Of a stretch of 32,000 nucleotides of DNA, positions 1 through 32,000 are shown piece by piece. The notes under the pieces were generated by a model. It had not been told where the DNA came from and searched no databases. It was given only the letters and a program-made list of their open reading frames with translations. How positions within the stretch are numbered: position 1 is the stretch's first letter; each line of letters begins with the position of its first letter. The DNA is from Nitrososphaera viennensis EN76 (lineage in GTDB: Archaea > Thermoproteota > Nitrososphaeria > Nitrososphaerales > Nitrososphaeraceae). The position numbers and the translations under genes were made by a program. Where the stretch lies: contig NZ_CP007536.1 of assembly GCF_000698785.1 (NCBI RefSeq), positions 1,350,001-1,382,000 on the forward strand. Direction: 5' to 3'.

Positions 1-376
1 TGTACGCTGCGTTTATCCCCATCGTTCCCACAGGCACCCCGCGAGGCATTTGCGCTATGGAAAGGAAAGAATCCATGCCTCCATGCAAGGTGTCTCCTTT
101 TAGAGGAACCCCGATCACCGGTATGGTCGTAAGCGAAGCTATCATCCCGGGCAGGTGCGCTGACCCTTCCCCTGTGGCGATTATCACTTCAATTCCCCGG
201 GCATGGCATTCTGCCACGAACCTGATGGTTTTATGAGGGGACCTGTGTGCAGCCACTATGCGAGTTTCGCTTTTGATCCCAAAAGAGTCAAGAGCGACAG
301 TCGCGTCTTTCACCTGCTCAAGCAGCCGGGGAGATGGCGAAACTACAGACACAAGTGGTCGTTTTTCATGCATCAT
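1..376 (-). CDS. purE: N5-carboxyaminoimidazole ribonucleotide mutase (PurE), N-terminal part; runs off the window start
   Basis: Reverse-strand translation from the ATG at 376-374 gives MMHEKRPLVSVVSP...IVAAHRSPHK...GSAHLPGMIASLTTIPVIGVPLKG...MDSFLSIAQMPRGVPVGTMGI. These are the PurE AHR(S/T)P and AHLPG..PVIGVP motifs. There is no stop before position 1. The truncated ORF is absent from the ORF track, and track ORF 203..565(+) is its antisense shadow. Confidence 0.8.
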   Translation of the reverse strand, partial: MMHEKRPLVSVVSPSPRLLEQVKDATVALDSFGIKSETRIVAAHRSPHKTIRFVAECHARGIEVIIATGEGSAHLPGMIASLTTIPVIGVPLKGDTLHGGMDSFLSIAQMPRGVPVGTMGINAAY

Positions 377-605
377 ATACATTTTGCAAAATTAGGACAC
401 GAAGTATTAAGCCTAGTTGACATAGCGGGAGAAAAATCGCATAAATGGAATTATGGTCAGTTGTGTATTATAATAACGGCCGCCCAGAGAACGGTCCATG
501 AATCAGCGAAATGGAATATTTTCATATATACTAACTTTTTCAAAAATTATGATATTTACTTATAAACATTCATCGCCGAACTACCCCTAATGGTGAGGTC
601 CTGCA

Positions 606-2039
606 ATGAAGAAATCATCGCTCTATAATCCCAAGCTGACAATCAAGGACTTTGCAGAGCTTGTTTCTTCGCAAAGCATTTCGTGCGAGGAACTTACGGA
701 GATAACGCTGGACAGGATCATGAAGCTGAACCCAAAGCTGAATGGCTTCATAACGATTCTGGAAGACTCGGCCAGGCGTGACGCCAGGGATGCAGATGCC
801 TTGATCAGACAGGGCAAGTACAAGGGGCCGCTCCATGGTATACCCATAAGCCTCAAGGACCTCATCTATATGAAGGGCGCTAGGAGTACGAGCGGTTCCA
901 AGATACTTGCGGATTTTGTGCCGGATTATGATTCAACAGTGGTGAGGAAGCTGAAGGAAGCCGGCGCAATAATAGTCGGGATGAACAACACCCACGAGTT
1001 TGCCTGTGGGATAACCAACATCAACCCGCACTACGGACCTTCAAAGAACCCCTGGGATGACAGCAGGATGTCCGGTGGCTCAAGCGGCGGCTCTGCAGTG
1101 GCAGTCAGCGCCGGCATGTCACTGGCGTCTATAGGCACCGACACTAGCGGTTCAATCAGAGTGCCGTCTTCCCTTTGTGGCGTATTTGGGCTCAAGCCCA
1201 CCTATGGTCGTGTGAGCAAGTACGGGGTAATGCCCCTTGCCCCATCAATAGACCATATCGGTCCAATATGCAGGAGCCCGTGGGACATTGCAGCAGTCAT
1301 GCAGCATATCGCAGGGTACGACAGCCATGACCCCGACAGTGCTAACGCACCTGTTCCCAGCTACACAGATGAAGTGGAAAAGACACAGGGGAAATTCCGC
1401 CTTGGCATCCCCAAGCAATTCTTCTTTGACATCATGGATCCAAAGGTCAAGCATGTATTCGACAGCTTTGTAGAAAGGGCGGAAAGCTACCAGATATCAT
1501 CATCTCGCGTCGACGTTGACGAGACCGACAAGATATACGAGACATGGCGGGCCATAAGGCTGGGCGAATCGGCTACAACCCACAGCGAATGGCTCCGGAC
1601 GCGGCATGACGACTATGGAAAGGATGTCGTAAAGATGCTTGATGATGGCCTCAAGATAACGGCTGTGCATTACATTAGCGCGCACAGGTGGCGCCAAGAA
1701 ATAAGAGAGGCCATCCTCAGAGCCATGAAGCCATATGACGCATTGCTTGTACCCACCACTGCAATTGCAGCTCCCCTGCTGAACCAGAGTACCGTGCACC
1801 TCGATGGCAAGGATATCGAGGTATACCCTGTCCTGAGCAGGCTGACCACGGTATTTGACGTGACTGGCCTCCCTGCGCTCAACGTTCCCGCCGGCTTGGT
1901 AGACAACAGGCTGCCGGTGGGCGTCCAGCTTGTTGGAAGGCCGTTTGACGAAGCGCGACTTCTCCAGATCGCAGAAAGGTACGATCAGCAATACCACGTT
2001 TCAGAAGAGATGGTTCCGGCCCTTAACGTGACAATCTAG
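606..2039 (+). CDS. Amidase-signature family amidase (GatA-like)
   Basis: 477 aa with the amidase signature GGSSGGSAVAVSAGMSLASIGTDTSGSIRVPSSLCGVFGLKPTYGRVS and a typical length. Substrate cannot be assigned from sequence. Confidence 0.9.
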   Translation: MKKSSLYNPKLTIKDFAELVSSQSISCEELTEITLDRIMKLNPKLNGFITILEDSARRDARDADALIRQGKYKGPLHGIPISLKDLIYMKGARSTSGSKILADFVPDYDSTVVRKLKEAGAIIVGMNNTHEFACGITNINPHYGPSKNPWDDSRMSGGSSGGSAVAVSAGMSLASIGTDTSGSIRVPSSLCGVFGLKPTYGRVSKYGVMPLAPSIDHIGPICRSPWDIAAVMQHIAGYDSHDPDSANAPVPSYTDEVEKTQGKFRLGIPKQFFFDIMDPKVKHVFDSFVERAESYQISSSRVDVDETDKIYETWRAIRLGESATTHSEWLRTRHDDYGKDVVKMLDDGLKITAVHYISAHRWRQEIREAILRAMKPYDALLVPTTAIAAPLLNQSTVHLDGKDIEVYPVLSRLTTVFDVTGLPALNVPAGLVDNRLPVGVQLVGRPFDEARLLQIAERYDQQYHVSEEMVPALNVTI

Positions 2040-2285
2040 CTAGCCTGACTGCTTTTTCAACTTTTCATTTACGGAATAAACGGCGAAGCTGGCAAGAACT
2101 GCCACAGCGGCTGCCAGCACCCAGACCTCCTTGAGCGTCACGAGGTTTACCACCACAAACATTGCGGCAAGCGCGGCAATATTGATTATTATCAGCCGTC
2201 GCTTCATCTTTGGCCTGCCGCGTTCTGGAAGCATGTAAGAATTTGAGATAATCGGGTTTAAGCTTAGTTCACATGCCATGCGCAA
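2040..2285 (-). CDS. Small hydrophobic membrane protein (hypothetical); the more likely start is the ATG at 2207
   Basis: From the internal Met the ORF reads MKRRLIIINIAALAAMFVVVNLVTLKEVWVLAAAVAVLASFAVYSV, giving two predicted TM helices. It lies directly downstream of the binding-protein gene on the same strand. No family was recognised. Confidence 0.4.
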   Translation of the reverse strand: MRMACELSLNPIISNSYMLPERGRPKMKRRLIIINIAALAAMFVVVNLVTLKEVWVLAAAVAVLASFAVYSVNEKLKKQSG

Positions 2286-2327
2286 AATTGCATGTCACAA
2301 AAGAGCAGTTAATAAAAAGAAGGAAGG

Positions 2328-3785
2328 CTAGAGCCTTCCAAGTCCTATCGAGCTTCCCCTAAAGCGGGCAAGCCCGATTATCGCGACGAGCGAGGCTGCA
2401 AGCAACAAGGCCGCCATCACGCCGAATTCAGGCACGACGTTTGTGCCATAAACATCAACCGACGTGCTGCCGTCAGGCACGGTGAACTTGATGTGCGTCT
2501 CGGCGTCCGTAGAGCTGATGGTTACAAACTGCACATCCGTGCTTCCCGCTTTTACCATGGATATGCCGCTTATCATGCTAGTTGGCAGCTTTAGCTCCAC
2601 GTCTCCTCCCTTGTCGAACTTGACATTCACCGACTTGTTGTTAGGGTTTACCGTGACGCTCGTCACCTTGCTTTGCGGAGATATTCCGGTCACGCTATAG
2701 CTCGTGCCGTCGAGCTGAACAGTCACGCCGATGTCGCTTGTTGCCGCGTACCTTTCCGGCACGGCTATTTTCTTGTCTATCACGTCTTGCGTCAGTTGCG
2801 ACAGCCGTGCTTTCACGTCTGCAGGCACCTTGCCGTCTAGGCTGTGGAACGGCGCCAGGTACACGATGCCGTCGCCCGGACCTCCTTTCTCGGCCTCTAT
2901 GCCGGGCTTGAACACCTTGCCTTCAAACTTGTCCTGCAGGACCATCTGCACGGCCTGGTCAAACGCCTTGTCTATGTCAAGCACGAATGACGTCAGCACG
3001 GTGTCCGGCGCCAGCCGGTTCTGGTCTGCAACTGCGCCAAACGCGTAAATCCCCTTTTCCTTGGCAGCCTCTATGACGCCGTGGCCCGACGTGTCTGCCA
3101 CATGGAACAAAAAGTCTGCACCGGCGTTAACTTGCGCTAGGCCTGCTTCTTTGCCCTTGGCAGGGTTGTCCCAGTCGCCCAGATAGGTTCCAATTACCTT
3201 GATGTTAGGATTGACATAGTGTGCGCCTTGCTTGTAACCCTCAAAGAGGTTGATGAGGTTCGGGTACTGATCCCCGCCTACATAGGCTATGGTGCCGGTC
3301 TTGTCCATGGTGGCAGCCAGCGCGCCCAGCAGGAACGTGCCTTCCTGCTGCATCGGGAAGATGGAGGCCACGTTCTGCGAGCTGACAAGTCCGGTGAACA
3401 CCACGAACTTGGTGTTTGGATAGTCCTTGCCCACCTTGACTGCCGGGTCTCCCCACTGGAACCCGTGCGCGATTATCAGGTCGTAGCCGTCATTCGCGTA
3501 CTGCCTTAATGTAGCTTCAATGTCCGGTATTGCAATGTTTTCAGCATAAGCCAGCTTGTACCCGTACTTACTCTCCAACAGTTTGCCTGCACTGTACGCA
3601 GTCGCCCCCCACCCTCCGTCGCTGAAAAGGGCGTCCGTGACGAGCGCTATCTTTAGCTGCTTTCCGCTACTCTGTGCAAAAGCTGTCTGCTGCACGGGAG
3701 CAACCAGCGCCAATGACATCAACACTACAGCCACCGCCGCTGCAATAGCCGTGGTCGATGTCAGTCGTTTGAAACAGGATTTCAT
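2328..3785 (-). CDS. BMP/PnrA-family ABC transporter substrate-binding protein with a C-terminal extra domain and PEFG-CTERM anchor
   Basis: The signal peptide ends ...TAFA/QSS. The type-I PBP core has BMP motifs (KIALVTDALFSDGGWG, GTIAYVGGDQ, FGAVADQN). Residues about 351-448 form a Ser/Thr/Val-rich region. The C-terminus is VVPEFGVMAALLLAASLVAIIGLARFRG, that is PEFG, a TM helix and a basic tail. Confidence 0.9.
   Translation of the reverse strand: MKSCFKRLTSTTAIAAAVAVVLMSLALVAPVQQTAFAQSSGKQLKIALVTDALFSDGGWGATAYSAGKLLESKYGYKLAYAENIAIPDIEATLRQYANDGYDLIIAHGFQWGDPAVKVGKDYPNTKFVVFTGLVSSQNVASIFPMQQEGTFLLGALAATMDKTGTIAYVGGDQYPNLINLFEGYKQGAHYVNPNIKVIGTYLGDWDNPAKGKEAGLAQVNAGADFLFHVADTSGHGVIEAAKEKGIYAFGAVADQNRLAPDTVLTSFVLDIDKAFDQAVQMVLQDKFEGKVFKPGIEAEKGGPGDGIVYLAPFHSLDGKVPADVKARLSQLTQDVIDKKIAVPERYAATSDIGVTVQLDGTSYSVTGISPQSKVTSVTVNPNNKSVNVKFDKGGDVELKLPTSMISGISMVKAGSTDVQFVTISSTDAETHIKFTVPDGSTSVDVYGTNVVPEFGVMAALLLAASLVAIIGLARFRGSSIGLGRL
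2827..3095. repeat. Block A: 269-bp perfect inverted repeat of 11404..11672
   Basis: Base-by-base comparison of 2827..3095 with the reverse complement of 11404..11672 found no mismatch (position x pairs with 14499-x). The first mismatches lie immediately outside both ends. Confidence 0.9.
3319..3664. repeat. Block B: 346-bp perfect inverted repeat of 11801..12146
   Basis: Base-by-base comparison of 3319..3664 with the reverse complement of 11801..12146 found no mismatch (position x pairs with 15465-x). The offset differs from block A by 966 nt, so the order of the blocks is swapped between the two loci. Confidence 0.9.
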
Positions 3786-3807
3786 ACCGAGAAGGTCATC
3801 GGTAAAT

Positions 3808-3855
3808 TATTATACTTTCTTACGTTATCTTGCAAAACTAATGATATATCATAAA
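3808..3855 (-). promoter_or_regulatory. Promoter/operator element upstream of the binding-protein gene, shared with 7613..7660
   Basis: On the + strand it reads TATTATACTTT-N25-ATATATCATAAA. The gene-proximal AT box (3808-3818) lies 23-33 nt upstream of the ATG at 3785. The ungapped alignment with 7613..7660 is identical at 37 of 48 positions, with identical spacing. Confidence 0.55.
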
Positions 3856-3988
3856 ATACACGCAAATCATATAGCACTGGTTGGCAGAAACCAAGATTTT
3901 TAGAACTGTCCAGTCACTTTCAAATTTCTTTCAGGTTACGGTTGCTTGCGGTTGAATTTTCTGTGTAGCTAGGCCGCCATGACGGCCG

Positions 3989-4924
3989 TCACCTTTGTCC
4001 CCTCTTGTACGGGATGGCCAGCGCGGCAGGCGCGCCGGTCTTCTTGTACATTCCGGCAAGGACTGCAATCGGGATCAGGTATGGAAGCATCAGGAGGAAC
4101 TGGAACGGCACCTGCACCCCTGTGGCCTGCAGCCCGAGCTGGAACGAGTCGACCATGCCGAATATGAATGCGCCGAGGGTAATCCAGTACGCCTTCCACC
4201 TCCCGAATATCACCAGCGCAAGTGCAATCCACCCGGCTCCCCCCGTGACGTTTTCAAGGAAATAGCCAGTCTGGACAAGCGAAAAGTAGGCGCCGCCTAC
4301 TCCTGCCAGGGCCCCTCCGATTATCAGTGTCAGGTAGCGTATGCGGTAAACGTTGACGCCGAGGGTGTCTGCCTGTTTTGGGTTCTCCCCGACCGTCCTT
4401 ATCTTGAGGCCCAGCTTTGTCTTGAAGATGAAATAATGAGTCAGGGGCACCAGCAGAAACGCAATGTATACGAGCGGGTCGTGGTTGAACAGAACAGGCC
4501 CGATGCCCGGAAGGTTCGAGAGCCCGGGTATGTCGATTTTTGGCATGAGTTCTACGCTTGGGGCGACTGTGCGGACGCCAAAAGCGAGCCTGTAGAGCAG
4601 CGCGGCAAGCCCTGTTCCAAGCAGCCATATTGCCAAGCCGGCTGCAAGCTGGTTGGTCCGGATGGTGATGCTCATGAACCCCATGAGGATCGCAAGGGCT
4701 GCCGCTCCTACGATTGCCATCAGGATTCCGACGACATAGTTCCCGGTCAGGTACGTGCCCATGAAGCCGGTAAATGCGCCAATCAGCATCATCCCCTCAA
4801 CCCCCAGGTTCAAAACGCCAGAGCGCTCTGCAATCTTTTCACCCAGCGCGGCAAAGAGGATGGGAATGCTCAGACGGATGCCCGATACTATGATGCCGAT
4901 GATAATCGCCTCTTCGCCGGCCAT
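3989..4924 (-). CDS. ABC transporter permease (BMP/nucleoside-type importer)
   Basis: 311 aa and polytopic. Its start overlaps the upstream permease stop by 1 nt (TAATG). Confidence 0.9.
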   Translation of the reverse strand: MAGEEAIIIGIIVSGIRLSIPILFAALGEKIAERSGVLNLGVEGMMLIGAFTGFMGTYLTGNYVVGILMAIVGAAALAILMGFMSITIRTNQLAAGLAIWLLGTGLAALLYRLAFGVRTVAPSVELMPKIDIPGLSNLPGIGPVLFNHDPLVYIAFLLVPLTHYFIFKTKLGLKIRTVGENPKQADTLGVNVYRIRYLTLIIGGALAGVGGAYFSLVQTGYFLENVTGGAGWIALALVIFGRWKAYWITLGAFIFGMVDSFQLGLQATGVQVPFQFLLMLPYLIPIAVLAGMYKKTGAPAALAIPYKRGQR

Positions 4925-5991
4925 TAGCGCGCACCCCCCTTTTTCCTCATGCCAAGCCAGATTACAAATAGCTCGCCGACCAGCACGAACACAAGCACAA
5001 GGGCTTGCAGCGTCATGGAAAACGCGCTGGGCACACCGATGCTCCTGTACATGGTTTCAGAGCCTGTCATCAGGGCAGAGAAAAAGAAGGCCACTATGGC
5101 CACACCCAACGGATGCTGCCTTCCAAGTAGGGCTATTATGACGGCCACAAAGCCATAACCGGGCGAGATCCCCTCTATCAGGATATGCTGCACGCCAGAA
5201 ACGAGCAGGCCGCCGGCAATCCCGGCCAGGCCGCCGCTTATGCCCAGCGTGATGAAAACGCTCTTTGTGATGTTCATCCCGGCATAGCGTGCCGCCTTGA
5301 TGTTTGCGCCGACGCTCCTTATCTCGAATCCTATCTTGGTCTTCCAGAGGTAGTAGACCCCGACAGTCGCAAGGGCGGCTATGAAAATGCCGGCATGAAG
5401 GCGCGTGCCGGGAAAAACTATTGGCATCTGTGACGCGTCGGATATTTCCGGGGAGTACGGGTTAAAGCCGGGCGCCTTGATCGGCCCGTGCAGCAGGAAC
5501 GATATAAAGAGGAGCGCGACAAAGTTCAGGAGCACGGTCGAGATGACCTCGTTCACGCCGAACTTGACCTTGAGGGCGGCCGGGACAAGGGCATAGAGCG
5601 CGCCGAAAATAAAACTCAGGACGATTGCGGCAAGGATAGCAAGGCCAGGGACCGAGCCCAAAAGAGAGATCCCGACAAGGGTGCCTCCGAGGGCGCCCAT
5701 GTACAGCTGGCCCTCCGCCCCGATGTTCCATTGCCTGCACTTGAACGCAACAGAGACGGCCAGCCCGGTCAAGAGAAGCGAAATGGTCTTTAGCATCACA
5801 TCCCCAAACCCGAAGACATTGCCAAAGGCCCCCTGGAACATTATGGCATAAGCCTTTCCGACATCCACGCCGGTGGAGCCCAGTATGATGGCGCCCACGA
5901 CAAAAGCCAGGCTTGCGGACAGGAAAGGAACAAAGAACTTGACGTCTCTGACCTTCTCCCGCGTCTGATAGAATATGCTTGCGACGCTCAT
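4924..5991 (-). CDS. ABC transporter permease (BMP/nucleoside-type importer)
   Basis: 355 aa and polytopic. It has an ATGA start/stop overlap with the ATPase gene at 5988-5991. Confidence 0.9.
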   Translation of the reverse strand: MSVASIFYQTREKVRDVKFFVPFLSASLAFVVGAIILGSTGVDVGKAYAIMFQGAFGNVFGFGDVMLKTISLLLTGLAVSVAFKCRQWNIGAEGQLYMGALGGTLVGISLLGSVPGLAILAAIVLSFIFGALYALVPAALKVKFGVNEVISTVLLNFVALLFISFLLHGPIKAPGFNPYSPEISDASQMPIVFPGTRLHAGIFIAALATVGVYYLWKTKIGFEIRSVGANIKAARYAGMNITKSVFITLGISGGLAGIAGGLLVSGVQHILIEGISPGYGFVAVIIALLGRQHPLGVAIVAFFFSALMTGSETMYRSIGVPSAFSMTLQALVLVFVLVGELFVIWLGMRKKGGAR

Positions 5992-7523
5992 ACCGTCCCC
6001 TCCTTCGGGATTGCCTTTCTGCCCCCCATCAACAGGCCGAGGTAATCCACGTCGGCGTCCTTTCTGTCCACCACGTCCATTATCTTGCCTTCGTAAATCA
6101 CGGCAATGCGGTCGCAGACTGTCAGTATCTCGTCCAGGTCGAGCGAAATCATCAGGACGCCCACGCCGTTGTCGCGCTGTTTCACCAGCTGCTTGTGGAT
6201 GTATTCTGTCGCGCCGATGTCAAGGCCTCTGGTCGGGTTGTGCACGACTAGAACCTTGGGATTTCTGGCAAGCTCCCTTGCCATCAGCACCTTTTGCAAG
6301 TTTCCGCCCGACATCGAGTTTACGGGGACGTTTATCCCTGCCGTCTTTACTTCAAAATCAGACACCACGTTTTGCGCGAACTTTTTCATCTTTTCCTGTT
6401 TCAGAAATATCCTGCCGGAGTATTCGCCTGTATACCACCTGTCCAGGATGAGGTTTTCGGCAATAGAGTACTCCAGAATGAGCCCCGTGTCAAGCCTGTC
6501 CTGCGGAACATAAGCAAGGCCCCATTCCCTGATCTTTCTTGGCGGCAGGTTTGCCACGGACTTTCCGTCCATGATTATTTCGCCGGCCTGCACCTTTCTC
6601 AGTCCTGCTATCACTTCGGCAAGCTCGGTCTGGCCGTTTCCGTCGACGCCGGCTATGCCAAGGATTTCCCCCTTGCGGAGCTCAAACGACAGGTCTTTCA
6701 GGTACATTATGTTCACGTTGTTGAGCGCCGAGATGTTTTTCAGCTGCAGGACAGCGCCCCGCCCGCCGGATGGCCGGGGTTCCATGCTCTCTATCACAGG
6801 GCGGCCGACCATCATCTTGGCAAGCTCGGTCTCGCTGGTTTCAGAGGTCTTGATGGTTCCGACCACCTTGCCGCCACGCAGCACAGTGACCCTCGTGCTT
6901 GCCTCCATGACTTCGTGGAGCTTGTGGGTGATGAATATTATGGAAAGCCCCTGCTTCACCATGGATTCAAGCGTTGCAAACAGCGCTTTTTCTTCCTGTG
7001 GGGTGAGCATACCTGTGGGCTCGTCAAGGATCAGGATGTCGACGTCCCTGTAGAGCGCCTTGATTATTTCGACGCGCTGCTGCTCCCCCACTGCCAGGTT
7101 GCCCACTATGGCCTTTGGGTCTACCTTGAGCCCGTACTTTTCAGACAGCTGGGTTATCTTTTTTTCAGCGCCTGCCAAGTCCAAGAACAGCCCCTTGGAC
7201 TTTAGGCCCACGATGACGTTTTCCGTGACGGTGTGCGGGAGCGTGAGCAGAAAGTGCTGGTGCACCATCGCAATCCCAAGCTCAAGGGCGTCGTTTGGCG
7301 ATTTAATGTCGGTTTTCTTTCCTTTCACGTAAACCTCGCCTGCCTGAGGCTGGTACAGCCCGTAAAGGATGCTCATGAGCGTGGACTTGCCGGCGCCGTT
7401 TTCTCCCAAGAGCGCATGAATCTCGCCTTTTGACAGCTCGAAATCGACGCTGTCGTTTGCCACCACGTCCCCGAACCTGATGGTGATCCCCTTCATCTGC
7501 ACGATAGGCTCGCCAGCAGTCAC
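5988..7523 (-). CDS. ABC transporter ATP-binding protein with two fused ATPase domains
   Basis: 511 aa with Walker A GENGAGKST, signature LAVGEQQRVEI and Walker B ILILDEPT. The second domain has GVDGNGQTEL, MSGGNLQKV and VLVVHNPTRGLD. The listed start is GTG at 7523; the ATG at 7496 (MKGITIRFG) is an alternative. Confidence 0.9.
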   Translation of the reverse strand: MTAGEPIVQMKGITIRFGDVVANDSVDFELSKGEIHALLGENGAGKSTLMSILYGLYQPQAGEVYVKGKKTDIKSPNDALELGIAMVHQHFLLTLPHTVTENVIVGLKSKGLFLDLAGAEKKITQLSEKYGLKVDPKAIVGNLAVGEQQRVEIIKALYRDVDILILDEPTGMLTPQEEKALFATLESMVKQGLSIIFITHKLHEVMEASTRVTVLRGGKVVGTIKTSETSETELAKMMVGRPVIESMEPRPSGGRGAVLQLKNISALNNVNIMYLKDLSFELRKGEILGIAGVDGNGQTELAEVIAGLRKVQAGEIIMDGKSVANLPPRKIREWGLAYVPQDRLDTGLILEYSIAENLILDRWYTGEYSGRIFLKQEKMKKFAQNVVSDFEVKTAGINVPVNSMSGGNLQKVLMARELARNPKVLVVHNPTRGLDIGATEYIHKQLVKQRDNGVGVLMISLDLDEILTVCDRIAVIYEGKIMDVVDRKDADVDYLGLLMGGRKAIPKEGTV

Positions 7524-7612
7524 GGAAGGTCGGGCCCCGCTGTTGCAGGCATGCCGCCTTCCTGCCGCCGGGCAGAACTATTTGGCAACAGCAAAATGTA
7601 TCTGCGTGAAAG

Positions 7613-7660
7613 TATTATACTTTGGTACATCTTCTCAAAATAATAATCATATATCATAAA
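7613..7660 (-). promoter_or_regulatory. Promoter/operator element upstream of the ATPase-permease operon, shared with 3808..3855
   Basis: It has the same TATTATACTTT-N25-ATATATCATAAA architecture, located 90-137 nt upstream of the GTG at 7523. Confidence 0.5.
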
Positions 7661-7797
7661 GTTCCAAATAATGCATAGACTGTTCCGAGGAAAGTTGCAG
7701 GAATTTCCTCTTTCCACCTGCAACATGAACATATCGCAAGGTGACGTGGTAAAAGTCGCATGAAAGCCCAAGCGATCATGAAGATATTTGCTGTTTG

Positions 7798-7813
7798 CAG
7801 GCGCGCCCGCCTG
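7798..7813. promoter_or_regulatory. GC-rich inverted repeat CAGGCG-cgcc-CGCCTG (candidate operator half of a pair)
   Basis: It shares the 10-mer CAGGCGCGCC with 7884..7893. It stands out in an otherwise AT-rich divergent intergenic region. Confidence 0.4.
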
Positions 7814-7865
7814 TATCACAGATTTTCAATAAAATTATTTATGCCCTGGCGGGCAAATTTTTTGA

Positions 7866-7880
7866 TTTATACTTAAATAT
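7866..7880 (+). promoter_or_regulatory. TATA-like box for the fdrA operon
   Basis: TTTATACTTAAATAT lies 33-47 nt upstream of the fdrA ATG (7913). Confidence 0.4.
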
Positions 7881-7883
7881 TCA

Positions 7884-7895
7884 CAGGCGCGCCTG
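7884..7895. promoter_or_regulatory. Perfect 12-bp palindrome CAGGCGCGCCTG between the TATA-like box and the fdrA start (candidate operator)
   Basis: The sequence is self-complementary. It sits where archaeal repressors typically occlude the transcription start. Confidence 0.45.
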
Positions 7896-7912
7896 AACTT
7901 GGCGCAAGATGC

Positions 7913-9556
7913 ATGTCAGGCCACGACATATTCCACATAGCCATACGACAGAACTTTTACCGTGACTCCATGCAGCTGCTAAAGATTTCTGATAGCACGA
8001 GGCGCGCTAGCAGGGGAGTCGTGGAAGCCTCTGTGATAATGGCCACTGCCACCAACAAGGAGATACTCATGCGCCGGGGCTTCCGGCCGTCTGCGGTCAA
8101 CGAGGCCCAAGAGTCGGACATCATTATAGCCATCAGGGCCGGCGACGAGGAGGCAGTAAGGCTGGCGCTTTTGGAGGCAGACAGGCTGCTTGAATCCCCA
8201 CAGGGCGCTTCAAGGCAGGACGAGCACAAGGCCGGCGACCTGGACTCGGCCCTGAGATCCATGCCGGACGCTAACCTTGCGCTCGTATCTATCCCCGGCG
8301 ACCATGTCAGAGAGGTCTCGCTGATGCTTGTCGAGCGTGGAGTGCACCAGCAGATATTCAGCGACCACGTCCCAGTTGAGGACGAGCTAGAGATCAAGAC
8401 GCAGGCTGCAGGCAAGGGAGTGCTGGTACTTGGGCCCGGCGCCGGGACTTCTATAATCAACGGCAAGGGAATCGGGTTTTCAAACGCCGTCAGGATCGGT
8501 CCTGTAGGCATAGTGGCGGCGGCAGGTACGGGGCTGCAAGAAGTCTCCACCCTGCTAGACCATTCGGGCATCGGCGTAAAATATGGCCTTGGCGTTGGAG
8601 GCAACGACCCCAAGGACAAGATAGGCGGAATAATGATGATGCAGTGCATCAAGATCCTGGAAAGCTATGCCGACATCAAAGTCGTCGGCATCGTTTCAAA
8701 GCCGCCGTCCCCGTCGGTGCAGGAAAAAATTGAAGACTATATCGCCAGGGACGGAAAGAAAAAGTACGTGCTGGCGTTCATAGGCGGAGCCAAGAGCGAA
8801 AAGAAAAGCGACAGGATAACCAGGGTCAACACCCTGGCGTCGGCGGTCCTTGCAACTGCCAGGCAGCTTGGAAAGGAGCAGATCGCGCAGGCAGTCGCGC
8901 AGACCTACATCCCGCCGGAAAAATTGCTGGCCCTCTTGGAAGGCGAATGGACCAAGCTGGCCCAAGGACAAAAGCGCATCAGGGCGCTCTACACCGGAGG
9001 GACTTTTACCTACGAGGCAGAGGTGATTCTCGGCTCCATACTACAAGGCGAACCCATCTATTCCAATTCTCCCATCATGGACATAAAGCAGCTTGACGAT
9101 TCGTTCAAGAGCCAGGAGACCTCGATTGTTGACCTCGGGGAGGAGGAATTCACAAGGGGCAGGCCTCACCCCATGATCGACCCGACCATAAGGCGGTTCA
9201 GGATAGCAGAGGAGGCGGCCGACCCGGACGTCGCCGTGCTCCTGATGGATTTTGTACTCGGGTACGGCTCCCACCCGGACCCTGTCGGCGCGGTCCTGAA
9301 CGAGATAAGCGATGCCAAGCGCGCCGCGGAAAAAGCAGAGAGGCACCTGTGCGTGATAGCCCATGTCTGCGGCACTTCAGGCGACCTCCAGGGATACGCC
9401 CAGAGCATCGAAAAGCTGACGCGTGCAGGCTGCGTGGTTTTGCCTACAAACGCCATGGCCGCGGTGGCTTCTGCCGTAGTTGCCCGGCGGGGCAAGGTGG
9501 ATATTGATAGAATCTATGCGCAGTACCTGACTGTGGACGGAGGCTCAATGAAGTGA
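7913..9556 (+). CDS. fdrA: FdrA-family protein (succinyl-CoA-synthetase-alpha-like; E. coli FdrA/YahF homolog)
   Basis: 547 aa. The N-terminus (IAIRQNFYRDSMQLLKIS...VIMATATNKEILMRRGF) parallels the FdrA N-terminus as I recall it. It has CoA-ligase-like Gly-rich segments and sits next to DUF2877, carbamate kinase and DUF1116 genes. Confidence 0.85.
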   Translation: MSGHDIFHIAIRQNFYRDSMQLLKISDSTRRASRGVVEASVIMATATNKEILMRRGFRPSAVNEAQESDIIIAIRAGDEEAVRLALLEADRLLESPQGASRQDEHKAGDLDSALRSMPDANLALVSIPGDHVREVSLMLVERGVHQQIFSDHVPVEDELEIKTQAAGKGVLVLGPGAGTSIINGKGIGFSNAVRIGPVGIVAAAGTGLQEVSTLLDHSGIGVKYGLGVGGNDPKDKIGGIMMMQCIKILESYADIKVVGIVSKPPSPSVQEKIEDYIARDGKKKYVLAFIGGAKSEKKSDRITRVNTLASAVLATARQLGKEQIAQAVAQTYIPPEKLLALLEGEWTKLAQGQKRIRALYTGGTFTYEAEVILGSILQGEPIYSNSPIMDIKQLDDSFKSQETSIVDLGEEEFTRGRPHPMIDPTIRRFRIAEEAADPDVAVLLMDFVLGYGSHPDPVGAVLNEISDAKRAAEKAERHLCVIAHVCGTSGDLQGYAQSIEKLTRAGCVVLPTNAMAAVASAVVARRGKVDIDRIYAQYLTVDGGSMK

Positions 9557-9562
9557 TGACGC

Positions 9563-9742
9563 ATGGGTAGCGAGGAGCGCGCAAGGAAACTTTTGGACTC
9601 GGAGCTCAAGGTCATCAACTTGGGCCTAGACGTTTTTTACAGTTCGCTAGAGATGCAGAACGTCAAGGTGATAAATGTGGACTGGAAGCCCGCCCCCAAG
9701 CTTGACGAGGAGTCTGAAGACATCTTGGACAAGATACTGTGA
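9563..9742 (+). CDS. Small 59-aa ORF resembling the N-terminal extension of long-form DUF1116 (YahG-type) proteins
   Basis: ATG at 9563, TGA at 9740-9742, sequence MGSEERARKLLDSELKVINLGLDVFYSSLEMQNVKVINVDWKPAPKLDEESEDILDKIL. It is below the ORF-track length cutoff. It fills the fdrA-DUF2877 gap exactly, 6 nt after the fdrA stop and 6 nt before the next start. The VINxGlxxFxxxLxxQxVxVxxxDWxP pattern matches my recollection of the YahG N-terminus. Confidence 0.5.
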   Translation: MGSEERARKLLDSELKVINLGLDVFYSSLEMQNVKVINVDWKPAPKLDEESEDILDKIL

Positions 9743-9748
9743 GGCACT

Positions 9749-10729
9749 TTGAAAGTCGAACCCCTGCCAAGTGTAGAGCCGGCCGTTTTTCAATGCAGTT
9801 CCATTGGCAGCGTCCACGGCACGCTGGCGCAAAGCCAAGGCAGGATAGGCAGGGTGATAAACGTCTTTGACACCACTATCAACATCCGCACAGACGGTGA
9901 CGAGCTTTTGGTTCTCACGCTGGGCAAGACGAAGTCGCCCATAAACGTGAATGTTGTCGGTGCCGGGCCGGCGCACAGTACGGGGTTTGCAGGCTTGGCA
10001 AGGCAGGGCAGCGACGCCGTGAGGACAAAGTGCGCCGGAAGGACAATGATCCAGGCCGGCAGGGTGCTAGTATCAATTGATAGGCAGGATATCTTTCAAA
10101 ATTCGCTGGATGAACCGGCGGCAGAGGCGCTGCGCACATTTGCGAGTGCAAGCGGCAGGGTGTCGTCGGCGCTTGCAGGCGAGGCGGAAAAAGGGAGGAC
10201 CGGCTGCCTGCTCAGGCCGGACATCACCACAGCGGGCCTGCTCAACGCGTTTTCTGGCCGGCTTTTGTCTGGCTGGTGCGACACGCAGGACGGCATGGCA
10301 GAGGCGCTTGCGGGATTGTGTGGGAGGGGGCCGGGGTTTACCCCTGCCGGCGACGACTTTATCGCAGGGTACCTTGCGATGTTCAACTGGCTTTGCAGCG
10401 CCCTGGAACTTGGACCCCCCATAATCCCCGGCGGCGAATTTTTGCGCCTGACCACCTGGACGAGCTTTAAACTGATGGAGTACAGCGCAAGAGACCTGCT
10501 TGACGAGCAGGCGCAGTCGATGCTCAATTCCGTGGCAGGAGGCAGGGCGGATGATTACGTCCGGTGCATCGAGGTCATTGGCAAGCGGGGCCACACCTCC
10601 GGCATCGATTTTGCCACCGGCGCCACGTTTGGCCTGTACACCGTCGCGGACAGCGTGTGCGGGACGAGAAGCCTCGGCGACATTTCAGGCCGCCTAGGCA
10701 TAACCTCATCAGGCCCGCAATTATCATAA
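9749..10729 (+). CDS. DUF2877-family protein (E. coli YlbF/YahE homolog)
   Basis: 326 aa with the GRGPGFTPAGDDFIAGYL motif typical of the family, in cluster context. The listed start is TTG. Confidence 0.7.
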   Translation: MKVEPLPSVEPAVFQCSSIGSVHGTLAQSQGRIGRVINVFDTTINIRTDGDELLVLTLGKTKSPINVNVVGAGPAHSTGFAGLARQGSDAVRTKCAGRTMIQAGRVLVSIDRQDIFQNSLDEPAAEALRTFASASGRVSSALAGEAEKGRTGCLLRPDITTAGLLNAFSGRLLSGWCDTQDGMAEALAGLCGRGPGFTPAGDDFIAGYLAMFNWLCSALELGPPIIPGGEFLRLTTWTSFKLMEYSARDLLDEQAQSMLNSVAGGRADDYVRCIEVIGKRGHTSGIDFATGATFGLYTVADSVCGTRSLGDISGRLGITSSGPQLS

Positions 10730-10779
10730 CTTGCGAATTCTAGCATATCTAAAATTGCTGCATGGCAAACTGAACTATG

Positions 10780-10789
10780 TTTATATAAT
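10780..10789 (+). promoter_or_regulatory. TATA box for the carbamate kinase gene
   Basis: TTTATATAAT is centred about 25 nt upstream of the first in-frame start (TTG at 10810). The only nearby ATG (10796) is out of frame. Confidence 0.5.
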
Positions 10790-10809
10790 TTTTCAATGGC
10801 AAGATTTCC

Positions 10810-12720
10810 TTGCAACAAATCCAGACCGTTGTCATTGCACTCGGCGGAAACGCGCTGTTAAAGCGCGACGACAAGGGAACTTTTGCGGAGCAGTTTGCCA
10901 ACGTCCAGGCGGCGGCAAAGGGAATAGCCGACCTTTTGCAGAAAGGGTACAGGGTGGTGCTCACCCACGGAAACGGCCCCCAGGTCGGGGCGACCGTGCT
11001 GAGGCACGAAGCGGCCAAGAACACGGTTCCCCCGTTCCCGCTTTACGCCTGCAATGCGGAAACGCAGGGGATGATAGGCTACATGGTCGTGCAGGGTCTC
11101 CAGAACGAGCTTGACGCAAGAGGCATCAAAAAATCAGTCGTTTCGCTGGTCACGAGGGTCGTGGTCAATCAGGCGGACCCTGCCTTCAAGAACCCGACCA
11201 AACCGGTCGGCCCATATTTCGAGAGGCATCAGTACCCGAACCTGCTCAACATTTTTGAGGGCTACAAGCAGGGAGCCAGGTACGTCAACCCGGACATCAG
11301 GGTGCTTGCGGCGTACCTCGGCGACTGGGACAGCCCCCTCAAGGGGAGGGAAGTTGCCATGGTGCAGATAGGCTCCGGGGCGGATGTTTTGCTTCACACC
11401 GCCGACACGTCGGGCCACGGCGTCATAGAGGCTGCCAAGGAAAAGGGGATTTACGCGTTTGGCGCAGTTGCAGACCAGAACCGGCTGGCGCCGGACACCG
11501 TGCTGACGTCATTCGTGCTTGACATAGACAAGGCGTTTGACCAGGCCGTGCAGATGGTCCTGCAGGACAAGTTTGAAGGCAAGGTGTTCAAGCCCGGCAT
11601 AGAGGCCGAGAAAGGAGGTCCGGGCGACGGCATCGTGTACCTGGCGCCGTTCCACAGCCTAGACGGCAAGGTCTCTGTGAAGGTAAAAAAGAAGCTGGAA
11701 GAGCTGACCCGGCGCATAATAAGCAAAGAGATAACCGTCCCTGAAAAGTACGAGGCGACCACCGACACTATAGCAGGGCAGGTGCCTTCTGCGCCGGCTA
11801 GAAAGCAGCTAAAGATAGCGCTCGTCACGGACGCCCTTTTCAGCGACGGAGGGTGGGGGGCGACTGCGTACAGTGCAGGCAAACTGTTGGAGAGTAAGTA
11901 CGGGTACAAGCTGGCTTATGCTGAAAACATTGCAATACCGGACATTGAAGCTACATTAAGGCAGTACGCGAATGACGGCTACGACCTGATAATCGCGCAC
12001 GGGTTCCAGTGGGGAGACCCGGCAGTCAAGGTGGGCAAGGACTATCCAAACACCAAGTTCGTGGTGTTCACCGGACTTGTCAGCTCGCAGAACGTGGCCT
12101 CCATCTTCCCGATGCAGCAGGAAGGCACGTTCCTGCTGGGCGCGCTTGCCGCAATGATGAGCAAGACGGGCATCATCGGGTACGTGGGGGGAGACCAGAT
12201 TGACAGGTTCATTGCCGACGACGTAAAATTCACCTTCAAGTACCAGGGGGACAGCAGGTACAGGAGGGTGGTGCCTTCCCCGAAACCCGTCGCAATACTG
12301 GAGCACCAGGCGATCCGCTTGCTGGCCGACGCGGGCTTTGTGGTGGTCGCCTGCGGCGGCGGTGGCATCCCCGTTATTGAAGTAGCAGGCGGCTGGAGTG
12401 GGGTTGACGCGGTCATAGACAAAGACCTTGCGGGCGAGAAGATGGCAAGGCAGATCGGGGCTGACAAGTTTGTCATCCTGACAGACGTGGACGGCCTGTA
12501 CATGGACTACAAGAAACCCACGCAGAGGCTGGTCAAGGAAGTCAGGGTCGGCCAGCCGGGAGCGGTCAACATTTCGCAGCTGGAGGAAGGGAGCATGGGG
12601 CCCAAGGTCGGCGCCTGCCTAGAGTTTGTGAGAAATGGCGGGAGGGAGGCTGTCATTGCTAGCCTTGATAGGCTCGTTGACGCGGTTGAGGGGCTGTCGG
12701 GAACCCACTTTTTCCCGTAG
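10810..12720 (+). CDS. Carbamate kinase with an in-frame inserted, circularly permuted BMP-type solute-binding domain
   Basis: Residues 1-141 (VVIALGGNALL, VLTHGNGPQVG, DPAFKNPTKPVGPYF) and 464-636 (RRVVPSPKP, VVACGGGGIPV, VDAVIDKDLAGEKMA, ILTDVDG, GSMGPKVGA) together make a colinear 314-aa carbamate kinase. Residues 142-463 are BMP-family sequence. The reading frame is uninterrupted. Confidence 0.85.
   Translation: MQQIQTVVIALGGNALLKRDDKGTFAEQFANVQAAAKGIADLLQKGYRVVLTHGNGPQVGATVLRHEAAKNTVPPFPLYACNAETQGMIGYMVVQGLQNELDARGIKKSVVSLVTRVVVNQADPAFKNPTKPVGPYFERHQYPNLLNIFEGYKQGARYVNPDIRVLAAYLGDWDSPLKGREVAMVQIGSGADVLLHTADTSGHGVIEAAKEKGIYAFGAVADQNRLAPDTVLTSFVLDIDKAFDQAVQMVLQDKFEGKVFKPGIEAEKGGPGDGIVYLAPFHSLDGKVSVKVKKKLEELTRRIISKEITVPEKYEATTDTIAGQVPSAPARKQLKIALVTDALFSDGGWGATAYSAGKLLESKYGYKLAYAENIAIPDIEATLRQYANDGYDLIIAHGFQWGDPAVKVGKDYPNTKFVVFTGLVSSQNVASIFPMQQEGTFLLGALAAMMSKTGIIGYVGGDQIDRFIADDVKFTFKYQGDSRYRRVVPSPKPVAILEHQAIRLLADAGFVVVACGGGGIPVIEVAGGWSGVDAVIDKDLAGEKMARQIGADKFVILTDVDGLYMDYKKPTQRLVKEVRVGQPGAVNISQLEEGSMGPKVGACLEFVRNGGREAVIASLDRLVDAVEGLSGTHFFP
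11404..11672. repeat. Block A copy (inverted repeat of 2827..3095)
   Basis: 269/269 identical to the reverse complement of 2827..3095. It encodes HGVIEAAKEKGIYAFGAVADQNRLAPDTVLTS...APFHSLDGKV. Confidence 0.9.
11801..12146. repeat. Block B copy (inverted repeat of 3319..3664)
   Basis: 346/346 identical to the reverse complement of 3319..3664. It encodes KQLKIALVTDALFSDGGWG...MQQEGTFLLGALA. Confidence 0.9.
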
Positions 12721-12825
12721 CGCTTGGCTTGCGATCAGAATCCTCCTATTTTGTGATATATACTAATTTGAAGATCCTGCCGCAATTAAACTTAAATCGC
12801 AACTTCAAGACGTGCTTGCTGACAC

Positions 12826-14088
12826 ATGGCAGAAGACATAAAGGTCAAAATCGAATCTGCAAACAAGGACGCAATACAAAAGGTTCTTTCCTCAAGACCC
12901 TTTCTTGTAGACGTCAGGCCCGCAATAGAAGTCCTGCCAGACATGAAAAAGAGGTCGATATTCCATGCAGGCCCGCCGGTGGACTGGAAGAGGATGTGCG
13001 GGCCCATGAAGGGGGCCGTGGTAGCCACCGTCATCTTTGAAAAGTGGGCCAACAGCTGGGACGAGGCTGCCAAACTGGTGGAGAGCGGAGAGGTCGAGCT
13101 TTCGCCCAACCACGACCACGACGCGGTGGGGCCCATGGCCGGCGTCATATCCCCCTCGATGCCGGTGTTTGTTGTCAGGAACGAAAAGCACGGCAACACC
13201 AACTACGGGAGGATAGTAGAGAACAAGGTTCAGTTCGGAGCCTACGACGCGCAGGCGATAGAATCGCTAGAGTTCTGGTCCACCGTCCTTGCGCCGGCAA
13301 TACGCAAGGCGCTTGAAAGGATCAAGCGGGCAGGCGACAAGGGCATAGACCTGAAATCCATCATGGCCAAGGCCCTGTACATGGGCGACGAGCTGCACAA
13401 CCGCCCGGTGGCAGGCACGGCACTCTTTGCAGTGGCCATAATGCCGCACATGGTGGAGACTGTGGAGAAGGAGCAGCTGATAAAGGTCATAGACTATTTT
13501 GCCGCAAACGAGATCTTCTTTTTGTGCCTGGCGATGGCCGCCTGCAAGGCCACCATGAACGCTGCTTCAAACATTGAACACAGCACCCTTGTAACGGCGA
13601 TGGCCCGCAACGGCACCGACTTTGGGATAAAGGTGAGCGGCCTTGGAAACCAGTGGTTCACCGGGCCGGCCGGGATGATACGCGGCATGTACTTTCCGGG
13701 ATTTGGCGACAAGGACGCCAACCCGGACATGGGAGACAGCGCGATAACAGAGACGGCAGGTGTCGGGGGCTTTGCGCTTGCCGACTCGCCGGCGATACTT
13801 TCGCTTGTCGGCGGGACCGCGGAGGACGCCCTAAAGTACACCAAGCAGATGCGCGAGATTACCATGGCATCAAACGACACCTTCCTCGTCCCCATATTTG
13901 ACTTCCAGGGCACGGGCACGGGAATAGACATCCGAAAGGTCGTGAAAACGGGCATACTGCCGGTGATCGACACCGCAATAGCCCACAGGGAGCCGGGGAT
14001 AGGCATGATAGGCGCCGGCCTTGTCAACCCGCCGATGGAGGCTTTCAAGGGTGCGCTTCGTGAATTCGCGCGCAAGTACAAGCTCTAG
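12826..14088 (+). CDS. DUF1116-family protein (E. coli YlbE/YahG homolog)
   Basis: 420 aa. HAGPPVDWKRMCGPMKGAV, SPNHDHDAVGPMAGV, NPDMGDSAITETAGVGGFA and NTAIAHREPGIGMIGAG closely parallel YlbE/YahG as I recall them. Confidence 0.85.
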   Translation: MAEDIKVKIESANKDAIQKVLSSRPFLVDVRPAIEVLPDMKKRSIFHAGPPVDWKRMCGPMKGAVVATVIFEKWANSWDEAAKLVESGEVELSPNHDHDAVGPMAGVISPSMPVFVVRNEKHGNTNYGRIVENKVQFGAYDAQAIESLEFWSTVLAPAIRKALERIKRAGDKGIDLKSIMAKALYMGDELHNRPVAGTALFAVAIMPHMVETVEKEQLIKVIDYFAANEIFFLCLAMAACKATMNAASNIEHSTLVTAMARNGTDFGIKVSGLGNQWFTGPAGMIRGMYFPGFGDKDANPDMGDSAITETAGVGGFALADSPAILSLVGGTAEDALKYTKQMREITMASNDTFLVPIFDFQGTGTGIDIRKVVKTGILPVIDTAIAHREPGIGMIGAGLVNPPMEAFKGALREFARKYKL

Positions 14089-14091
14089 GGG

Positions 14092-15210
14092 CTAGAACCT
14101 CTGAATGATGTTAAAGAAGGTGTCACGCTGCGCCGGCTCGCGCTTTATCTCGCGCACCATGCTTGCAAGCTCTTGCAAGGACGTCCCGCTTGCCTTTCCT
14201 GCCGCCTTGAATATCTCCTCTGAAAAGGCCGTTCCCACCATGTCGTTTCCGCCGTACGAAAGCGCGACCTGCGATATCTTTTTGCCAAGCGCCACCCAGT
14301 ACACCGAGATGTTCTTTAGCGTGTTTCCAAGCAAGAGCCTTGACACTGCTATCACGCGCAGGTCGTAAGGCGACGAGCTCTCGGATTTTATCATCTCCTT
14401 TTGCTCAAGTTCCGTGTTTTCAAGGCTGAACTTGAGCGGGATAAACGTCGTAAAGCCGCCGGTCTTTTTGTGCAGCTCGCGTATCTTGATGACGTGGTCA
14501 ACAATGTGCTCTGGTTTTTCAATGTGGCCAAAGAGCATCGTGCAGTTGCTGCGGATGCCAAGCTCGTGCGCCTGCCTTGCAGTGTCGAGCCACTCTTCGC
14601 CGGAGCACTTGCCTATCACTATTTTCTTGCGGGTGTCAGGATGGAATATCTCCGCCCCGCCTCCCGGGAGCGCGTCAAGGCCGGCAGCCTTTAATCGCAA
14701 GAGTACTTCTTTTACAGAGTTGCGTGTCAGGCGCGCGATAAAGAACACCTCGGCTGGGGTGAGCGCCTTTATAGTCACCTTTGGATGCTCGGACTTTATG
14801 GCGCGCATCATGTTTTCGTAATATTCAAGCCCCAGCTTGGGGTGAAAGCCGCCGACGATGTGGAGTTCGGTTGCTCCCATCTGCTCTATAGCTATCTTGG
14901 CCCTTGCGACAACCTGCTCGGTAGAAAGCGTGTAGGCGTCCTCCTCGTTGCCCTTGCGATAGAATGCGCACAATGGACAGCTGGCGGCGCACACGTTCGT
15001 GTAGTTGAGATAATAAGAAGCGACAAAGGTCACAGTGTTGCCGCACAGGTCGCGGCGCAGTCTGTCTGCAGCCGCGCCGAGCAGAAAGAGGTTTTCCTCG
15101 TTCATCAATTGAACGCCGTCCTCGTAGGACAGCTCCTCCTCTCCGGCAAGCGCCTTTTCAAGCGCCGGCGTCCCGCCGACCTTGCCAAAGGCGTCAGCTA
15201 TTGACTGCAA
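14092..15210 (-). CDS. Radical SAM enzyme of the MqnC/MqnE (futalosine pathway) / CofH-like family
   Basis: 372 aa with NYTNVCAASCPLCAFY (CxxxCxxC), a GGxHP motif and a C-terminal MqnC/CofH-type region. MqnC versus MqnE cannot be decided by eye. Confidence 0.8.
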   Translation of the reverse strand: MQSIADAFGKVGGTPALEKALAGEEELSYEDGVQLMNEENLFLLGAAADRLRRDLCGNTVTFVASYYLNYTNVCAASCPLCAFYRKGNEEDAYTLSTEQVVARAKIAIEQMGATELHIVGGFHPKLGLEYYENMMRAIKSEHPKVTIKALTPAEVFFIARLTRNSVKEVLLRLKAAGLDALPGGGAEIFHPDTRKKIVIGKCSGEEWLDTARQAHELGIRSNCTMLFGHIEKPEHIVDHVIKIRELHKKTGGFTTFIPLKFSLENTELEQKEMIKSESSSPYDLRVIAVSRLLLGNTLKNISVYWVALGKKISQVALSYGGNDMVGTAFSEEIFKAAGKASGTSLQELASMVREIKREPAQRDTFFNIIQRF

Positions 15211-15299
15211 CAGTGTGTAACTTGCCGTTAGGCCATTATAAATTTAGGCTCCCTCTCCAAATCATTAAATAGCATAAAGAGGCCAAAACAGTCAGACAT

Positions 15300-16427
15300 T
15301 TGCAAGGCAGGCTGCTCCAGGAATTCTTGAAAAAGTCCGACATCAGCGACGTGCTGGACAGCGCGCTGGCCGGAAAAAGGCCGCTTGGCCTTGACGACTG
15401 CATACGGCTTGTGAAATCCGACGACGCCTACTCGATGGGCCTTGCCGCAAACATACTGCGCCAGAGGCTCTTTGGCGACAGGATAACTTTTGTAAATAAC
15501 ATCATACTCAACTACACCAACGTCTGCGTGACGTACTGCAAGTTCTGCGCGTTCTACAGGCCGCCGGGGCACGAAGAGTCGTACACGGTGCCCAAGGAGG
15601 AGATTGTAAGGCGCGTCGCCACTTCGAGAGAGATGTTTGGCATCACGCAGGTGCTCATACAGGGCGGGCACAACCCGAACCTGAAGATAGAATACTACGA
15701 GGACGCCTTCAGGGCGATGAAGGAAAAGTGCCCGGAGGTCGGCATCCACGGGCTTTCGCCCTCCGAGGTTGACATGATAGCCAAGGTGGAAAGGAGCAGC
15801 ACAAAAGAAGTGCTTTCAAGGCTAAAGGCAGCAGGCATGGACACCTTTGCCGGGGCGGGCGCCGAGATTTTGGAGGACAGCGTCAAGGAGCAGATAAGCC
15901 CATTAAAGATCAAAAGCGGCGAGTGGCTCCGCATAATGGAGGAGGCGCACAACGCGGGATTAAAGTCGGTTGCTACCATGATGTACGGCACGGTCGAGAC
16001 AGAAGAGGATCGGGCAAGGCACATACTGAAGATAATGAAGCTCCAGGAAAAGACGGGAGGCTTTGTCTGCTTTATCCCCTGGAGCTTTGAGCCAAACAAC
16101 ACAGAGATGCAGGCGCAGGGGCTGATAAAATACCCGTCCGGCGGCCTGCAGCTCTTGAAAATGATAGCGATTTCAAGGATAATGTTCTACGGCCTCATCG
16201 ACCACCTGCAGTCGTCGTGGCTGACAAACGGAATAGGCATGGCACAGCTGGCGCTGAACCACGGCGCCGATGACTTCGGGGGAACGCTGATAGGAGAGGA
16301 AGTGGTGAGCGCAACTGGCGCGCGCTCGACGGAACTGACGTCGGACAGGATAGTAGCCGCGATAAAGCAGGCAGGATACAGGCCGGCCGAGCGGGACAAC
16401 TTGTACAGGACAGTCAGGAACTTTTAA
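15300..16427 (+). CDS. Radical SAM enzyme of the MqnC/MqnE (futalosine pathway) / CofH-like family, paralog of 14092..15210
   Basis: 375 aa with NYTNVCVTYCKFCAFY and QGGHNP. It is divergently transcribed from its paralog. The listed start is TTG. Confidence 0.8.
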   Translation: MQGRLLQEFLKKSDISDVLDSALAGKRPLGLDDCIRLVKSDDAYSMGLAANILRQRLFGDRITFVNNIILNYTNVCVTYCKFCAFYRPPGHEESYTVPKEEIVRRVATSREMFGITQVLIQGGHNPNLKIEYYEDAFRAMKEKCPEVGIHGLSPSEVDMIAKVERSSTKEVLSRLKAAGMDTFAGAGAEILEDSVKEQISPLKIKSGEWLRIMEEAHNAGLKSVATMMYGTVETEEDRARHILKIMKLQEKTGGFVCFIPWSFEPNNTEMQAQGLIKYPSGGLQLLKMIAISRIMFYGLIDHLQSSWLTNGIGMAQLALNHGADDFGGTLIGEEVVSATGARSTELTSDRIVAAIKQAGYRPAERDNLYRTVRNF

Positions 16428-16439
16428 TTCAAAAAAAAG

Positions 16440-17390
16440 TTACCGCCAATCGTCTACAAGATAGACGTCTTTTCTGTCGTAGCCTGGTTCATCGGGCCTG
16501 TGCATGGCAACTCCTTGTATGTCGGTGCAGAACTTGCGTGCAATCATTCTCCTGTATGCGTCATGACGGCCCGTGTTGACGCCGGCAACGATGCGCGACA
16601 AGCCCTGCGAGCCTGCAAAAGACTCGCAAGCATCCAGCAGGCGCTCAAAGCGTTCGGCAGAGCCCTGGCCGGGCGCGGAGGCACCAAACTTGACGTAGCA
16701 ATTCCCGCTGCCGGCCTCTGTCCCGGGCCCGCAATGGCAGATTGCAAGGCCTGCCAGAGAGCCACTGTCATCATAGATCAGGATTGTGTCTCCAAGCCCT
16801 TGCTTGTCAACAGAGTAGATTTCCTTTCTCAAGTCTAGTCCGTCGTAGATATTACCTGTCAGAGTTTTGCACGCCTCAATGGCCGGCTCTTTTTCAGCTC
16901 CGGTTAATTGTGAGTAGCGAGCCATCTTGGCTGCACTTGGGGCCTTGTCGACGGGCTTTGACATTATCGCCGTCAGGAAGCGGGGCCAAAAGCCAAACTT
17001 TTGGTACAGGTGGACGTGCTTGCTGCTCTGGGCAAACGTAAAGAGGCCGGCGTGGGTTACCTGCCATCTTGCAAAAATGTCCATCGTCTCTTCAAGGAGG
17101 CGCCTTGCCACGCCCTTGTCCCAAAAGTCTGGATGTATGGTCAGCGGCCCAAACACGCCTACGCTGCCCCAGTGCAGCGCGAAGTTCGAGCCTGCAATTT
17201 TGCCGCCAACTTCTGCCACAAGCGCGGCAGACGGGTCGGCGCGATAGCGGGTATAGACGTAATCGGCGTCGCCGGCAAAAGACATCGGGTCGGGCAGGCC
17301 AATAAATGTGCCAAAGGCAAGCCTCATTATCCTGTCCGCCTCCTGCAAGTCACTTTCCCGCATACGCCGAACTGTCACGTCAAAAGCCAA
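16440..17390 (-). CDS. GNAT-family N-acetyltransferase with a C-terminal extension
   Basis: 316 aa. The GNAT core reads LTIHPDFWDKGVARRLLEE...LYQKFGF. The listed start is TTG, and the ATG nine codons downstream (MRESDL) is an alternative. It lies 18 nt downstream of the UbiD-like gene. Confidence 0.7.
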   Translation of the reverse strand: MAFDVTVRRMRESDLQEADRIMRLAFGTFIGLPDPMSFAGDADYVYTRYRADPSAALVAEVGGKIAGSNFALHWGSVGVFGPLTIHPDFWDKGVARRLLEETMDIFARWQVTHAGLFTFAQSSKHVHLYQKFGFWPRFLTAIMSKPVDKAPSAAKMARYSQLTGAEKEPAIEACKTLTGNIYDGLDLRKEIYSVDKQGLGDTILIYDDSGSLAGLAICHCGPGTEAGSGNCYVKFGASAPGQGSAERFERLLDACESFAGSQGLSRIVAGVNTGRHDAYRRMIARKFCTDIQGVAMHRPDEPGYDRKDVYLVDDWR

Positions 17391-17408
17391 CGCATTTCCT
17401 CCTTCTTC

Positions 17409-18866
17409 TTATGAGCCAAAGTACTCGTGCCATCGCCTGTCGACAAGCGCCTTTGTCTCGTCATCTACAACTGCCAACTGCTGTATCTCGCGCATGTAGC
17501 CTTCCTCCCTCGTCTTTTGCGTCGCGTCGATTCCCATCTTTGAGCCAAGGTTGACAAGCGGCGACGCAGGGTCGAGCGTGTCGGTTGGCGTGTTGCTGAT
17601 GATGACCGTGTCGCGCGCGGCATCTGCGCGCGTGGTCACCGCCCATATCACGTCGTTTGCATCGTGCACGTCCACGTCGCTGTCGACTACCACGAACATC
17701 TTGGTCAGCGCAAGCTGGCCCATGCCCCACAGGCCCATCATCACCTTCTTGGCCTGGCCGGGGTACGTCTTCTTTATCGATATCACGGCAAGGCCCTGGA
17801 ACCAGCCGGCGCCCGGCATGGAAAAGTCAACCACCTCCGGGTGGAACATCTGTATCAGAGGCAGAAACGACCGCTCGATCACCTTGCCGATGTAGGCGTC
17901 TTCCAGCACCGGCTTGCCCACCACTGTCGTCAGGTATATCGGGTTTCTGCGCCTCATGATTCCCGTCAATGTAAAAGTGGGAAAGGGCTCTGCAGGCGTG
18001 TAATAGCCCGTGTGGTCGCCAAAGGGCCCTTCCATGCGCATGTCGTTTGGATCGACGTACCCTTCTAGCACGATCTCGGCGTTTGCAGGCACTTCGAGGT
18101 CAACCGTCCTGCACTTGACAAGTTTCACCCCTTTCTTTCTGGTGATGCCGGAAAACAGATACTTGTCCATGCCTTCTGGCACCGGCGCGACTGCGGAAAA
18201 CACGGTCGCAGGGTCTGCACCGATAACAATCGCGGCCTGTATCTTTTTGTTCTGCTCCTTTAGCATCCTGTAATGCTGCGCGCCGCGCTTGTGGGTCTGC
18301 CAGTGCATTATCGCGTGCTTGTCATCGACAATCTGTACGCGGTAGACCCCGAGGTTGCGGATCTCTGTCTCAGGGTGCTTTGTTACCGTCATGCCAAAGG
18401 TGATGAACCTGCCTGCGTCGCCGGCAAACGACTTTAGTACCGGAAGCGAGTTGAAGGACGCTTTATCGCCTTCAATGACCTCCGTGACAGGACCTTTGTC
18501 CTCGTATTTCGGACCGTACTCGCCAATCTCTGACAGCTTGGGCAGCATCTTTAGTTTGTTGAGCATGCCTGACGGCATCTTCATCCTTGTCAGGTCGACG
18601 ATGCGCTGGCCAATGTCCACAAAGTCCTCCGATTCAAGCGCCAGCTGCAGGCGCTTCATGGTGCCAAAGGCGTTTCCGAGGACCTGCATGTCGGACCCTT
18701 CCACGTTCTCAAAGAGCACCGCCGGCTGGTCGCCCTTGTACATGAGCCGGCGCATCACCTCTGCTATTTCGAGGTCTGCGCTAACCTTTGCCTTTACGCG
18801 TTTCAGCTCGCCCGCCCTTTCCAGGGCATCAACGTACTCGCCGAGGCTTTCAAACGGCATGTGCAA
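17409..18866 (-). CDS. UbiD-family decarboxylase (menaquinone-biosynthesis type)
   Basis: 485 aa, colinear with UbiD (LEIAEVMRRL..., GVYRVQI, MHWQTHKRGA, GPFGDHTGYY). Confidence 0.9.
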   Translation of the reverse strand: MHMPFESLGEYVDALERAGELKRVKAKVSADLEIAEVMRRLMYKGDQPAVLFENVEGSDMQVLGNAFGTMKRLQLALESEDFVDIGQRIVDLTRMKMPSGMLNKLKMLPKLSEIGEYGPKYEDKGPVTEVIEGDKASFNSLPVLKSFAGDAGRFITFGMTVTKHPETEIRNLGVYRVQIVDDKHAIMHWQTHKRGAQHYRMLKEQNKKIQAAIVIGADPATVFSAVAPVPEGMDKYLFSGITRKKGVKLVKCRTVDLEVPANAEIVLEGYVDPNDMRMEGPFGDHTGYYTPAEPFPTFTLTGIMRRRNPIYLTTVVGKPVLEDAYIGKVIERSFLPLIQMFHPEVVDFSMPGAGWFQGLAVISIKKTYPGQAKKVMMGLWGMGQLALTKMFVVVDSDVDVHDANDVIWAVTTRADAARDTVIISNTPTDTLDPASPLVNLGSKMGIDATQKTREEGYMREIQQLAVVDDETKALVDRRWHEYFGS

Positions 18867-18880
18867 AAGACTATCCTTTT

Positions 18881-19285
18881 TTATTTCATGAACTTGCCCG
18901 TGTTCTTGCGCACAAGCGGGATTATCTTTTTCATGATGATGCCGTGCACCTTGTCGCCCGACTTGACGTCAAACGAAAGCAGCATGACGTAGTACAGCCG
19001 GCTGTTCTCGTCGGCTATGGGTATCGTGGCTCGGATGAGTTTTGCATAGTGCGACGAGGCGTAGTCTATCTTGCCAAGGAGGTACTCCCACCGAAGGCGC
19101 GTGTACTGGCGCGTGGCGGCCGTGATGGCGTACTGGGCGCGCTCTTCAGGCGTCAAGAGAGGCTTTAGACCTTTTCTCTCGGCTGTTGCCACCAGCTTGC
19201 CGTCCTCGTCGGCGATCCCTGCAAACCTTATCGCGGGGTCAAGCGATACTACCTTGTCGCAGATGTTCTGGAAAAATTGATTCAT
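18881..19285 (-). CDS. Hypothetical protein, first gene of the UbiD-GNAT transcription unit
   Basis: 134-aa ORF with coding-like composition, 14 nt upstream of the UbiD gene. No family was recognised. Confidence 0.5.
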   Translation of the reverse strand: MNQFFQNICDKVVSLDPAIRFAGIADEDGKLVATAERKGLKPLLTPEERAQYAITAATRQYTRLRWEYLLGKIDYASSHYAKLIRATIPIADENSRLYYVMLLSFDVKSGDKVHGIIMKKIIPLVRKNTGKFMK

Positions 19286-19339
19286 TCTCAGCGTCCCGGG
19301 CGACTAGGCGGTATATTTGATTTTCCTGTAGACAGGAGC

Positions 19340-20044
19340 GGCTCCGTTAACTTAGCCACCATCCTTGGCCAGGAATGTCATAAACCGTATCATGTCTGCG
19401 CCCATATGCAGGTACAGTAAAAATAATTTGAACCAGTTCCAGACATGCTGTCTGTCACAATTCTCCTTCCTGCATGGAAAGTGGTCGTCAAAACACTCCG
19501 TCCTGTCCTTGATATGCTGTATAAACCGCTCCATCAAATTCTTCAATTCTGTACCGTACACATAATGGCGTAATCTGAGCCACCTGCAAGCATCATTGTA
19601 CCACTGAGCACCGTCTGTGAATATCGGCCTCCTTCCATACCTCCTTTGCAACTGCTTGAAGAACTGGTAACATACGAAAATGGTCCTCTCACGAGACAGA
19701 TGCATCATCAAGCATGTGCCAATAGTTGGTTCGTACGCTATCCATAGCCAATAGTCATGCCCATCTATCTGCAATAGTGTTTCGTCAACAAATATTGCCC
19801 TGACAAGGCGTCTGTCTGTCCGGAACCTGTCTGCAAGGCTGGAATATTTCTGTACCCATTTCCATACAGCAACGTGGCTCCTTCTCTTTATTGGTGATAG
19901 CGATCTGGCTGCCAGCCGAAAGCTCCTAGAATTAAAATACAGGTACAGTGCATATCTGATTATAGCTGGGTCTGTCCTCTTTCTCATGCCAATGAAAAGC
20001 TAGGACAGTCCTAGCTATACAGATTACCCTAAGTTAACAGAGCC
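19340..20044 (-). mobile_element. Complete IS6-family insertion sequence (705 bp)
   Basis: Terminal inverted repeats are GGCTCCGTTAACTTAG (19340-19355) and CTAAGTTAACAGAGCC (20029-20044), matching at 15/16. They are flanked by the 8-bp direct repeat ACAGGAGC (19332-19339 and 20045-20052). It carries a single DDE transposase gene and is visibly AT-richer than its flanks. Confidence 0.9.
19352..19987 (-). CDS. IS6-family DDE transposase
   Basis: 211 aa. FVDETLLQIDGHDYWLWIAYE, IFTDGAQWY and NLMERFIQHIKDR supply the D, D and E with IS6-like spacing. Confidence 0.85.
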   Translation of the reverse strand: MRKRTDPAIIRYALYLYFNSRSFRLAARSLSPIKRRSHVAVWKWVQKYSSLADRFRTDRRLVRAIFVDETLLQIDGHDYWLWIAYEPTIGTCLMMHLSRERTIFVCYQFFKQLQRRYGRRPIFTDGAQWYNDACRWLRLRHYVYGTELKNLMERFIQHIKDRTECFDDHFPCRKENCDRQHVWNWFKLFLLYLHMGADMIRFMTFLAKDGG

Positions 20045-20096
20045 ACAGGAGCCAAGCAAATACTTAAATGGGTTAGACGGAACGGTACCTTTCACT

Positions 20097-20477
20097 TTGT
20101 CGCAGGAAGCAGTAATAATGATCGAGGACCGCAAGAACTCGCTTTTGAGCAGGCGCGAGGTAAAGGCGCTGTTCAGGGGAGCCGCCGGCAAGCTGAAAAA
20201 GACTGAGGCGGCCGAGCAGATAGCGAGCCAGCTTGGGGTCGACAAAAAGAAAGTTATCCCAATAAACCTTGTATGCGAGACAGGAATGACCGACGTGCAC
20301 GCAGTTTTCTACGTCTATGAGAACGAGGAGGCGGCAAAGAAGCAGCTGCCCAGATATCGTCTGCTCCGCACCATGCCAAAAGCTGACAGGAAAAAGCTGC
20401 TCGACGAGGAAAAGGCGGCAAAGCTGAAGGCCAAGCAGGCGGCGGCCGCTGACGTCAAGGGAGGCGCCAAGAAGTAG
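20097..20477 (+). CDS. rps24e: 30S ribosomal protein S24e
   Basis: IEDRKNSLLSRREVK...VHAVFYVYENEEAAKK..P.Y is typical of S24e, with a Lys/Ala-rich tail. The listed start is TTG, and the ATG at 20118 (MIEDRKN) is more likely. Confidence 0.85.
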   Translation: MSQEAVIMIEDRKNSLLSRREVKALFRGAAGKLKKTEAAEQIASQLGVDKKKVIPINLVCETGMTDVHAVFYVYENEEAAKKQLPRYRLLRTMPKADRKKLLDEEKAAKLKAKQAAAADVKGGAKK

Positions 20478-20478
20478 C

Positions 20479-20688
20479 ATGGCAGACAAGAAAGCCCCGG
20501 CGAAGGGAGAGGTTTCAGTCTACAAGTTCTACAAGGTAGAGGGCAACAAGGTCACGAGGAACAAGCGCGAATGCCTAAAGTGCGGCAAGGGCGTGTTCAT
20601 GGCCGAGCACAAGGACCGCTTTACGTGCGGCAAGTGCGGCTATACAGAGTTCGCACGCAAGGAAGCGCCCAAGAAGGGCAAAAAGTAG
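20479..20688 (+). CDS. rps27ae: 30S ribosomal protein S27ae
   Basis: 69 aa with the zinc ribbon CLKCGKG...CGKCGY, immediately after rps24e as in many archaea. Confidence 0.9.
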   Translation: MADKKAPAKGEVSVYKFYKVEGNKVTRNKRECLKCGKGVFMAEHKDRFTCGKCGYTEFARKEAPKKGKK

Positions 20689-20697
20689 CAGCAGCCT

Positions 20698-22353
20698 TTA
20701 GATGCTGCGGGCCACGTTTTTGATCGCCCGGGCTACCTGCGGCGACAGGACAGGTAAAAAGTTCTCGATGTAGCGCTTGCTTTGCGCAAGCCGTCCGGCT
20801 ACTTTTTCATTTCCATACCCTTCCAGAAACTCGGCTGCCACCTTTGCTGCCGCCGGCGCGTTTGTGTTTCCCTTCAGGCCCCAGCACACAAACTGCGCAA
20901 GGTCCCACGCGGGGTCTCCTCCCTCAAAGACAAACTGCTCAAGGTCTGTGAACCATAGCTGCTGCTCATTGTCACCTGCGATCACGTTCTTGGGCTTGAT
21001 GTTGCCAAAGCAAGCGCCTGCGGCATGGACGATTGCAACCTGCCTTCCAGCCTCCCTGATTATTGCAAGGCCCTCCTTTCCAGCAAGCGCGCCCCGGATA
21101 ATGCCGGCAAGGCTCGTGCCGTCCATGAACCGGGTTGCAAGAATCCGCCTGTCAAGGACCACTGCCTCTATTTCCGGCGTCCTTAGCCCCAGCGTGCGCA
21201 GGTACCGGATTGCACGATATTCGGTGCCGAGTCGGAACATCGGGTCGACCTTGAATTTTTTTACCTGTGCGGTCCACATGCTGAGAGCCGCCCACTTGAC
21301 CGACTTTGTGCGGGCAAGCTCTTTTGCGGCTATTTTCAGCTCATTCTTTCCGTCGTCGTGCTTTAGCGTGTAGAGCATCGTCCTGCTGTTTGGGTTGCCG
21401 AGCCGGCGCTTTTTCGCAGAATATTCTGAAATGCCGTGCGCCTCTGCAACGGCGTCAAGCCAATCCTCTTTATGCCTGTCAGCTGCTGCCGCTACAAGCA
21501 CGCCCTCGGGTATCTTCCAGTAGGCGCACGCAGGGCAGGCAAGAAACGGCGGGAACTCGATGGGCTGGCGGATGTGGCGCCGGATCTTGGACTCTGCCTC
21601 CTTGGCCGCAAGGTGAAATGTATGCCTGCCGGCGTACGAGTGGATGACGTACGAGCTGATGAAATGACGGAGCTTTTTTGTCAGCAGGAGCGCCGGCCCG
21701 CCCCGCGCAAACCTGACGCGCTCTTTGGACAGCCGGAGCATCTGGCCGTCGATCATTAACAGCCCGGGGTCTTCAATCACAATGTCGGCAAGCGCCCGCC
21801 GGTAGCCCTGCATGGCAAAGTCCAGGTTGCGCGGGCTTACCGTGTATGTCTTGAAGTAGCTGTATACAGCGTTCGGGTACATCGCCGCGCGGCGCCTTAC
21901 CTTGGAAAAGGCGATGTATTCCAGCGGGAATGATATTTCCGTGGCAAGGGCGCTTGTCGACTTGACAAGCTCCTGCAGCTCCTCAAGTATCACCCGGCGC
22001 TTGTAGGTTCTTTCGACCTCTGAAAAGAACTCCGGGTTTGCTATCGGCTCGTAGACGTGCAGGAGCCGGCCGGCCACGAACTCGCCCATGTGCGCGCTCT
22101 TGGCGTCCCTTTCAAGCGACTTTTTGTCCACGACAAGGGCCGAAACGTCGACGCCGGATTCCTTCATGTAGGCGTACTTTACCCTGTACGGATAGTTTTC
22201 AAGGACGACCATGACGTCGATGTCGCTGTCCTGCCGGGCATAGCCTGCGGCCTTTGATCCATAGATGCACGCCGCGGCCACCTTGCGGCCCCTGGCGACT
22301 CTGTCCATGCATTTTTGCAGCGCTTCAAGTTCTGCCGGCGACACGCTAGACAT
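20698..22353 (-). CDS. Fusion protein: N-terminal Pol-beta-type nucleotidyltransferase domain plus C-terminal Bud32/RIO-like kinase-fold domain
   Basis: The N-terminus has YGSKAAGYARQDSDIDVMVV (GS...DxD). The C-terminal 200 aa aligns by eye to the Bud32/RIO layout (EYRAIRYLRTLGLRTPE, ATRFMDGTSL, IVHAAGACFGNIKPKNVI, WFTDLEQF). The position of the HGD catalytic Asp reads FGN. Confidence 0.6.
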   Translation of the reverse strand: MSSVSPAELEALQKCMDRVARGRKVAAACIYGSKAAGYARQDSDIDVMVVLENYPYRVKYAYMKESGVDVSALVVDKKSLERDAKSAHMGEFVAGRLLHVYEPIANPEFFSEVERTYKRRVILEELQELVKSTSALATEISFPLEYIAFSKVRRRAAMYPNAVYSYFKTYTVSPRNLDFAMQGYRRALADIVIEDPGLLMIDGQMLRLSKERVRFARGGPALLLTKKLRHFISSYVIHSYAGRHTFHLAAKEAESKIRRHIRQPIEFPPFLACPACAYWKIPEGVLVAAAADRHKEDWLDAVAEAHGISEYSAKKRRLGNPNSRTMLYTLKHDDGKNELKIAAKELARTKSVKWAALSMWTAQVKKFKVDPMFRLGTEYRAIRYLRTLGLRTPEIEAVVLDRRILATRFMDGTSLAGIIRGALAGKEGLAIIREAGRQVAIVHAAGACFGNIKPKNVIAGDNEQQLWFTDLEQFVFEGGDPAWDLAQFVCWGLKGNTNAPAAAKVAAEFLEGYGNEKVAGRLAQSKRYIENFLPVLSPQVARAIKNVARSI

Positions 22354-23101
22354 AGCCGGTCTGGCTTTTTCGCTTGCGCAGTTTCATGCTTTCAAACTCG
22401 GCTATCTTGTCCCGGATTGCCTGCTCTACCTGCAGGCGCGCCATCGCCTGCACTGGTATCTTGATCACGTTTGCGTCTATCGGCACCTTGACCGTCGGGA
22501 GGCCCTTGTCCATCCACAGCTTTATCGACTTGTCCTCCAGCTTGTAGTCCCGGAAACCCTCGGGGAAGCGGGTCGTGATGTGCTTTAGAAGGGTGGGGTC
22601 CGACTTGAACACCGCGCGCTCTTCGAGGAGCTTGCCAGAATCGGCGTACCGGCCCTCAAAGAGCGTGCCGGATATCTCGTCAGAGATGACGTTCATCTTG
22701 ACTATCCTGCTCACAAGCTCAAGATAGTGCAGAAACTCGTGCGCCAGAATCGCGTGTATGGTACCTTTCAGCCCAAATGCCACCAGCGGCGCAGTCAGCT
22801 GCACGACCACGCGAAGGAGGTTGTCCTCGCCTATCACGGGGATCGTGCGGGCGAAAAAGACGCCAAACTGTGCAAACTCGGCCGCCGACGTGGAAACCAC
22901 CATCGATGGCTCGACGTAAAAGTACGGGTATTTCAGCCCCGACGCGTCCTCGACCCGCTTTATCCCCTCCTTGACTAGCGGAAAGCGCTCGACGATTAGA
23001 TTGTAGGTTTTTTCAGGGACCTGGCCCGCGCGGGCAGCGTCGTGTACCTTGTAAAGCGGGTCAAAGCTCATCCTTGCATTTCCAGAGCAAGCGTCAGACA
23101 A
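22346..23101 (-). CDS. Putative zinc metallopeptidase-like protein (HExxH)
   Basis: 251 aa with a single AILAHEFLHYLE motif. Its stop overlaps the downstream gene's start by 8 nt. No family was recognised. Confidence 0.5.
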   Translation of the reverse strand: MSDACSGNARMSFDPLYKVHDAARAGQVPEKTYNLIVERFPLVKEGIKRVEDASGLKYPYFYVEPSMVVSTSAAEFAQFGVFFARTIPVIGEDNLLRVVVQLTAPLVAFGLKGTIHAILAHEFLHYLELVSRIVKMNVISDEISGTLFEGRYADSGKLLEERAVFKSDPTLLKHITTRFPEGFRDYKLEDKSIKLWMDKGLPTVKVPIDANVIKIPVQAMARLQVEQAIRDKIAEFESMKLRKRKSQTGYV

Positions 23102-23343
23102 AAACGTTACTGAAAATAGATGTTTGTACAGTGATCGATTATCTAGGTTGCTTGTGTGTGCGCGCGTTTCCAGTGGACTACAAATACAAGCGTAGTTGTA
23201 GATGTTGCTGTTAGTTCTTTTATAGATGCTGTGCGCGGGTACGTGTGTTGCAGCAGAGGCGTGTGCCTGAACTATTCGTTATGTATTAGGAGGCGACCGG
23301 AAATAAAAGACGATGCCGCCAAAAAAGGTTCGAGAGCAAGAAA

Positions 23344-24021
23344 ATGTACTTTATAGTAGCAGTTGCAGCAGGAATCGCCTTAATCTCGGGCACTCTGCTT
23401 GCAGCGAATAACTCCCAAATTTTGCAGCAACCAAAAGTAGCAGCACATGATCCGTCAATTCCAAGCATTTTTCCTCAAACCAATGCAGCCGAGGCTAATC
23501 AATCACTTCTCCCATTCGGACTAACCGGTAAGTTGAGTCTCTACATACTTCCATTAGAATACGGGCAGACCTACAAATCCGGCCAGATAGTAGATAGAAT
23601 TGAAAATCTATTGCCAGGCATGACAGCAGCCCACTATTCCAATCTGGGCGTGTCAGTCCGTGGACAGTATGCCGACGAAAAAGTCTTGATTACTGAACAA
23701 AATCTTGCAAATCTTCCTGAAGATGTACAGCAGCGTTACAGGCCGGGAGATTACGTCGAGATGACGGTGATCAAGCGCCCGGCCGATACAGTGAAGATAT
23801 ACATTGACCCGGCTGTCAAGAGGCACGACGGTACGCCTGTAACCATTGACGACATAAGCCCAGATTGGCAATTCGGGAACGGTATTACATGCTGTGGATT
23901 TTCACTGAAGGATGGCACAGATGTAAGTGCGGTGTTCTTTGTGGTCGATCAGGCTTATGATGCACAAGTCATGAAACAACTCGATGCAATCAAAACTGCA
24001 GCATCAAACCTGACCTCCTGA
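23344..24021 (+). CDS. Membrane-anchored or secreted hypothetical protein
   Basis: 225 aa with an N-terminal hydrophobic segment MYFIVAVAAGIALISGTLLAA. It sits in an AT-richer region and is followed by a T-tract. Confidence 0.55.
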   Translation: MYFIVAVAAGIALISGTLLAANNSQILQQPKVAAHDPSIPSIFPQTNAAEANQSLLPFGLTGKLSLYILPLEYGQTYKSGQIVDRIENLLPGMTAAHYSNLGVSVRGQYADEKVLITEQNLANLPEDVQQRYRPGDYVEMTVIKRPADTVKIYIDPAVKRHDGTPVTIDDISPDWQFGNGITCCGFSLKDGTDVSAVFFVVDQAYDAQVMKQLDAIKTAASNLTS

Positions 24022-24048
24022 GAAACTCTGATCTATGACGACCCATCT

Positions 24049-24068
24049 CTTTCTTTTTTTTCATTCTT
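24049..24068 (+). terminator. Oligo-T tract (archaeal termination signal) after 23344..24021
   Basis: TTTCTTTTTTTTCATTCTTT begins 28 nt after the stop codon. Confidence 0.4.
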
Positions 24069-24242
24069 TATATTCGTGACAGGGTGCAGCACCAGAGATT
24101 ATTTAGGAAACTGGTTGAATACAAATTCTAGTTCTTTATCATATTACATTTGTAAATTGTAGACTAATTTATCATATACATTCTAAAATAATTACCTTCC
24201 AGAGCCATTCTGCTCAAGATTTTATAACTACTTCCGATAGAC

Positions 24243-24635
24243 ATGTACATGCCAAACCTGACAGCACACGGAAGGGCGCTCTTTGCCCTCTTGCCGCTGG
24301 GTTTCGCAATCGTTTCACTGGCAGTAGTGACGCCGACCGCTGCATTTGCAAGCTCGAACAACTACCATGATGACGACAATGATGACAAGGACGTCATTGT
24401 ATGCATCCTTAAGAACAACAATGATGATGACCACTACTGGTCAAGCTACAACAACAAGCACGATGATGACGACAATGATGATGACTTTGACTGTGTTTGC
24501 TTCTTCAAGGACAACCACAATGATGATGACCACTACTGGTCAAGCTACAACAACAAGCACGATGATGACGACAATGATGACAAGGACGTCATTGTATGCA
24601 TCCTTAAGAACAACAATGATGATGACCACTACTAA
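24243..24635 (+). CDS. Secreted Asp/Asn/His-rich tandem-repeat protein
   Basis: The signal peptide ends ...PTAAFA/SS. The mature part has about 2.7 repeats of DDD(D)NDD[KDVIVCILKNN/DFDCVCFFKDNH]NDDDHYWSSYNNKH, with six Cys. Confidence 0.6.
   Translation: MYMPNLTAHGRALFALLPLGFAIVSLAVVTPTAAFASSNNYHDDDNDDKDVIVCILKNNNDDDHYWSSYNNKHDDDDNDDDFDCVCFFKDNHNDDDHYWSSYNNKHDDDDNDDKDVIVCILKNNNDDDHY
24366..24633 (+). repeat. Coding tandem/direct repeats (99-nt and 195-nt register)
   Basis: 24419..24481 repeats at 24518..24580 (63 bp). 24368..24438 repeats at 24563..24633 (71 bp). Confidence 0.85.
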
Positions 24636-24688
24636 TAGACCGATCCTGTTCGAAACCCGCGACACCATGTGACGTGAAAGCGGAGATG

Positions 24689-24740
24689 CGTGATAACTTG
24701 AACAACAACGTTATCACGTCCTCTCCTCTCTTTTTTCTTT
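24689..24740 (+). terminator. Hairpin plus T-rich tract downstream of the repeat-protein gene
   Basis: CGTGATAAC (24689-24697) pairs with GTTATCACG (24710-24718) around a 12-nt loop, followed by CTCTCCTCTCTTTTTTCTTT. Confidence 0.45.
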
Positions 24741-24783
24741 GATACGAGATCCTCGCAATCTATAATCTCTCGACCGCAAAGAT

Positions 24784-25620
24784 CTACGGCCCTTGTCTGA
24801 CGCAGGCGGCAAACTTGTCGCAGTATTCTTTCAGCACAGGCTCGCCTGTTATTTCGTACAGCTTGCCAAGCTGGGCAATGTGCCCCTGGTGATAGTTGTC
24901 TTTTGCCCTGTTGCCCATCTGGTCGTAGTAAGACCAGTCGCCGGTGTAGTATTTTTGCAGGTTGCCGTCAACGGTGAGCCAGTTTACTCCCTTGCCAAAC
25001 ACGATGAGCGCCCGGTAGTCGCGTGTGTACTGGTGGTATTTCCACACGTATATCAGCGAGTTTGTGTGGCCGTTGAGCACATAGGTCTTTTGAAAGCCCG
25101 GCTTGGCCAGAAGTTGCAGAAATATCGAGTCCCTTCCCTCGTCGCTTGCGACCCCGCCGTCGTCGTAATCTACCAGAAACGCGCCAAAGGCTCTTCTTGC
25201 TTCTGCGAGGTAGCGGTCGCGCCCCGTTATTTCGTGCGCCAGAAGCAGGACGTTGACTCCTTCAGCCTGTGCAAGCGCCGAAGTGTACGGGGGCTCGACT
25301 CCCCCGTACCACCCCCATTTGAATCCGTATTCCCATAGCGAACATTTGCCGTCACCTTTTTCTTTTGCGTGTTCTAGCAGCCAGTTGGCGGTGTTGATGA
25401 GATTCCGCCTGGCCTGCGGGTCGCCTGTCCGCCGGTAACTGTCATGATACTGCAGCCCGTACGCGGTGACTACTTTCGGGTTGTAGACGACGCCTATCGA
25501 CCCGCCATAGTCATACATCATGACCCCGTTTTCGTCCGGAACCGGCCTGCCAGCGCTGATGCGTCGTTCTGGAGCTGCCATGGCAGCAGATCTTTGCAAG
25601 CAAGCCAGTGATAAGGACAC
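24784..25620 (-). CDS. D-glucuronyl C5-epimerase C-terminal-domain-like protein (tentative)
   Basis: 278 aa. The pattern ALAQAEGVNVLLLAH..TGRDRYLAEA...VLNGHTNSLIYVWKYHQYT resembles the alpha/alpha-toroid epimerase C-terminal domain. The start is uncertain. Confidence 0.45.
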   Translation of the reverse strand: MSLSLACLQRSAAMAAPERRISAGRPVPDENGVMMYDYGGSIGVVYNPKVVTAYGLQYHDSYRRTGDPQARRNLINTANWLLEHAKEKGDGKCSLWEYGFKWGWYGGVEPPYTSALAQAEGVNVLLLAHEITGRDRYLAEARRAFGAFLVDYDDGGVASDEGRDSIFLQLLAKPGFQKTYVLNGHTNSLIYVWKYHQYTRDYRALIVFGKGVNWLTVDGNLQKYYTGDWSYYDQMGNRAKDNYHQGHIAQLGKLYEITGEPVLKEYCDKFAACVRQGP

Positions 25621-25666
25621 TGCTCAATCTGGGAGACATCCGGCAAAACTCGTCCTCAAAATACCG

Positions 25667-26806
25667 CTAGCGATTGCTCAATTTTTGACCGGCGTCCAAA
25701 AGATCTACTTTGAGGATGTCAAACGTGGTGCACTCGCACCTGGCGCTTAGAAGGCTCGAAACGTTTGGCTCGATGTACTGCTCGCCTCCCACAAACTGCT
25801 TGATAGGAAGGCCGCCGTCAGCCAAAATTGTGAGTACAAGCTCGCTTTCAGCAGTTTTTTTTGCCTGCACAGAATGGATCTTTTTAACTGCCATCTTTGA
25901 GCGGTTTTCAAATTTTGCCTGCGCGCCTGCAAGCGACTTTTTCAGCTTCTTGATGTCGTCCGGGACAATCGCGCGGTCGCACTTGCACGCGATTCTTGTT
26001 TTGACCATAAAGCGCGCCTGCGTGTCTGGCACGTCGTCAAGCACTTTCACCACTTTTCCTTCAACGCCTGCCTCTGCAAATTTTGTTTTCCTTGGCTTTC
26101 GCACTTTTGGGTCTGACACCTTGGCGTAAAACGGCCTTCCCTTGCCAAGAACGAGGCTTGACTGGTCCTCGCTTCCCATCCACGAGAATTTCGGCGCCTG
26201 CCCGCCTGTCATTTTCATGATGTGCTTGGCCACGATGCCCTCGACGCTTTCAAGGCCGTCAAGGCCGGTGCCGTCGCAGAGGTTGCACCCCTTGCCGAGG
26301 CAGAGCGGGCATTTCCCGGCCTTTTGCGGAAGGCCCCGCTCCCTCTTTGCGTACCTGCACAAGAGGGCAAGTGGCCTTGACCTTGCAGTCGCCTCGATCT
26401 CGCCGTTCTTGCCTATCACGACGTTGATTGTCAGGTCCGGCCGCAAATAGTTGGCCTTTTTCCGCGTTATTTTTGAAAGGCGCGTCCCAAGCTCCCTTGT
26501 AAGCTGGTTCTTGATGCTTTCCCTGCCCCGGATCTTGAGCCTTGCGCGCAGCGCGTCCTCGCGCTCGTACGGCTGCGTCGGCAGTGTTGCCCCGACAAGA
26601 AAGGTGTCGAATTGATACTGCTTTGTCGCCAGAAACGCCTTTTTTGCAATCTCGTCGAGCCTCCCAAAGAGCCCCTTGCAGATGTAGCATTTGTCGGCTG
26701 CCGCTCTTTTACTTGCTCCGGCCTGCCGCAAAAGGCAGTGCCTGCACAGCTGGTACTCCTTCAAGAGTGGCAGAGCGTTTGCGATGGCAGCAGCGGCATC
26801 AACCAA
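25667..26806 (-). CDS. pus10: tRNA pseudouridine synthase Pus10
   Basis: 379 aa with N-terminal Zn-binding pairs CRHC...CYICKG, a second pair CPLC..CNLCDG, and the C-terminal ADGGLPIKQFVGGE...EPNVSSLL motif. Confidence 0.85.
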   Translation of the reverse strand: MVDAAAAIANALPLLKEYQLCRHCLLRQAGASKRAAADKCYICKGLFGRLDEIAKKAFLATKQYQFDTFLVGATLPTQPYEREDALRARLKIRGRESIKNQLTRELGTRLSKITRKKANYLRPDLTINVVIGKNGEIEATARSRPLALLCRYAKRERGLPQKAGKCPLCLGKGCNLCDGTGLDGLESVEGIVAKHIMKMTGGQAPKFSWMGSEDQSSLVLGKGRPFYAKVSDPKVRKPRKTKFAEAGVEGKVVKVLDDVPDTQARFMVKTRIACKCDRAIVPDDIKKLKKSLAGAQAKFENRSKMAVKKIHSVQAKKTAESELVLTILADGGLPIKQFVGGEQYIEPNVSSLLSARCECTTFDILKVDLLDAGQKLSNR

Positions 26807-28172
26807 GGCCGAATTTCCTCATGAGGCCCTGCATCTGCCGGCCCTTGGACTGCTTCATCATGGCCTTCGAGTTGTTGTACTGCGTGATCATGTGCTTGAC
26901 CTCGCTTTCAGGCATCCCCGAGCCGCGGGCTATGCGCTTGCGCCTCGCCTCGTTAATGATGTCAGGGTCCTTCTTCTCGTCCTTGGTCATCGACTGGATG
27001 ATAAAGCGCCACTTTTCCATGCGCGCCTGCATCGCGTCCAGCTGATCCTCTTTTACCATGCCGGAGAGCCCAGGCATGTTTTCGATGACGTTTCTAAAAC
27101 CAATCTTGCTCACCTGCTCCATCTGCGCGTAGAAATCCTCGATGGTCATCTTGCCGGAAAGCACCCTCTTGGCCTGGTTCTCGTCCGCCTGCATCTCCAG
27201 GCCCTTTGCCATCTCCAAGAGCGCCTTGATGTCGCCCATTCCAAGCAGGCGGCCGACAAAGCGCGTGGGCGAGAACTGCTCTAGGTCGTCGATGCGCTCG
27301 CCGGTCCCGATGAACATCACCTTTGCGCCCGTGGCTGCAGAGGCTGCAAGCGCGCCTCCGCCCTTTGCGGTGCCGTCCAGCTTGGTGATGATGATGCCGC
27401 CTAGTGGAGCCGCCTTGTGGAACGCCTCGGCCTGGCTGTACGCCTGCTGGCCTATGGTCCCGTCCAGGACGAGCAGTGCGAGGTCCGGCGTCGACACCTT
27501 GTGCATCTCGGCCATCTCCTGCAAGAGGCCGGCCTCCTCCTTGTGCCTGCCGGCGGTGTCTATGATTATCACGTCTAGGTTCTGCGGTTTAAAGTGCTCA
27601 AGGCCGTGCCTTGCAATGCCTACTGCGTCCTTGCTTTCCTCTTCCCCGTACACCTCGACGTTTATCTTGGCGCAGTTCATCTTCAGCTGCGTAAGAGCGC
27701 CGGGGCGCCAGGTGTCAGTCCCGATGACCCCCACCCGGTAGCCGTGCTTTGTGAGCCACCTTGCAAGCTTTGCCGTGACCGTCGTCTTGCCCGAGCCCTG
27801 GATGCCTAGGAGGAGCACGACGTTCTGCTTGCCGGGCTTGAAGAACGCGGTGACGCCGGGGTCGTCGTCTATGCCCTTTTTGTCGATGGTGGTTATCACC
27901 TCGCCGGAATAGCCGAGCATCCTTGCCAGCTCGCCGTACAGGATAGTGACGATGTGGTCCTTGCGGGAGAGCCCCTTTGGCGGCTGCTCGGTCATTGCGC
28001 GCTGCTTCAGGTTGTCGGTGATTGCCTTGACAAGCGCTGCCTTTACGTCAGAGAGCAAGAGCGAGCGCTGGATGTCCTTGCACAGCGAATCAATCAGCTC
28101 CTCGTTAATGTCCGACGCGCCTACGATCTTTTTTAGCGCGCTCCTCAGCCCGTCACGCAGGTTGTCAAACAT
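26799..28172 (-). CDS. srp54: Signal recognition particle protein SRP54
   Basis: 457 aa with an NG domain (GIQGSGKTT, DTAGRH, TKLDGTAKGG) and a Met-rich M domain. Its stop overlaps the pus10 start by 8 nt. Confidence 0.95.
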   Translation of the reverse strand: MFDNLRDGLRSALKKIVGASDINEELIDSLCKDIQRSLLLSDVKAALVKAITDNLKQRAMTEQPPKGLSRKDHIVTILYGELARMLGYSGEVITTIDKKGIDDDPGVTAFFKPGKQNVVLLLGIQGSGKTTVTAKLARWLTKHGYRVGVIGTDTWRPGALTQLKMNCAKINVEVYGEEESKDAVGIARHGLEHFKPQNLDVIIIDTAGRHKEEAGLLQEMAEMHKVSTPDLALLVLDGTIGQQAYSQAEAFHKAAPLGGIIITKLDGTAKGGGALAASAATGAKVMFIGTGERIDDLEQFSPTRFVGRLLGMGDIKALLEMAKGLEMQADENQAKRVLSGKMTIEDFYAQMEQVSKIGFRNVIENMPGLSGMVKEDQLDAMQARMEKWRFIIQSMTKDEKKDPDIINEARRKRIARGSGMPESEVKHMITQYNNSKAMMKQSKGRQMQGLMRKFGLG

Positions 28173-28180
28173 ATGTCCGT

Positions 28181-28876
28181 CTACTTGTCTAATAGCTCTG
28201 CTTCCAGTATTTCAAACATTCCCCTCTGGCCGTCCCACCGGGCTGTTGCCTGCCTCACGGCGAGCCTTTTTTTCGGGTAGAGCGGGCAGTCAAGGACAAG
28301 CGTTTCTGCCTCGCCGCCCTCAAACGTCAGGTTAAAGCCGTATTTTCTTGAAAGCCAGACGAGTTTTGCGAGCGACTCCCTGTCGATGACCCTGCCAAGC
28401 CACTCTTTTTCAAGCCCCATTGCAGAGACGCCCACTATCATCACGACAAAGCCGCTTGCCAGGAGGTCGGCCATGTATCTTTCCGGCTCGACGCCCCAGA
28501 GAGGCGAGACGGGCACAAGGCCGTGCCTTTTGCAGACCTCCTCAAATACCTGCTTTTGGAATATGCTGGCGATTCCGCCGTTGACTACTCCCTCAATGCG
28601 GTAGAGCGATTTTGCCTGCGCCACGGCCGCGTCAAGTGCCTCAATTTCAGCATCCCTGTCCGTGCCGGCCACGACGGCAGACTCTAGCAGCGGAACCCCC
28701 ATCGCCTCTGCAAGGTGTTTCGTGATGCGGCTGTTCGGGTAGTGAAATAGCGCGCTGTCATCGGCTGCAGGATGCATGGTTATCAGGCATTCGATGGCGT
28801 GGCCTTGCTGCCTTGCGCGGTAGATGGCAAACGTGCTGTCCTTGCCTCCAGAGAAAAGCGCTGCCAGCCTCATCAC
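28181..28876 (-). CDS. PP-loop ATPase of the MJ0570 / diphthine-ammonia ligase family
   Basis: 231 aa with ALFSGGKDS (PP-loop) and ...FEGGEAETLVLDCPL typical of the family. Confidence 0.8.
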   Translation of the reverse strand: MMRLAALFSGGKDSTFAIYRARQQGHAIECLITMHPAADDSALFHYPNSRITKHLAEAMGVPLLESAVVAGTDRDAEIEALDAAVAQAKSLYRIEGVVNGGIASIFQKQVFEEVCKRHGLVPVSPLWGVEPERYMADLLASGFVVMIVGVSAMGLEKEWLGRVIDRESLAKLVWLSRKYGFNLTFEGGEAETLVLDCPLYPKKRLAVRQATARWDGQRGMFEILEAELLDK

Positions 28877-28921
28877 GAGAAAGCGACTGCCACGGCGCGA
28901 AATATAACTCCAACATTATTG

Positions 28922-28928
28922 TTTATAT
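28922..28928 (+). promoter_or_regulatory. TATA box for the peptide-type ABC operon
   Basis: TTTATAT is centred about 28 nt upstream of the ATG at 28953. Confidence 0.45.
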
Positions 28929-28949
28929 CACAAGGCTGCAAGTGCTCTC

Positions 28950-29792
28950 TTGATGACATCTCCGCTGCTTGAAGTCAGAGACCTGCGCAAGTACTTTCCA
29001 GTCAAGCGCAGCTTCCGGCAGGTGCTCCACCACAAGGGCCAGGATTTTGTCAGGGCAGTCGACGGCGTCAGCTTTACGCTAGAGCGGGGCAAGGTGCTCG
29101 TGCTTGCAGGCGAGTCAGGGTCTGGCAAGACCACGGTCGCAAGGCTGGTGCTTCGCGCAATCGATCCGGACGCAGGGTCGATAATCTTTGAGGGAAGCGA
29201 CGTCACGCGCTACACAGGCAGCCAGCTGAAGCACTTTCGCTCCTCCGTTCACATGGTGTACCAGGACCCGTATGCGTCGCTGAACCCCCGCATGAAGATA
29301 ATGGACATCGTGATGGAGCCCCTTTCCATACACGACAAGGCAAGCACGAAGGAGCAGAAGGAGGAAAAGGTGCTCAAGGCGCTTGAGGAGGTGAGGCTCG
29401 TGCCGGCGCAAGAGATCGCACGGCGCCGGCCCCACATGCTCTCGGGCGGCCAGCGCCAGAGGGTCGCGCTTGCAAGGGCGCTTGTGATGAGGCCGGCGCT
29501 CATCGTGGCCGACGAGCCGGTCTCGATGCTCGACGTCTCTGTGAGGGGCGAGATACTGGAGCTCATGCAGACGCTCCGCCAGCGCTTTTCCCTCTCGTAC
29601 ATCTACATCACCCACGATTTATCGACCGCCCGCTATGTCGGCGACGACATTGCCATCATGAACGCCGGCAGGATAGTTGAGACGGGGCCCATCGACAGGG
29701 TGCTCCTGAGCCCGGCGCACCAGTATACTAAGTCGCTGATAGAGGCGATACCGGACCCCGACCGCGGCAGGGCATATGAGAGCACACCATGA
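28950..29792 (+). CDS. ABC transporter ATP-binding protein, oligopeptide/dipeptide (OppF/DppF) type
   Basis: Walker A GESGSGKTT, signature LSGGQRQRVALARAL and Walker B LIVADEPVSMLD. The likely true start is the ATG at 28953 (the listed first codon is TTG). Confidence 0.9.
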   Translation: MMTSPLLEVRDLRKYFPVKRSFRQVLHHKGQDFVRAVDGVSFTLERGKVLVLAGESGSGKTTVARLVLRAIDPDAGSIIFEGSDVTRYTGSQLKHFRSSVHMVYQDPYASLNPRMKIMDIVMEPLSIHDKASTKEQKEEKVLKALEEVRLVPAQEIARRRPHMLSGGQRQRVALARALVMRPALIVADEPVSMLDVSVRGEILELMQTLRQRFSLSYIYITHDLSTARYVGDDIAIMNAGRIVETGPIDRVLLSPAHQYTKSLIEAIPDPDRGRAYESTP

Positions 29793-32000
29793 AAGATATA
29801 TTGGAGATCCAAGGGGTAATCTCAGTGAATAAAGCACCCCTGCTGTCTCTGTCGATAATTCTTGTACTGCTTTTGCCCGTTTTTTCCACAGTTTTCAATA
29901 CCGCGTCTGCCCAGCAACAGCAGACGGAAAAGAAGGGTCCGTACGTGGATCAGGTGACGTTTATCCACCGCGACGACGAGAACCTCGCCCTTGAGGAGGT
30001 CAAGTCGGGAAACCTTGACGCCTATTATTTCCATATTCCGCTTGAAGCGGCGGCCGACGCAAAGAGCGACCCCCGCGTGACTGTATACGACAGGACTGCC
30101 GGCTCTGCCGGGCTCTTGATGAACCCCGCGCCGGCCAGGGACGGAAATTCCCTCAACCCGTTCTCCATAAAGGAAGTCAGGTTTGCCATGAACTACCTCA
30201 TTGACCGCCAGTTCGTGGTGAACGAGATCTACAAGGGGTACGGAAGCCCGCTTGTCGACCCCTTTGGCATCTACTCGCCGGAATACCTCAACGTCATTGA
30301 CACGGTAGAGTCGTTCGGGTTCAGCTACAACCCCGGCCTTGCAGAAAAAATGATCACCGACGCCATGACTGCCGCCGGCGCCACCAAGGATGCGGCAAGC
30401 GGCAACAAGTGGATGTTCAAGGAAAGCCCCGTCACCGTCAAGATAATGATAAGGCTCGACGACGCATCGAGAAAATCGATAGGAGAGCTTGTCGCCTCAA
30501 AGCTCGAAGAGTCAGGGTTTACGGTGCAAAAGGAATATGGAGACCTGACCAAGGCCAACACCATAGTATACGGCTCCAACCCGCAGGACCTGAAATGGAA
30601 CGTGTACACGGAGGGGCTTGCAGGAACGTCTGTGTTCGTGAAATACAACCCGATAATACCGGGCCAGATGTACGCCCCGTGGGTCGGCAACATGCCGGGC
30701 TCCCAGAACCCGAGCTTCTGGAACTACCAGAACTCCACGCTTGACGAGATTACGCAAAAGATATTCTTTGCCAACTTTACGTCGGCAGAAGACAGGAGCA
30801 GGCTGGTGAACGCGGCCGTCAAGGGTGGCATACAGGAATCGGTCAGGATATTCCTTGCGCAGAGGACAGAGCCGTTTGTGGTTTCTTCTTCGCTCAAGGG
30901 CGTGGTCAACGACTTTGGCGCAGGCATCACAAGCAAGTATTCGCTCGTAAACGCCCGGCCTTCAGACGGCAAGGGCACCCTCAACATCGGCGTCAAGCAG
31001 ATCCATCAAGGGTCATGGAATGGCATAGGCGGCCTGTCAGACACGTACAGCAGGGACATCTTTAACAATGTCTACGACAGCGCTACTTTCAGGGACCCGT
31101 ACACCGGCGAGATAATCCCCATGAGGACCCAGTGGACAGACATCTCCACGCAGGGCCCGACCGGCAAGCTGCAAGTGGCAGAGGACGCCCAGACGTGGGA
31201 TCCCGCCACGCAAAAGTGGAAGGACGCCGGGCCCGATGCCACTGCCACGAGCAAGGTCACGTACAAGCTTCTCTATTCAAAGTGGCACAACGGCATCCCG
31301 ATGGACAAGTCTGACCTGCTGTACTCCCAGTACTTTACTTTTGAGTGGGGCACCAATTCTGGAAGCGACGACCAGACGGTCGACCCAGAATACACCTCGT
31401 CGGCCGCGCCGGCACTCCCGCTCCTCAAGGGAATCAAGTTTACGTCGGATGGCACCCTAGAGTCGTACGTCAACTTTTGGCACTATGACGACAAAGAGAT
31501 AGCTGACTTTGCGCCGGCGTGGGCGGCAGAGCCCTGGGAGATAACCGCGGCGACTGAGAGGCTCGTCACCGACGGCAAGTTTGCATATTCAAGGAGCCAG
31601 GCAAGCGCCAAGAACGTCGACTGGCTCGACCCGATAGTGCCGGAGCACGCGCAGGCGATAAAGGAAGAGCTGCAACAGATGAAGAGCGAAAATTACGTAC
31701 CTGCGGCGCTCAAGGGGATAGTGAGCGTTGACGACGCGAAAAAGCGCTACGACGCAAGCATCGCCTGGATAAACACGCACGGGAACGCCATCATCAGCAA
31801 TGGCGCGTTCTACCTTGACAGTTTCAACATTGCCGGAGGAACGATAACCATCAGGGCTTTCCGCGACCCTTCGTACCCGTTTGAGCAGGGGCACTGGTCG
31901 GCCTACGAGAACCCGAAGCTTGCGACGATAGAAAGGGTGGACGCGGCCAGGATGATAGAGATAGGCAAGCCGGCGGAAATGACTGTCAGCGTGCAGGTAG
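29789..32000 (+). CDS. ABC transporter substrate-binding protein, family 5 (peptide/nickel type), N-terminal about 737 aa; runs off the window end
   Basis: The ATG at 29789 overlaps the ATPase stop (ATGA). The N-terminus is MKDILEIQGVISVNKAPLLSLSIILVLLLPVFSTVFNTASA (signal/anchor). The frame stays open to position 32000, so it is absent from the ORF track. SBP_bac_5-like segments are present (VRFAMNYLIDRQFVVNEIYKGYG). Confidence 0.8.
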   Translation, partial: MKDILEIQGVISVNKAPLLSLSIILVLLLPVFSTVFNTASAQQQQTEKKGPYVDQVTFIHRDDENLALEEVKSGNLDAYYFHIPLEAAADAKSDPRVTVYDRTAGSAGLLMNPAPARDGNSLNPFSIKEVRFAMNYLIDRQFVVNEIYKGYGSPLVDPFGIYSPEYLNVIDTVESFGFSYNPGLAEKMITDAMTAAGATKDAASGNKWMFKESPVTVKIMIRLDDASRKSIGELVASKLEESGFTVQKEYGDLTKANTIVYGSNPQDLKWNVYTEGLAGTSVFVKYNPIIPGQMYAPWVGNMPGSQNPSFWNYQNSTLDEITQKIFFANFTSAEDRSRLVNAAVKGGIQESVRIFLAQRTEPFVVSSSLKGVVNDFGAGITSKYSLVNARPSDGKGTLNIGVKQIHQGSWNGIGGLSDTYSRDIFNNVYDSATFRDPYTGEIIPMRTQWTDISTQGPTGKLQVAEDAQTWDPATQKWKDAGPDATATSKVTYKLLYSKWHNGIPMDKSDLLYSQYFTFEWGTNSGSDDQTVDPEYTSSAAPALPLLKGIKFTSDGTLESYVNFWHYDDKEIADFAPAWAAEPWEITAATERLVTDGKFAYSRSQASAKNVDWLDPIVPEHAQAIKEELQQMKSENYVPAALKGIVSVDDAKKRYDASIAWINTHGNAIISNGAFYLDSFNIAGGTITIRAFRDPSYPFEQGHWSAYENPKLATIERVDAARMIEIGKPAEMTVSVQV

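Follow-up and report, generated by a model that had tools for sequence, protein, structure and literature searches.

Divergently from a BMP-type importer, the ammonia-oxidising archaeon Nitrososphaera viennensis EN76 carries genes of the oxamic transcarbamylase and carbamate kinase families, which raises two questions: which compound the encoded pathway consumes, and why its carbamate kinase is interrupted by a binding-protein domain. The stretch analysed, here called the window, comprises 32,000 nucleotides (NZ_CP007536.1:1350001-1382000) of a genome assembled as a single contig (2,527,938 bp; 99.9% complete). All ORFs that an earlier note had placed in this DNA are present where it put them (Table 1), and each of their Pfam family assignments passes its cut-off. 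The ammonia-oxidiser background suggested there is borne out by an archaeal amoA match (E 1e-116), and two urease alpha genes occur in the genome. That note did not include the 636-aa form of the kinase with its 322-aa insert, the 59-aa gene, or the leftward continuation of the locus.

Table 1. Features of the locus (positions in the window; cells are empty for genes to its left)
Feature	Position	Strand	Family or match
codB/NCS1 permease, outside window, left			PF02133
Biuret hydrolase biuH, outside window, left			PF00857
ArsB/NhaD-type transporter, outside window, left			PF03600
FAH-family gene, outside window, left			PF01557
Second PurE-like gene, 5' part (171 aa, extends beyond window)	2..382	-	PF00731
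Amidase-signature hydrolase ('gatA-like' amidase of PMC12625717)	606..2039	+	PF01425, 395 bits
BMP-family substrate-binding protein (bmp)	2328..3785	-	PF02608, 190 bits
ABC permease 2 (NupC-like)	3989..4924	-	PF02653 (BPD_transp_2)
ABC permease 1 (NupB-like)	4924..5991	-	PF02653 (BPD_transp_2)
Double ABC ATPase (NupA-like)	5988..7523	-	PF00005 twice
AllF/FdrA/YahF-family subunit	7913..9556	+	PF00549 (Ligase_CoA)
59-aa gene	9563..9742	+	33% to YahG 2-53 (E 7e-9); 23% to AllF 499-554
AllH/DUF2877/YahE-family subunit	9749..10729	+	PF11392, 67 bits
Carbamate kinase (aa 1-141 + 464-636) split by permuted BMP domain	10810..12720	+	AA_kinase plus Bmp
Circularly permuted BMP insert (aa 142-463) inside kinase	11233..12198	+	
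269-nt tract in insert, identical (inverted) to bmp 2827..3095	11404..11672	+	
346-nt tract in insert, identical (inverted) to bmp 3319..3664	11801..12146	+	
AllG/DUF1116/YahG-family subunit	12826..14088	+	PF06545, 269 bits

Gene content and linkage of the cluster

For ammonia-oxidising archaea and comammox, Rasmussen et al. 2025 (PMC12625717) described allFGHK together with purE, biuH, bmpA-nupABC, and a gatA-like amidase; they named N. viennensis EN76 as a carrier of biuH and allFGHK and proposed that oxalurate is degraded to ammonia and ATP. The present locus is the same cluster, since allF/G/H/K, bmpA-nupABC, biuH, the gatA-like amidase, and purE are all found here in an amoA-bearing archaeon. 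Both the cluster and its oxalurate reading are already published, and the earlier note's inference, a route to ammonia and ATP from an imported N-rich compound, is thus not new. All three subunit families of oxamic transcarbamylase AllFGH (FdrA, DUF1116, and DUF2877) are represented, with the FdrA protein reaching 374 bits against NCBIfam FdrA, under the cut-off of 433. The 59-aa gene corresponds to a detached module that E. coli AllF has at its C-terminus and YahG at its N-terminus; its position between fdrA and the DUF2877 gene is kept in relatives. The PurE-like and FAH genes are likewise conserved in the locus, and a housekeeping purEK lies at a separate site (C1:421044-422626). The biuH-gene product scores 250 bits to BiuH versus 152 bits to TrtA; this left-hand hydrolase has the catalytic Cys and is BiuH-type at every position that distinguishes BiuH from TrtA (consensus residues from PMC7948467) except A134.

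Comparison with other genomes revealed a conserved cluster order and a tight linkage to biuH. In other genera, purE, amidase, biuH, nupABC-bmp, and allFHG form a single locus. In N. evergladensis (G101), where both flanks are 89-92% identical, exactly window 2307..14094 is missing and the amidase and biuH are kept, which identifies bmp-nupABC-allFH-kinase-allG as an accessory block and the amidase as part of a biuH module. The amidase, which falls into one 90% cluster with its N. evergladensis counterpart, had been noted beside the allFGHK-type cluster; it travels with biuH instead and is retained in a genome that lacks allFGHK. AllG is present in 31 of 200 sampled genomes of the family. Among these, biuH occurs in 26, compared with 25 of the 169 AllG-negative genomes (26/30 and 24/166 without the unpublished genomes G161, G077, G099, and G169); since the sampled genomes are kin and many of them incomplete, no statistic is claimed on these counts. 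Co-location with biuH could reflect a common niche rather than a single pathway. The amidase, a possible allophanate hydrolase, carries the triad motifs and remains below the cut-offs of the AtzE (375, cut-off 461), AtzF (240, 487), and GatA (342, 481) profiles. The counts do not support a role of AllFGH as substitute for the amidase, the amidase being missing in 6/26 AllG-positive and 10/25 AllG-negative biuH genomes.

A carbamate kinase split by a permuted binding-protein domain

Whereas ArcC consists of one continuous domain of about 310 aa, the domain is broken here. The ORF runs through kinase residues 1-141, BMP residues 174-351, a linker of about 12 aa, BMP residues 42-173, and kinase residues 464-636; that is, the C-part of a BMP precedes its N-part. 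The insert, a circularly permuted version of the domain by which the neighbouring importer binds its substrate, is present in one Nitrososphaera lineage and sits in the protruding subdomain, the catalytic lid. With TIGR00746 the kinase scores 345 bits in two pieces, under the cut-off of 358. Its motifs (GGN, HGNGPQ, the lid lysine K131, DKD, and SMGPK) and the fold with its protruding subdomain are present, and across 79 aligned proteins the catalytic motifs show 92-100% conservation. The pocket residues D346, W349, H397, F399, N144, and D199 are kept in all 79; N144, three residues from the junction, aligns with the ligand-binding Glu165 of AtzT. A structure prediction based on a deeper alignment (pLDDT 93, pTM 0.85) superimposes in its kinase part on 1e19 (Z 40.5, rmsd 2.1 over 301 aa) and in its insert part matches type I binding proteins. 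In the alignment used for this final model (A2), about 20 lid residues of unfused kinases are spread across the insert columns and two rows are misplaced; an earlier prediction with the fused proteins alone in the alignment reached pLDDT 60 and was set aside. The PF02608 match and the type I binding-protein fold are common to the insert and the free BMP.

Unfused sister kinases occupy the same operon slot in sister lineages. Like the free BMP, they have a DQ-type dipeptide where the junction lies, and the remaining lid comprises 25 residues in fused and unfused kinases alike, which indicates that no kinase residue was lost. The simplest origin would be one crossover involving a bmp copy that was circular or in tandem, and tandem BMP proteins exist in databases. 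The architecture recurs in 72 database clusters (66-81% identity), of which 21 are less than 90% identical to one another, and the fusion-bearing loci constitute one AllG clade (98/96). Among the best 150 matches in the 50% library (1.84 billion proteins), the insert is limited to this kinase family, other long kinases being end-to-end fusions.

The insert and the free bmp share two identical tracts (Table 1) and are elsewhere 65-75% alike. Identical runs of 92-346 nt between the two genes of one genome were found in 6/8 genome pairs, at differing positions, whereas identical runs with the bmp of other genomes extend over at most 47 nt; the locus L022, whose bmp is partial, has no long tract (20 nt). 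Conversion between the two genes therefore appears to be recurrent, and owing to it the protein trees of insert and free BMP have largely no resolution. This bears on the reading of the insert as a tolerated passenger or a structural or scaffolding domain, with much of its conservation due to conversion with bmp. Such an explanation would account for the long tracts shared with the genome's own bmp and for sister lineages that do without an insert, and the DQ found at both junctions offers it an accidental origin by one crossover. It is weakened by the segment adjoining the first junction, which is unconverted and keeps pocket residues at a pN of about 0.2 with pS near saturation; the insert is thus under purifying selection in its own right. 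Moreover, no loss of the insert was observed within the fusion lineage, and 8/9 AllG-bearing genomes of the genus have it, partly as partial genes (the ninth carries a different locus). We regard the passenger explanation as somewhat improbable.

Identical inverted tracts and chimeric forms of both genes in databases might point to an assembly artefact from repeats common to kinase and bmp, a reading that is practically worthless and ruled out by conservation, as the same architecture and junctions are found in all 72 clusters, the fusion lies on contigs of 1.7 and 3.1 Mb, and the junction flanks are diverged rather than repeated. As for the chimeras, all four crossover forms were found, two of them on contigs in which the segment in between is inverted, and normal forms occur in the same species; the chimeras may be either real inversions or mis-joins.

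The most economical explanation of the insert is a gating of the kinase by the imported ligand, a proposal to which we would give about even chances. Catalysis by carbamate kinase requires an open-closed movement of the lid that brings a lysine to carbamoyl phosphate (PMC3474736). In the fused protein, the insert is attached to this lid via a pocket-facing loop, and the imported compound may thereby control lid movement; the predicted model gives no evidence of any conformational coupling. An unregulated kinase beside carbamoyl phosphate synthesis wastes ATP. CarB, which also makes carbamoyl phosphate, was found in the genome, so the same waste would be expected here, and a gated kinase would spare CarAB-made carbamoyl phosphate when substrate is absent. 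The plain kinase of most AllG-bearing genera indicates that the sensor is not required.

Candidate substrates and proposed pathway

The general reading of the earlier note, in which an N-rich ureide is imported and phosphorolysed to carbamoyl phosphate, which then yields ATP and ammonia, fits the families and the intact kinase motifs. Carrying the oxalurate function of the E. coli enzyme over to this archaeon is a weak step. E. coli AllFGH, the sole tested member of the family, acts on oxalurate (PMC11326118). The model proposed in PMC12625717 is an oxamic transcarbamylase that works on oxalurate taken up from outside, the oxamate being either excreted or broken down by the amidase; in its favour, all three subunit families are present and named after the E. 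coli enzyme. However, AllF scores 271 bits to E. coli YahF and 240 bits to E. coli AllF, and AllG is 46% identical to E. coli YahG and 43% to E. coli AllG. In a tree of 34 AllG sequences, the archaeal clade is joined by YahG and two Bacillota sequences (support 93/94). Forcing archaeal AllG together with E. coli AllG gives a p-AU of 0.051, so that a common clade of the two is at most borderline rejected by this test. The oxalurate-making AllD gave no PF02615 match in the genome in a search whose control worked, and tblastn matched none of AllA, AllC, AllD, or AllE in the 99.9% complete genome. Families of OHCU decarboxylase/TrtB, xanthine dehydrogenase, and HpxW-type oxamate hydrolase were not found there either. 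Taken together, these absences mean that the substrate has to be imported or made by BiuH. Since oxalurate would also leave the linkage to biuH and to TrtA-type genes unexplained, we consider it an unlikely substrate.

That linkage extends to bacteria, where a hydrolase of TrtA-type or intermediate character is encoded at three allF-allG-kinase loci, two of which also have a PucR regulator. One (L053) encodes a TrtA-type hydrolase with all TrtA consensus residues and TrtA as best PDB match; the other two (L059 and L034) encode an intermediate BiuH/TrtA-type hydrolase along with the regulator. By chemical reasoning, allophanate and carboxybiuret would resemble oxalurate in being carboxylate-ended ureides. 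On balance, we infer that the AllFGH-type enzyme acts on a ureide of the biuret series, which seems probable by a modest measure. The cluster is real, and its substrate assignment should be loosened.

Somewhat less credible than oxalurate is another N-carbamoyl or cyclic ureide, such as an s-triazine, a pyrimidine, or an oxidised-purine product, that would also be handled by PurE-like, FAH, and CodB proteins. The conserved PurE-like and FAH genes would suit such a compound, and so would the BMP. Its best PDB relatives are 7x0r, AtzT (6pi5), and 3s99, it has an N-terminal signal-like segment and a PEFG-CTERM-like tail (TIGR04296 22 bits, under the cut-off of 25), and its pocket keeps the two-aromatic sandwich (W349 and W173) of AtzT, a binder of guanine and hydroxy-triazines. 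The polar contacts, in contrast, are unlike those of AtzT (S97 changed to G, E165 to N, and N220 to D), and no ring-opening enzyme was found, although for AtzD, which has no match in the genome, the search control matched nowhere either. Allantoinase is represented in the genome by nothing but a single 25% match. Purine and allantoin degradation genes not being found in the 99.9% complete genome, allantoin and nucleosides, which had been suggested as entry compounds, are unlikely to serve in this way.

We return to the biuret series and lean towards a view of block 2307..14094 as an accessory branch that conserves ATP within a pathway for biuret-series ureides. First, the BMP-ABC system would import a flat, hydrogen-bond-rich ureide, for example biuret or triuret. 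BiuH would then free ammonia and allophanate, and the latter would either be hydrolysed by the amidase or decay to urea for urease. AllF, the 59-aa protein, AllH, and AllG would use phosphate to cleave the terminal carbamoyl group from one member of the series. As to which member, allophanate or carboxybiuret may be put forward tentatively, and biuret and triuret, each with an equal and smaller claim, would follow. Next, the kinase would convert carbamoyl phosphate and ADP to ATP and carbamate, and the carbamate would yield ammonia for the ammonia monooxygenase. It is rather doubtful that all parts hold jointly, namely that the kinase is a natural ligand-gated switch, that conversion keeps sensor and importer matched, and that the AllFGH-type enzyme is a biuret-series transcarbamylase.

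Significance and comparison with known systems

If biuret-series compounds do feed the pathway, impurities of urea fertiliser and products of purine oxidation would supply soil nitrifiers with ammonia and substrate-level ATP, and the large YahFG-like branch of the family, which is uncharacterised, would obtain a substrate. As the putative sensor and the importer share one pocket, the insert would also be a handle on the pathway ligand. The cluster is open to testing, as N. viennensis grows in pure culture and a natural comparison is offered by N. evergladensis, which lacks exactly this block. The kinase insert, the gene conversion, and the closeness to YahFG are not described in the text and supplements of PMC12625717, from which the words 'fused' and 'fusion' are absent; the long allK may appear in its figures. 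Literature searches, whose coverage left out most subscription journals, returned no paper on a kinase-BMP fusion and no functional study of yahFGI, nor were activity, ligand, or expression data found for the cluster. The kinase variant with a BMP insert is apparently unpublished.

E. coli AllFGH and AllK (PMC11326118, PMC9843812) likewise combine a carbamate kinase with these three subunit families. Despite this likeness, E. coli AllG is not the sister of the archaeal clade in the tree, the allantoin pathway was not found in N. viennensis, the gene order differs, the AllF tail is a gene of its own, and the kinase has an insert. The uncharacterised E. coli yahE-yahF-yahG-yahI genes, which give higher BLAST scores than AllF/AllG and group with the archaeal clade, share the order F, small module, G; their neighbours are yahD and yahJ, whereas those here are biuH and the BMP importer. 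AtzT has the aromatic sandwich in common with the BMP, and differs in its polar residues. The solved carbamate kinases (1e19 and 2we4) are single-domain proteins of about 310 aa, whose fold and catalytic motifs are kept in the split protein. The insert would be a natural counterpart to engineered binding-protein switches such as RG13 (PMC6335823), in which, as here, circular permutation and domain insertion join a binding protein to an enzyme. Switches of the RG13 type were built synthetically by permuting the enzyme into the binding protein, whereas the present arrangement is natural and reversed, and its allostery putative.

Chimeric genes and gene order around the kinase

Several assemblies contain chimeric bmp/kinase genes and a nupABC-allF-allH segment in inverted orientation (window 2827..12146; locus L109; database proteins P0068-P0074, P0094, P0108, P0118 and P0125). 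These arrangements represent either a genuine inversion via the converted repeats (tracts identical, in inverted orientation, between bmp and the insert of the kinase fusion) or else mis-joins by the assembler; one form is present in at least three samples. In lineages featuring the fusion, bmp has been relocated relative to the other importer genes and lies at their far end. Copies of a 52-nt direct repeat precede bmp and the ATPase gene. In genome G016 (L113), the kinase gene lies upstream of purE, not between allH and allG. Genome G188 (L116) harbors a divergent allFG locus that has an unfused kinase.

Paralogues and flanking genes

The third BMP paralogue is directly followed by a dCache histidine kinase gene, ABC genes being absent there, and possibly reflects another sensing role for the BMP domain. 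The second PurE paralogue sits beside biuH, a position kept in many genera; speculatively, it could decarboxylate an N-carboxy ureide, replacing TrtB. The 81-aa ORF is conserved in N. evergladensis (82%). An mqnD-like gene sits across the biuH module from the MqnE/MqnC-type pair.

Features in the window and on its contig (C1)
Feature	Position	Remark
Third BMP paralogue	C1:603667 (L099:7521-8612)	62% identical
Second PurE paralogue	window 2..382 (-); C1:1349870-1350382	
81-aa membrane-like ORF, after amidase	window 2040..2285 (-)	
MqnE/MqnC-type radical SAM pair, divergent	window 14092..16427	flanks the bmp-to-allG block
52-nt direct repeat	window 3804..3855 and 7609..7660	copies 77% alike

Bacterial loci with allFG-kinase genes

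In unrelated bacteria, permease-like proteins of ~520 aa without a Pfam match (L053:3980-7242, L059:5904-7457, L034:11250-12806) accompany TrtA/BiuH-type hydrolases and allFG-kinase genes. Loci L072-L091 (Bradyrhizobium, Pandoraea) carry two distinct allG copies, mostly with two distinct allF as well. They also encode a divergent cysteine hydrolase, a kinase and an importer of the BMP type, an arrangement possibly corresponding to phosphorolysis in two steps.

Follow-up and report, generated by a model that had tools for sequence, protein, structure and literature searches.

Two blocks of perfect identity shared in inverted orientation by an ABC importer gene and a carbamate kinase gene of the soil ammonia-oxidising archaeon Nitrososphaera viennensis EN76 are very likely tracts of recent interlocus gene conversion between the gene for a substrate-binding protein (SBP) and a circularly permuted copy of its binding domain inside the kinase. 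We analyzed a window of 32,000 nucleotides containing both genes and compared it with related genomes, and the overall pattern is, with similarly high confidence, one of recurrent, lineage-specific conversion after a single old duplication. An SBP gene and a rearranged, kinase-embedded copy that repeatedly overwrite one another in part make a clear case of gene conversion.

Genomic context and architecture of the fusion kinase

The binding domain of the SBP spans aa ~42-350; an N-terminal signal peptide precedes it, and a C-terminal extension and a PEF-CTERM-like anchor follow (Table 1). It is 100% identical to N. viennensis AIC15842.1, and among solved structures it comes closest to Lbp (7x0r), AtzT (6pi5) and Brucella Bmp (3s99). 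Two promoter-like stretches, one immediately upstream of the SBP gene and one upstream of the importer ATPase gene, share 77% identity and the near-palindrome ATGATATATCAT. The kinase gene lies ~8 kb from the SBP gene in inverted orientation, in an allFGHK-type oxalurate/carbamoyl-phosphate cluster with genes for AllF, AllH and AllG, which together form the oxamate carbamoyltransferase that supplies the kinase with carbamoyl phosphate (PMC11326118, PMC9843812). The order of the genes between 7913 and 10729 is the same in genomes L075-L080.

Table 1. Coordinates of features in the window.
Feature	Position	Strand	Details
Bmp/PnrA-type ABC importer SBP, extracellular	2328..3785	-	485 aa; Pfam Bmp E=6e-56
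Identity block 2, transporter copy	2827..3095	-	aa D231 to K319; 269/269 with reverse complement of 11404..11672
Diverged segment between the blocks, transporter gene	3096..3318	-	aa 158-230
Identity block 1, transporter copy	3319..3664	-	aa K42 to ~A156; 346/346 with reverse complement of 11801..12146
Promoter-like stretch, upstream of SBP gene	3804..3855	-	
Importer operon, remainder	3989..7523	-	Pfam ABC_tran and BPD_transp_2
Importer permeases	4924..5991 and 3989..4924	-	
Importer ATPase	5988..7523	-	
Promoter-like stretch, second copy, upstream of ATPase gene	7609..7660	-	
AllF/FdrA-like gene	7913..9556	+	Pfam
Conserved 59-aa ORF	9563..9742	+	
AllH-like gene	9749..10729	+	Pfam
Carbamate kinase with inserted binding domain	10810..12720	+	636 aa; Pfam AA_kinase and Bmp
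Carbamate kinase, N-terminal part	10810..11232	+	aa 1-141; aligns with P. furiosus CK 1e19 residues 4-141
Circularly permuted Bmp domain	11233..12213	+	aa 142-468; split structure alignments
Identity block 2, kinase insert	11404..11672	+	aa 199-288
Linker, old C-terminus to old N-terminus of binding domain	11767..11802	+	kinase insert
Identity block 1, kinase insert	11801..12146	+	aa 332-445
Carbamate kinase, C-terminal part	12214..12720	+	aa 469-636; aa 476-636 align with 1e19 residues 153-314
AllG-like subunit gene	12826..14088	+	Pfam AllG E=3e-80

The 636-aa protein is an AllK-type carbamate kinase with a Bmp/PnrA-type domain in its mobile lid. It scored 301.7 bits against the NCBIfam carbamate kinase model NF009007 (cutoff, 266) and is 100% identical to AIC15849.1/UVS67838.1. 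The same N. viennensis protein is present in two GenBank deposits, the independence of which has not been established. Split alignments to solved carbamate kinase (CK) and Bmp structures established both the circular permutation and the insertion site. The N-terminal kinase part stops, and the insert begins, 11 residues past the lid lysine K131, which is invariant in 67 homologs; in CK, the lid lysine is part of the protruding subdomain, which acts as a mobile lid, and makes contact with carbamoyl phosphate (PMC3474736). Within the insert, the second part of the binding domain (YPNL...VPEKY) precedes a 12-16 aa linker and the first part (KQLKIALV...GGDQ), with aa 150-316 aligning to residues 159-319 of BmpA (9q1u) and aa 323-466 to residues 13-160 of the AtzT chain. 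The C-terminal kinase part holds the remaining lid and the GGGGIP, DKD and GSMGPK motifs. Given that the protein lacks a signal peptide, it should be cytoplasmic.

Fusion proteins form a family of ~80 clusters at 90% identity with invariant catalytic motifs, and all named members belong to the Nitrososphaerales. The kinase of many other Nitrososphaeraceae is plain, without the insert. In the literature searched, we found no paper describing either the fusion architecture or its concerted evolution.

Perfect identity blocks within diverged paralogs

The two blocks matched over every nucleotide, exactly as a preliminary description made from sequence alone had claimed. That description had also noted the swapped order of the blocks; the order does not belong to the recombination pattern but follows from the circular permutation of the insert. 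A repeat search placed the 269-nt block within a longer inverted homology of 543 nt (2732-3274/11225-11767, 83% identity) and the 346-nt block within one of 398 nt (3267-3664/11801-12198, 96%). In the transporter protein, block 1 corresponds to the first part of the N-domain and the first helix of the C-domain.

For codon alignment with the transporter gene, the insert was un-permuted. Codons outside the blocks showed only 66% nucleotide identity, with dN = 0.26 and a saturated dS of 2.8. Within the blocks dS was 0, as there are no differences there, and slightly wider columns that include one flanking mismatched codon gave a dS of 0.007. The block edges are sharp, identity falling from 100% to ~66%, and the diverged segment separating the blocks in the transporter gene covers the site where the kinase copy is cut and re-joined. 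Clear divergence of the flanks had been claimed before and held, with one correction: the YPNL...ADTS stretch shares 39, not 38, of its 60 residues. The claim that the linker has its own sequence held as well, no counterpart in the transporter gene being found in the codon alignment.

With the same columns of the L002 and L078 paralogs (70-73% identical) as the baseline, the probability of 615 identical nucleotides is ~1e-83 to 1e-94, far beyond chance. In a Sawyer/GENECONV-type permutation test, the longest run of agreeing polymorphic sites was 196, compared with a 99.9th percentile of 54 (P<1e-4). Because the insert is permuted and the blocks are not collinear, at least two separate conversion events are required in N. 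viennensis.

Comparison across eight genomes

We compared the paralog pairs of eight Nitrososphaeraceae genomes: N. viennensis, L001, L002, L075, L076, L078, L079 and L080. Perfect or near-perfect tracts were significant by the Sawyer-type test in six of them (all P<1e-4), with runs of 196 (N. viennensis), 183 (L080), 108 (L079), 95 (L076), 88 (L075) and 46 (L001); no run in the between-genome control exceeded 18. Conversion is not universal: the same test gave no signal in L002, and its result for L078 was marginal (P=0.018). Sliding-window identity across the eight genomes revealed that tract location varies from genome to genome. L079 and L080 are contigs of 1.7 Mb and 3.1 Mb, and their record names suggest long-read assembly. 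In block columns, paralogs within a genome were closer to each other than to their orthologs in six of the eight genomes, and ortholog dS exceeded 1 while paralogs were identical.

The diverged segment had a different history. None of the eight genomes has an identity block in the ~60 codons after the permutation cut, and in columns 130-170 the paralogs were 57-82% identical at the nucleotide level in every genome. Most sequences clustered by gene type in columns 115-190, L075 being an exception, and type-specific residues were found in the diverged segment (I/L134, N/S163, G/A171 and F/L183). In a neighbour-joining tree of the never-converted segment, the transporter-type and fusion-type clades were monophyletic and sisters, and the SBPs of plain-kinase genomes fell outside both. 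In the 346-nt block, the N. viennensis insert carries the transporter-type residues Y and E rather than the C and D of other fusion proteins, which identifies the transporter gene as the donor. The donor is resolved for this block only, not for the 269-nt block.

The preliminary description had inferred that the paralogs are old and that recent gene conversion has partly homogenised them, in preference to one recent duplication, and this inference held. The sliding-window mosaic and the contrast between saturated and zero dS both support conversion, as does the significance of the GENECONV-type test with orthologs. Uniform divergence along the alignment in relatives, which would have refuted the inference, was not found; the relatives have blocks of their own elsewhere.

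Our preferred reading is that a single event at the base of a Nitrososphaera-centred clade gave rise to the binding-domain copy, plausibly through a tandem SBP-SBP intermediate; tandem Bmp-Bmp proteins do exist. Stretches still similar enough to pair would then have been overwritten repeatedly and independently in each lineage, and the segment beside the permutation cut, next to the kinase, would have stayed distinct. Conversion would incidentally keep sensor and transporter similar. Were the copies to recombine by crossover instead, the 8-kb segment would be inverted and both genes would be destroyed.

Predicted ligand contacts and possible gating

The residues homologous to the ligand contacts of AtzT (PMC6834077), and thus predicted to contact the ligand, are W59, G108/F109, N176, W205, D231 and S233, of which N176 is the third residue past the permutation cut. 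These predicted contacts are invariant in 67 aligned fusion proteins and near-invariant in the transporter SBPs compared, three of which have Phe instead of Trp at position 205. Their conservation does not depend on whether a segment has undergone conversion, which therefore need not be adaptive. The earlier proposal that conversion serves to keep the ligand-contacting parts identical finds no support in that form, because tract positions vary, the contacts are conserved regardless, and L002 and L078 lack blocks, apart from the marginal signal in L078.

The embedded domain may still bind the ligand of the importer, an inference for which there are no binding data. Situated in the lid that closes over carbamoyl phosphate, the insert could gate kinase activity. 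A ligand-gated kinase thus remains an inference: the ligand is unidentified, and no data show that its binding alters kinase activity. AlphaFold modelled the fusion poorly (pLDDT 64, pTM 0.47), and the geometry of the insert relative to the active site is therefore not established.

Alternative explanations

One alternative is an assembly or polishing artefact, in which cross-mapped or collapsed reads gave diverged paralogs a single consensus. Assemblers are indeed confused by perfect repeats of this kind (269 and 346 nt), and chimera-like public contigs exist. The preliminary warning about assembly errors was apt, as several contigs of metagenome-assembled genomes (L005-L008) end at or near the repeated domain. 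However, the same mosaic occurs at different positions in five other independent assemblies, two megabase contigs among them; identity drops at sharp boundaries; and the source is a closed genome from a pure culture, with an identical protein in two GenBank deposits. We therefore consider an artefact very unlikely, with the limitation that the N. viennensis blocks were checked only indirectly, without reads. A single recent duplication, with junction-proximal segments diverging fast under positive selection and the blocks merely unchanged, can be all but ruled out. The diverged parts do lie next to the kinase junctions, a plausible place for adaptation, and their dN is appreciable (0.21-0.43). 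Against this, synonymous sites in these parts are saturated, and block-column orthologs have a dS above 1 yet the paralogs are identical. Moreover, identities of 68-81% across many lineages indicate that the fusion family is old, the sister clades by gene type predate all eight genomes, and block positions vary among genomes.

Conversion might instead be real and selected because it passes changes in specificity on from the transporter to the sensor inside the cell, rather than being neutral and due only to the proximity and homology of the genes. This remains possible: the process persists across the whole clade, the transporter gene donated the 346-nt block, and concerted evolution that lasts long is rare in prokaryotes and enriched among genes that share a pathway or complex (PMC6053082). 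On the other hand, tract placement varies, L002 escaped conversion and L078 nearly did, yet both retain intact genes, and at least one contact-bearing segment (N176, W205) has no identity block in any genome. Across the family, the predicted contacts show either no variation or only conservative substitutions, which leaves conversion with no visible change of specificity to spread. It is unlikely that the inverted blocks act as a homologous-recombination switch, a reversible 8-kb inversion toggling the pathway, with the recombinant contigs as real isoforms. The earlier warning of an inversion of ~8 kb was nevertheless apt, since public contigs contain two reciprocal junction types exactly as expected. 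The junction contig P0270/L081 matches N. viennensis at 100%, P0073/L082 has the same junction type in another population, and P0068-P0072 and P0074 have the reciprocal type; in an 11.3-kb contig, the whole segment is inverted relative to allG, with the ATPase gene split into two ORFs. However, coverage of the two ENA contigs is only 2.6x and 3.6x, and the same sequence results if a de Bruijn assembler leaves an inverted repeat by the wrong exit. The normal order is present in the megabase contigs as well as in the complete genome, and the inversion products are two nonsensical chimeras. Without a dedicated search, no recombinase gene or specific site came to light in the window or in related loci. 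The junction contigs are either real isoforms or assembler chimeras.

Comparison with known systems

The tufA/tufB genes of Salmonella and E. coli undergo concerted evolution by gene conversion. The same process is described for duplicated mtrA in methanogens (PMC4632066), and 26 long-lasting cases in prokaryotes have been catalogued (PMC6053082); that catalogue does not mention carbamate, substrate-binding, ABC transporter, Nitrososphaera or Thaumarchaeota. Our pair shares with such cases a greater similarity of within-genome paralogs than of orthologs, synonymous sites included, as well as mosaic tracts, long recurrence and partners in one pathway. As with tufA/tufB, the orientation is inverted, and a crossover would lead to inversion. 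Unlike in these cases, one N. viennensis partner is circularly permuted and embedded in an unrelated enzyme, so that the homology falls into two non-collinear pieces with non-homologous DNA at their edges, each converting separately. The sap locus of Campylobacter fetus undergoes RecA-dependent inversion using homologous gene segments. There too, inverted homologous gene segments flank a promoter-carrying segment of several kb. Inversion at sap yields alternative functional proteins, whereas in N. viennensis it would yield two non-functional chimeras, and a real inversion is unproven.

AtzT (6pi5; guanine or 2-hydroxyatrazine), a Brucella protein (3s99; adenine) and T. pallidum PnrA (2fqw) represent the Bmp/PnrA family (cluster B-I), with which the N. 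viennensis domains share the fold (Pfam Bmp) and polar contacts at homologous positions. The aromatic sandwich is W59/W205 in N. viennensis and Y45/W194 in AtzT. The contact residues N176, D231 and S233 replace E165, N218 and N220 of AtzT, and the ligand is thus probably not guanine. Unlike the family, the kinase copy is permuted in chain order and cytoplasmic. AllK/YbcF is the catabolic carbamate kinase of the allFGHK oxalurate branch in E. coli (PMC9843812, PMC11326118), a branch also reported in ammonia-oxidising archaea including N. viennensis (PMC12625717). As in that system, the N. viennensis kinase adjoins AllF, AllH and AllG and keeps the carbamate kinase fold and catalytic motifs, and a Bmp-type ABC importer adjoins the cluster; E. 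coli AllK, by contrast, lacks an insert. In the 2025 survey, allK and bmpA-nupABC are listed separately and no fusion is mentioned, neither 'fusion' nor 'fused' appearing in its text (PMC12625717).

Engineered switches made by domain insertion and circular permutation combine binding proteins with circularly permuted GFP (PMC3265398, PMC6335823), maltose-binding protein with beta-lactamase, or xylanase with xylose-binding protein (PMC4896006). Like them, the N. viennensis kinase joins a clamshell binding protein and an enzyme by insertion instead of end to end, with circular permutation creating new termini. Ligand binding is coupled to activity in the engineered proteins, whereas in the kinase coupling is only inferred; in the kinase, moreover, the binding protein is the partner that is both permuted and inserted. 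Our findings thus expose an undescribed enzyme that, if the inferred coupling is correct, resembles a natural ligand-gated switch and, unlike its laboratory counterparts, is conserved in ~80 sequence clusters.

A carbamate kinase carrying a circularly permuted binding domain

Two genes of the window encode paralogous binding domains, one in a free-standing Bmp/PnrA-type binding protein (SBP) and the other within a carbamate kinase. The kinase meets the sequence criteria for this enzyme, namely end-to-end homology to solved kinases and the catalytic motifs. Its residues 6-141 and 476-636 align to residues 4-141 and 153-314 of the solved Pyrococcus furiosus carbamate kinase 1e19 (E=1e-77), its score with the carbamate kinase profile NF009007 is above cutoff, and GGNA, HGNGPQVG, K131, GGGGIP, DKD, and GSMGPK are invariant in 67 fusion proteins. 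The homology is shown; the activity (carbamoyl phosphate and ADP yielding ATP) is inferred.

Residues 142-468 form an insert that takes the place of about 11 residues in the protruding subdomain of the kinase and starts 11 residues after K131. In solved kinases, the lysine equivalent to K131 is part of a mobile lid and contacts carbamoyl phosphate (PMC3474736). The Pfam profile PF02608 (Bmp) matches the SBP gene with E=6e-56 and the kinase insert with E=3e-54, in the latter case in two stretches, with the halves of the profile in reversed order. Kinase residues 323-466 align to residues 13-160 of the solved structure AtzT, and residues 150-316 to residues 159-319 of BmpA. These split alignments to 1e19, AtzT, and BmpA show that the insert is a circularly permuted binding domain, composed of the second part, a short linker, and the first part, with the permutation cut between Q173 and Y174 of the free-standing protein. 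An AlphaFold2 model of the fusion, built with the 67-sequence alignment, was too poor for geometry or fold search (pLDDT 64, pTM 0.47), so the topology rests on the split sequence alignments to solved structures. In sequence, the insert is a member of Pfam Bmp, yet it departs from the family's canonical chain order and localization: it has no signal peptide and sits inside a cytoplasmic enzyme. Canonical order and export as a transporter partner, neither of which it meets, are both met by the free-standing protein.

The product of the kinase gene is named "BMP family ABC transporter substrate-binding protein" by NCBI and carbamate kinase by UniRef and JGI, and neither name reflects the permuted, inserted domain. 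Among proteins returned by database searches, carbamate kinase was also found fused to AllH (P0139, 598 aa) and to ornithine carbamoyltransferase (P0171, 637 aa), a carbamoyl-phosphate producer and consumer being joined end to end in each.

Features of the window and their positions
Feature	Position	Strand	Description
SBP gene	2328..3785	-	485 aa, Bmp/PnrA type; signal peptide; C-terminal PEF-CTERM-like anchor; behind two permease genes and one ATPase gene of an ABC importer
Carbamate kinase gene	10810..12720	+	636 aa; AllF/FdrA, AllH, and AllG homologs around
Block 1	3319..3664 and 11801..12146		reverse complements, 346/346
Block 2	2827..3095 and 11404..11672		reverse complements, 269/269
52-nt stretch, SBP copy	3804..3855		upstream of SBP gene
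52-nt stretch, ATPase copy	7609..7660		upstream of ATPase gene
AtzE-family-like amidase gene	606..2039	+	adjoins importer
Conserved ORF	9563..9742	+	59 aa; between AllF-like and AllH-like genes
MqnC/MqnE-like radical SAM gene	14092..15210	-	divergent from the next
MqnC/MqnE-like radical SAM gene	15300..16427	+	divergent from the preceding
ORF at position corresponding to that of UbiD-family gene in relative L075	17409..18866	-	
ORF with repeats	24243..24635	+	130 aa; signal-peptide-like start
Repeats in preceding ORF	24357..24633		three, of ~32 aa

Two perfect identity blocks in diverged paralogs

A preliminary description of this locus, made without database searches, had claimed two perfect inverted blocks shared by the SBP and kinase genes, in swapped order and within diverged sequence. 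The blocks held exactly, in both coordinates and counts, and the swapped order is real but stems from the topology of the protein and not from recombination. For the YPNL...ADTS stretch beside the blocks, the claimed 38 of 60 identical residues was slightly off (we counted 39), and the strong divergence beside the blocks held. The blocks are nested in two longer inverted homologies, one of 543 nt with 83% identity and the other of 398 nt with 96%. Codons outside the blocks have 66% nucleotide identity, with dN 0.26 and a saturated dS of 2.8; inside the blocks there is no difference (dS 0), and dS is 0.007 when the column set is made slightly wider. At the read level, the blocks have only one, indirect support, which is the presence of the identical protein in two GenBank deposits: the N. 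viennensis kinase is 100% identical to AIC15849.1 and UVS67838.1.

Lineage-specific gene conversion between the paralogs

We took both paralogs from eight genomes or contigs, comprising the window (W) and seven loci of related Nitrososphaeraceae (L001, L002, L075, L076, L078, L079, and L080), and un-permuted the kinase insert to obtain a 303-codon alignment. Perfect or near-perfect stretches were present in six of the eight, at positions that differ by genome, and no blocks were found in L002 or L078. Two of the six lie on contigs of 1.7 Mb (L079) and 3.1 Mb (L080). The GENECONV-type test with related strains proposed in the preliminary description was run as a Sawyer-type permutation (Sawyer/GENECONV criterion) on 569 polymorphic sites and was significant in the same six, marginal for L078, and not significant for L002. 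In control comparisons of the two gene types between genomes, the longest run was 18.

Identity between the paralogs of each genome (stretches in codon columns of the un-permuted alignment)
Genome or contig	Stretches	Longest exact run (nt)	Sawyer-type P
W (N. viennensis)	0-110, 190-270	338 in trimmed alignment (346 in genome)	<1e-4
L001	60-100	92	<1e-4
L002			0.52
L075	90-130, 200-220	166	<1e-4
L076	60-110, 260-300	185	<1e-4
L078			0.018
L079	240-300	158	<1e-4
L080	210-290	282	<1e-4

Sequence relationships changed along the alignment. The nearest neighbor was the own paralog in columns 50-115 and 190-275 in six of the eight genomes, and L079 and L080, which are close relatives of each other, were each nearer their own paralog than the ortholog. 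Most sequences grouped by gene type in columns 115-190. A neighbor-joining tree of the never-converted segment resolved the transporter type and the fusion type as two monophyletic sister clades, with SBPs from plain-kinase genomes outside both. The duplication is older than the identical tracts, as the gene-type clades predate all genomes compared.

Could the identity have arisen otherwise? In the block columns, orthologs are separated by a dS of 1.1-1.7, and dS has reached saturation in the unconverted pairs of L002 and L078, which are 70-73% identical in the N. viennensis block columns. Given this divergence, descent alone would leave 615 identical bases with a probability of ~1e-83 or lower. 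Purifying selection alone, which would preserve the encoded protein, is rejected because the identity includes synonymous sites, and since the best match of each genome's block is its own paralog, we also reject horizontal replacement from a third source. The preliminary description had named two outcomes that would refute conversion, namely blocks that prove to be artefacts and uniform divergence along the alignment in relatives. We regard both as ruled out, the former by indirect evidence and without read data. Our findings thus support its core inference of an old paralog homogenized in part by recent conversion, and we consider it very likely that the locus reflects one old duplication followed by recurrent, lineage-specific interlocus gene conversion; the testable criteria for conversion are met, and read-level confirmation is lacking.

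Because its two blocks are not collinear, N. viennensis requires at least two recent conversion events. For the 346-nt block, diagnostic residues identify the transporter gene as the donor, as transporter-type Y and E stand at positions occupied by C and D in other fusions. The 269-nt block contains no type-diagnostic residues, and its donor is unresolved.

Inversion-type junctions and assembly at the repeats

The preliminary description had also warned that the blocks could recombine to invert 8 kb and can cause assembly errors, and both warnings have visible counterparts in public contigs. Several MAG contigs (L005-L008) end at the repeated domain or close to it. One member of the 90% cluster of the N. 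viennensis SBP is a 775-aa protein from the ENA contig L081 (ERZ1760262 NODE_2388, 2907 nt, coverage 2.6x), which from nt 22 on is 100% identical to window positions 10326..12146 joined to the reverse complement of 2254..3318. It has the exact sequence of a crossover product via the 346-nt block, with the 5′ part of the kinase running into the 3′ part of the SBP. The same type of junction occurs in P0073, a protein from another population (contig L082, coverage 3.6x), and the reciprocal type in P0068-P0072 and P0074, from other Nitrososphaeraceae metagenome contigs. In a JGI contig of 11,282 nt (3300071358), the whole intervening 8-kb segment is inverted relative to allG, the other end stops inside the repeat, and the ATPase gene is split into ORFs of 201 and 342 aa. 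The N. viennensis linker/block junction had no match when JGI metagenome contigs were scanned for it.

Contig context could not tell a real inversion from an assembler chimera, as gene order is alike under both. Since an assembly graph that leaves an inverted repeat by the wrong exit yields the same sequence as a real inversion, only reads could decide; assembler chimeras are in our judgment the likelier explanation.

History of the locus and of the fusion family

A gene cluster with oxamate carbamoyltransferase and catabolic carbamate kinase was characterized in E. coli (PMC11326118, PMC9843812) and recently noted in ammonia-oxidizing archaea including this strain (PMC12625717). The co-location criterion for allFGHK is met here, with Pfam AllH, AllG, and an FdrA-type CoA ligase around the kinase, and the order is kept in five further loci. 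Many other Nitrososphaeraceae have a plain kinase and an SBP gene first in the importer operon, in the arrangement AllG-CK-AllH-AllF and SBP-ATPase-P1-P2 (loci L011-L013, L033, L037, L041, L043, L059, L063, and L064), and this is likely the ancestral state. In fusion-type genomes, the SBP gene lies at the operon end and is preceded by its own copy of a promoter-like stretch of 52 nt. The two copies are 77% identical, and both carry the near-palindrome ATGATATATCAT, which occurs nowhere else in the window (chance expectation 0.02). The stretch is probably a duplicated promoter or operator, in keeping with relocation of the SBP gene along with its promoter.

In a profile-free search of 1.84 billion representatives, P0063 was the only relative at the 50% clustering level to match from end to end. 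Within that set, the fusion architecture occurs in just one 50%-identity cluster, equal to about 80 clusters at 90% identity, whose named members are all Nitrososphaerales. Tandem domains are a classic intermediate of circular permutation, since a permuted domain comprising the end of copy 1, the linker, and the start of copy 2 can be excised from them. Secreted tandem Bmp proteins with short linkers exist, having two copies (P0153, P0156, and P0262) or three (P0164), and could represent such an intermediate. We rejected the same four as distant permuted relatives, as they are Bmp-Bmp or Bmp-Bmp-Bmp proteins without a kinase.

Several neighboring genes deserve mention. The conserved 59-aa ORF has a counterpart of 57-72 aa at the same place in L075, L076, L078, L079, and L080 and no family match on record. 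The AtzE-family-like amidase scores below NCBIfam cutoffs and matches a "gatA-like" amidohydrolase reported beside biuret and oxalurate genes in ammonia-oxidizing archaea (PMC12625717). The MqnC/MqnE-like pair flanks the cluster in some relatives, such as L075, and not in others; in L075 it is followed by a UbiD-family gene, and these genes may belong to the futalosine pathway of menaquinone synthesis. The repeats of the 130-aa ORF are extremely rich in Asp, Asn, and His and contain paired Cys (NNYHDDDNDDKDVIVCILKNNNDDDHYWSSY), and its product is possibly a secreted metal-binding protein.

Predicted ligand pocket and role of conversion

The ligand contacts of AtzT are Tyr45, Ser97/Phe98, Glu165, Trp194, Asn218, and Asn220 (PMC6834077), which map by alignment to W59, G108/F109, N176, W205, D231, and S233 of the N. 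viennensis SBP. The corresponding W349, G398, F399, N144, W173, D199, and S201 are invariant in the 67 fusion proteins, and the transporter SBPs compared have the same contact residues except for a Trp/Phe exchange at position 205 in three. The embedded domain thus seems to keep the transporter's pocket, a predicted aromatic sandwich with polar contacts that would suit a planar nitrogen-rich ring or a ureide; this is inferred from sequence alone, with neither binding data nor a reliable three-dimensional model. N176 is two residues from the permutation cut, which places the connection to the kinase lid at the predicted pocket. The binding domain would close like a clamshell on its ligand, and it sits within a lid that must itself close on carbamoyl phosphate; such an arrangement could plausibly act as an allosteric gate, although the effect of a ligand on activity is untested.

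The predicted contacts are conserved with or without conversion, L002 is free of conversion, and L078 is nearly so. For these reasons we lean toward conversion being largely neutral and self-sustaining, persisting where identity stays high. Near the junctions, selection, the edge of homology, or the two together may keep conversion out, and the boundary beside the domain junctions has held for the life of the clade. A bolder reading is that the 636-aa protein is a natural ligand-gated carbamate kinase, in which the last ATP- and ammonia-yielding step of the ureide pathway would be switched by the imported compound, and that gene conversion keeps sensor and importer tuned to the same molecule. 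Binding and gating are inferred; we rate this reading slightly below an even chance. If true, it would be nature's version of the switches engineered by domain insertion and circular permutation, with built-in genetic co-evolution of uptake and sensing.

Discussion

The genes described here are misnamed in databases, and their repeats cause short-read assemblies to break or be scrambled at a locus from which the use of organic nitrogen by soil nitrifiers is now being inferred. In the literature searched, we found nothing on circular permutation, SBPs, or domain insertion together with carbamate kinase, and for N. viennensis and carbamate kinase only a survey from 2025, in which the genes are listed but the fusion goes unmentioned. 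In the same literature we came across no description of a natural switch of this kind, and no precedent for a gene undergoing conversion with a circularly permuted copy of itself embedded in another enzyme. As far as this search extends, a known process, interlocus gene conversion, appears here in a new form, and the protein architecture is undescribed and experimentally tractable.

The kinase is built like engineered switches (PMC6335823, PMC3265398, PMC4896006), which also combine domain insertion with circular permutation. A permuted binding domain with its new ends at the predicted ligand pocket, placed in the catalytic lid of a carbamate kinase, fits the design rules of such switches; the likeness in function is by analogy, and coupling is untested. 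The cultured ammonia oxidizer N. viennensis EN76 thus offers a directly testable natural example.

Bacterial and archaeal paralogs are known to undergo gene conversion, but seldom over long times. In its interlocus gene conversion, or concerted evolution, the present pair is like tufA/tufB and the long-lasting cases described in PMC6053082 and PMC4632066. Unlike in those cases, one partner here is permuted and embedded and the homology is split in two pieces, and the pair shows conversion acting separately on two non-collinear pieces of homology.

Follow-up and report, generated by a model that had tools for sequence, protein, structure and literature searches.

Generally, carbamate kinases (CKs) are proteins of about 300–330 residues, about 35 of which form the protruding subdomain (PSD). 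This mobile element spans Lys126–Val159 in the M. penetrans enzyme, consists of β5, helix D, and the β6–β7 hairpin in the P. furiosus enzyme, and has to move from an open to a closed position for catalysis (PMC3474736, PMC3182869). AllK (YbcF), from the allFGHK cluster of E. coli, is a CK partnered with allF, allG, and allH (PMC11326118, PMC9843812). Other enzymes sharing this kinase fold, namely aspartokinase (with ACT domains), arginine-inhibited NAGK, and UMP kinase, are under small-molecule control; these use C-terminal ACT domains, N-terminal helices, or oligomer interfaces, and not an insert in the lid.

Protein engineers make switches by domain insertion combined with circular permutation, and the maltose-binding protein/β-lactamase switches are engineered domain-insertion switches of this type. 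Natural regulators containing sensors with a binding-protein fold include LacI/GalR, AmiC, the natriuretic-peptide receptor guanylate cyclases, and the ionotropic glutamate receptors, while Med (PDB 2hqb) is a BMP-family regulator of ComK. In such regulators a Venus-flytrap domain was recruited from transport to control another activity. They are terminal fusions or separate subunits, except that in ionotropic glutamate receptors the channel is inserted into the binding domain. To our knowledge, no regulator has a permuted binding domain within the catalytic lid of an enzyme.

Here, we describe such an arrangement in NVIE_015970 of the soil ammonia oxidiser Nitrososphaera viennensis EN76, encoded within a 32,000-nucleotide stretch of its genome (the window). 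A literature search for natural permuted binding-protein insertions returned engineered systems only, and no paper discussing the combination of a CK with a binding protein was found in the searchable literature. The claim of the initial annotation that no natural enzyme of this kind has been described holds for the searchable literature, but the domain combination is already noted in the genome annotation.

Overall architecture

NVIE_015970 is a protein of 636 residues (ORF 10810..12720, forward strand) and is 100% identical to AIC15849.1, WP_075054755.1, and A0A060HGY7. Pfam recognized AA_kinase in two parts (E = 3.8e-27) and Bmp (PF02608) over two stretches (184.4 bits against a cut-off of 24.1; E = 3.3e-54). 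The donor of the insert is the gene for the BMP/PnrA-family solute-binding protein NVIE_015900 (hereafter PBP), a secreted, PEFG-anchored protein that belongs to the adjacent ABC importer. A blastp comparison matched residues 136–319 of the fusion to PBP residues 168–351 (78% identity, E = 6e-102) and residues 332–468 to PBP residues 42–178 (94% identity, E = 7e-86). The native lobe order of BMP/PnrA proteins is not kept, since PBP residues 174–351 precede residues 42–173; these two matches bear out the permuted order given in the initial annotation. At the DNA level, the permutation is seen as two inverted repeats in swapped order (2732–3274 with 11225–11767, 83%; 3267–3664 with 11801–12198, 96%), and the fusion junctions lie at nucleotides 11233 and 12198/12199. 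The coordinates of all features are listed in Table 1.

Table 1. Features of the fusion gene and its surroundings, in window coordinates.
Feature	Position	Strand	Remarks
AtzE-like amidase-signature amidohydrolase, flanking the transporter	606..2039	+	Pfam Amidase, E 6e-118
NVIE_015900, BMP/PnrA-family solute-binding protein (donor)	2328..3785	-	Pfam Bmp, E 6.3e-56
ABC importer	3989..7523	-	Permeases 3989-4924 and 4924-5991, double ATPase 5988-7523; Pfam BPD_transp_2 twice, ABC_tran twice
allF	7913-9556	+	Pfam Ligase_CoA/CoA_binding
59-aa ORF	9563-9745	+	Conserved in all loci
allH	9749-10729	+	Pfam AllH
Carbamate kinase, N-terminal part (aa 1-141)	10810..11232	+	Aligns to 1e19 residues 4-141
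Insert segment 1 (aa 142-319)	11233..11766	+	PBP 174-351 (blastp)
Gene-conversion tract 1, 269 nt	11404..11672	+	Exact reverse complement of 2827-3095 in the PBP gene
Linker TIAGQVPSAPAR, 12 aa (aa 320-331)	11767..11802	+	Without PBP match
Gene-conversion tract 2, 346 nt	11801..12146	+	Exact reverse complement of 3319-3664 in the PBP gene
Insert segment 2 (aa 332-463)	11803..12198	+	PBP 42-173 (blastp)
Carbamate kinase, C-terminal part (aa 464-636 plus stop)	12199..12720	+	Aligns to 1e19 residues 153-314
allG, directly downstream of the kinase	12826..14088	+	Pfam AllG, E 3.1e-80

The first insert segment contains the return strands and the bulk of the C-lobe. The second contains the N-lobe plus the initial helix and strand of the C-lobe, its last residues being GYVGGDQ. 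The linker between them connects the old C-terminus of the PBP core with its old N-terminus; its sequence and length both vary among orthologues, and its residues 320–327 have pLDDT values below 50. PBP residues 1–41 (signal peptide) and 352–485 (C-terminal stalk and PEFG anchor) are missing from the insert, and the host protein has no signal sequence. The signal and anchor have therefore been removed as originally described, but the lost C-terminal region is a β-rich stalk and is not markedly Ser/Thr-rich. Without signal peptide, stalk, or anchor, the insert should be cytoplasmic. It thus differs from the BMP/PnrA proteins of transporters in being permuted, unanchored, and located within an enzyme.

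The AF2 model of NVIE_015970 has a pLDDT of 83 and a pTM of only 0.67. The secondary-structure elements of the insert are those of BMP/PnrA solute-binding proteins, and solved BMP proteins superpose partially on the fusion model (TM 0.35–0.40). The exit junction (residues 463–469) and the PSD strands are of low confidence, and downstream of the insert the model lacks PSD helix D.

Kinase moiety and insertion site

After removal of residues 142–463, the spliced kinase aligned with P. furiosus CK (PDB 1e19) from end to end, residues 6–141 with 4–141 and residues 476–636 with 153–314. The resulting 314-residue protein shares 55–60% identity with ordinary archaeal CKs of 317 residues over 97–100% of the length. 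The insertion is therefore clean, with no kinase sequence lost, in agreement with the initial description of residues 1–141 and 464–636 as a complete kinase. Among the catalytic and phosphate-binding residues, which include the GGN and HGNGPQ motifs, the PSD lysine, the GGGG and DKD motifs, and a C-terminal lysine, Gly12, Asn14, Gly54, Asn55, Arg485, Gly516–519, Asp537, Lys538, Asp539, and Lys599 are invariant in 110 CKs, and Lys131 is nearly so. The NF009007 carbamate kinase subfamily model gave 301.7 bits (cut-off 266), and the TIGR00746 arcC equivalog gave 345.3 bits (cut-off 358.25), its match being split by the insert. In Foldseek comparisons, the kinase part of the predicted model superposed across the insert on all solved CKs with TM values of 0.84–0.95, as the fusion's proposer had asked of a structure prediction; the solved CKs were those of P. 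furiosus (1e19), E. faecalis (1b7b/2we4/2we5), Giardia (3kzf), and M. penetrans (4axs). Judged from its sequence, the kinase part is a complete carbamate kinase with conserved catalytic residues, with the same fold and mobile PSD as AllK and the solved CKs.

The N-terminal kinase part ends with PSD strand β5 (KPVGPYFERHQ), which bears the catalytic Lys131, equivalent to Lys128 of E. faecalis and Lys126 of M. penetrans CK. The C-terminal part contains the remaining PSD (IDRFIADDV and the hairpin FTFKY/RRVVP), the GGGG loop, the DKD motif, and Lys599. The insert starts 10 residues after Lys131, between β5 and helix D, which places it within the mobile PSD, as first proposed. Hence, where known CKs have a PSD of about 35 residues, that of NVIE_015970 holds a folded domain of 322 residues.

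Distribution and authenticity

At least 65 full-length orthologues (66–81% identity) were found in Nitrososphaera-like archaea. Nine loci compared directly, including contigs of 1.7 and 3.1 Mb, have identical junctions (GPYFE..Q|YPNL and GYVGGD.|[IL]D.F) and conserved synteny, as would be expected if the architecture predicted from one genome were real. In a search of 1.84 billion representatives, the CK–PBP architecture was found among full-length proteins in only one 50%-identity cluster (P0063); the only other hits with it, P0241 and P0253, belong to that family as well but are incomplete. The remaining long hits are tandem BMP repeats or CKs fused to AllH, OTCase, or DcuC. A scan of GTDB genomes was dominated by the generic pattern THGNGPQV; it gave ordinary kinases and only one further fusion (L011), and is a poor guide to taxonomic spread.

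A chimeric assembly, which the initial annotation asked to exclude, or a recent pseudogene could be suspected, as the insert and a gene 8 kb away have long exact repeats in common, and some short metagenome contigs hold chimera-like hybrids (P0068–P0074). This explanation is effectively refuted. The ORF has a 100% match in the source genome, a closed isolate genome of 2.53 Mb, and dozens of independent assemblies, long contigs included, show identical junctions and an intact frame. Synonymous sites are saturated while the protein is conserved. Transcripts of the gene are also present, at low, basal abundance, when cultures grow on ammonia (log2 RPKM 4.8 and 4.1).

Gene conversion between insert and transporter gene

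Two long tracts of the insert are exact copies of the PBP gene (Table 1), and identity flanking tract 1 is only 56–80%. Large exact tracts are present in most genomes compared. Sequence comparison thus indicates that patches of the insert are repeatedly overwritten from the transporter gene by gene conversion, a feature new to the present analysis. In a comparison covering 57 of the 66 fusions, inserts could be told consistently from PBPs at only about 8 positions. By contrast with the converted patches, the junction-proximal first third of segment 1 (residues 142–201) was converted in no compared genome, according to window identity profiles and trees, and it contains the insert-specific residues Leu146, Ala183, Phe188, Ile194, and Leu195.

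Independent repeated insertions were also considered, as each insert resembles the PBP of its own genome. They were rejected because the junctions are identical everywhere. They are further disfavoured by the tree of residues 142–201, which parts PBPs from inserts, with a bootstrap value for the exact split of only 0.42.

Predicted ligand pocket and selection

The closest solved structures to NVIE_015900 are Lbp (7x0r), whose ligand is guanosine, and AtzT (6pi5), whose ligands are guanine and 2-hydroxyatrazine. The pocket of AtzT is formed by Tyr45, Ser97, Phe98, Thr139, Glu165, Asn169, Trp194, Asn218, and Asn220, of which Thr139 and Asn169 are second-shell residues (PMC6834077). These map in the fusion to Trp349, Gly398, Phe399, Thr440, Asn144, Ile148, Trp173, Asp199, and Ser201, respectively. 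The predicted ligand-contact positions are the same as in the cluster B proteins AtzT, Lbp, and Brucella 3s99. In the full alignment of 66 fusions, the nine predicted pocket positions (seven ligand-contacting and two second-shell) are invariant, apart from a Thr/Ser alternation at 440. The transporter PBPs share the predicted contact residues, with one exception: Phe replaces the equivalent of Trp173 in 14 of the 32. Second-shell position 148 is Ile in the fusions and most transporter PBPs, and Leu in the PBP of N. viennensis itself.

Asn144, Trp173, Asp199, and Ser201 lie in the region that was never converted. Moreover, the insert of locus L006, which is without conversion tracts (69% nucleotide identity to its own PBP, pS 0.82), keeps all nine pocket residues. 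Between orthologous inserts, pN is 0.13–0.16 against a saturated pS of 0.75–0.92, indicating that the insert is under purifying selection. The invariance of the predicted pocket and its match to the transporter PBP lend real support to the view that the insert is a sensor for whatever compound the neighbouring ABC system takes up. A purine base is an improbable ligand, because the hydrogen-bonding residues are Gly, Asn, Asp, and Ser in place of Ser, Glu, Asn, and Asn in AtzT.

Genomic context

The genes upstream of the kinase, allF and allH, and allG downstream encode oxamate carbamoyltransferase subunits; AllF matched the NCBIfam FdrA model with 373.7 bits, under its cut-off of 433. In the window and eight related loci, the fusion gene follows allF and is flanked by allH and allG, and no separate kinase gene was found in the loci compared where allK would be expected. 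The order is allF, small ORF, allH, allK, allG, which differs from the E. coli order allFGHK. Locus L010 has the same order with an insert-free kinase whose PSD loop is longer. The synteny of the ABC importer is conserved across the loci compared. Six other loci retain the transporter PBP gene, and in three of them (L003, L004, and L007) the amidohydrolase is a conserved neighbour; its best NCBIfam match is the AtzE family (below cut-off). NVIE_015970 is best explained as AllK, the catabolic carbamate kinase encoded by an oxalurate/oxamate-carbamoyltransferase cluster.

Possible function of the insert

The best-supported reading, to which we give about an even chance, is that NVIE_015970 is a ligand-gated kinase. 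In an ancestor of the Nitrososphaera-like ammonia oxidisers, a permuted copy of the cluster's own BMP-family PBP entered the kinase lid downstream of strand β5, with its catalytic lysine, and ahead of helix D. The cytoplasmic insert may bind the small, planar, nitrogen-rich compound taken up by the ABC importer, for which oxalurate or a related ureide is a candidate. Closure of the insert, or ligand-induced ordering of the junction, could then shift the lid and switch kinase activity. That the insert binds a ligand, which ligand this would be, and whether and in which direction it regulates the kinase are inferences; feed-forward activation by the ligand would be the likely direction, the choice of activation over inhibition being purely conjectural. 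Carbamoyl phosphate would thereby be converted to ATP, NH3, and CO2 only with substrate present, and the ATP-consuming reverse reaction would otherwise be blocked. In vivo, 1e19, the solved CK nearest to NVIE_015970, is described as acting as a carbamoyl-phosphate synthetase, so ungated reversal would be a realistic cost.

Engineered PBP switches and biosensors follow a common principle, domain insertion and permutation at a conformationally responsive site (PMC6335823, PMC4974565). Switch-type placement is present here as well: the insert sits in the mobile PSD, and its termini lie in a predicted ligand-responsive loop, as the PBP is cut in its C-lobe cleft loop two residues before Asn176, the predicted ligand-contacting equivalent of AtzT Glu165. 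However, in the classic engineered switches a reporter or enzyme is permuted into the binding protein, whereas in NVIE_015970 a permuted binding protein is placed into the enzyme. The likeness to engineered insertion switches drawn in the initial annotation therefore holds for the principle, but the roles of enzyme and binding protein are reversed. Its proposal of ligand gating is favoured in part, by the PSD site, the removal of the secretion parts, the shared junctions, and the conserved predicted pocket. Engineered switches are also man-made, with ligand binding coupled to an output, whereas NVIE_015970 is natural and its switching putative. Recurrent gene conversion could partly preserve PBP-like sequence without selection for binding, and this speaks against the gated-kinase reading, as do the modest pTM and the low confidence of the exit junction and PSD strands.

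Solute-binding proteins close around their ligands, in keeping with a sensing role; a substrate-holding role near the carbamoyltransferase is also conceivable. The insert might accordingly hold the imported substrate (e.g., oxalurate) beside AllFGH in a metabolon, the kinase clearing labile carbamoyl phosphate, so that it would be a scaffold and not a switch. The position of the gene between allH and allG at every locus and the conserved predicted pocket would suit such a role, as would natural AllH–CK fusions elsewhere (P0258, P0288), which suggest physical association of kinase and transcarbamoylase. In addition, OXTCase is readily reversible, and the carbamoyl phosphate that it releases is used by CK to form ATP (PMC11326118). 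Yet a binding-protein fold encloses its ligand and normally frees it only at the transporter, no release mechanism being apparent; insertion into the lid, as opposed to a terminal fusion, is unnecessary for scaffolding, and the related cluster L010 works with an ordinary kinase. We consider substrate capture unlikely. A ligand-independent structural role, in which the insert is an exapted bulky lid, an oligomerisation domain, or a tolerated passenger resembling a PBP mainly through gene conversion, appears distinctly unlikely. The large exact tracts in most genomes and the few positions that separate inserts from PBPs agree with it, and the PSD evidently tolerates insertions, as its tip varies in length among CKs and the loop of L010 is longer. 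Nevertheless, the four never-converted pocket residues are invariant in 66 fusions, the L006 insert retains the whole pocket despite synonymous saturation against its own PBP, and purifying selection on the entire insert is strong.

It is very improbable that the kinase moiety is no longer an enzyme and that the protein serves as a cytoplasmic binding or regulatory protein on a kinase-fold scaffold. The arcC equivalog score just under its cut-off and the missing prediction of helix D downstream of the insert point in that direction, but all catalytic and phosphate-binding residues are invariant, the NF009007 model is passed, the kinase fold superposes well, and the clusters have no separate kinase where allK is expected.

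Returning to the ligand-gated kinase, the fuller proposal is of a natural enzyme whose sensor specificity is kept matched to the transporter via recurrent gene conversion, so that organic-nitrogen uptake switches on catabolism; we hold this to be somewhat short of an even bet. If true, it would be a natural, clade-wide switch in which the inserted domain is the binding protein; it would offer a ready-made scaffold and a reference case of how coupling was solved in evolution. The evolutionary route is visible, from donor gene through permutation and insertion to mosaic concerted evolution with the transporter gene, and tandem BMP–BMP proteins are plausible intermediates. Ureides such as oxalurate have recently been raised, from metagenomes, as a source of ammonia and ATP for soil ammonia oxidisers (PMC12625717). 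The present arrangement bears on that question, which can be addressed in the cultured N. viennensis, and the ligand of the sensor would name the substrate of the pathway. If the proposal holds, an archaeon that oxidises ammonia would, by taking up organic nitrogen, directly turn on a catabolic route that yields ATP and ammonia.

Architecture of the fusion protein

The 636-residue product of NVIE_015970 is 100% identical to AIC15849.1 / WP_075054755.1 / UniProt A0A060HGY7, encoded on a 2.53 Mb contig of Nitrososphaera viennensis. Its database names differ: NCBI lists a BMP-family substrate-binding protein, while UniRef and JGI list a carbamate kinase (CK). Pfam detects both the amino-acid-kinase and the Bmp (PF02608) domain, each in two pieces. 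In blastp, residues 136–319 match residues 168–351 of NVIE_015900, the solute-binding protein (PBP) of the adjacent ABC importer (78% identity, E 6e-102), and residues 332–468 match its residues 42–178 (94% identity, E 7e-86). The two segments thus lie in swapped order, and at the DNA level the two genes share two inverted repeats in the same swapped arrangement. The insert lacks the PBP signal peptide, C-terminal stalk and PEFG anchor. Without residues 142–463, a 314-residue kinase remains that aligns end to end with the P. furiosus CK and is 55–60% identical to ordinary 317-residue archaeal kinases; no kinase sequence was lost at the insertion. The initial annotation, a complete 314-residue kinase carrying an in-frame, permuted BMP insert freed of secretion signal and anchor, with junctions at 11233 and 12198, was correct in every descriptive element.

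In an AlphaFold2 model (mean pLDDT 83, pTM 0.67), both domains are folded, and confidence is low in the linker (320–327), the exit junction (463–469) and a short loop (269–272). The kinase part of the model superimposes on every solved CK with TM values of 0.84–0.95, across the 322-residue gap. Superposition of solved BMP proteins is only partial, as expected for a permutation.

Features of the N. viennensis locus
Feature	Position	Strand	Remarks
Amidase-signature enzyme	606–2039	+	Closest to AtzE (1-carboxybiuret hydrolase) family; NCBIfam score 374.6, below the cut-off of 461
PBP gene, NVIE_015900	2328–3785	-	
Exact inverted repeat, 269 nt	11404–11672 / 2827–3095		Fusion gene / PBP gene
Exact inverted repeat, 346 nt	11801–12146 / 3319–3664		Fusion gene / PBP gene
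Conserved small ORF	9563–9745	+	59 aa, MGSEERARKLLDSELKVINLGLD..., between allF and allH
Fusion gene, NVIE_015970	10810–12720	+	
Linker between PBP-like segments			12 aa, TIAGQVPSAPAR
Two divergent CofH-like radical-SAM genes	14092–15210, 15300–16427	-, +	
Region after the cluster	14092–18866		CofH-like pair, GNAT acetyltransferase, UbiD-family decarboxylase
Short ORF	19352–19987	-	Contains part of an IS240-type DDE transposase domain; probably the remnant of an insertion sequence

Conservation and distribution

At least 65 full-length two-domain proteins (66–81% identity, one per 90%-identity cluster) were found in Nitrososphaera and Nitrososphaeraceae genomes and soil metagenomes. Eight related loci were compared, two of them on contigs of 1.7 Mb and 3.1 Mb. 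All share the entry junction ...GPYFE[RK][HS]Q/YPNL... and the exit junction ...GYVGGD[QKE]/[IL]D.F... (slash, junction). The PBP segments are equal in length except for one missing codon in locus L008, and the linker varies in sequence and, by a few residues, in length. The gene order is also kept, with the PBP, two permeases and the ATPase on one strand (preceded by the amidase in three loci) and allF, the small ORF, allH, the fusion and allG on the other. Overlong kinases with the same junctions, which the initial annotation had proposed to seek in relatives, therefore exist; given these relatives and their identical junctions, the fusion is real and an assembly artefact is effectively excluded. 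Hybrid proteins are encoded on metagenome contigs of 2–11 kb (P0068–P0074): in some, a signal-peptide-bearing PBP runs directly into the C-terminal half of the kinase, and in P0073 the N-terminal half leads through the insert into a full PBP C-lobe. These are most likely assembly mis-joins across conversion tracts; real recombinants are possible.

Among 1.84 billion representative proteins, only one cluster at 50% identity has the kinase–Bmp architecture; two fragments (P0241, P0253) belong to the same family. The remaining long matches spanning the permuted insert are secreted proteins with two or three tandem BMP domains. Among four of these (P0272, P0275, P0283 and P0381), some have nearly identical repeats; such proteins are natural duplication intermediates of a kind that can yield circular permutants by excision. 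Other CK fusions (P0258, P0288, P0290, P0264, P0376) join CK to AllH, to ornithine/aspartate carbamoyltransferase or to a DcuC-type C4-dicarboxylate carrier.

The distant locus L010 (JGI 3300000858 contig, GC 35%) has the order allF, small ORF, allH, kinase, allG, with an ordinary kinase of 323 residues. Since this order is the same without the insert, it fits an insertion within an already existing gene cluster. The protruding subdomain (PSD) loop of this kinase is longer and Ser-rich (EKEMIDSSSLSDSSNNTLQLV), which shows that the insertion site tolerates variation in length.

Gene conversion with the transporter gene

The exact tracts shared by the two N. viennensis genes lie 8 kb apart, and flanking identity is only 56–80%. 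They sit elsewhere in other genomes (282 nt in L004, 185 nt in L005, 158 nt in L003); none was found between the L006 insert and its own PBP gene. For five of six genomes, a tree of fusion residues 202–315 pairs the insert with the genome's own PBP. In the tree of residues 142–201, the PBPs group together, apart from the inserts, with a bootstrap of only 0.42 for the exact split. The picture overall is of a single ancient insertion and, after it, repeated gene conversion in patches. This concerted evolution is a new finding of the present analysis. The inverted repeats could also mediate inversion of the intervening transporter–allF–allH segment.

The few residues that consistently separate inserts from PBPs are L146, A183, F188, I194 and L195, plus 370–372. 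The first five lie beside the entry junction, in the stretch (142–201) that escapes conversion; this suggests an interface with the kinase that would be damaged by conversion.

Lid and binding pocket

The PSD is the mobile lid of CK, formed by strand β5, helix D and hairpin β6–β7 (Lys126–Val159 in M. penetrans); catalysis needs it to open and close over carbamoyl phosphate, and its first lysine touches the substrate (PMC3474736, PMC3182869). This lysine corresponds to K131 of the fusion, and the insert starts at residue 142, between β5 and helix D.

Ligand-contact positions were mapped from AtzT, the closest well-described structure (PMC6834077). The PBP is cut between Q173 and Y174; this point lies in a loop of the C-lobe at the binding cleft and precedes N176 by two residues. 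N176 corresponds to AtzT Glu165, a hydrogen-bonding partner of the ligand (PMC6834077). With the cut at this point, both links to the kinase lid emerge from the binding domain next to the pocket. The nine mapped positions are W349, G398, F399, T440, N144, I148, W173, D199 and S201; seven correspond to ligand contacts and two to second-shell residues. Across 66 fusions none of them varies, apart from a T/S alternation at T440, and four fall inside the never-homogenised region. The ligand-contacting residues equal those of the transporter PBPs, bar the W173 position (Phe in 14 of 32 PBPs); second-shell position 148 is Ile in fusions and most PBPs, and Leu in the N. viennensis PBP. The L006 insert keeps the nine positions although it has reached synonymous saturation against its own PBP (pS 0.82). 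The hydrogen-bonding residues are unlike those of AtzT, which makes a purine base an improbable ligand; the two stacking aromatics point to a planar molecule.

Gene neighborhood and expression

The small ORF, probably NVIE_015950, holds the same position in all related loci, including L010 (57–72 residues), and matched no Pfam family; it may serve the carbamoyltransferase as an accessory or a fourth subunit. Besides this locus, L003, L004 and L007 have the AtzE-like amidase next to the transporter; its place is taken by isochorismatase (BiuH-like) and PurE-like genes in L006 and by a creatininase-family gene in L008. The CofH pair and UbiD are also adjacent in L001 and L008.

Ammonia-grown cultures contain low levels of the fusion transcript (log2 RPKM 4.8 and 4.1); no proteomic evidence for NVIE_015970 was found in the published data searched. 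Nearly all of NVIE_015880–NVIE_015980 is low under these conditions (log2 RPKM about 3.3–6.4; NVIE_015890 below 1), and the kinase and allG differ slightly but significantly between the two conditions of a copper-limitation experiment (PMC7785015, Dataset S1). Low transcription is what one would expect of a catabolic cluster that is not induced.

Proposed function

Oxamate carbamoyltransferase, made up of AllF, AllG and AllH, turns oxalurate and phosphate into oxamate and carbamoyl phosphate; from the latter AllK makes ATP and frees ammonia (PMC11326118, PMC9843812). In ammonia-oxidising archaea, N. viennensis among them, a 2025 metagenomic study reported allFGHK beside a bmpA-type ABC transporter and proposed purine-breakdown products as ammonia sources; the fusion is unmentioned there (PMC12625717).

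Several readings of the fusion can be weighed. Loss of kinase activity is one rival; the phosphate-binding and phosphotransfer residues are invariant in an alignment of 110 kinases. A ligand-independent structural role is another; orthologous inserts show pN of 0.13–0.16 against pS of 0.75–0.92, i.e., strong purifying selection, and the pocket is conserved as described. Substrate capture or a metabolon is plausible, natural AllH–kinase fusions existing elsewhere. The best-supported reading, to which we give about an even chance, is a ligand-responsive kinase.

In such a kinase, the cytoplasmic binding domain would recognize the compound imported by the adjacent transporter and, attached at its cleft loop, would determine where the lid lies or how ordered it is. 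Carbamate arises spontaneously from ammonia and bicarbonate, and the closest solved homologue is described as a carbamoyl-phosphate synthetase; since an ungated kinase could work in reverse and spend ATP, feed-forward activation would be sensible for this organism.

Each of the two domains comes from a well-known family, and sensors with the binding-protein fold are widely used by regulators. The initial annotation knew of no natural enzyme of this kind. The literature search found no paper on a permuted binding protein that sits in the catalytic lid of an enzyme and is kept matched to its transporter paralogue through gene conversion, although the bare domain combination had already been flagged in genome annotation. 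Interest in the fusion is high, as the organism is in culture and the decisive experiments are simple.
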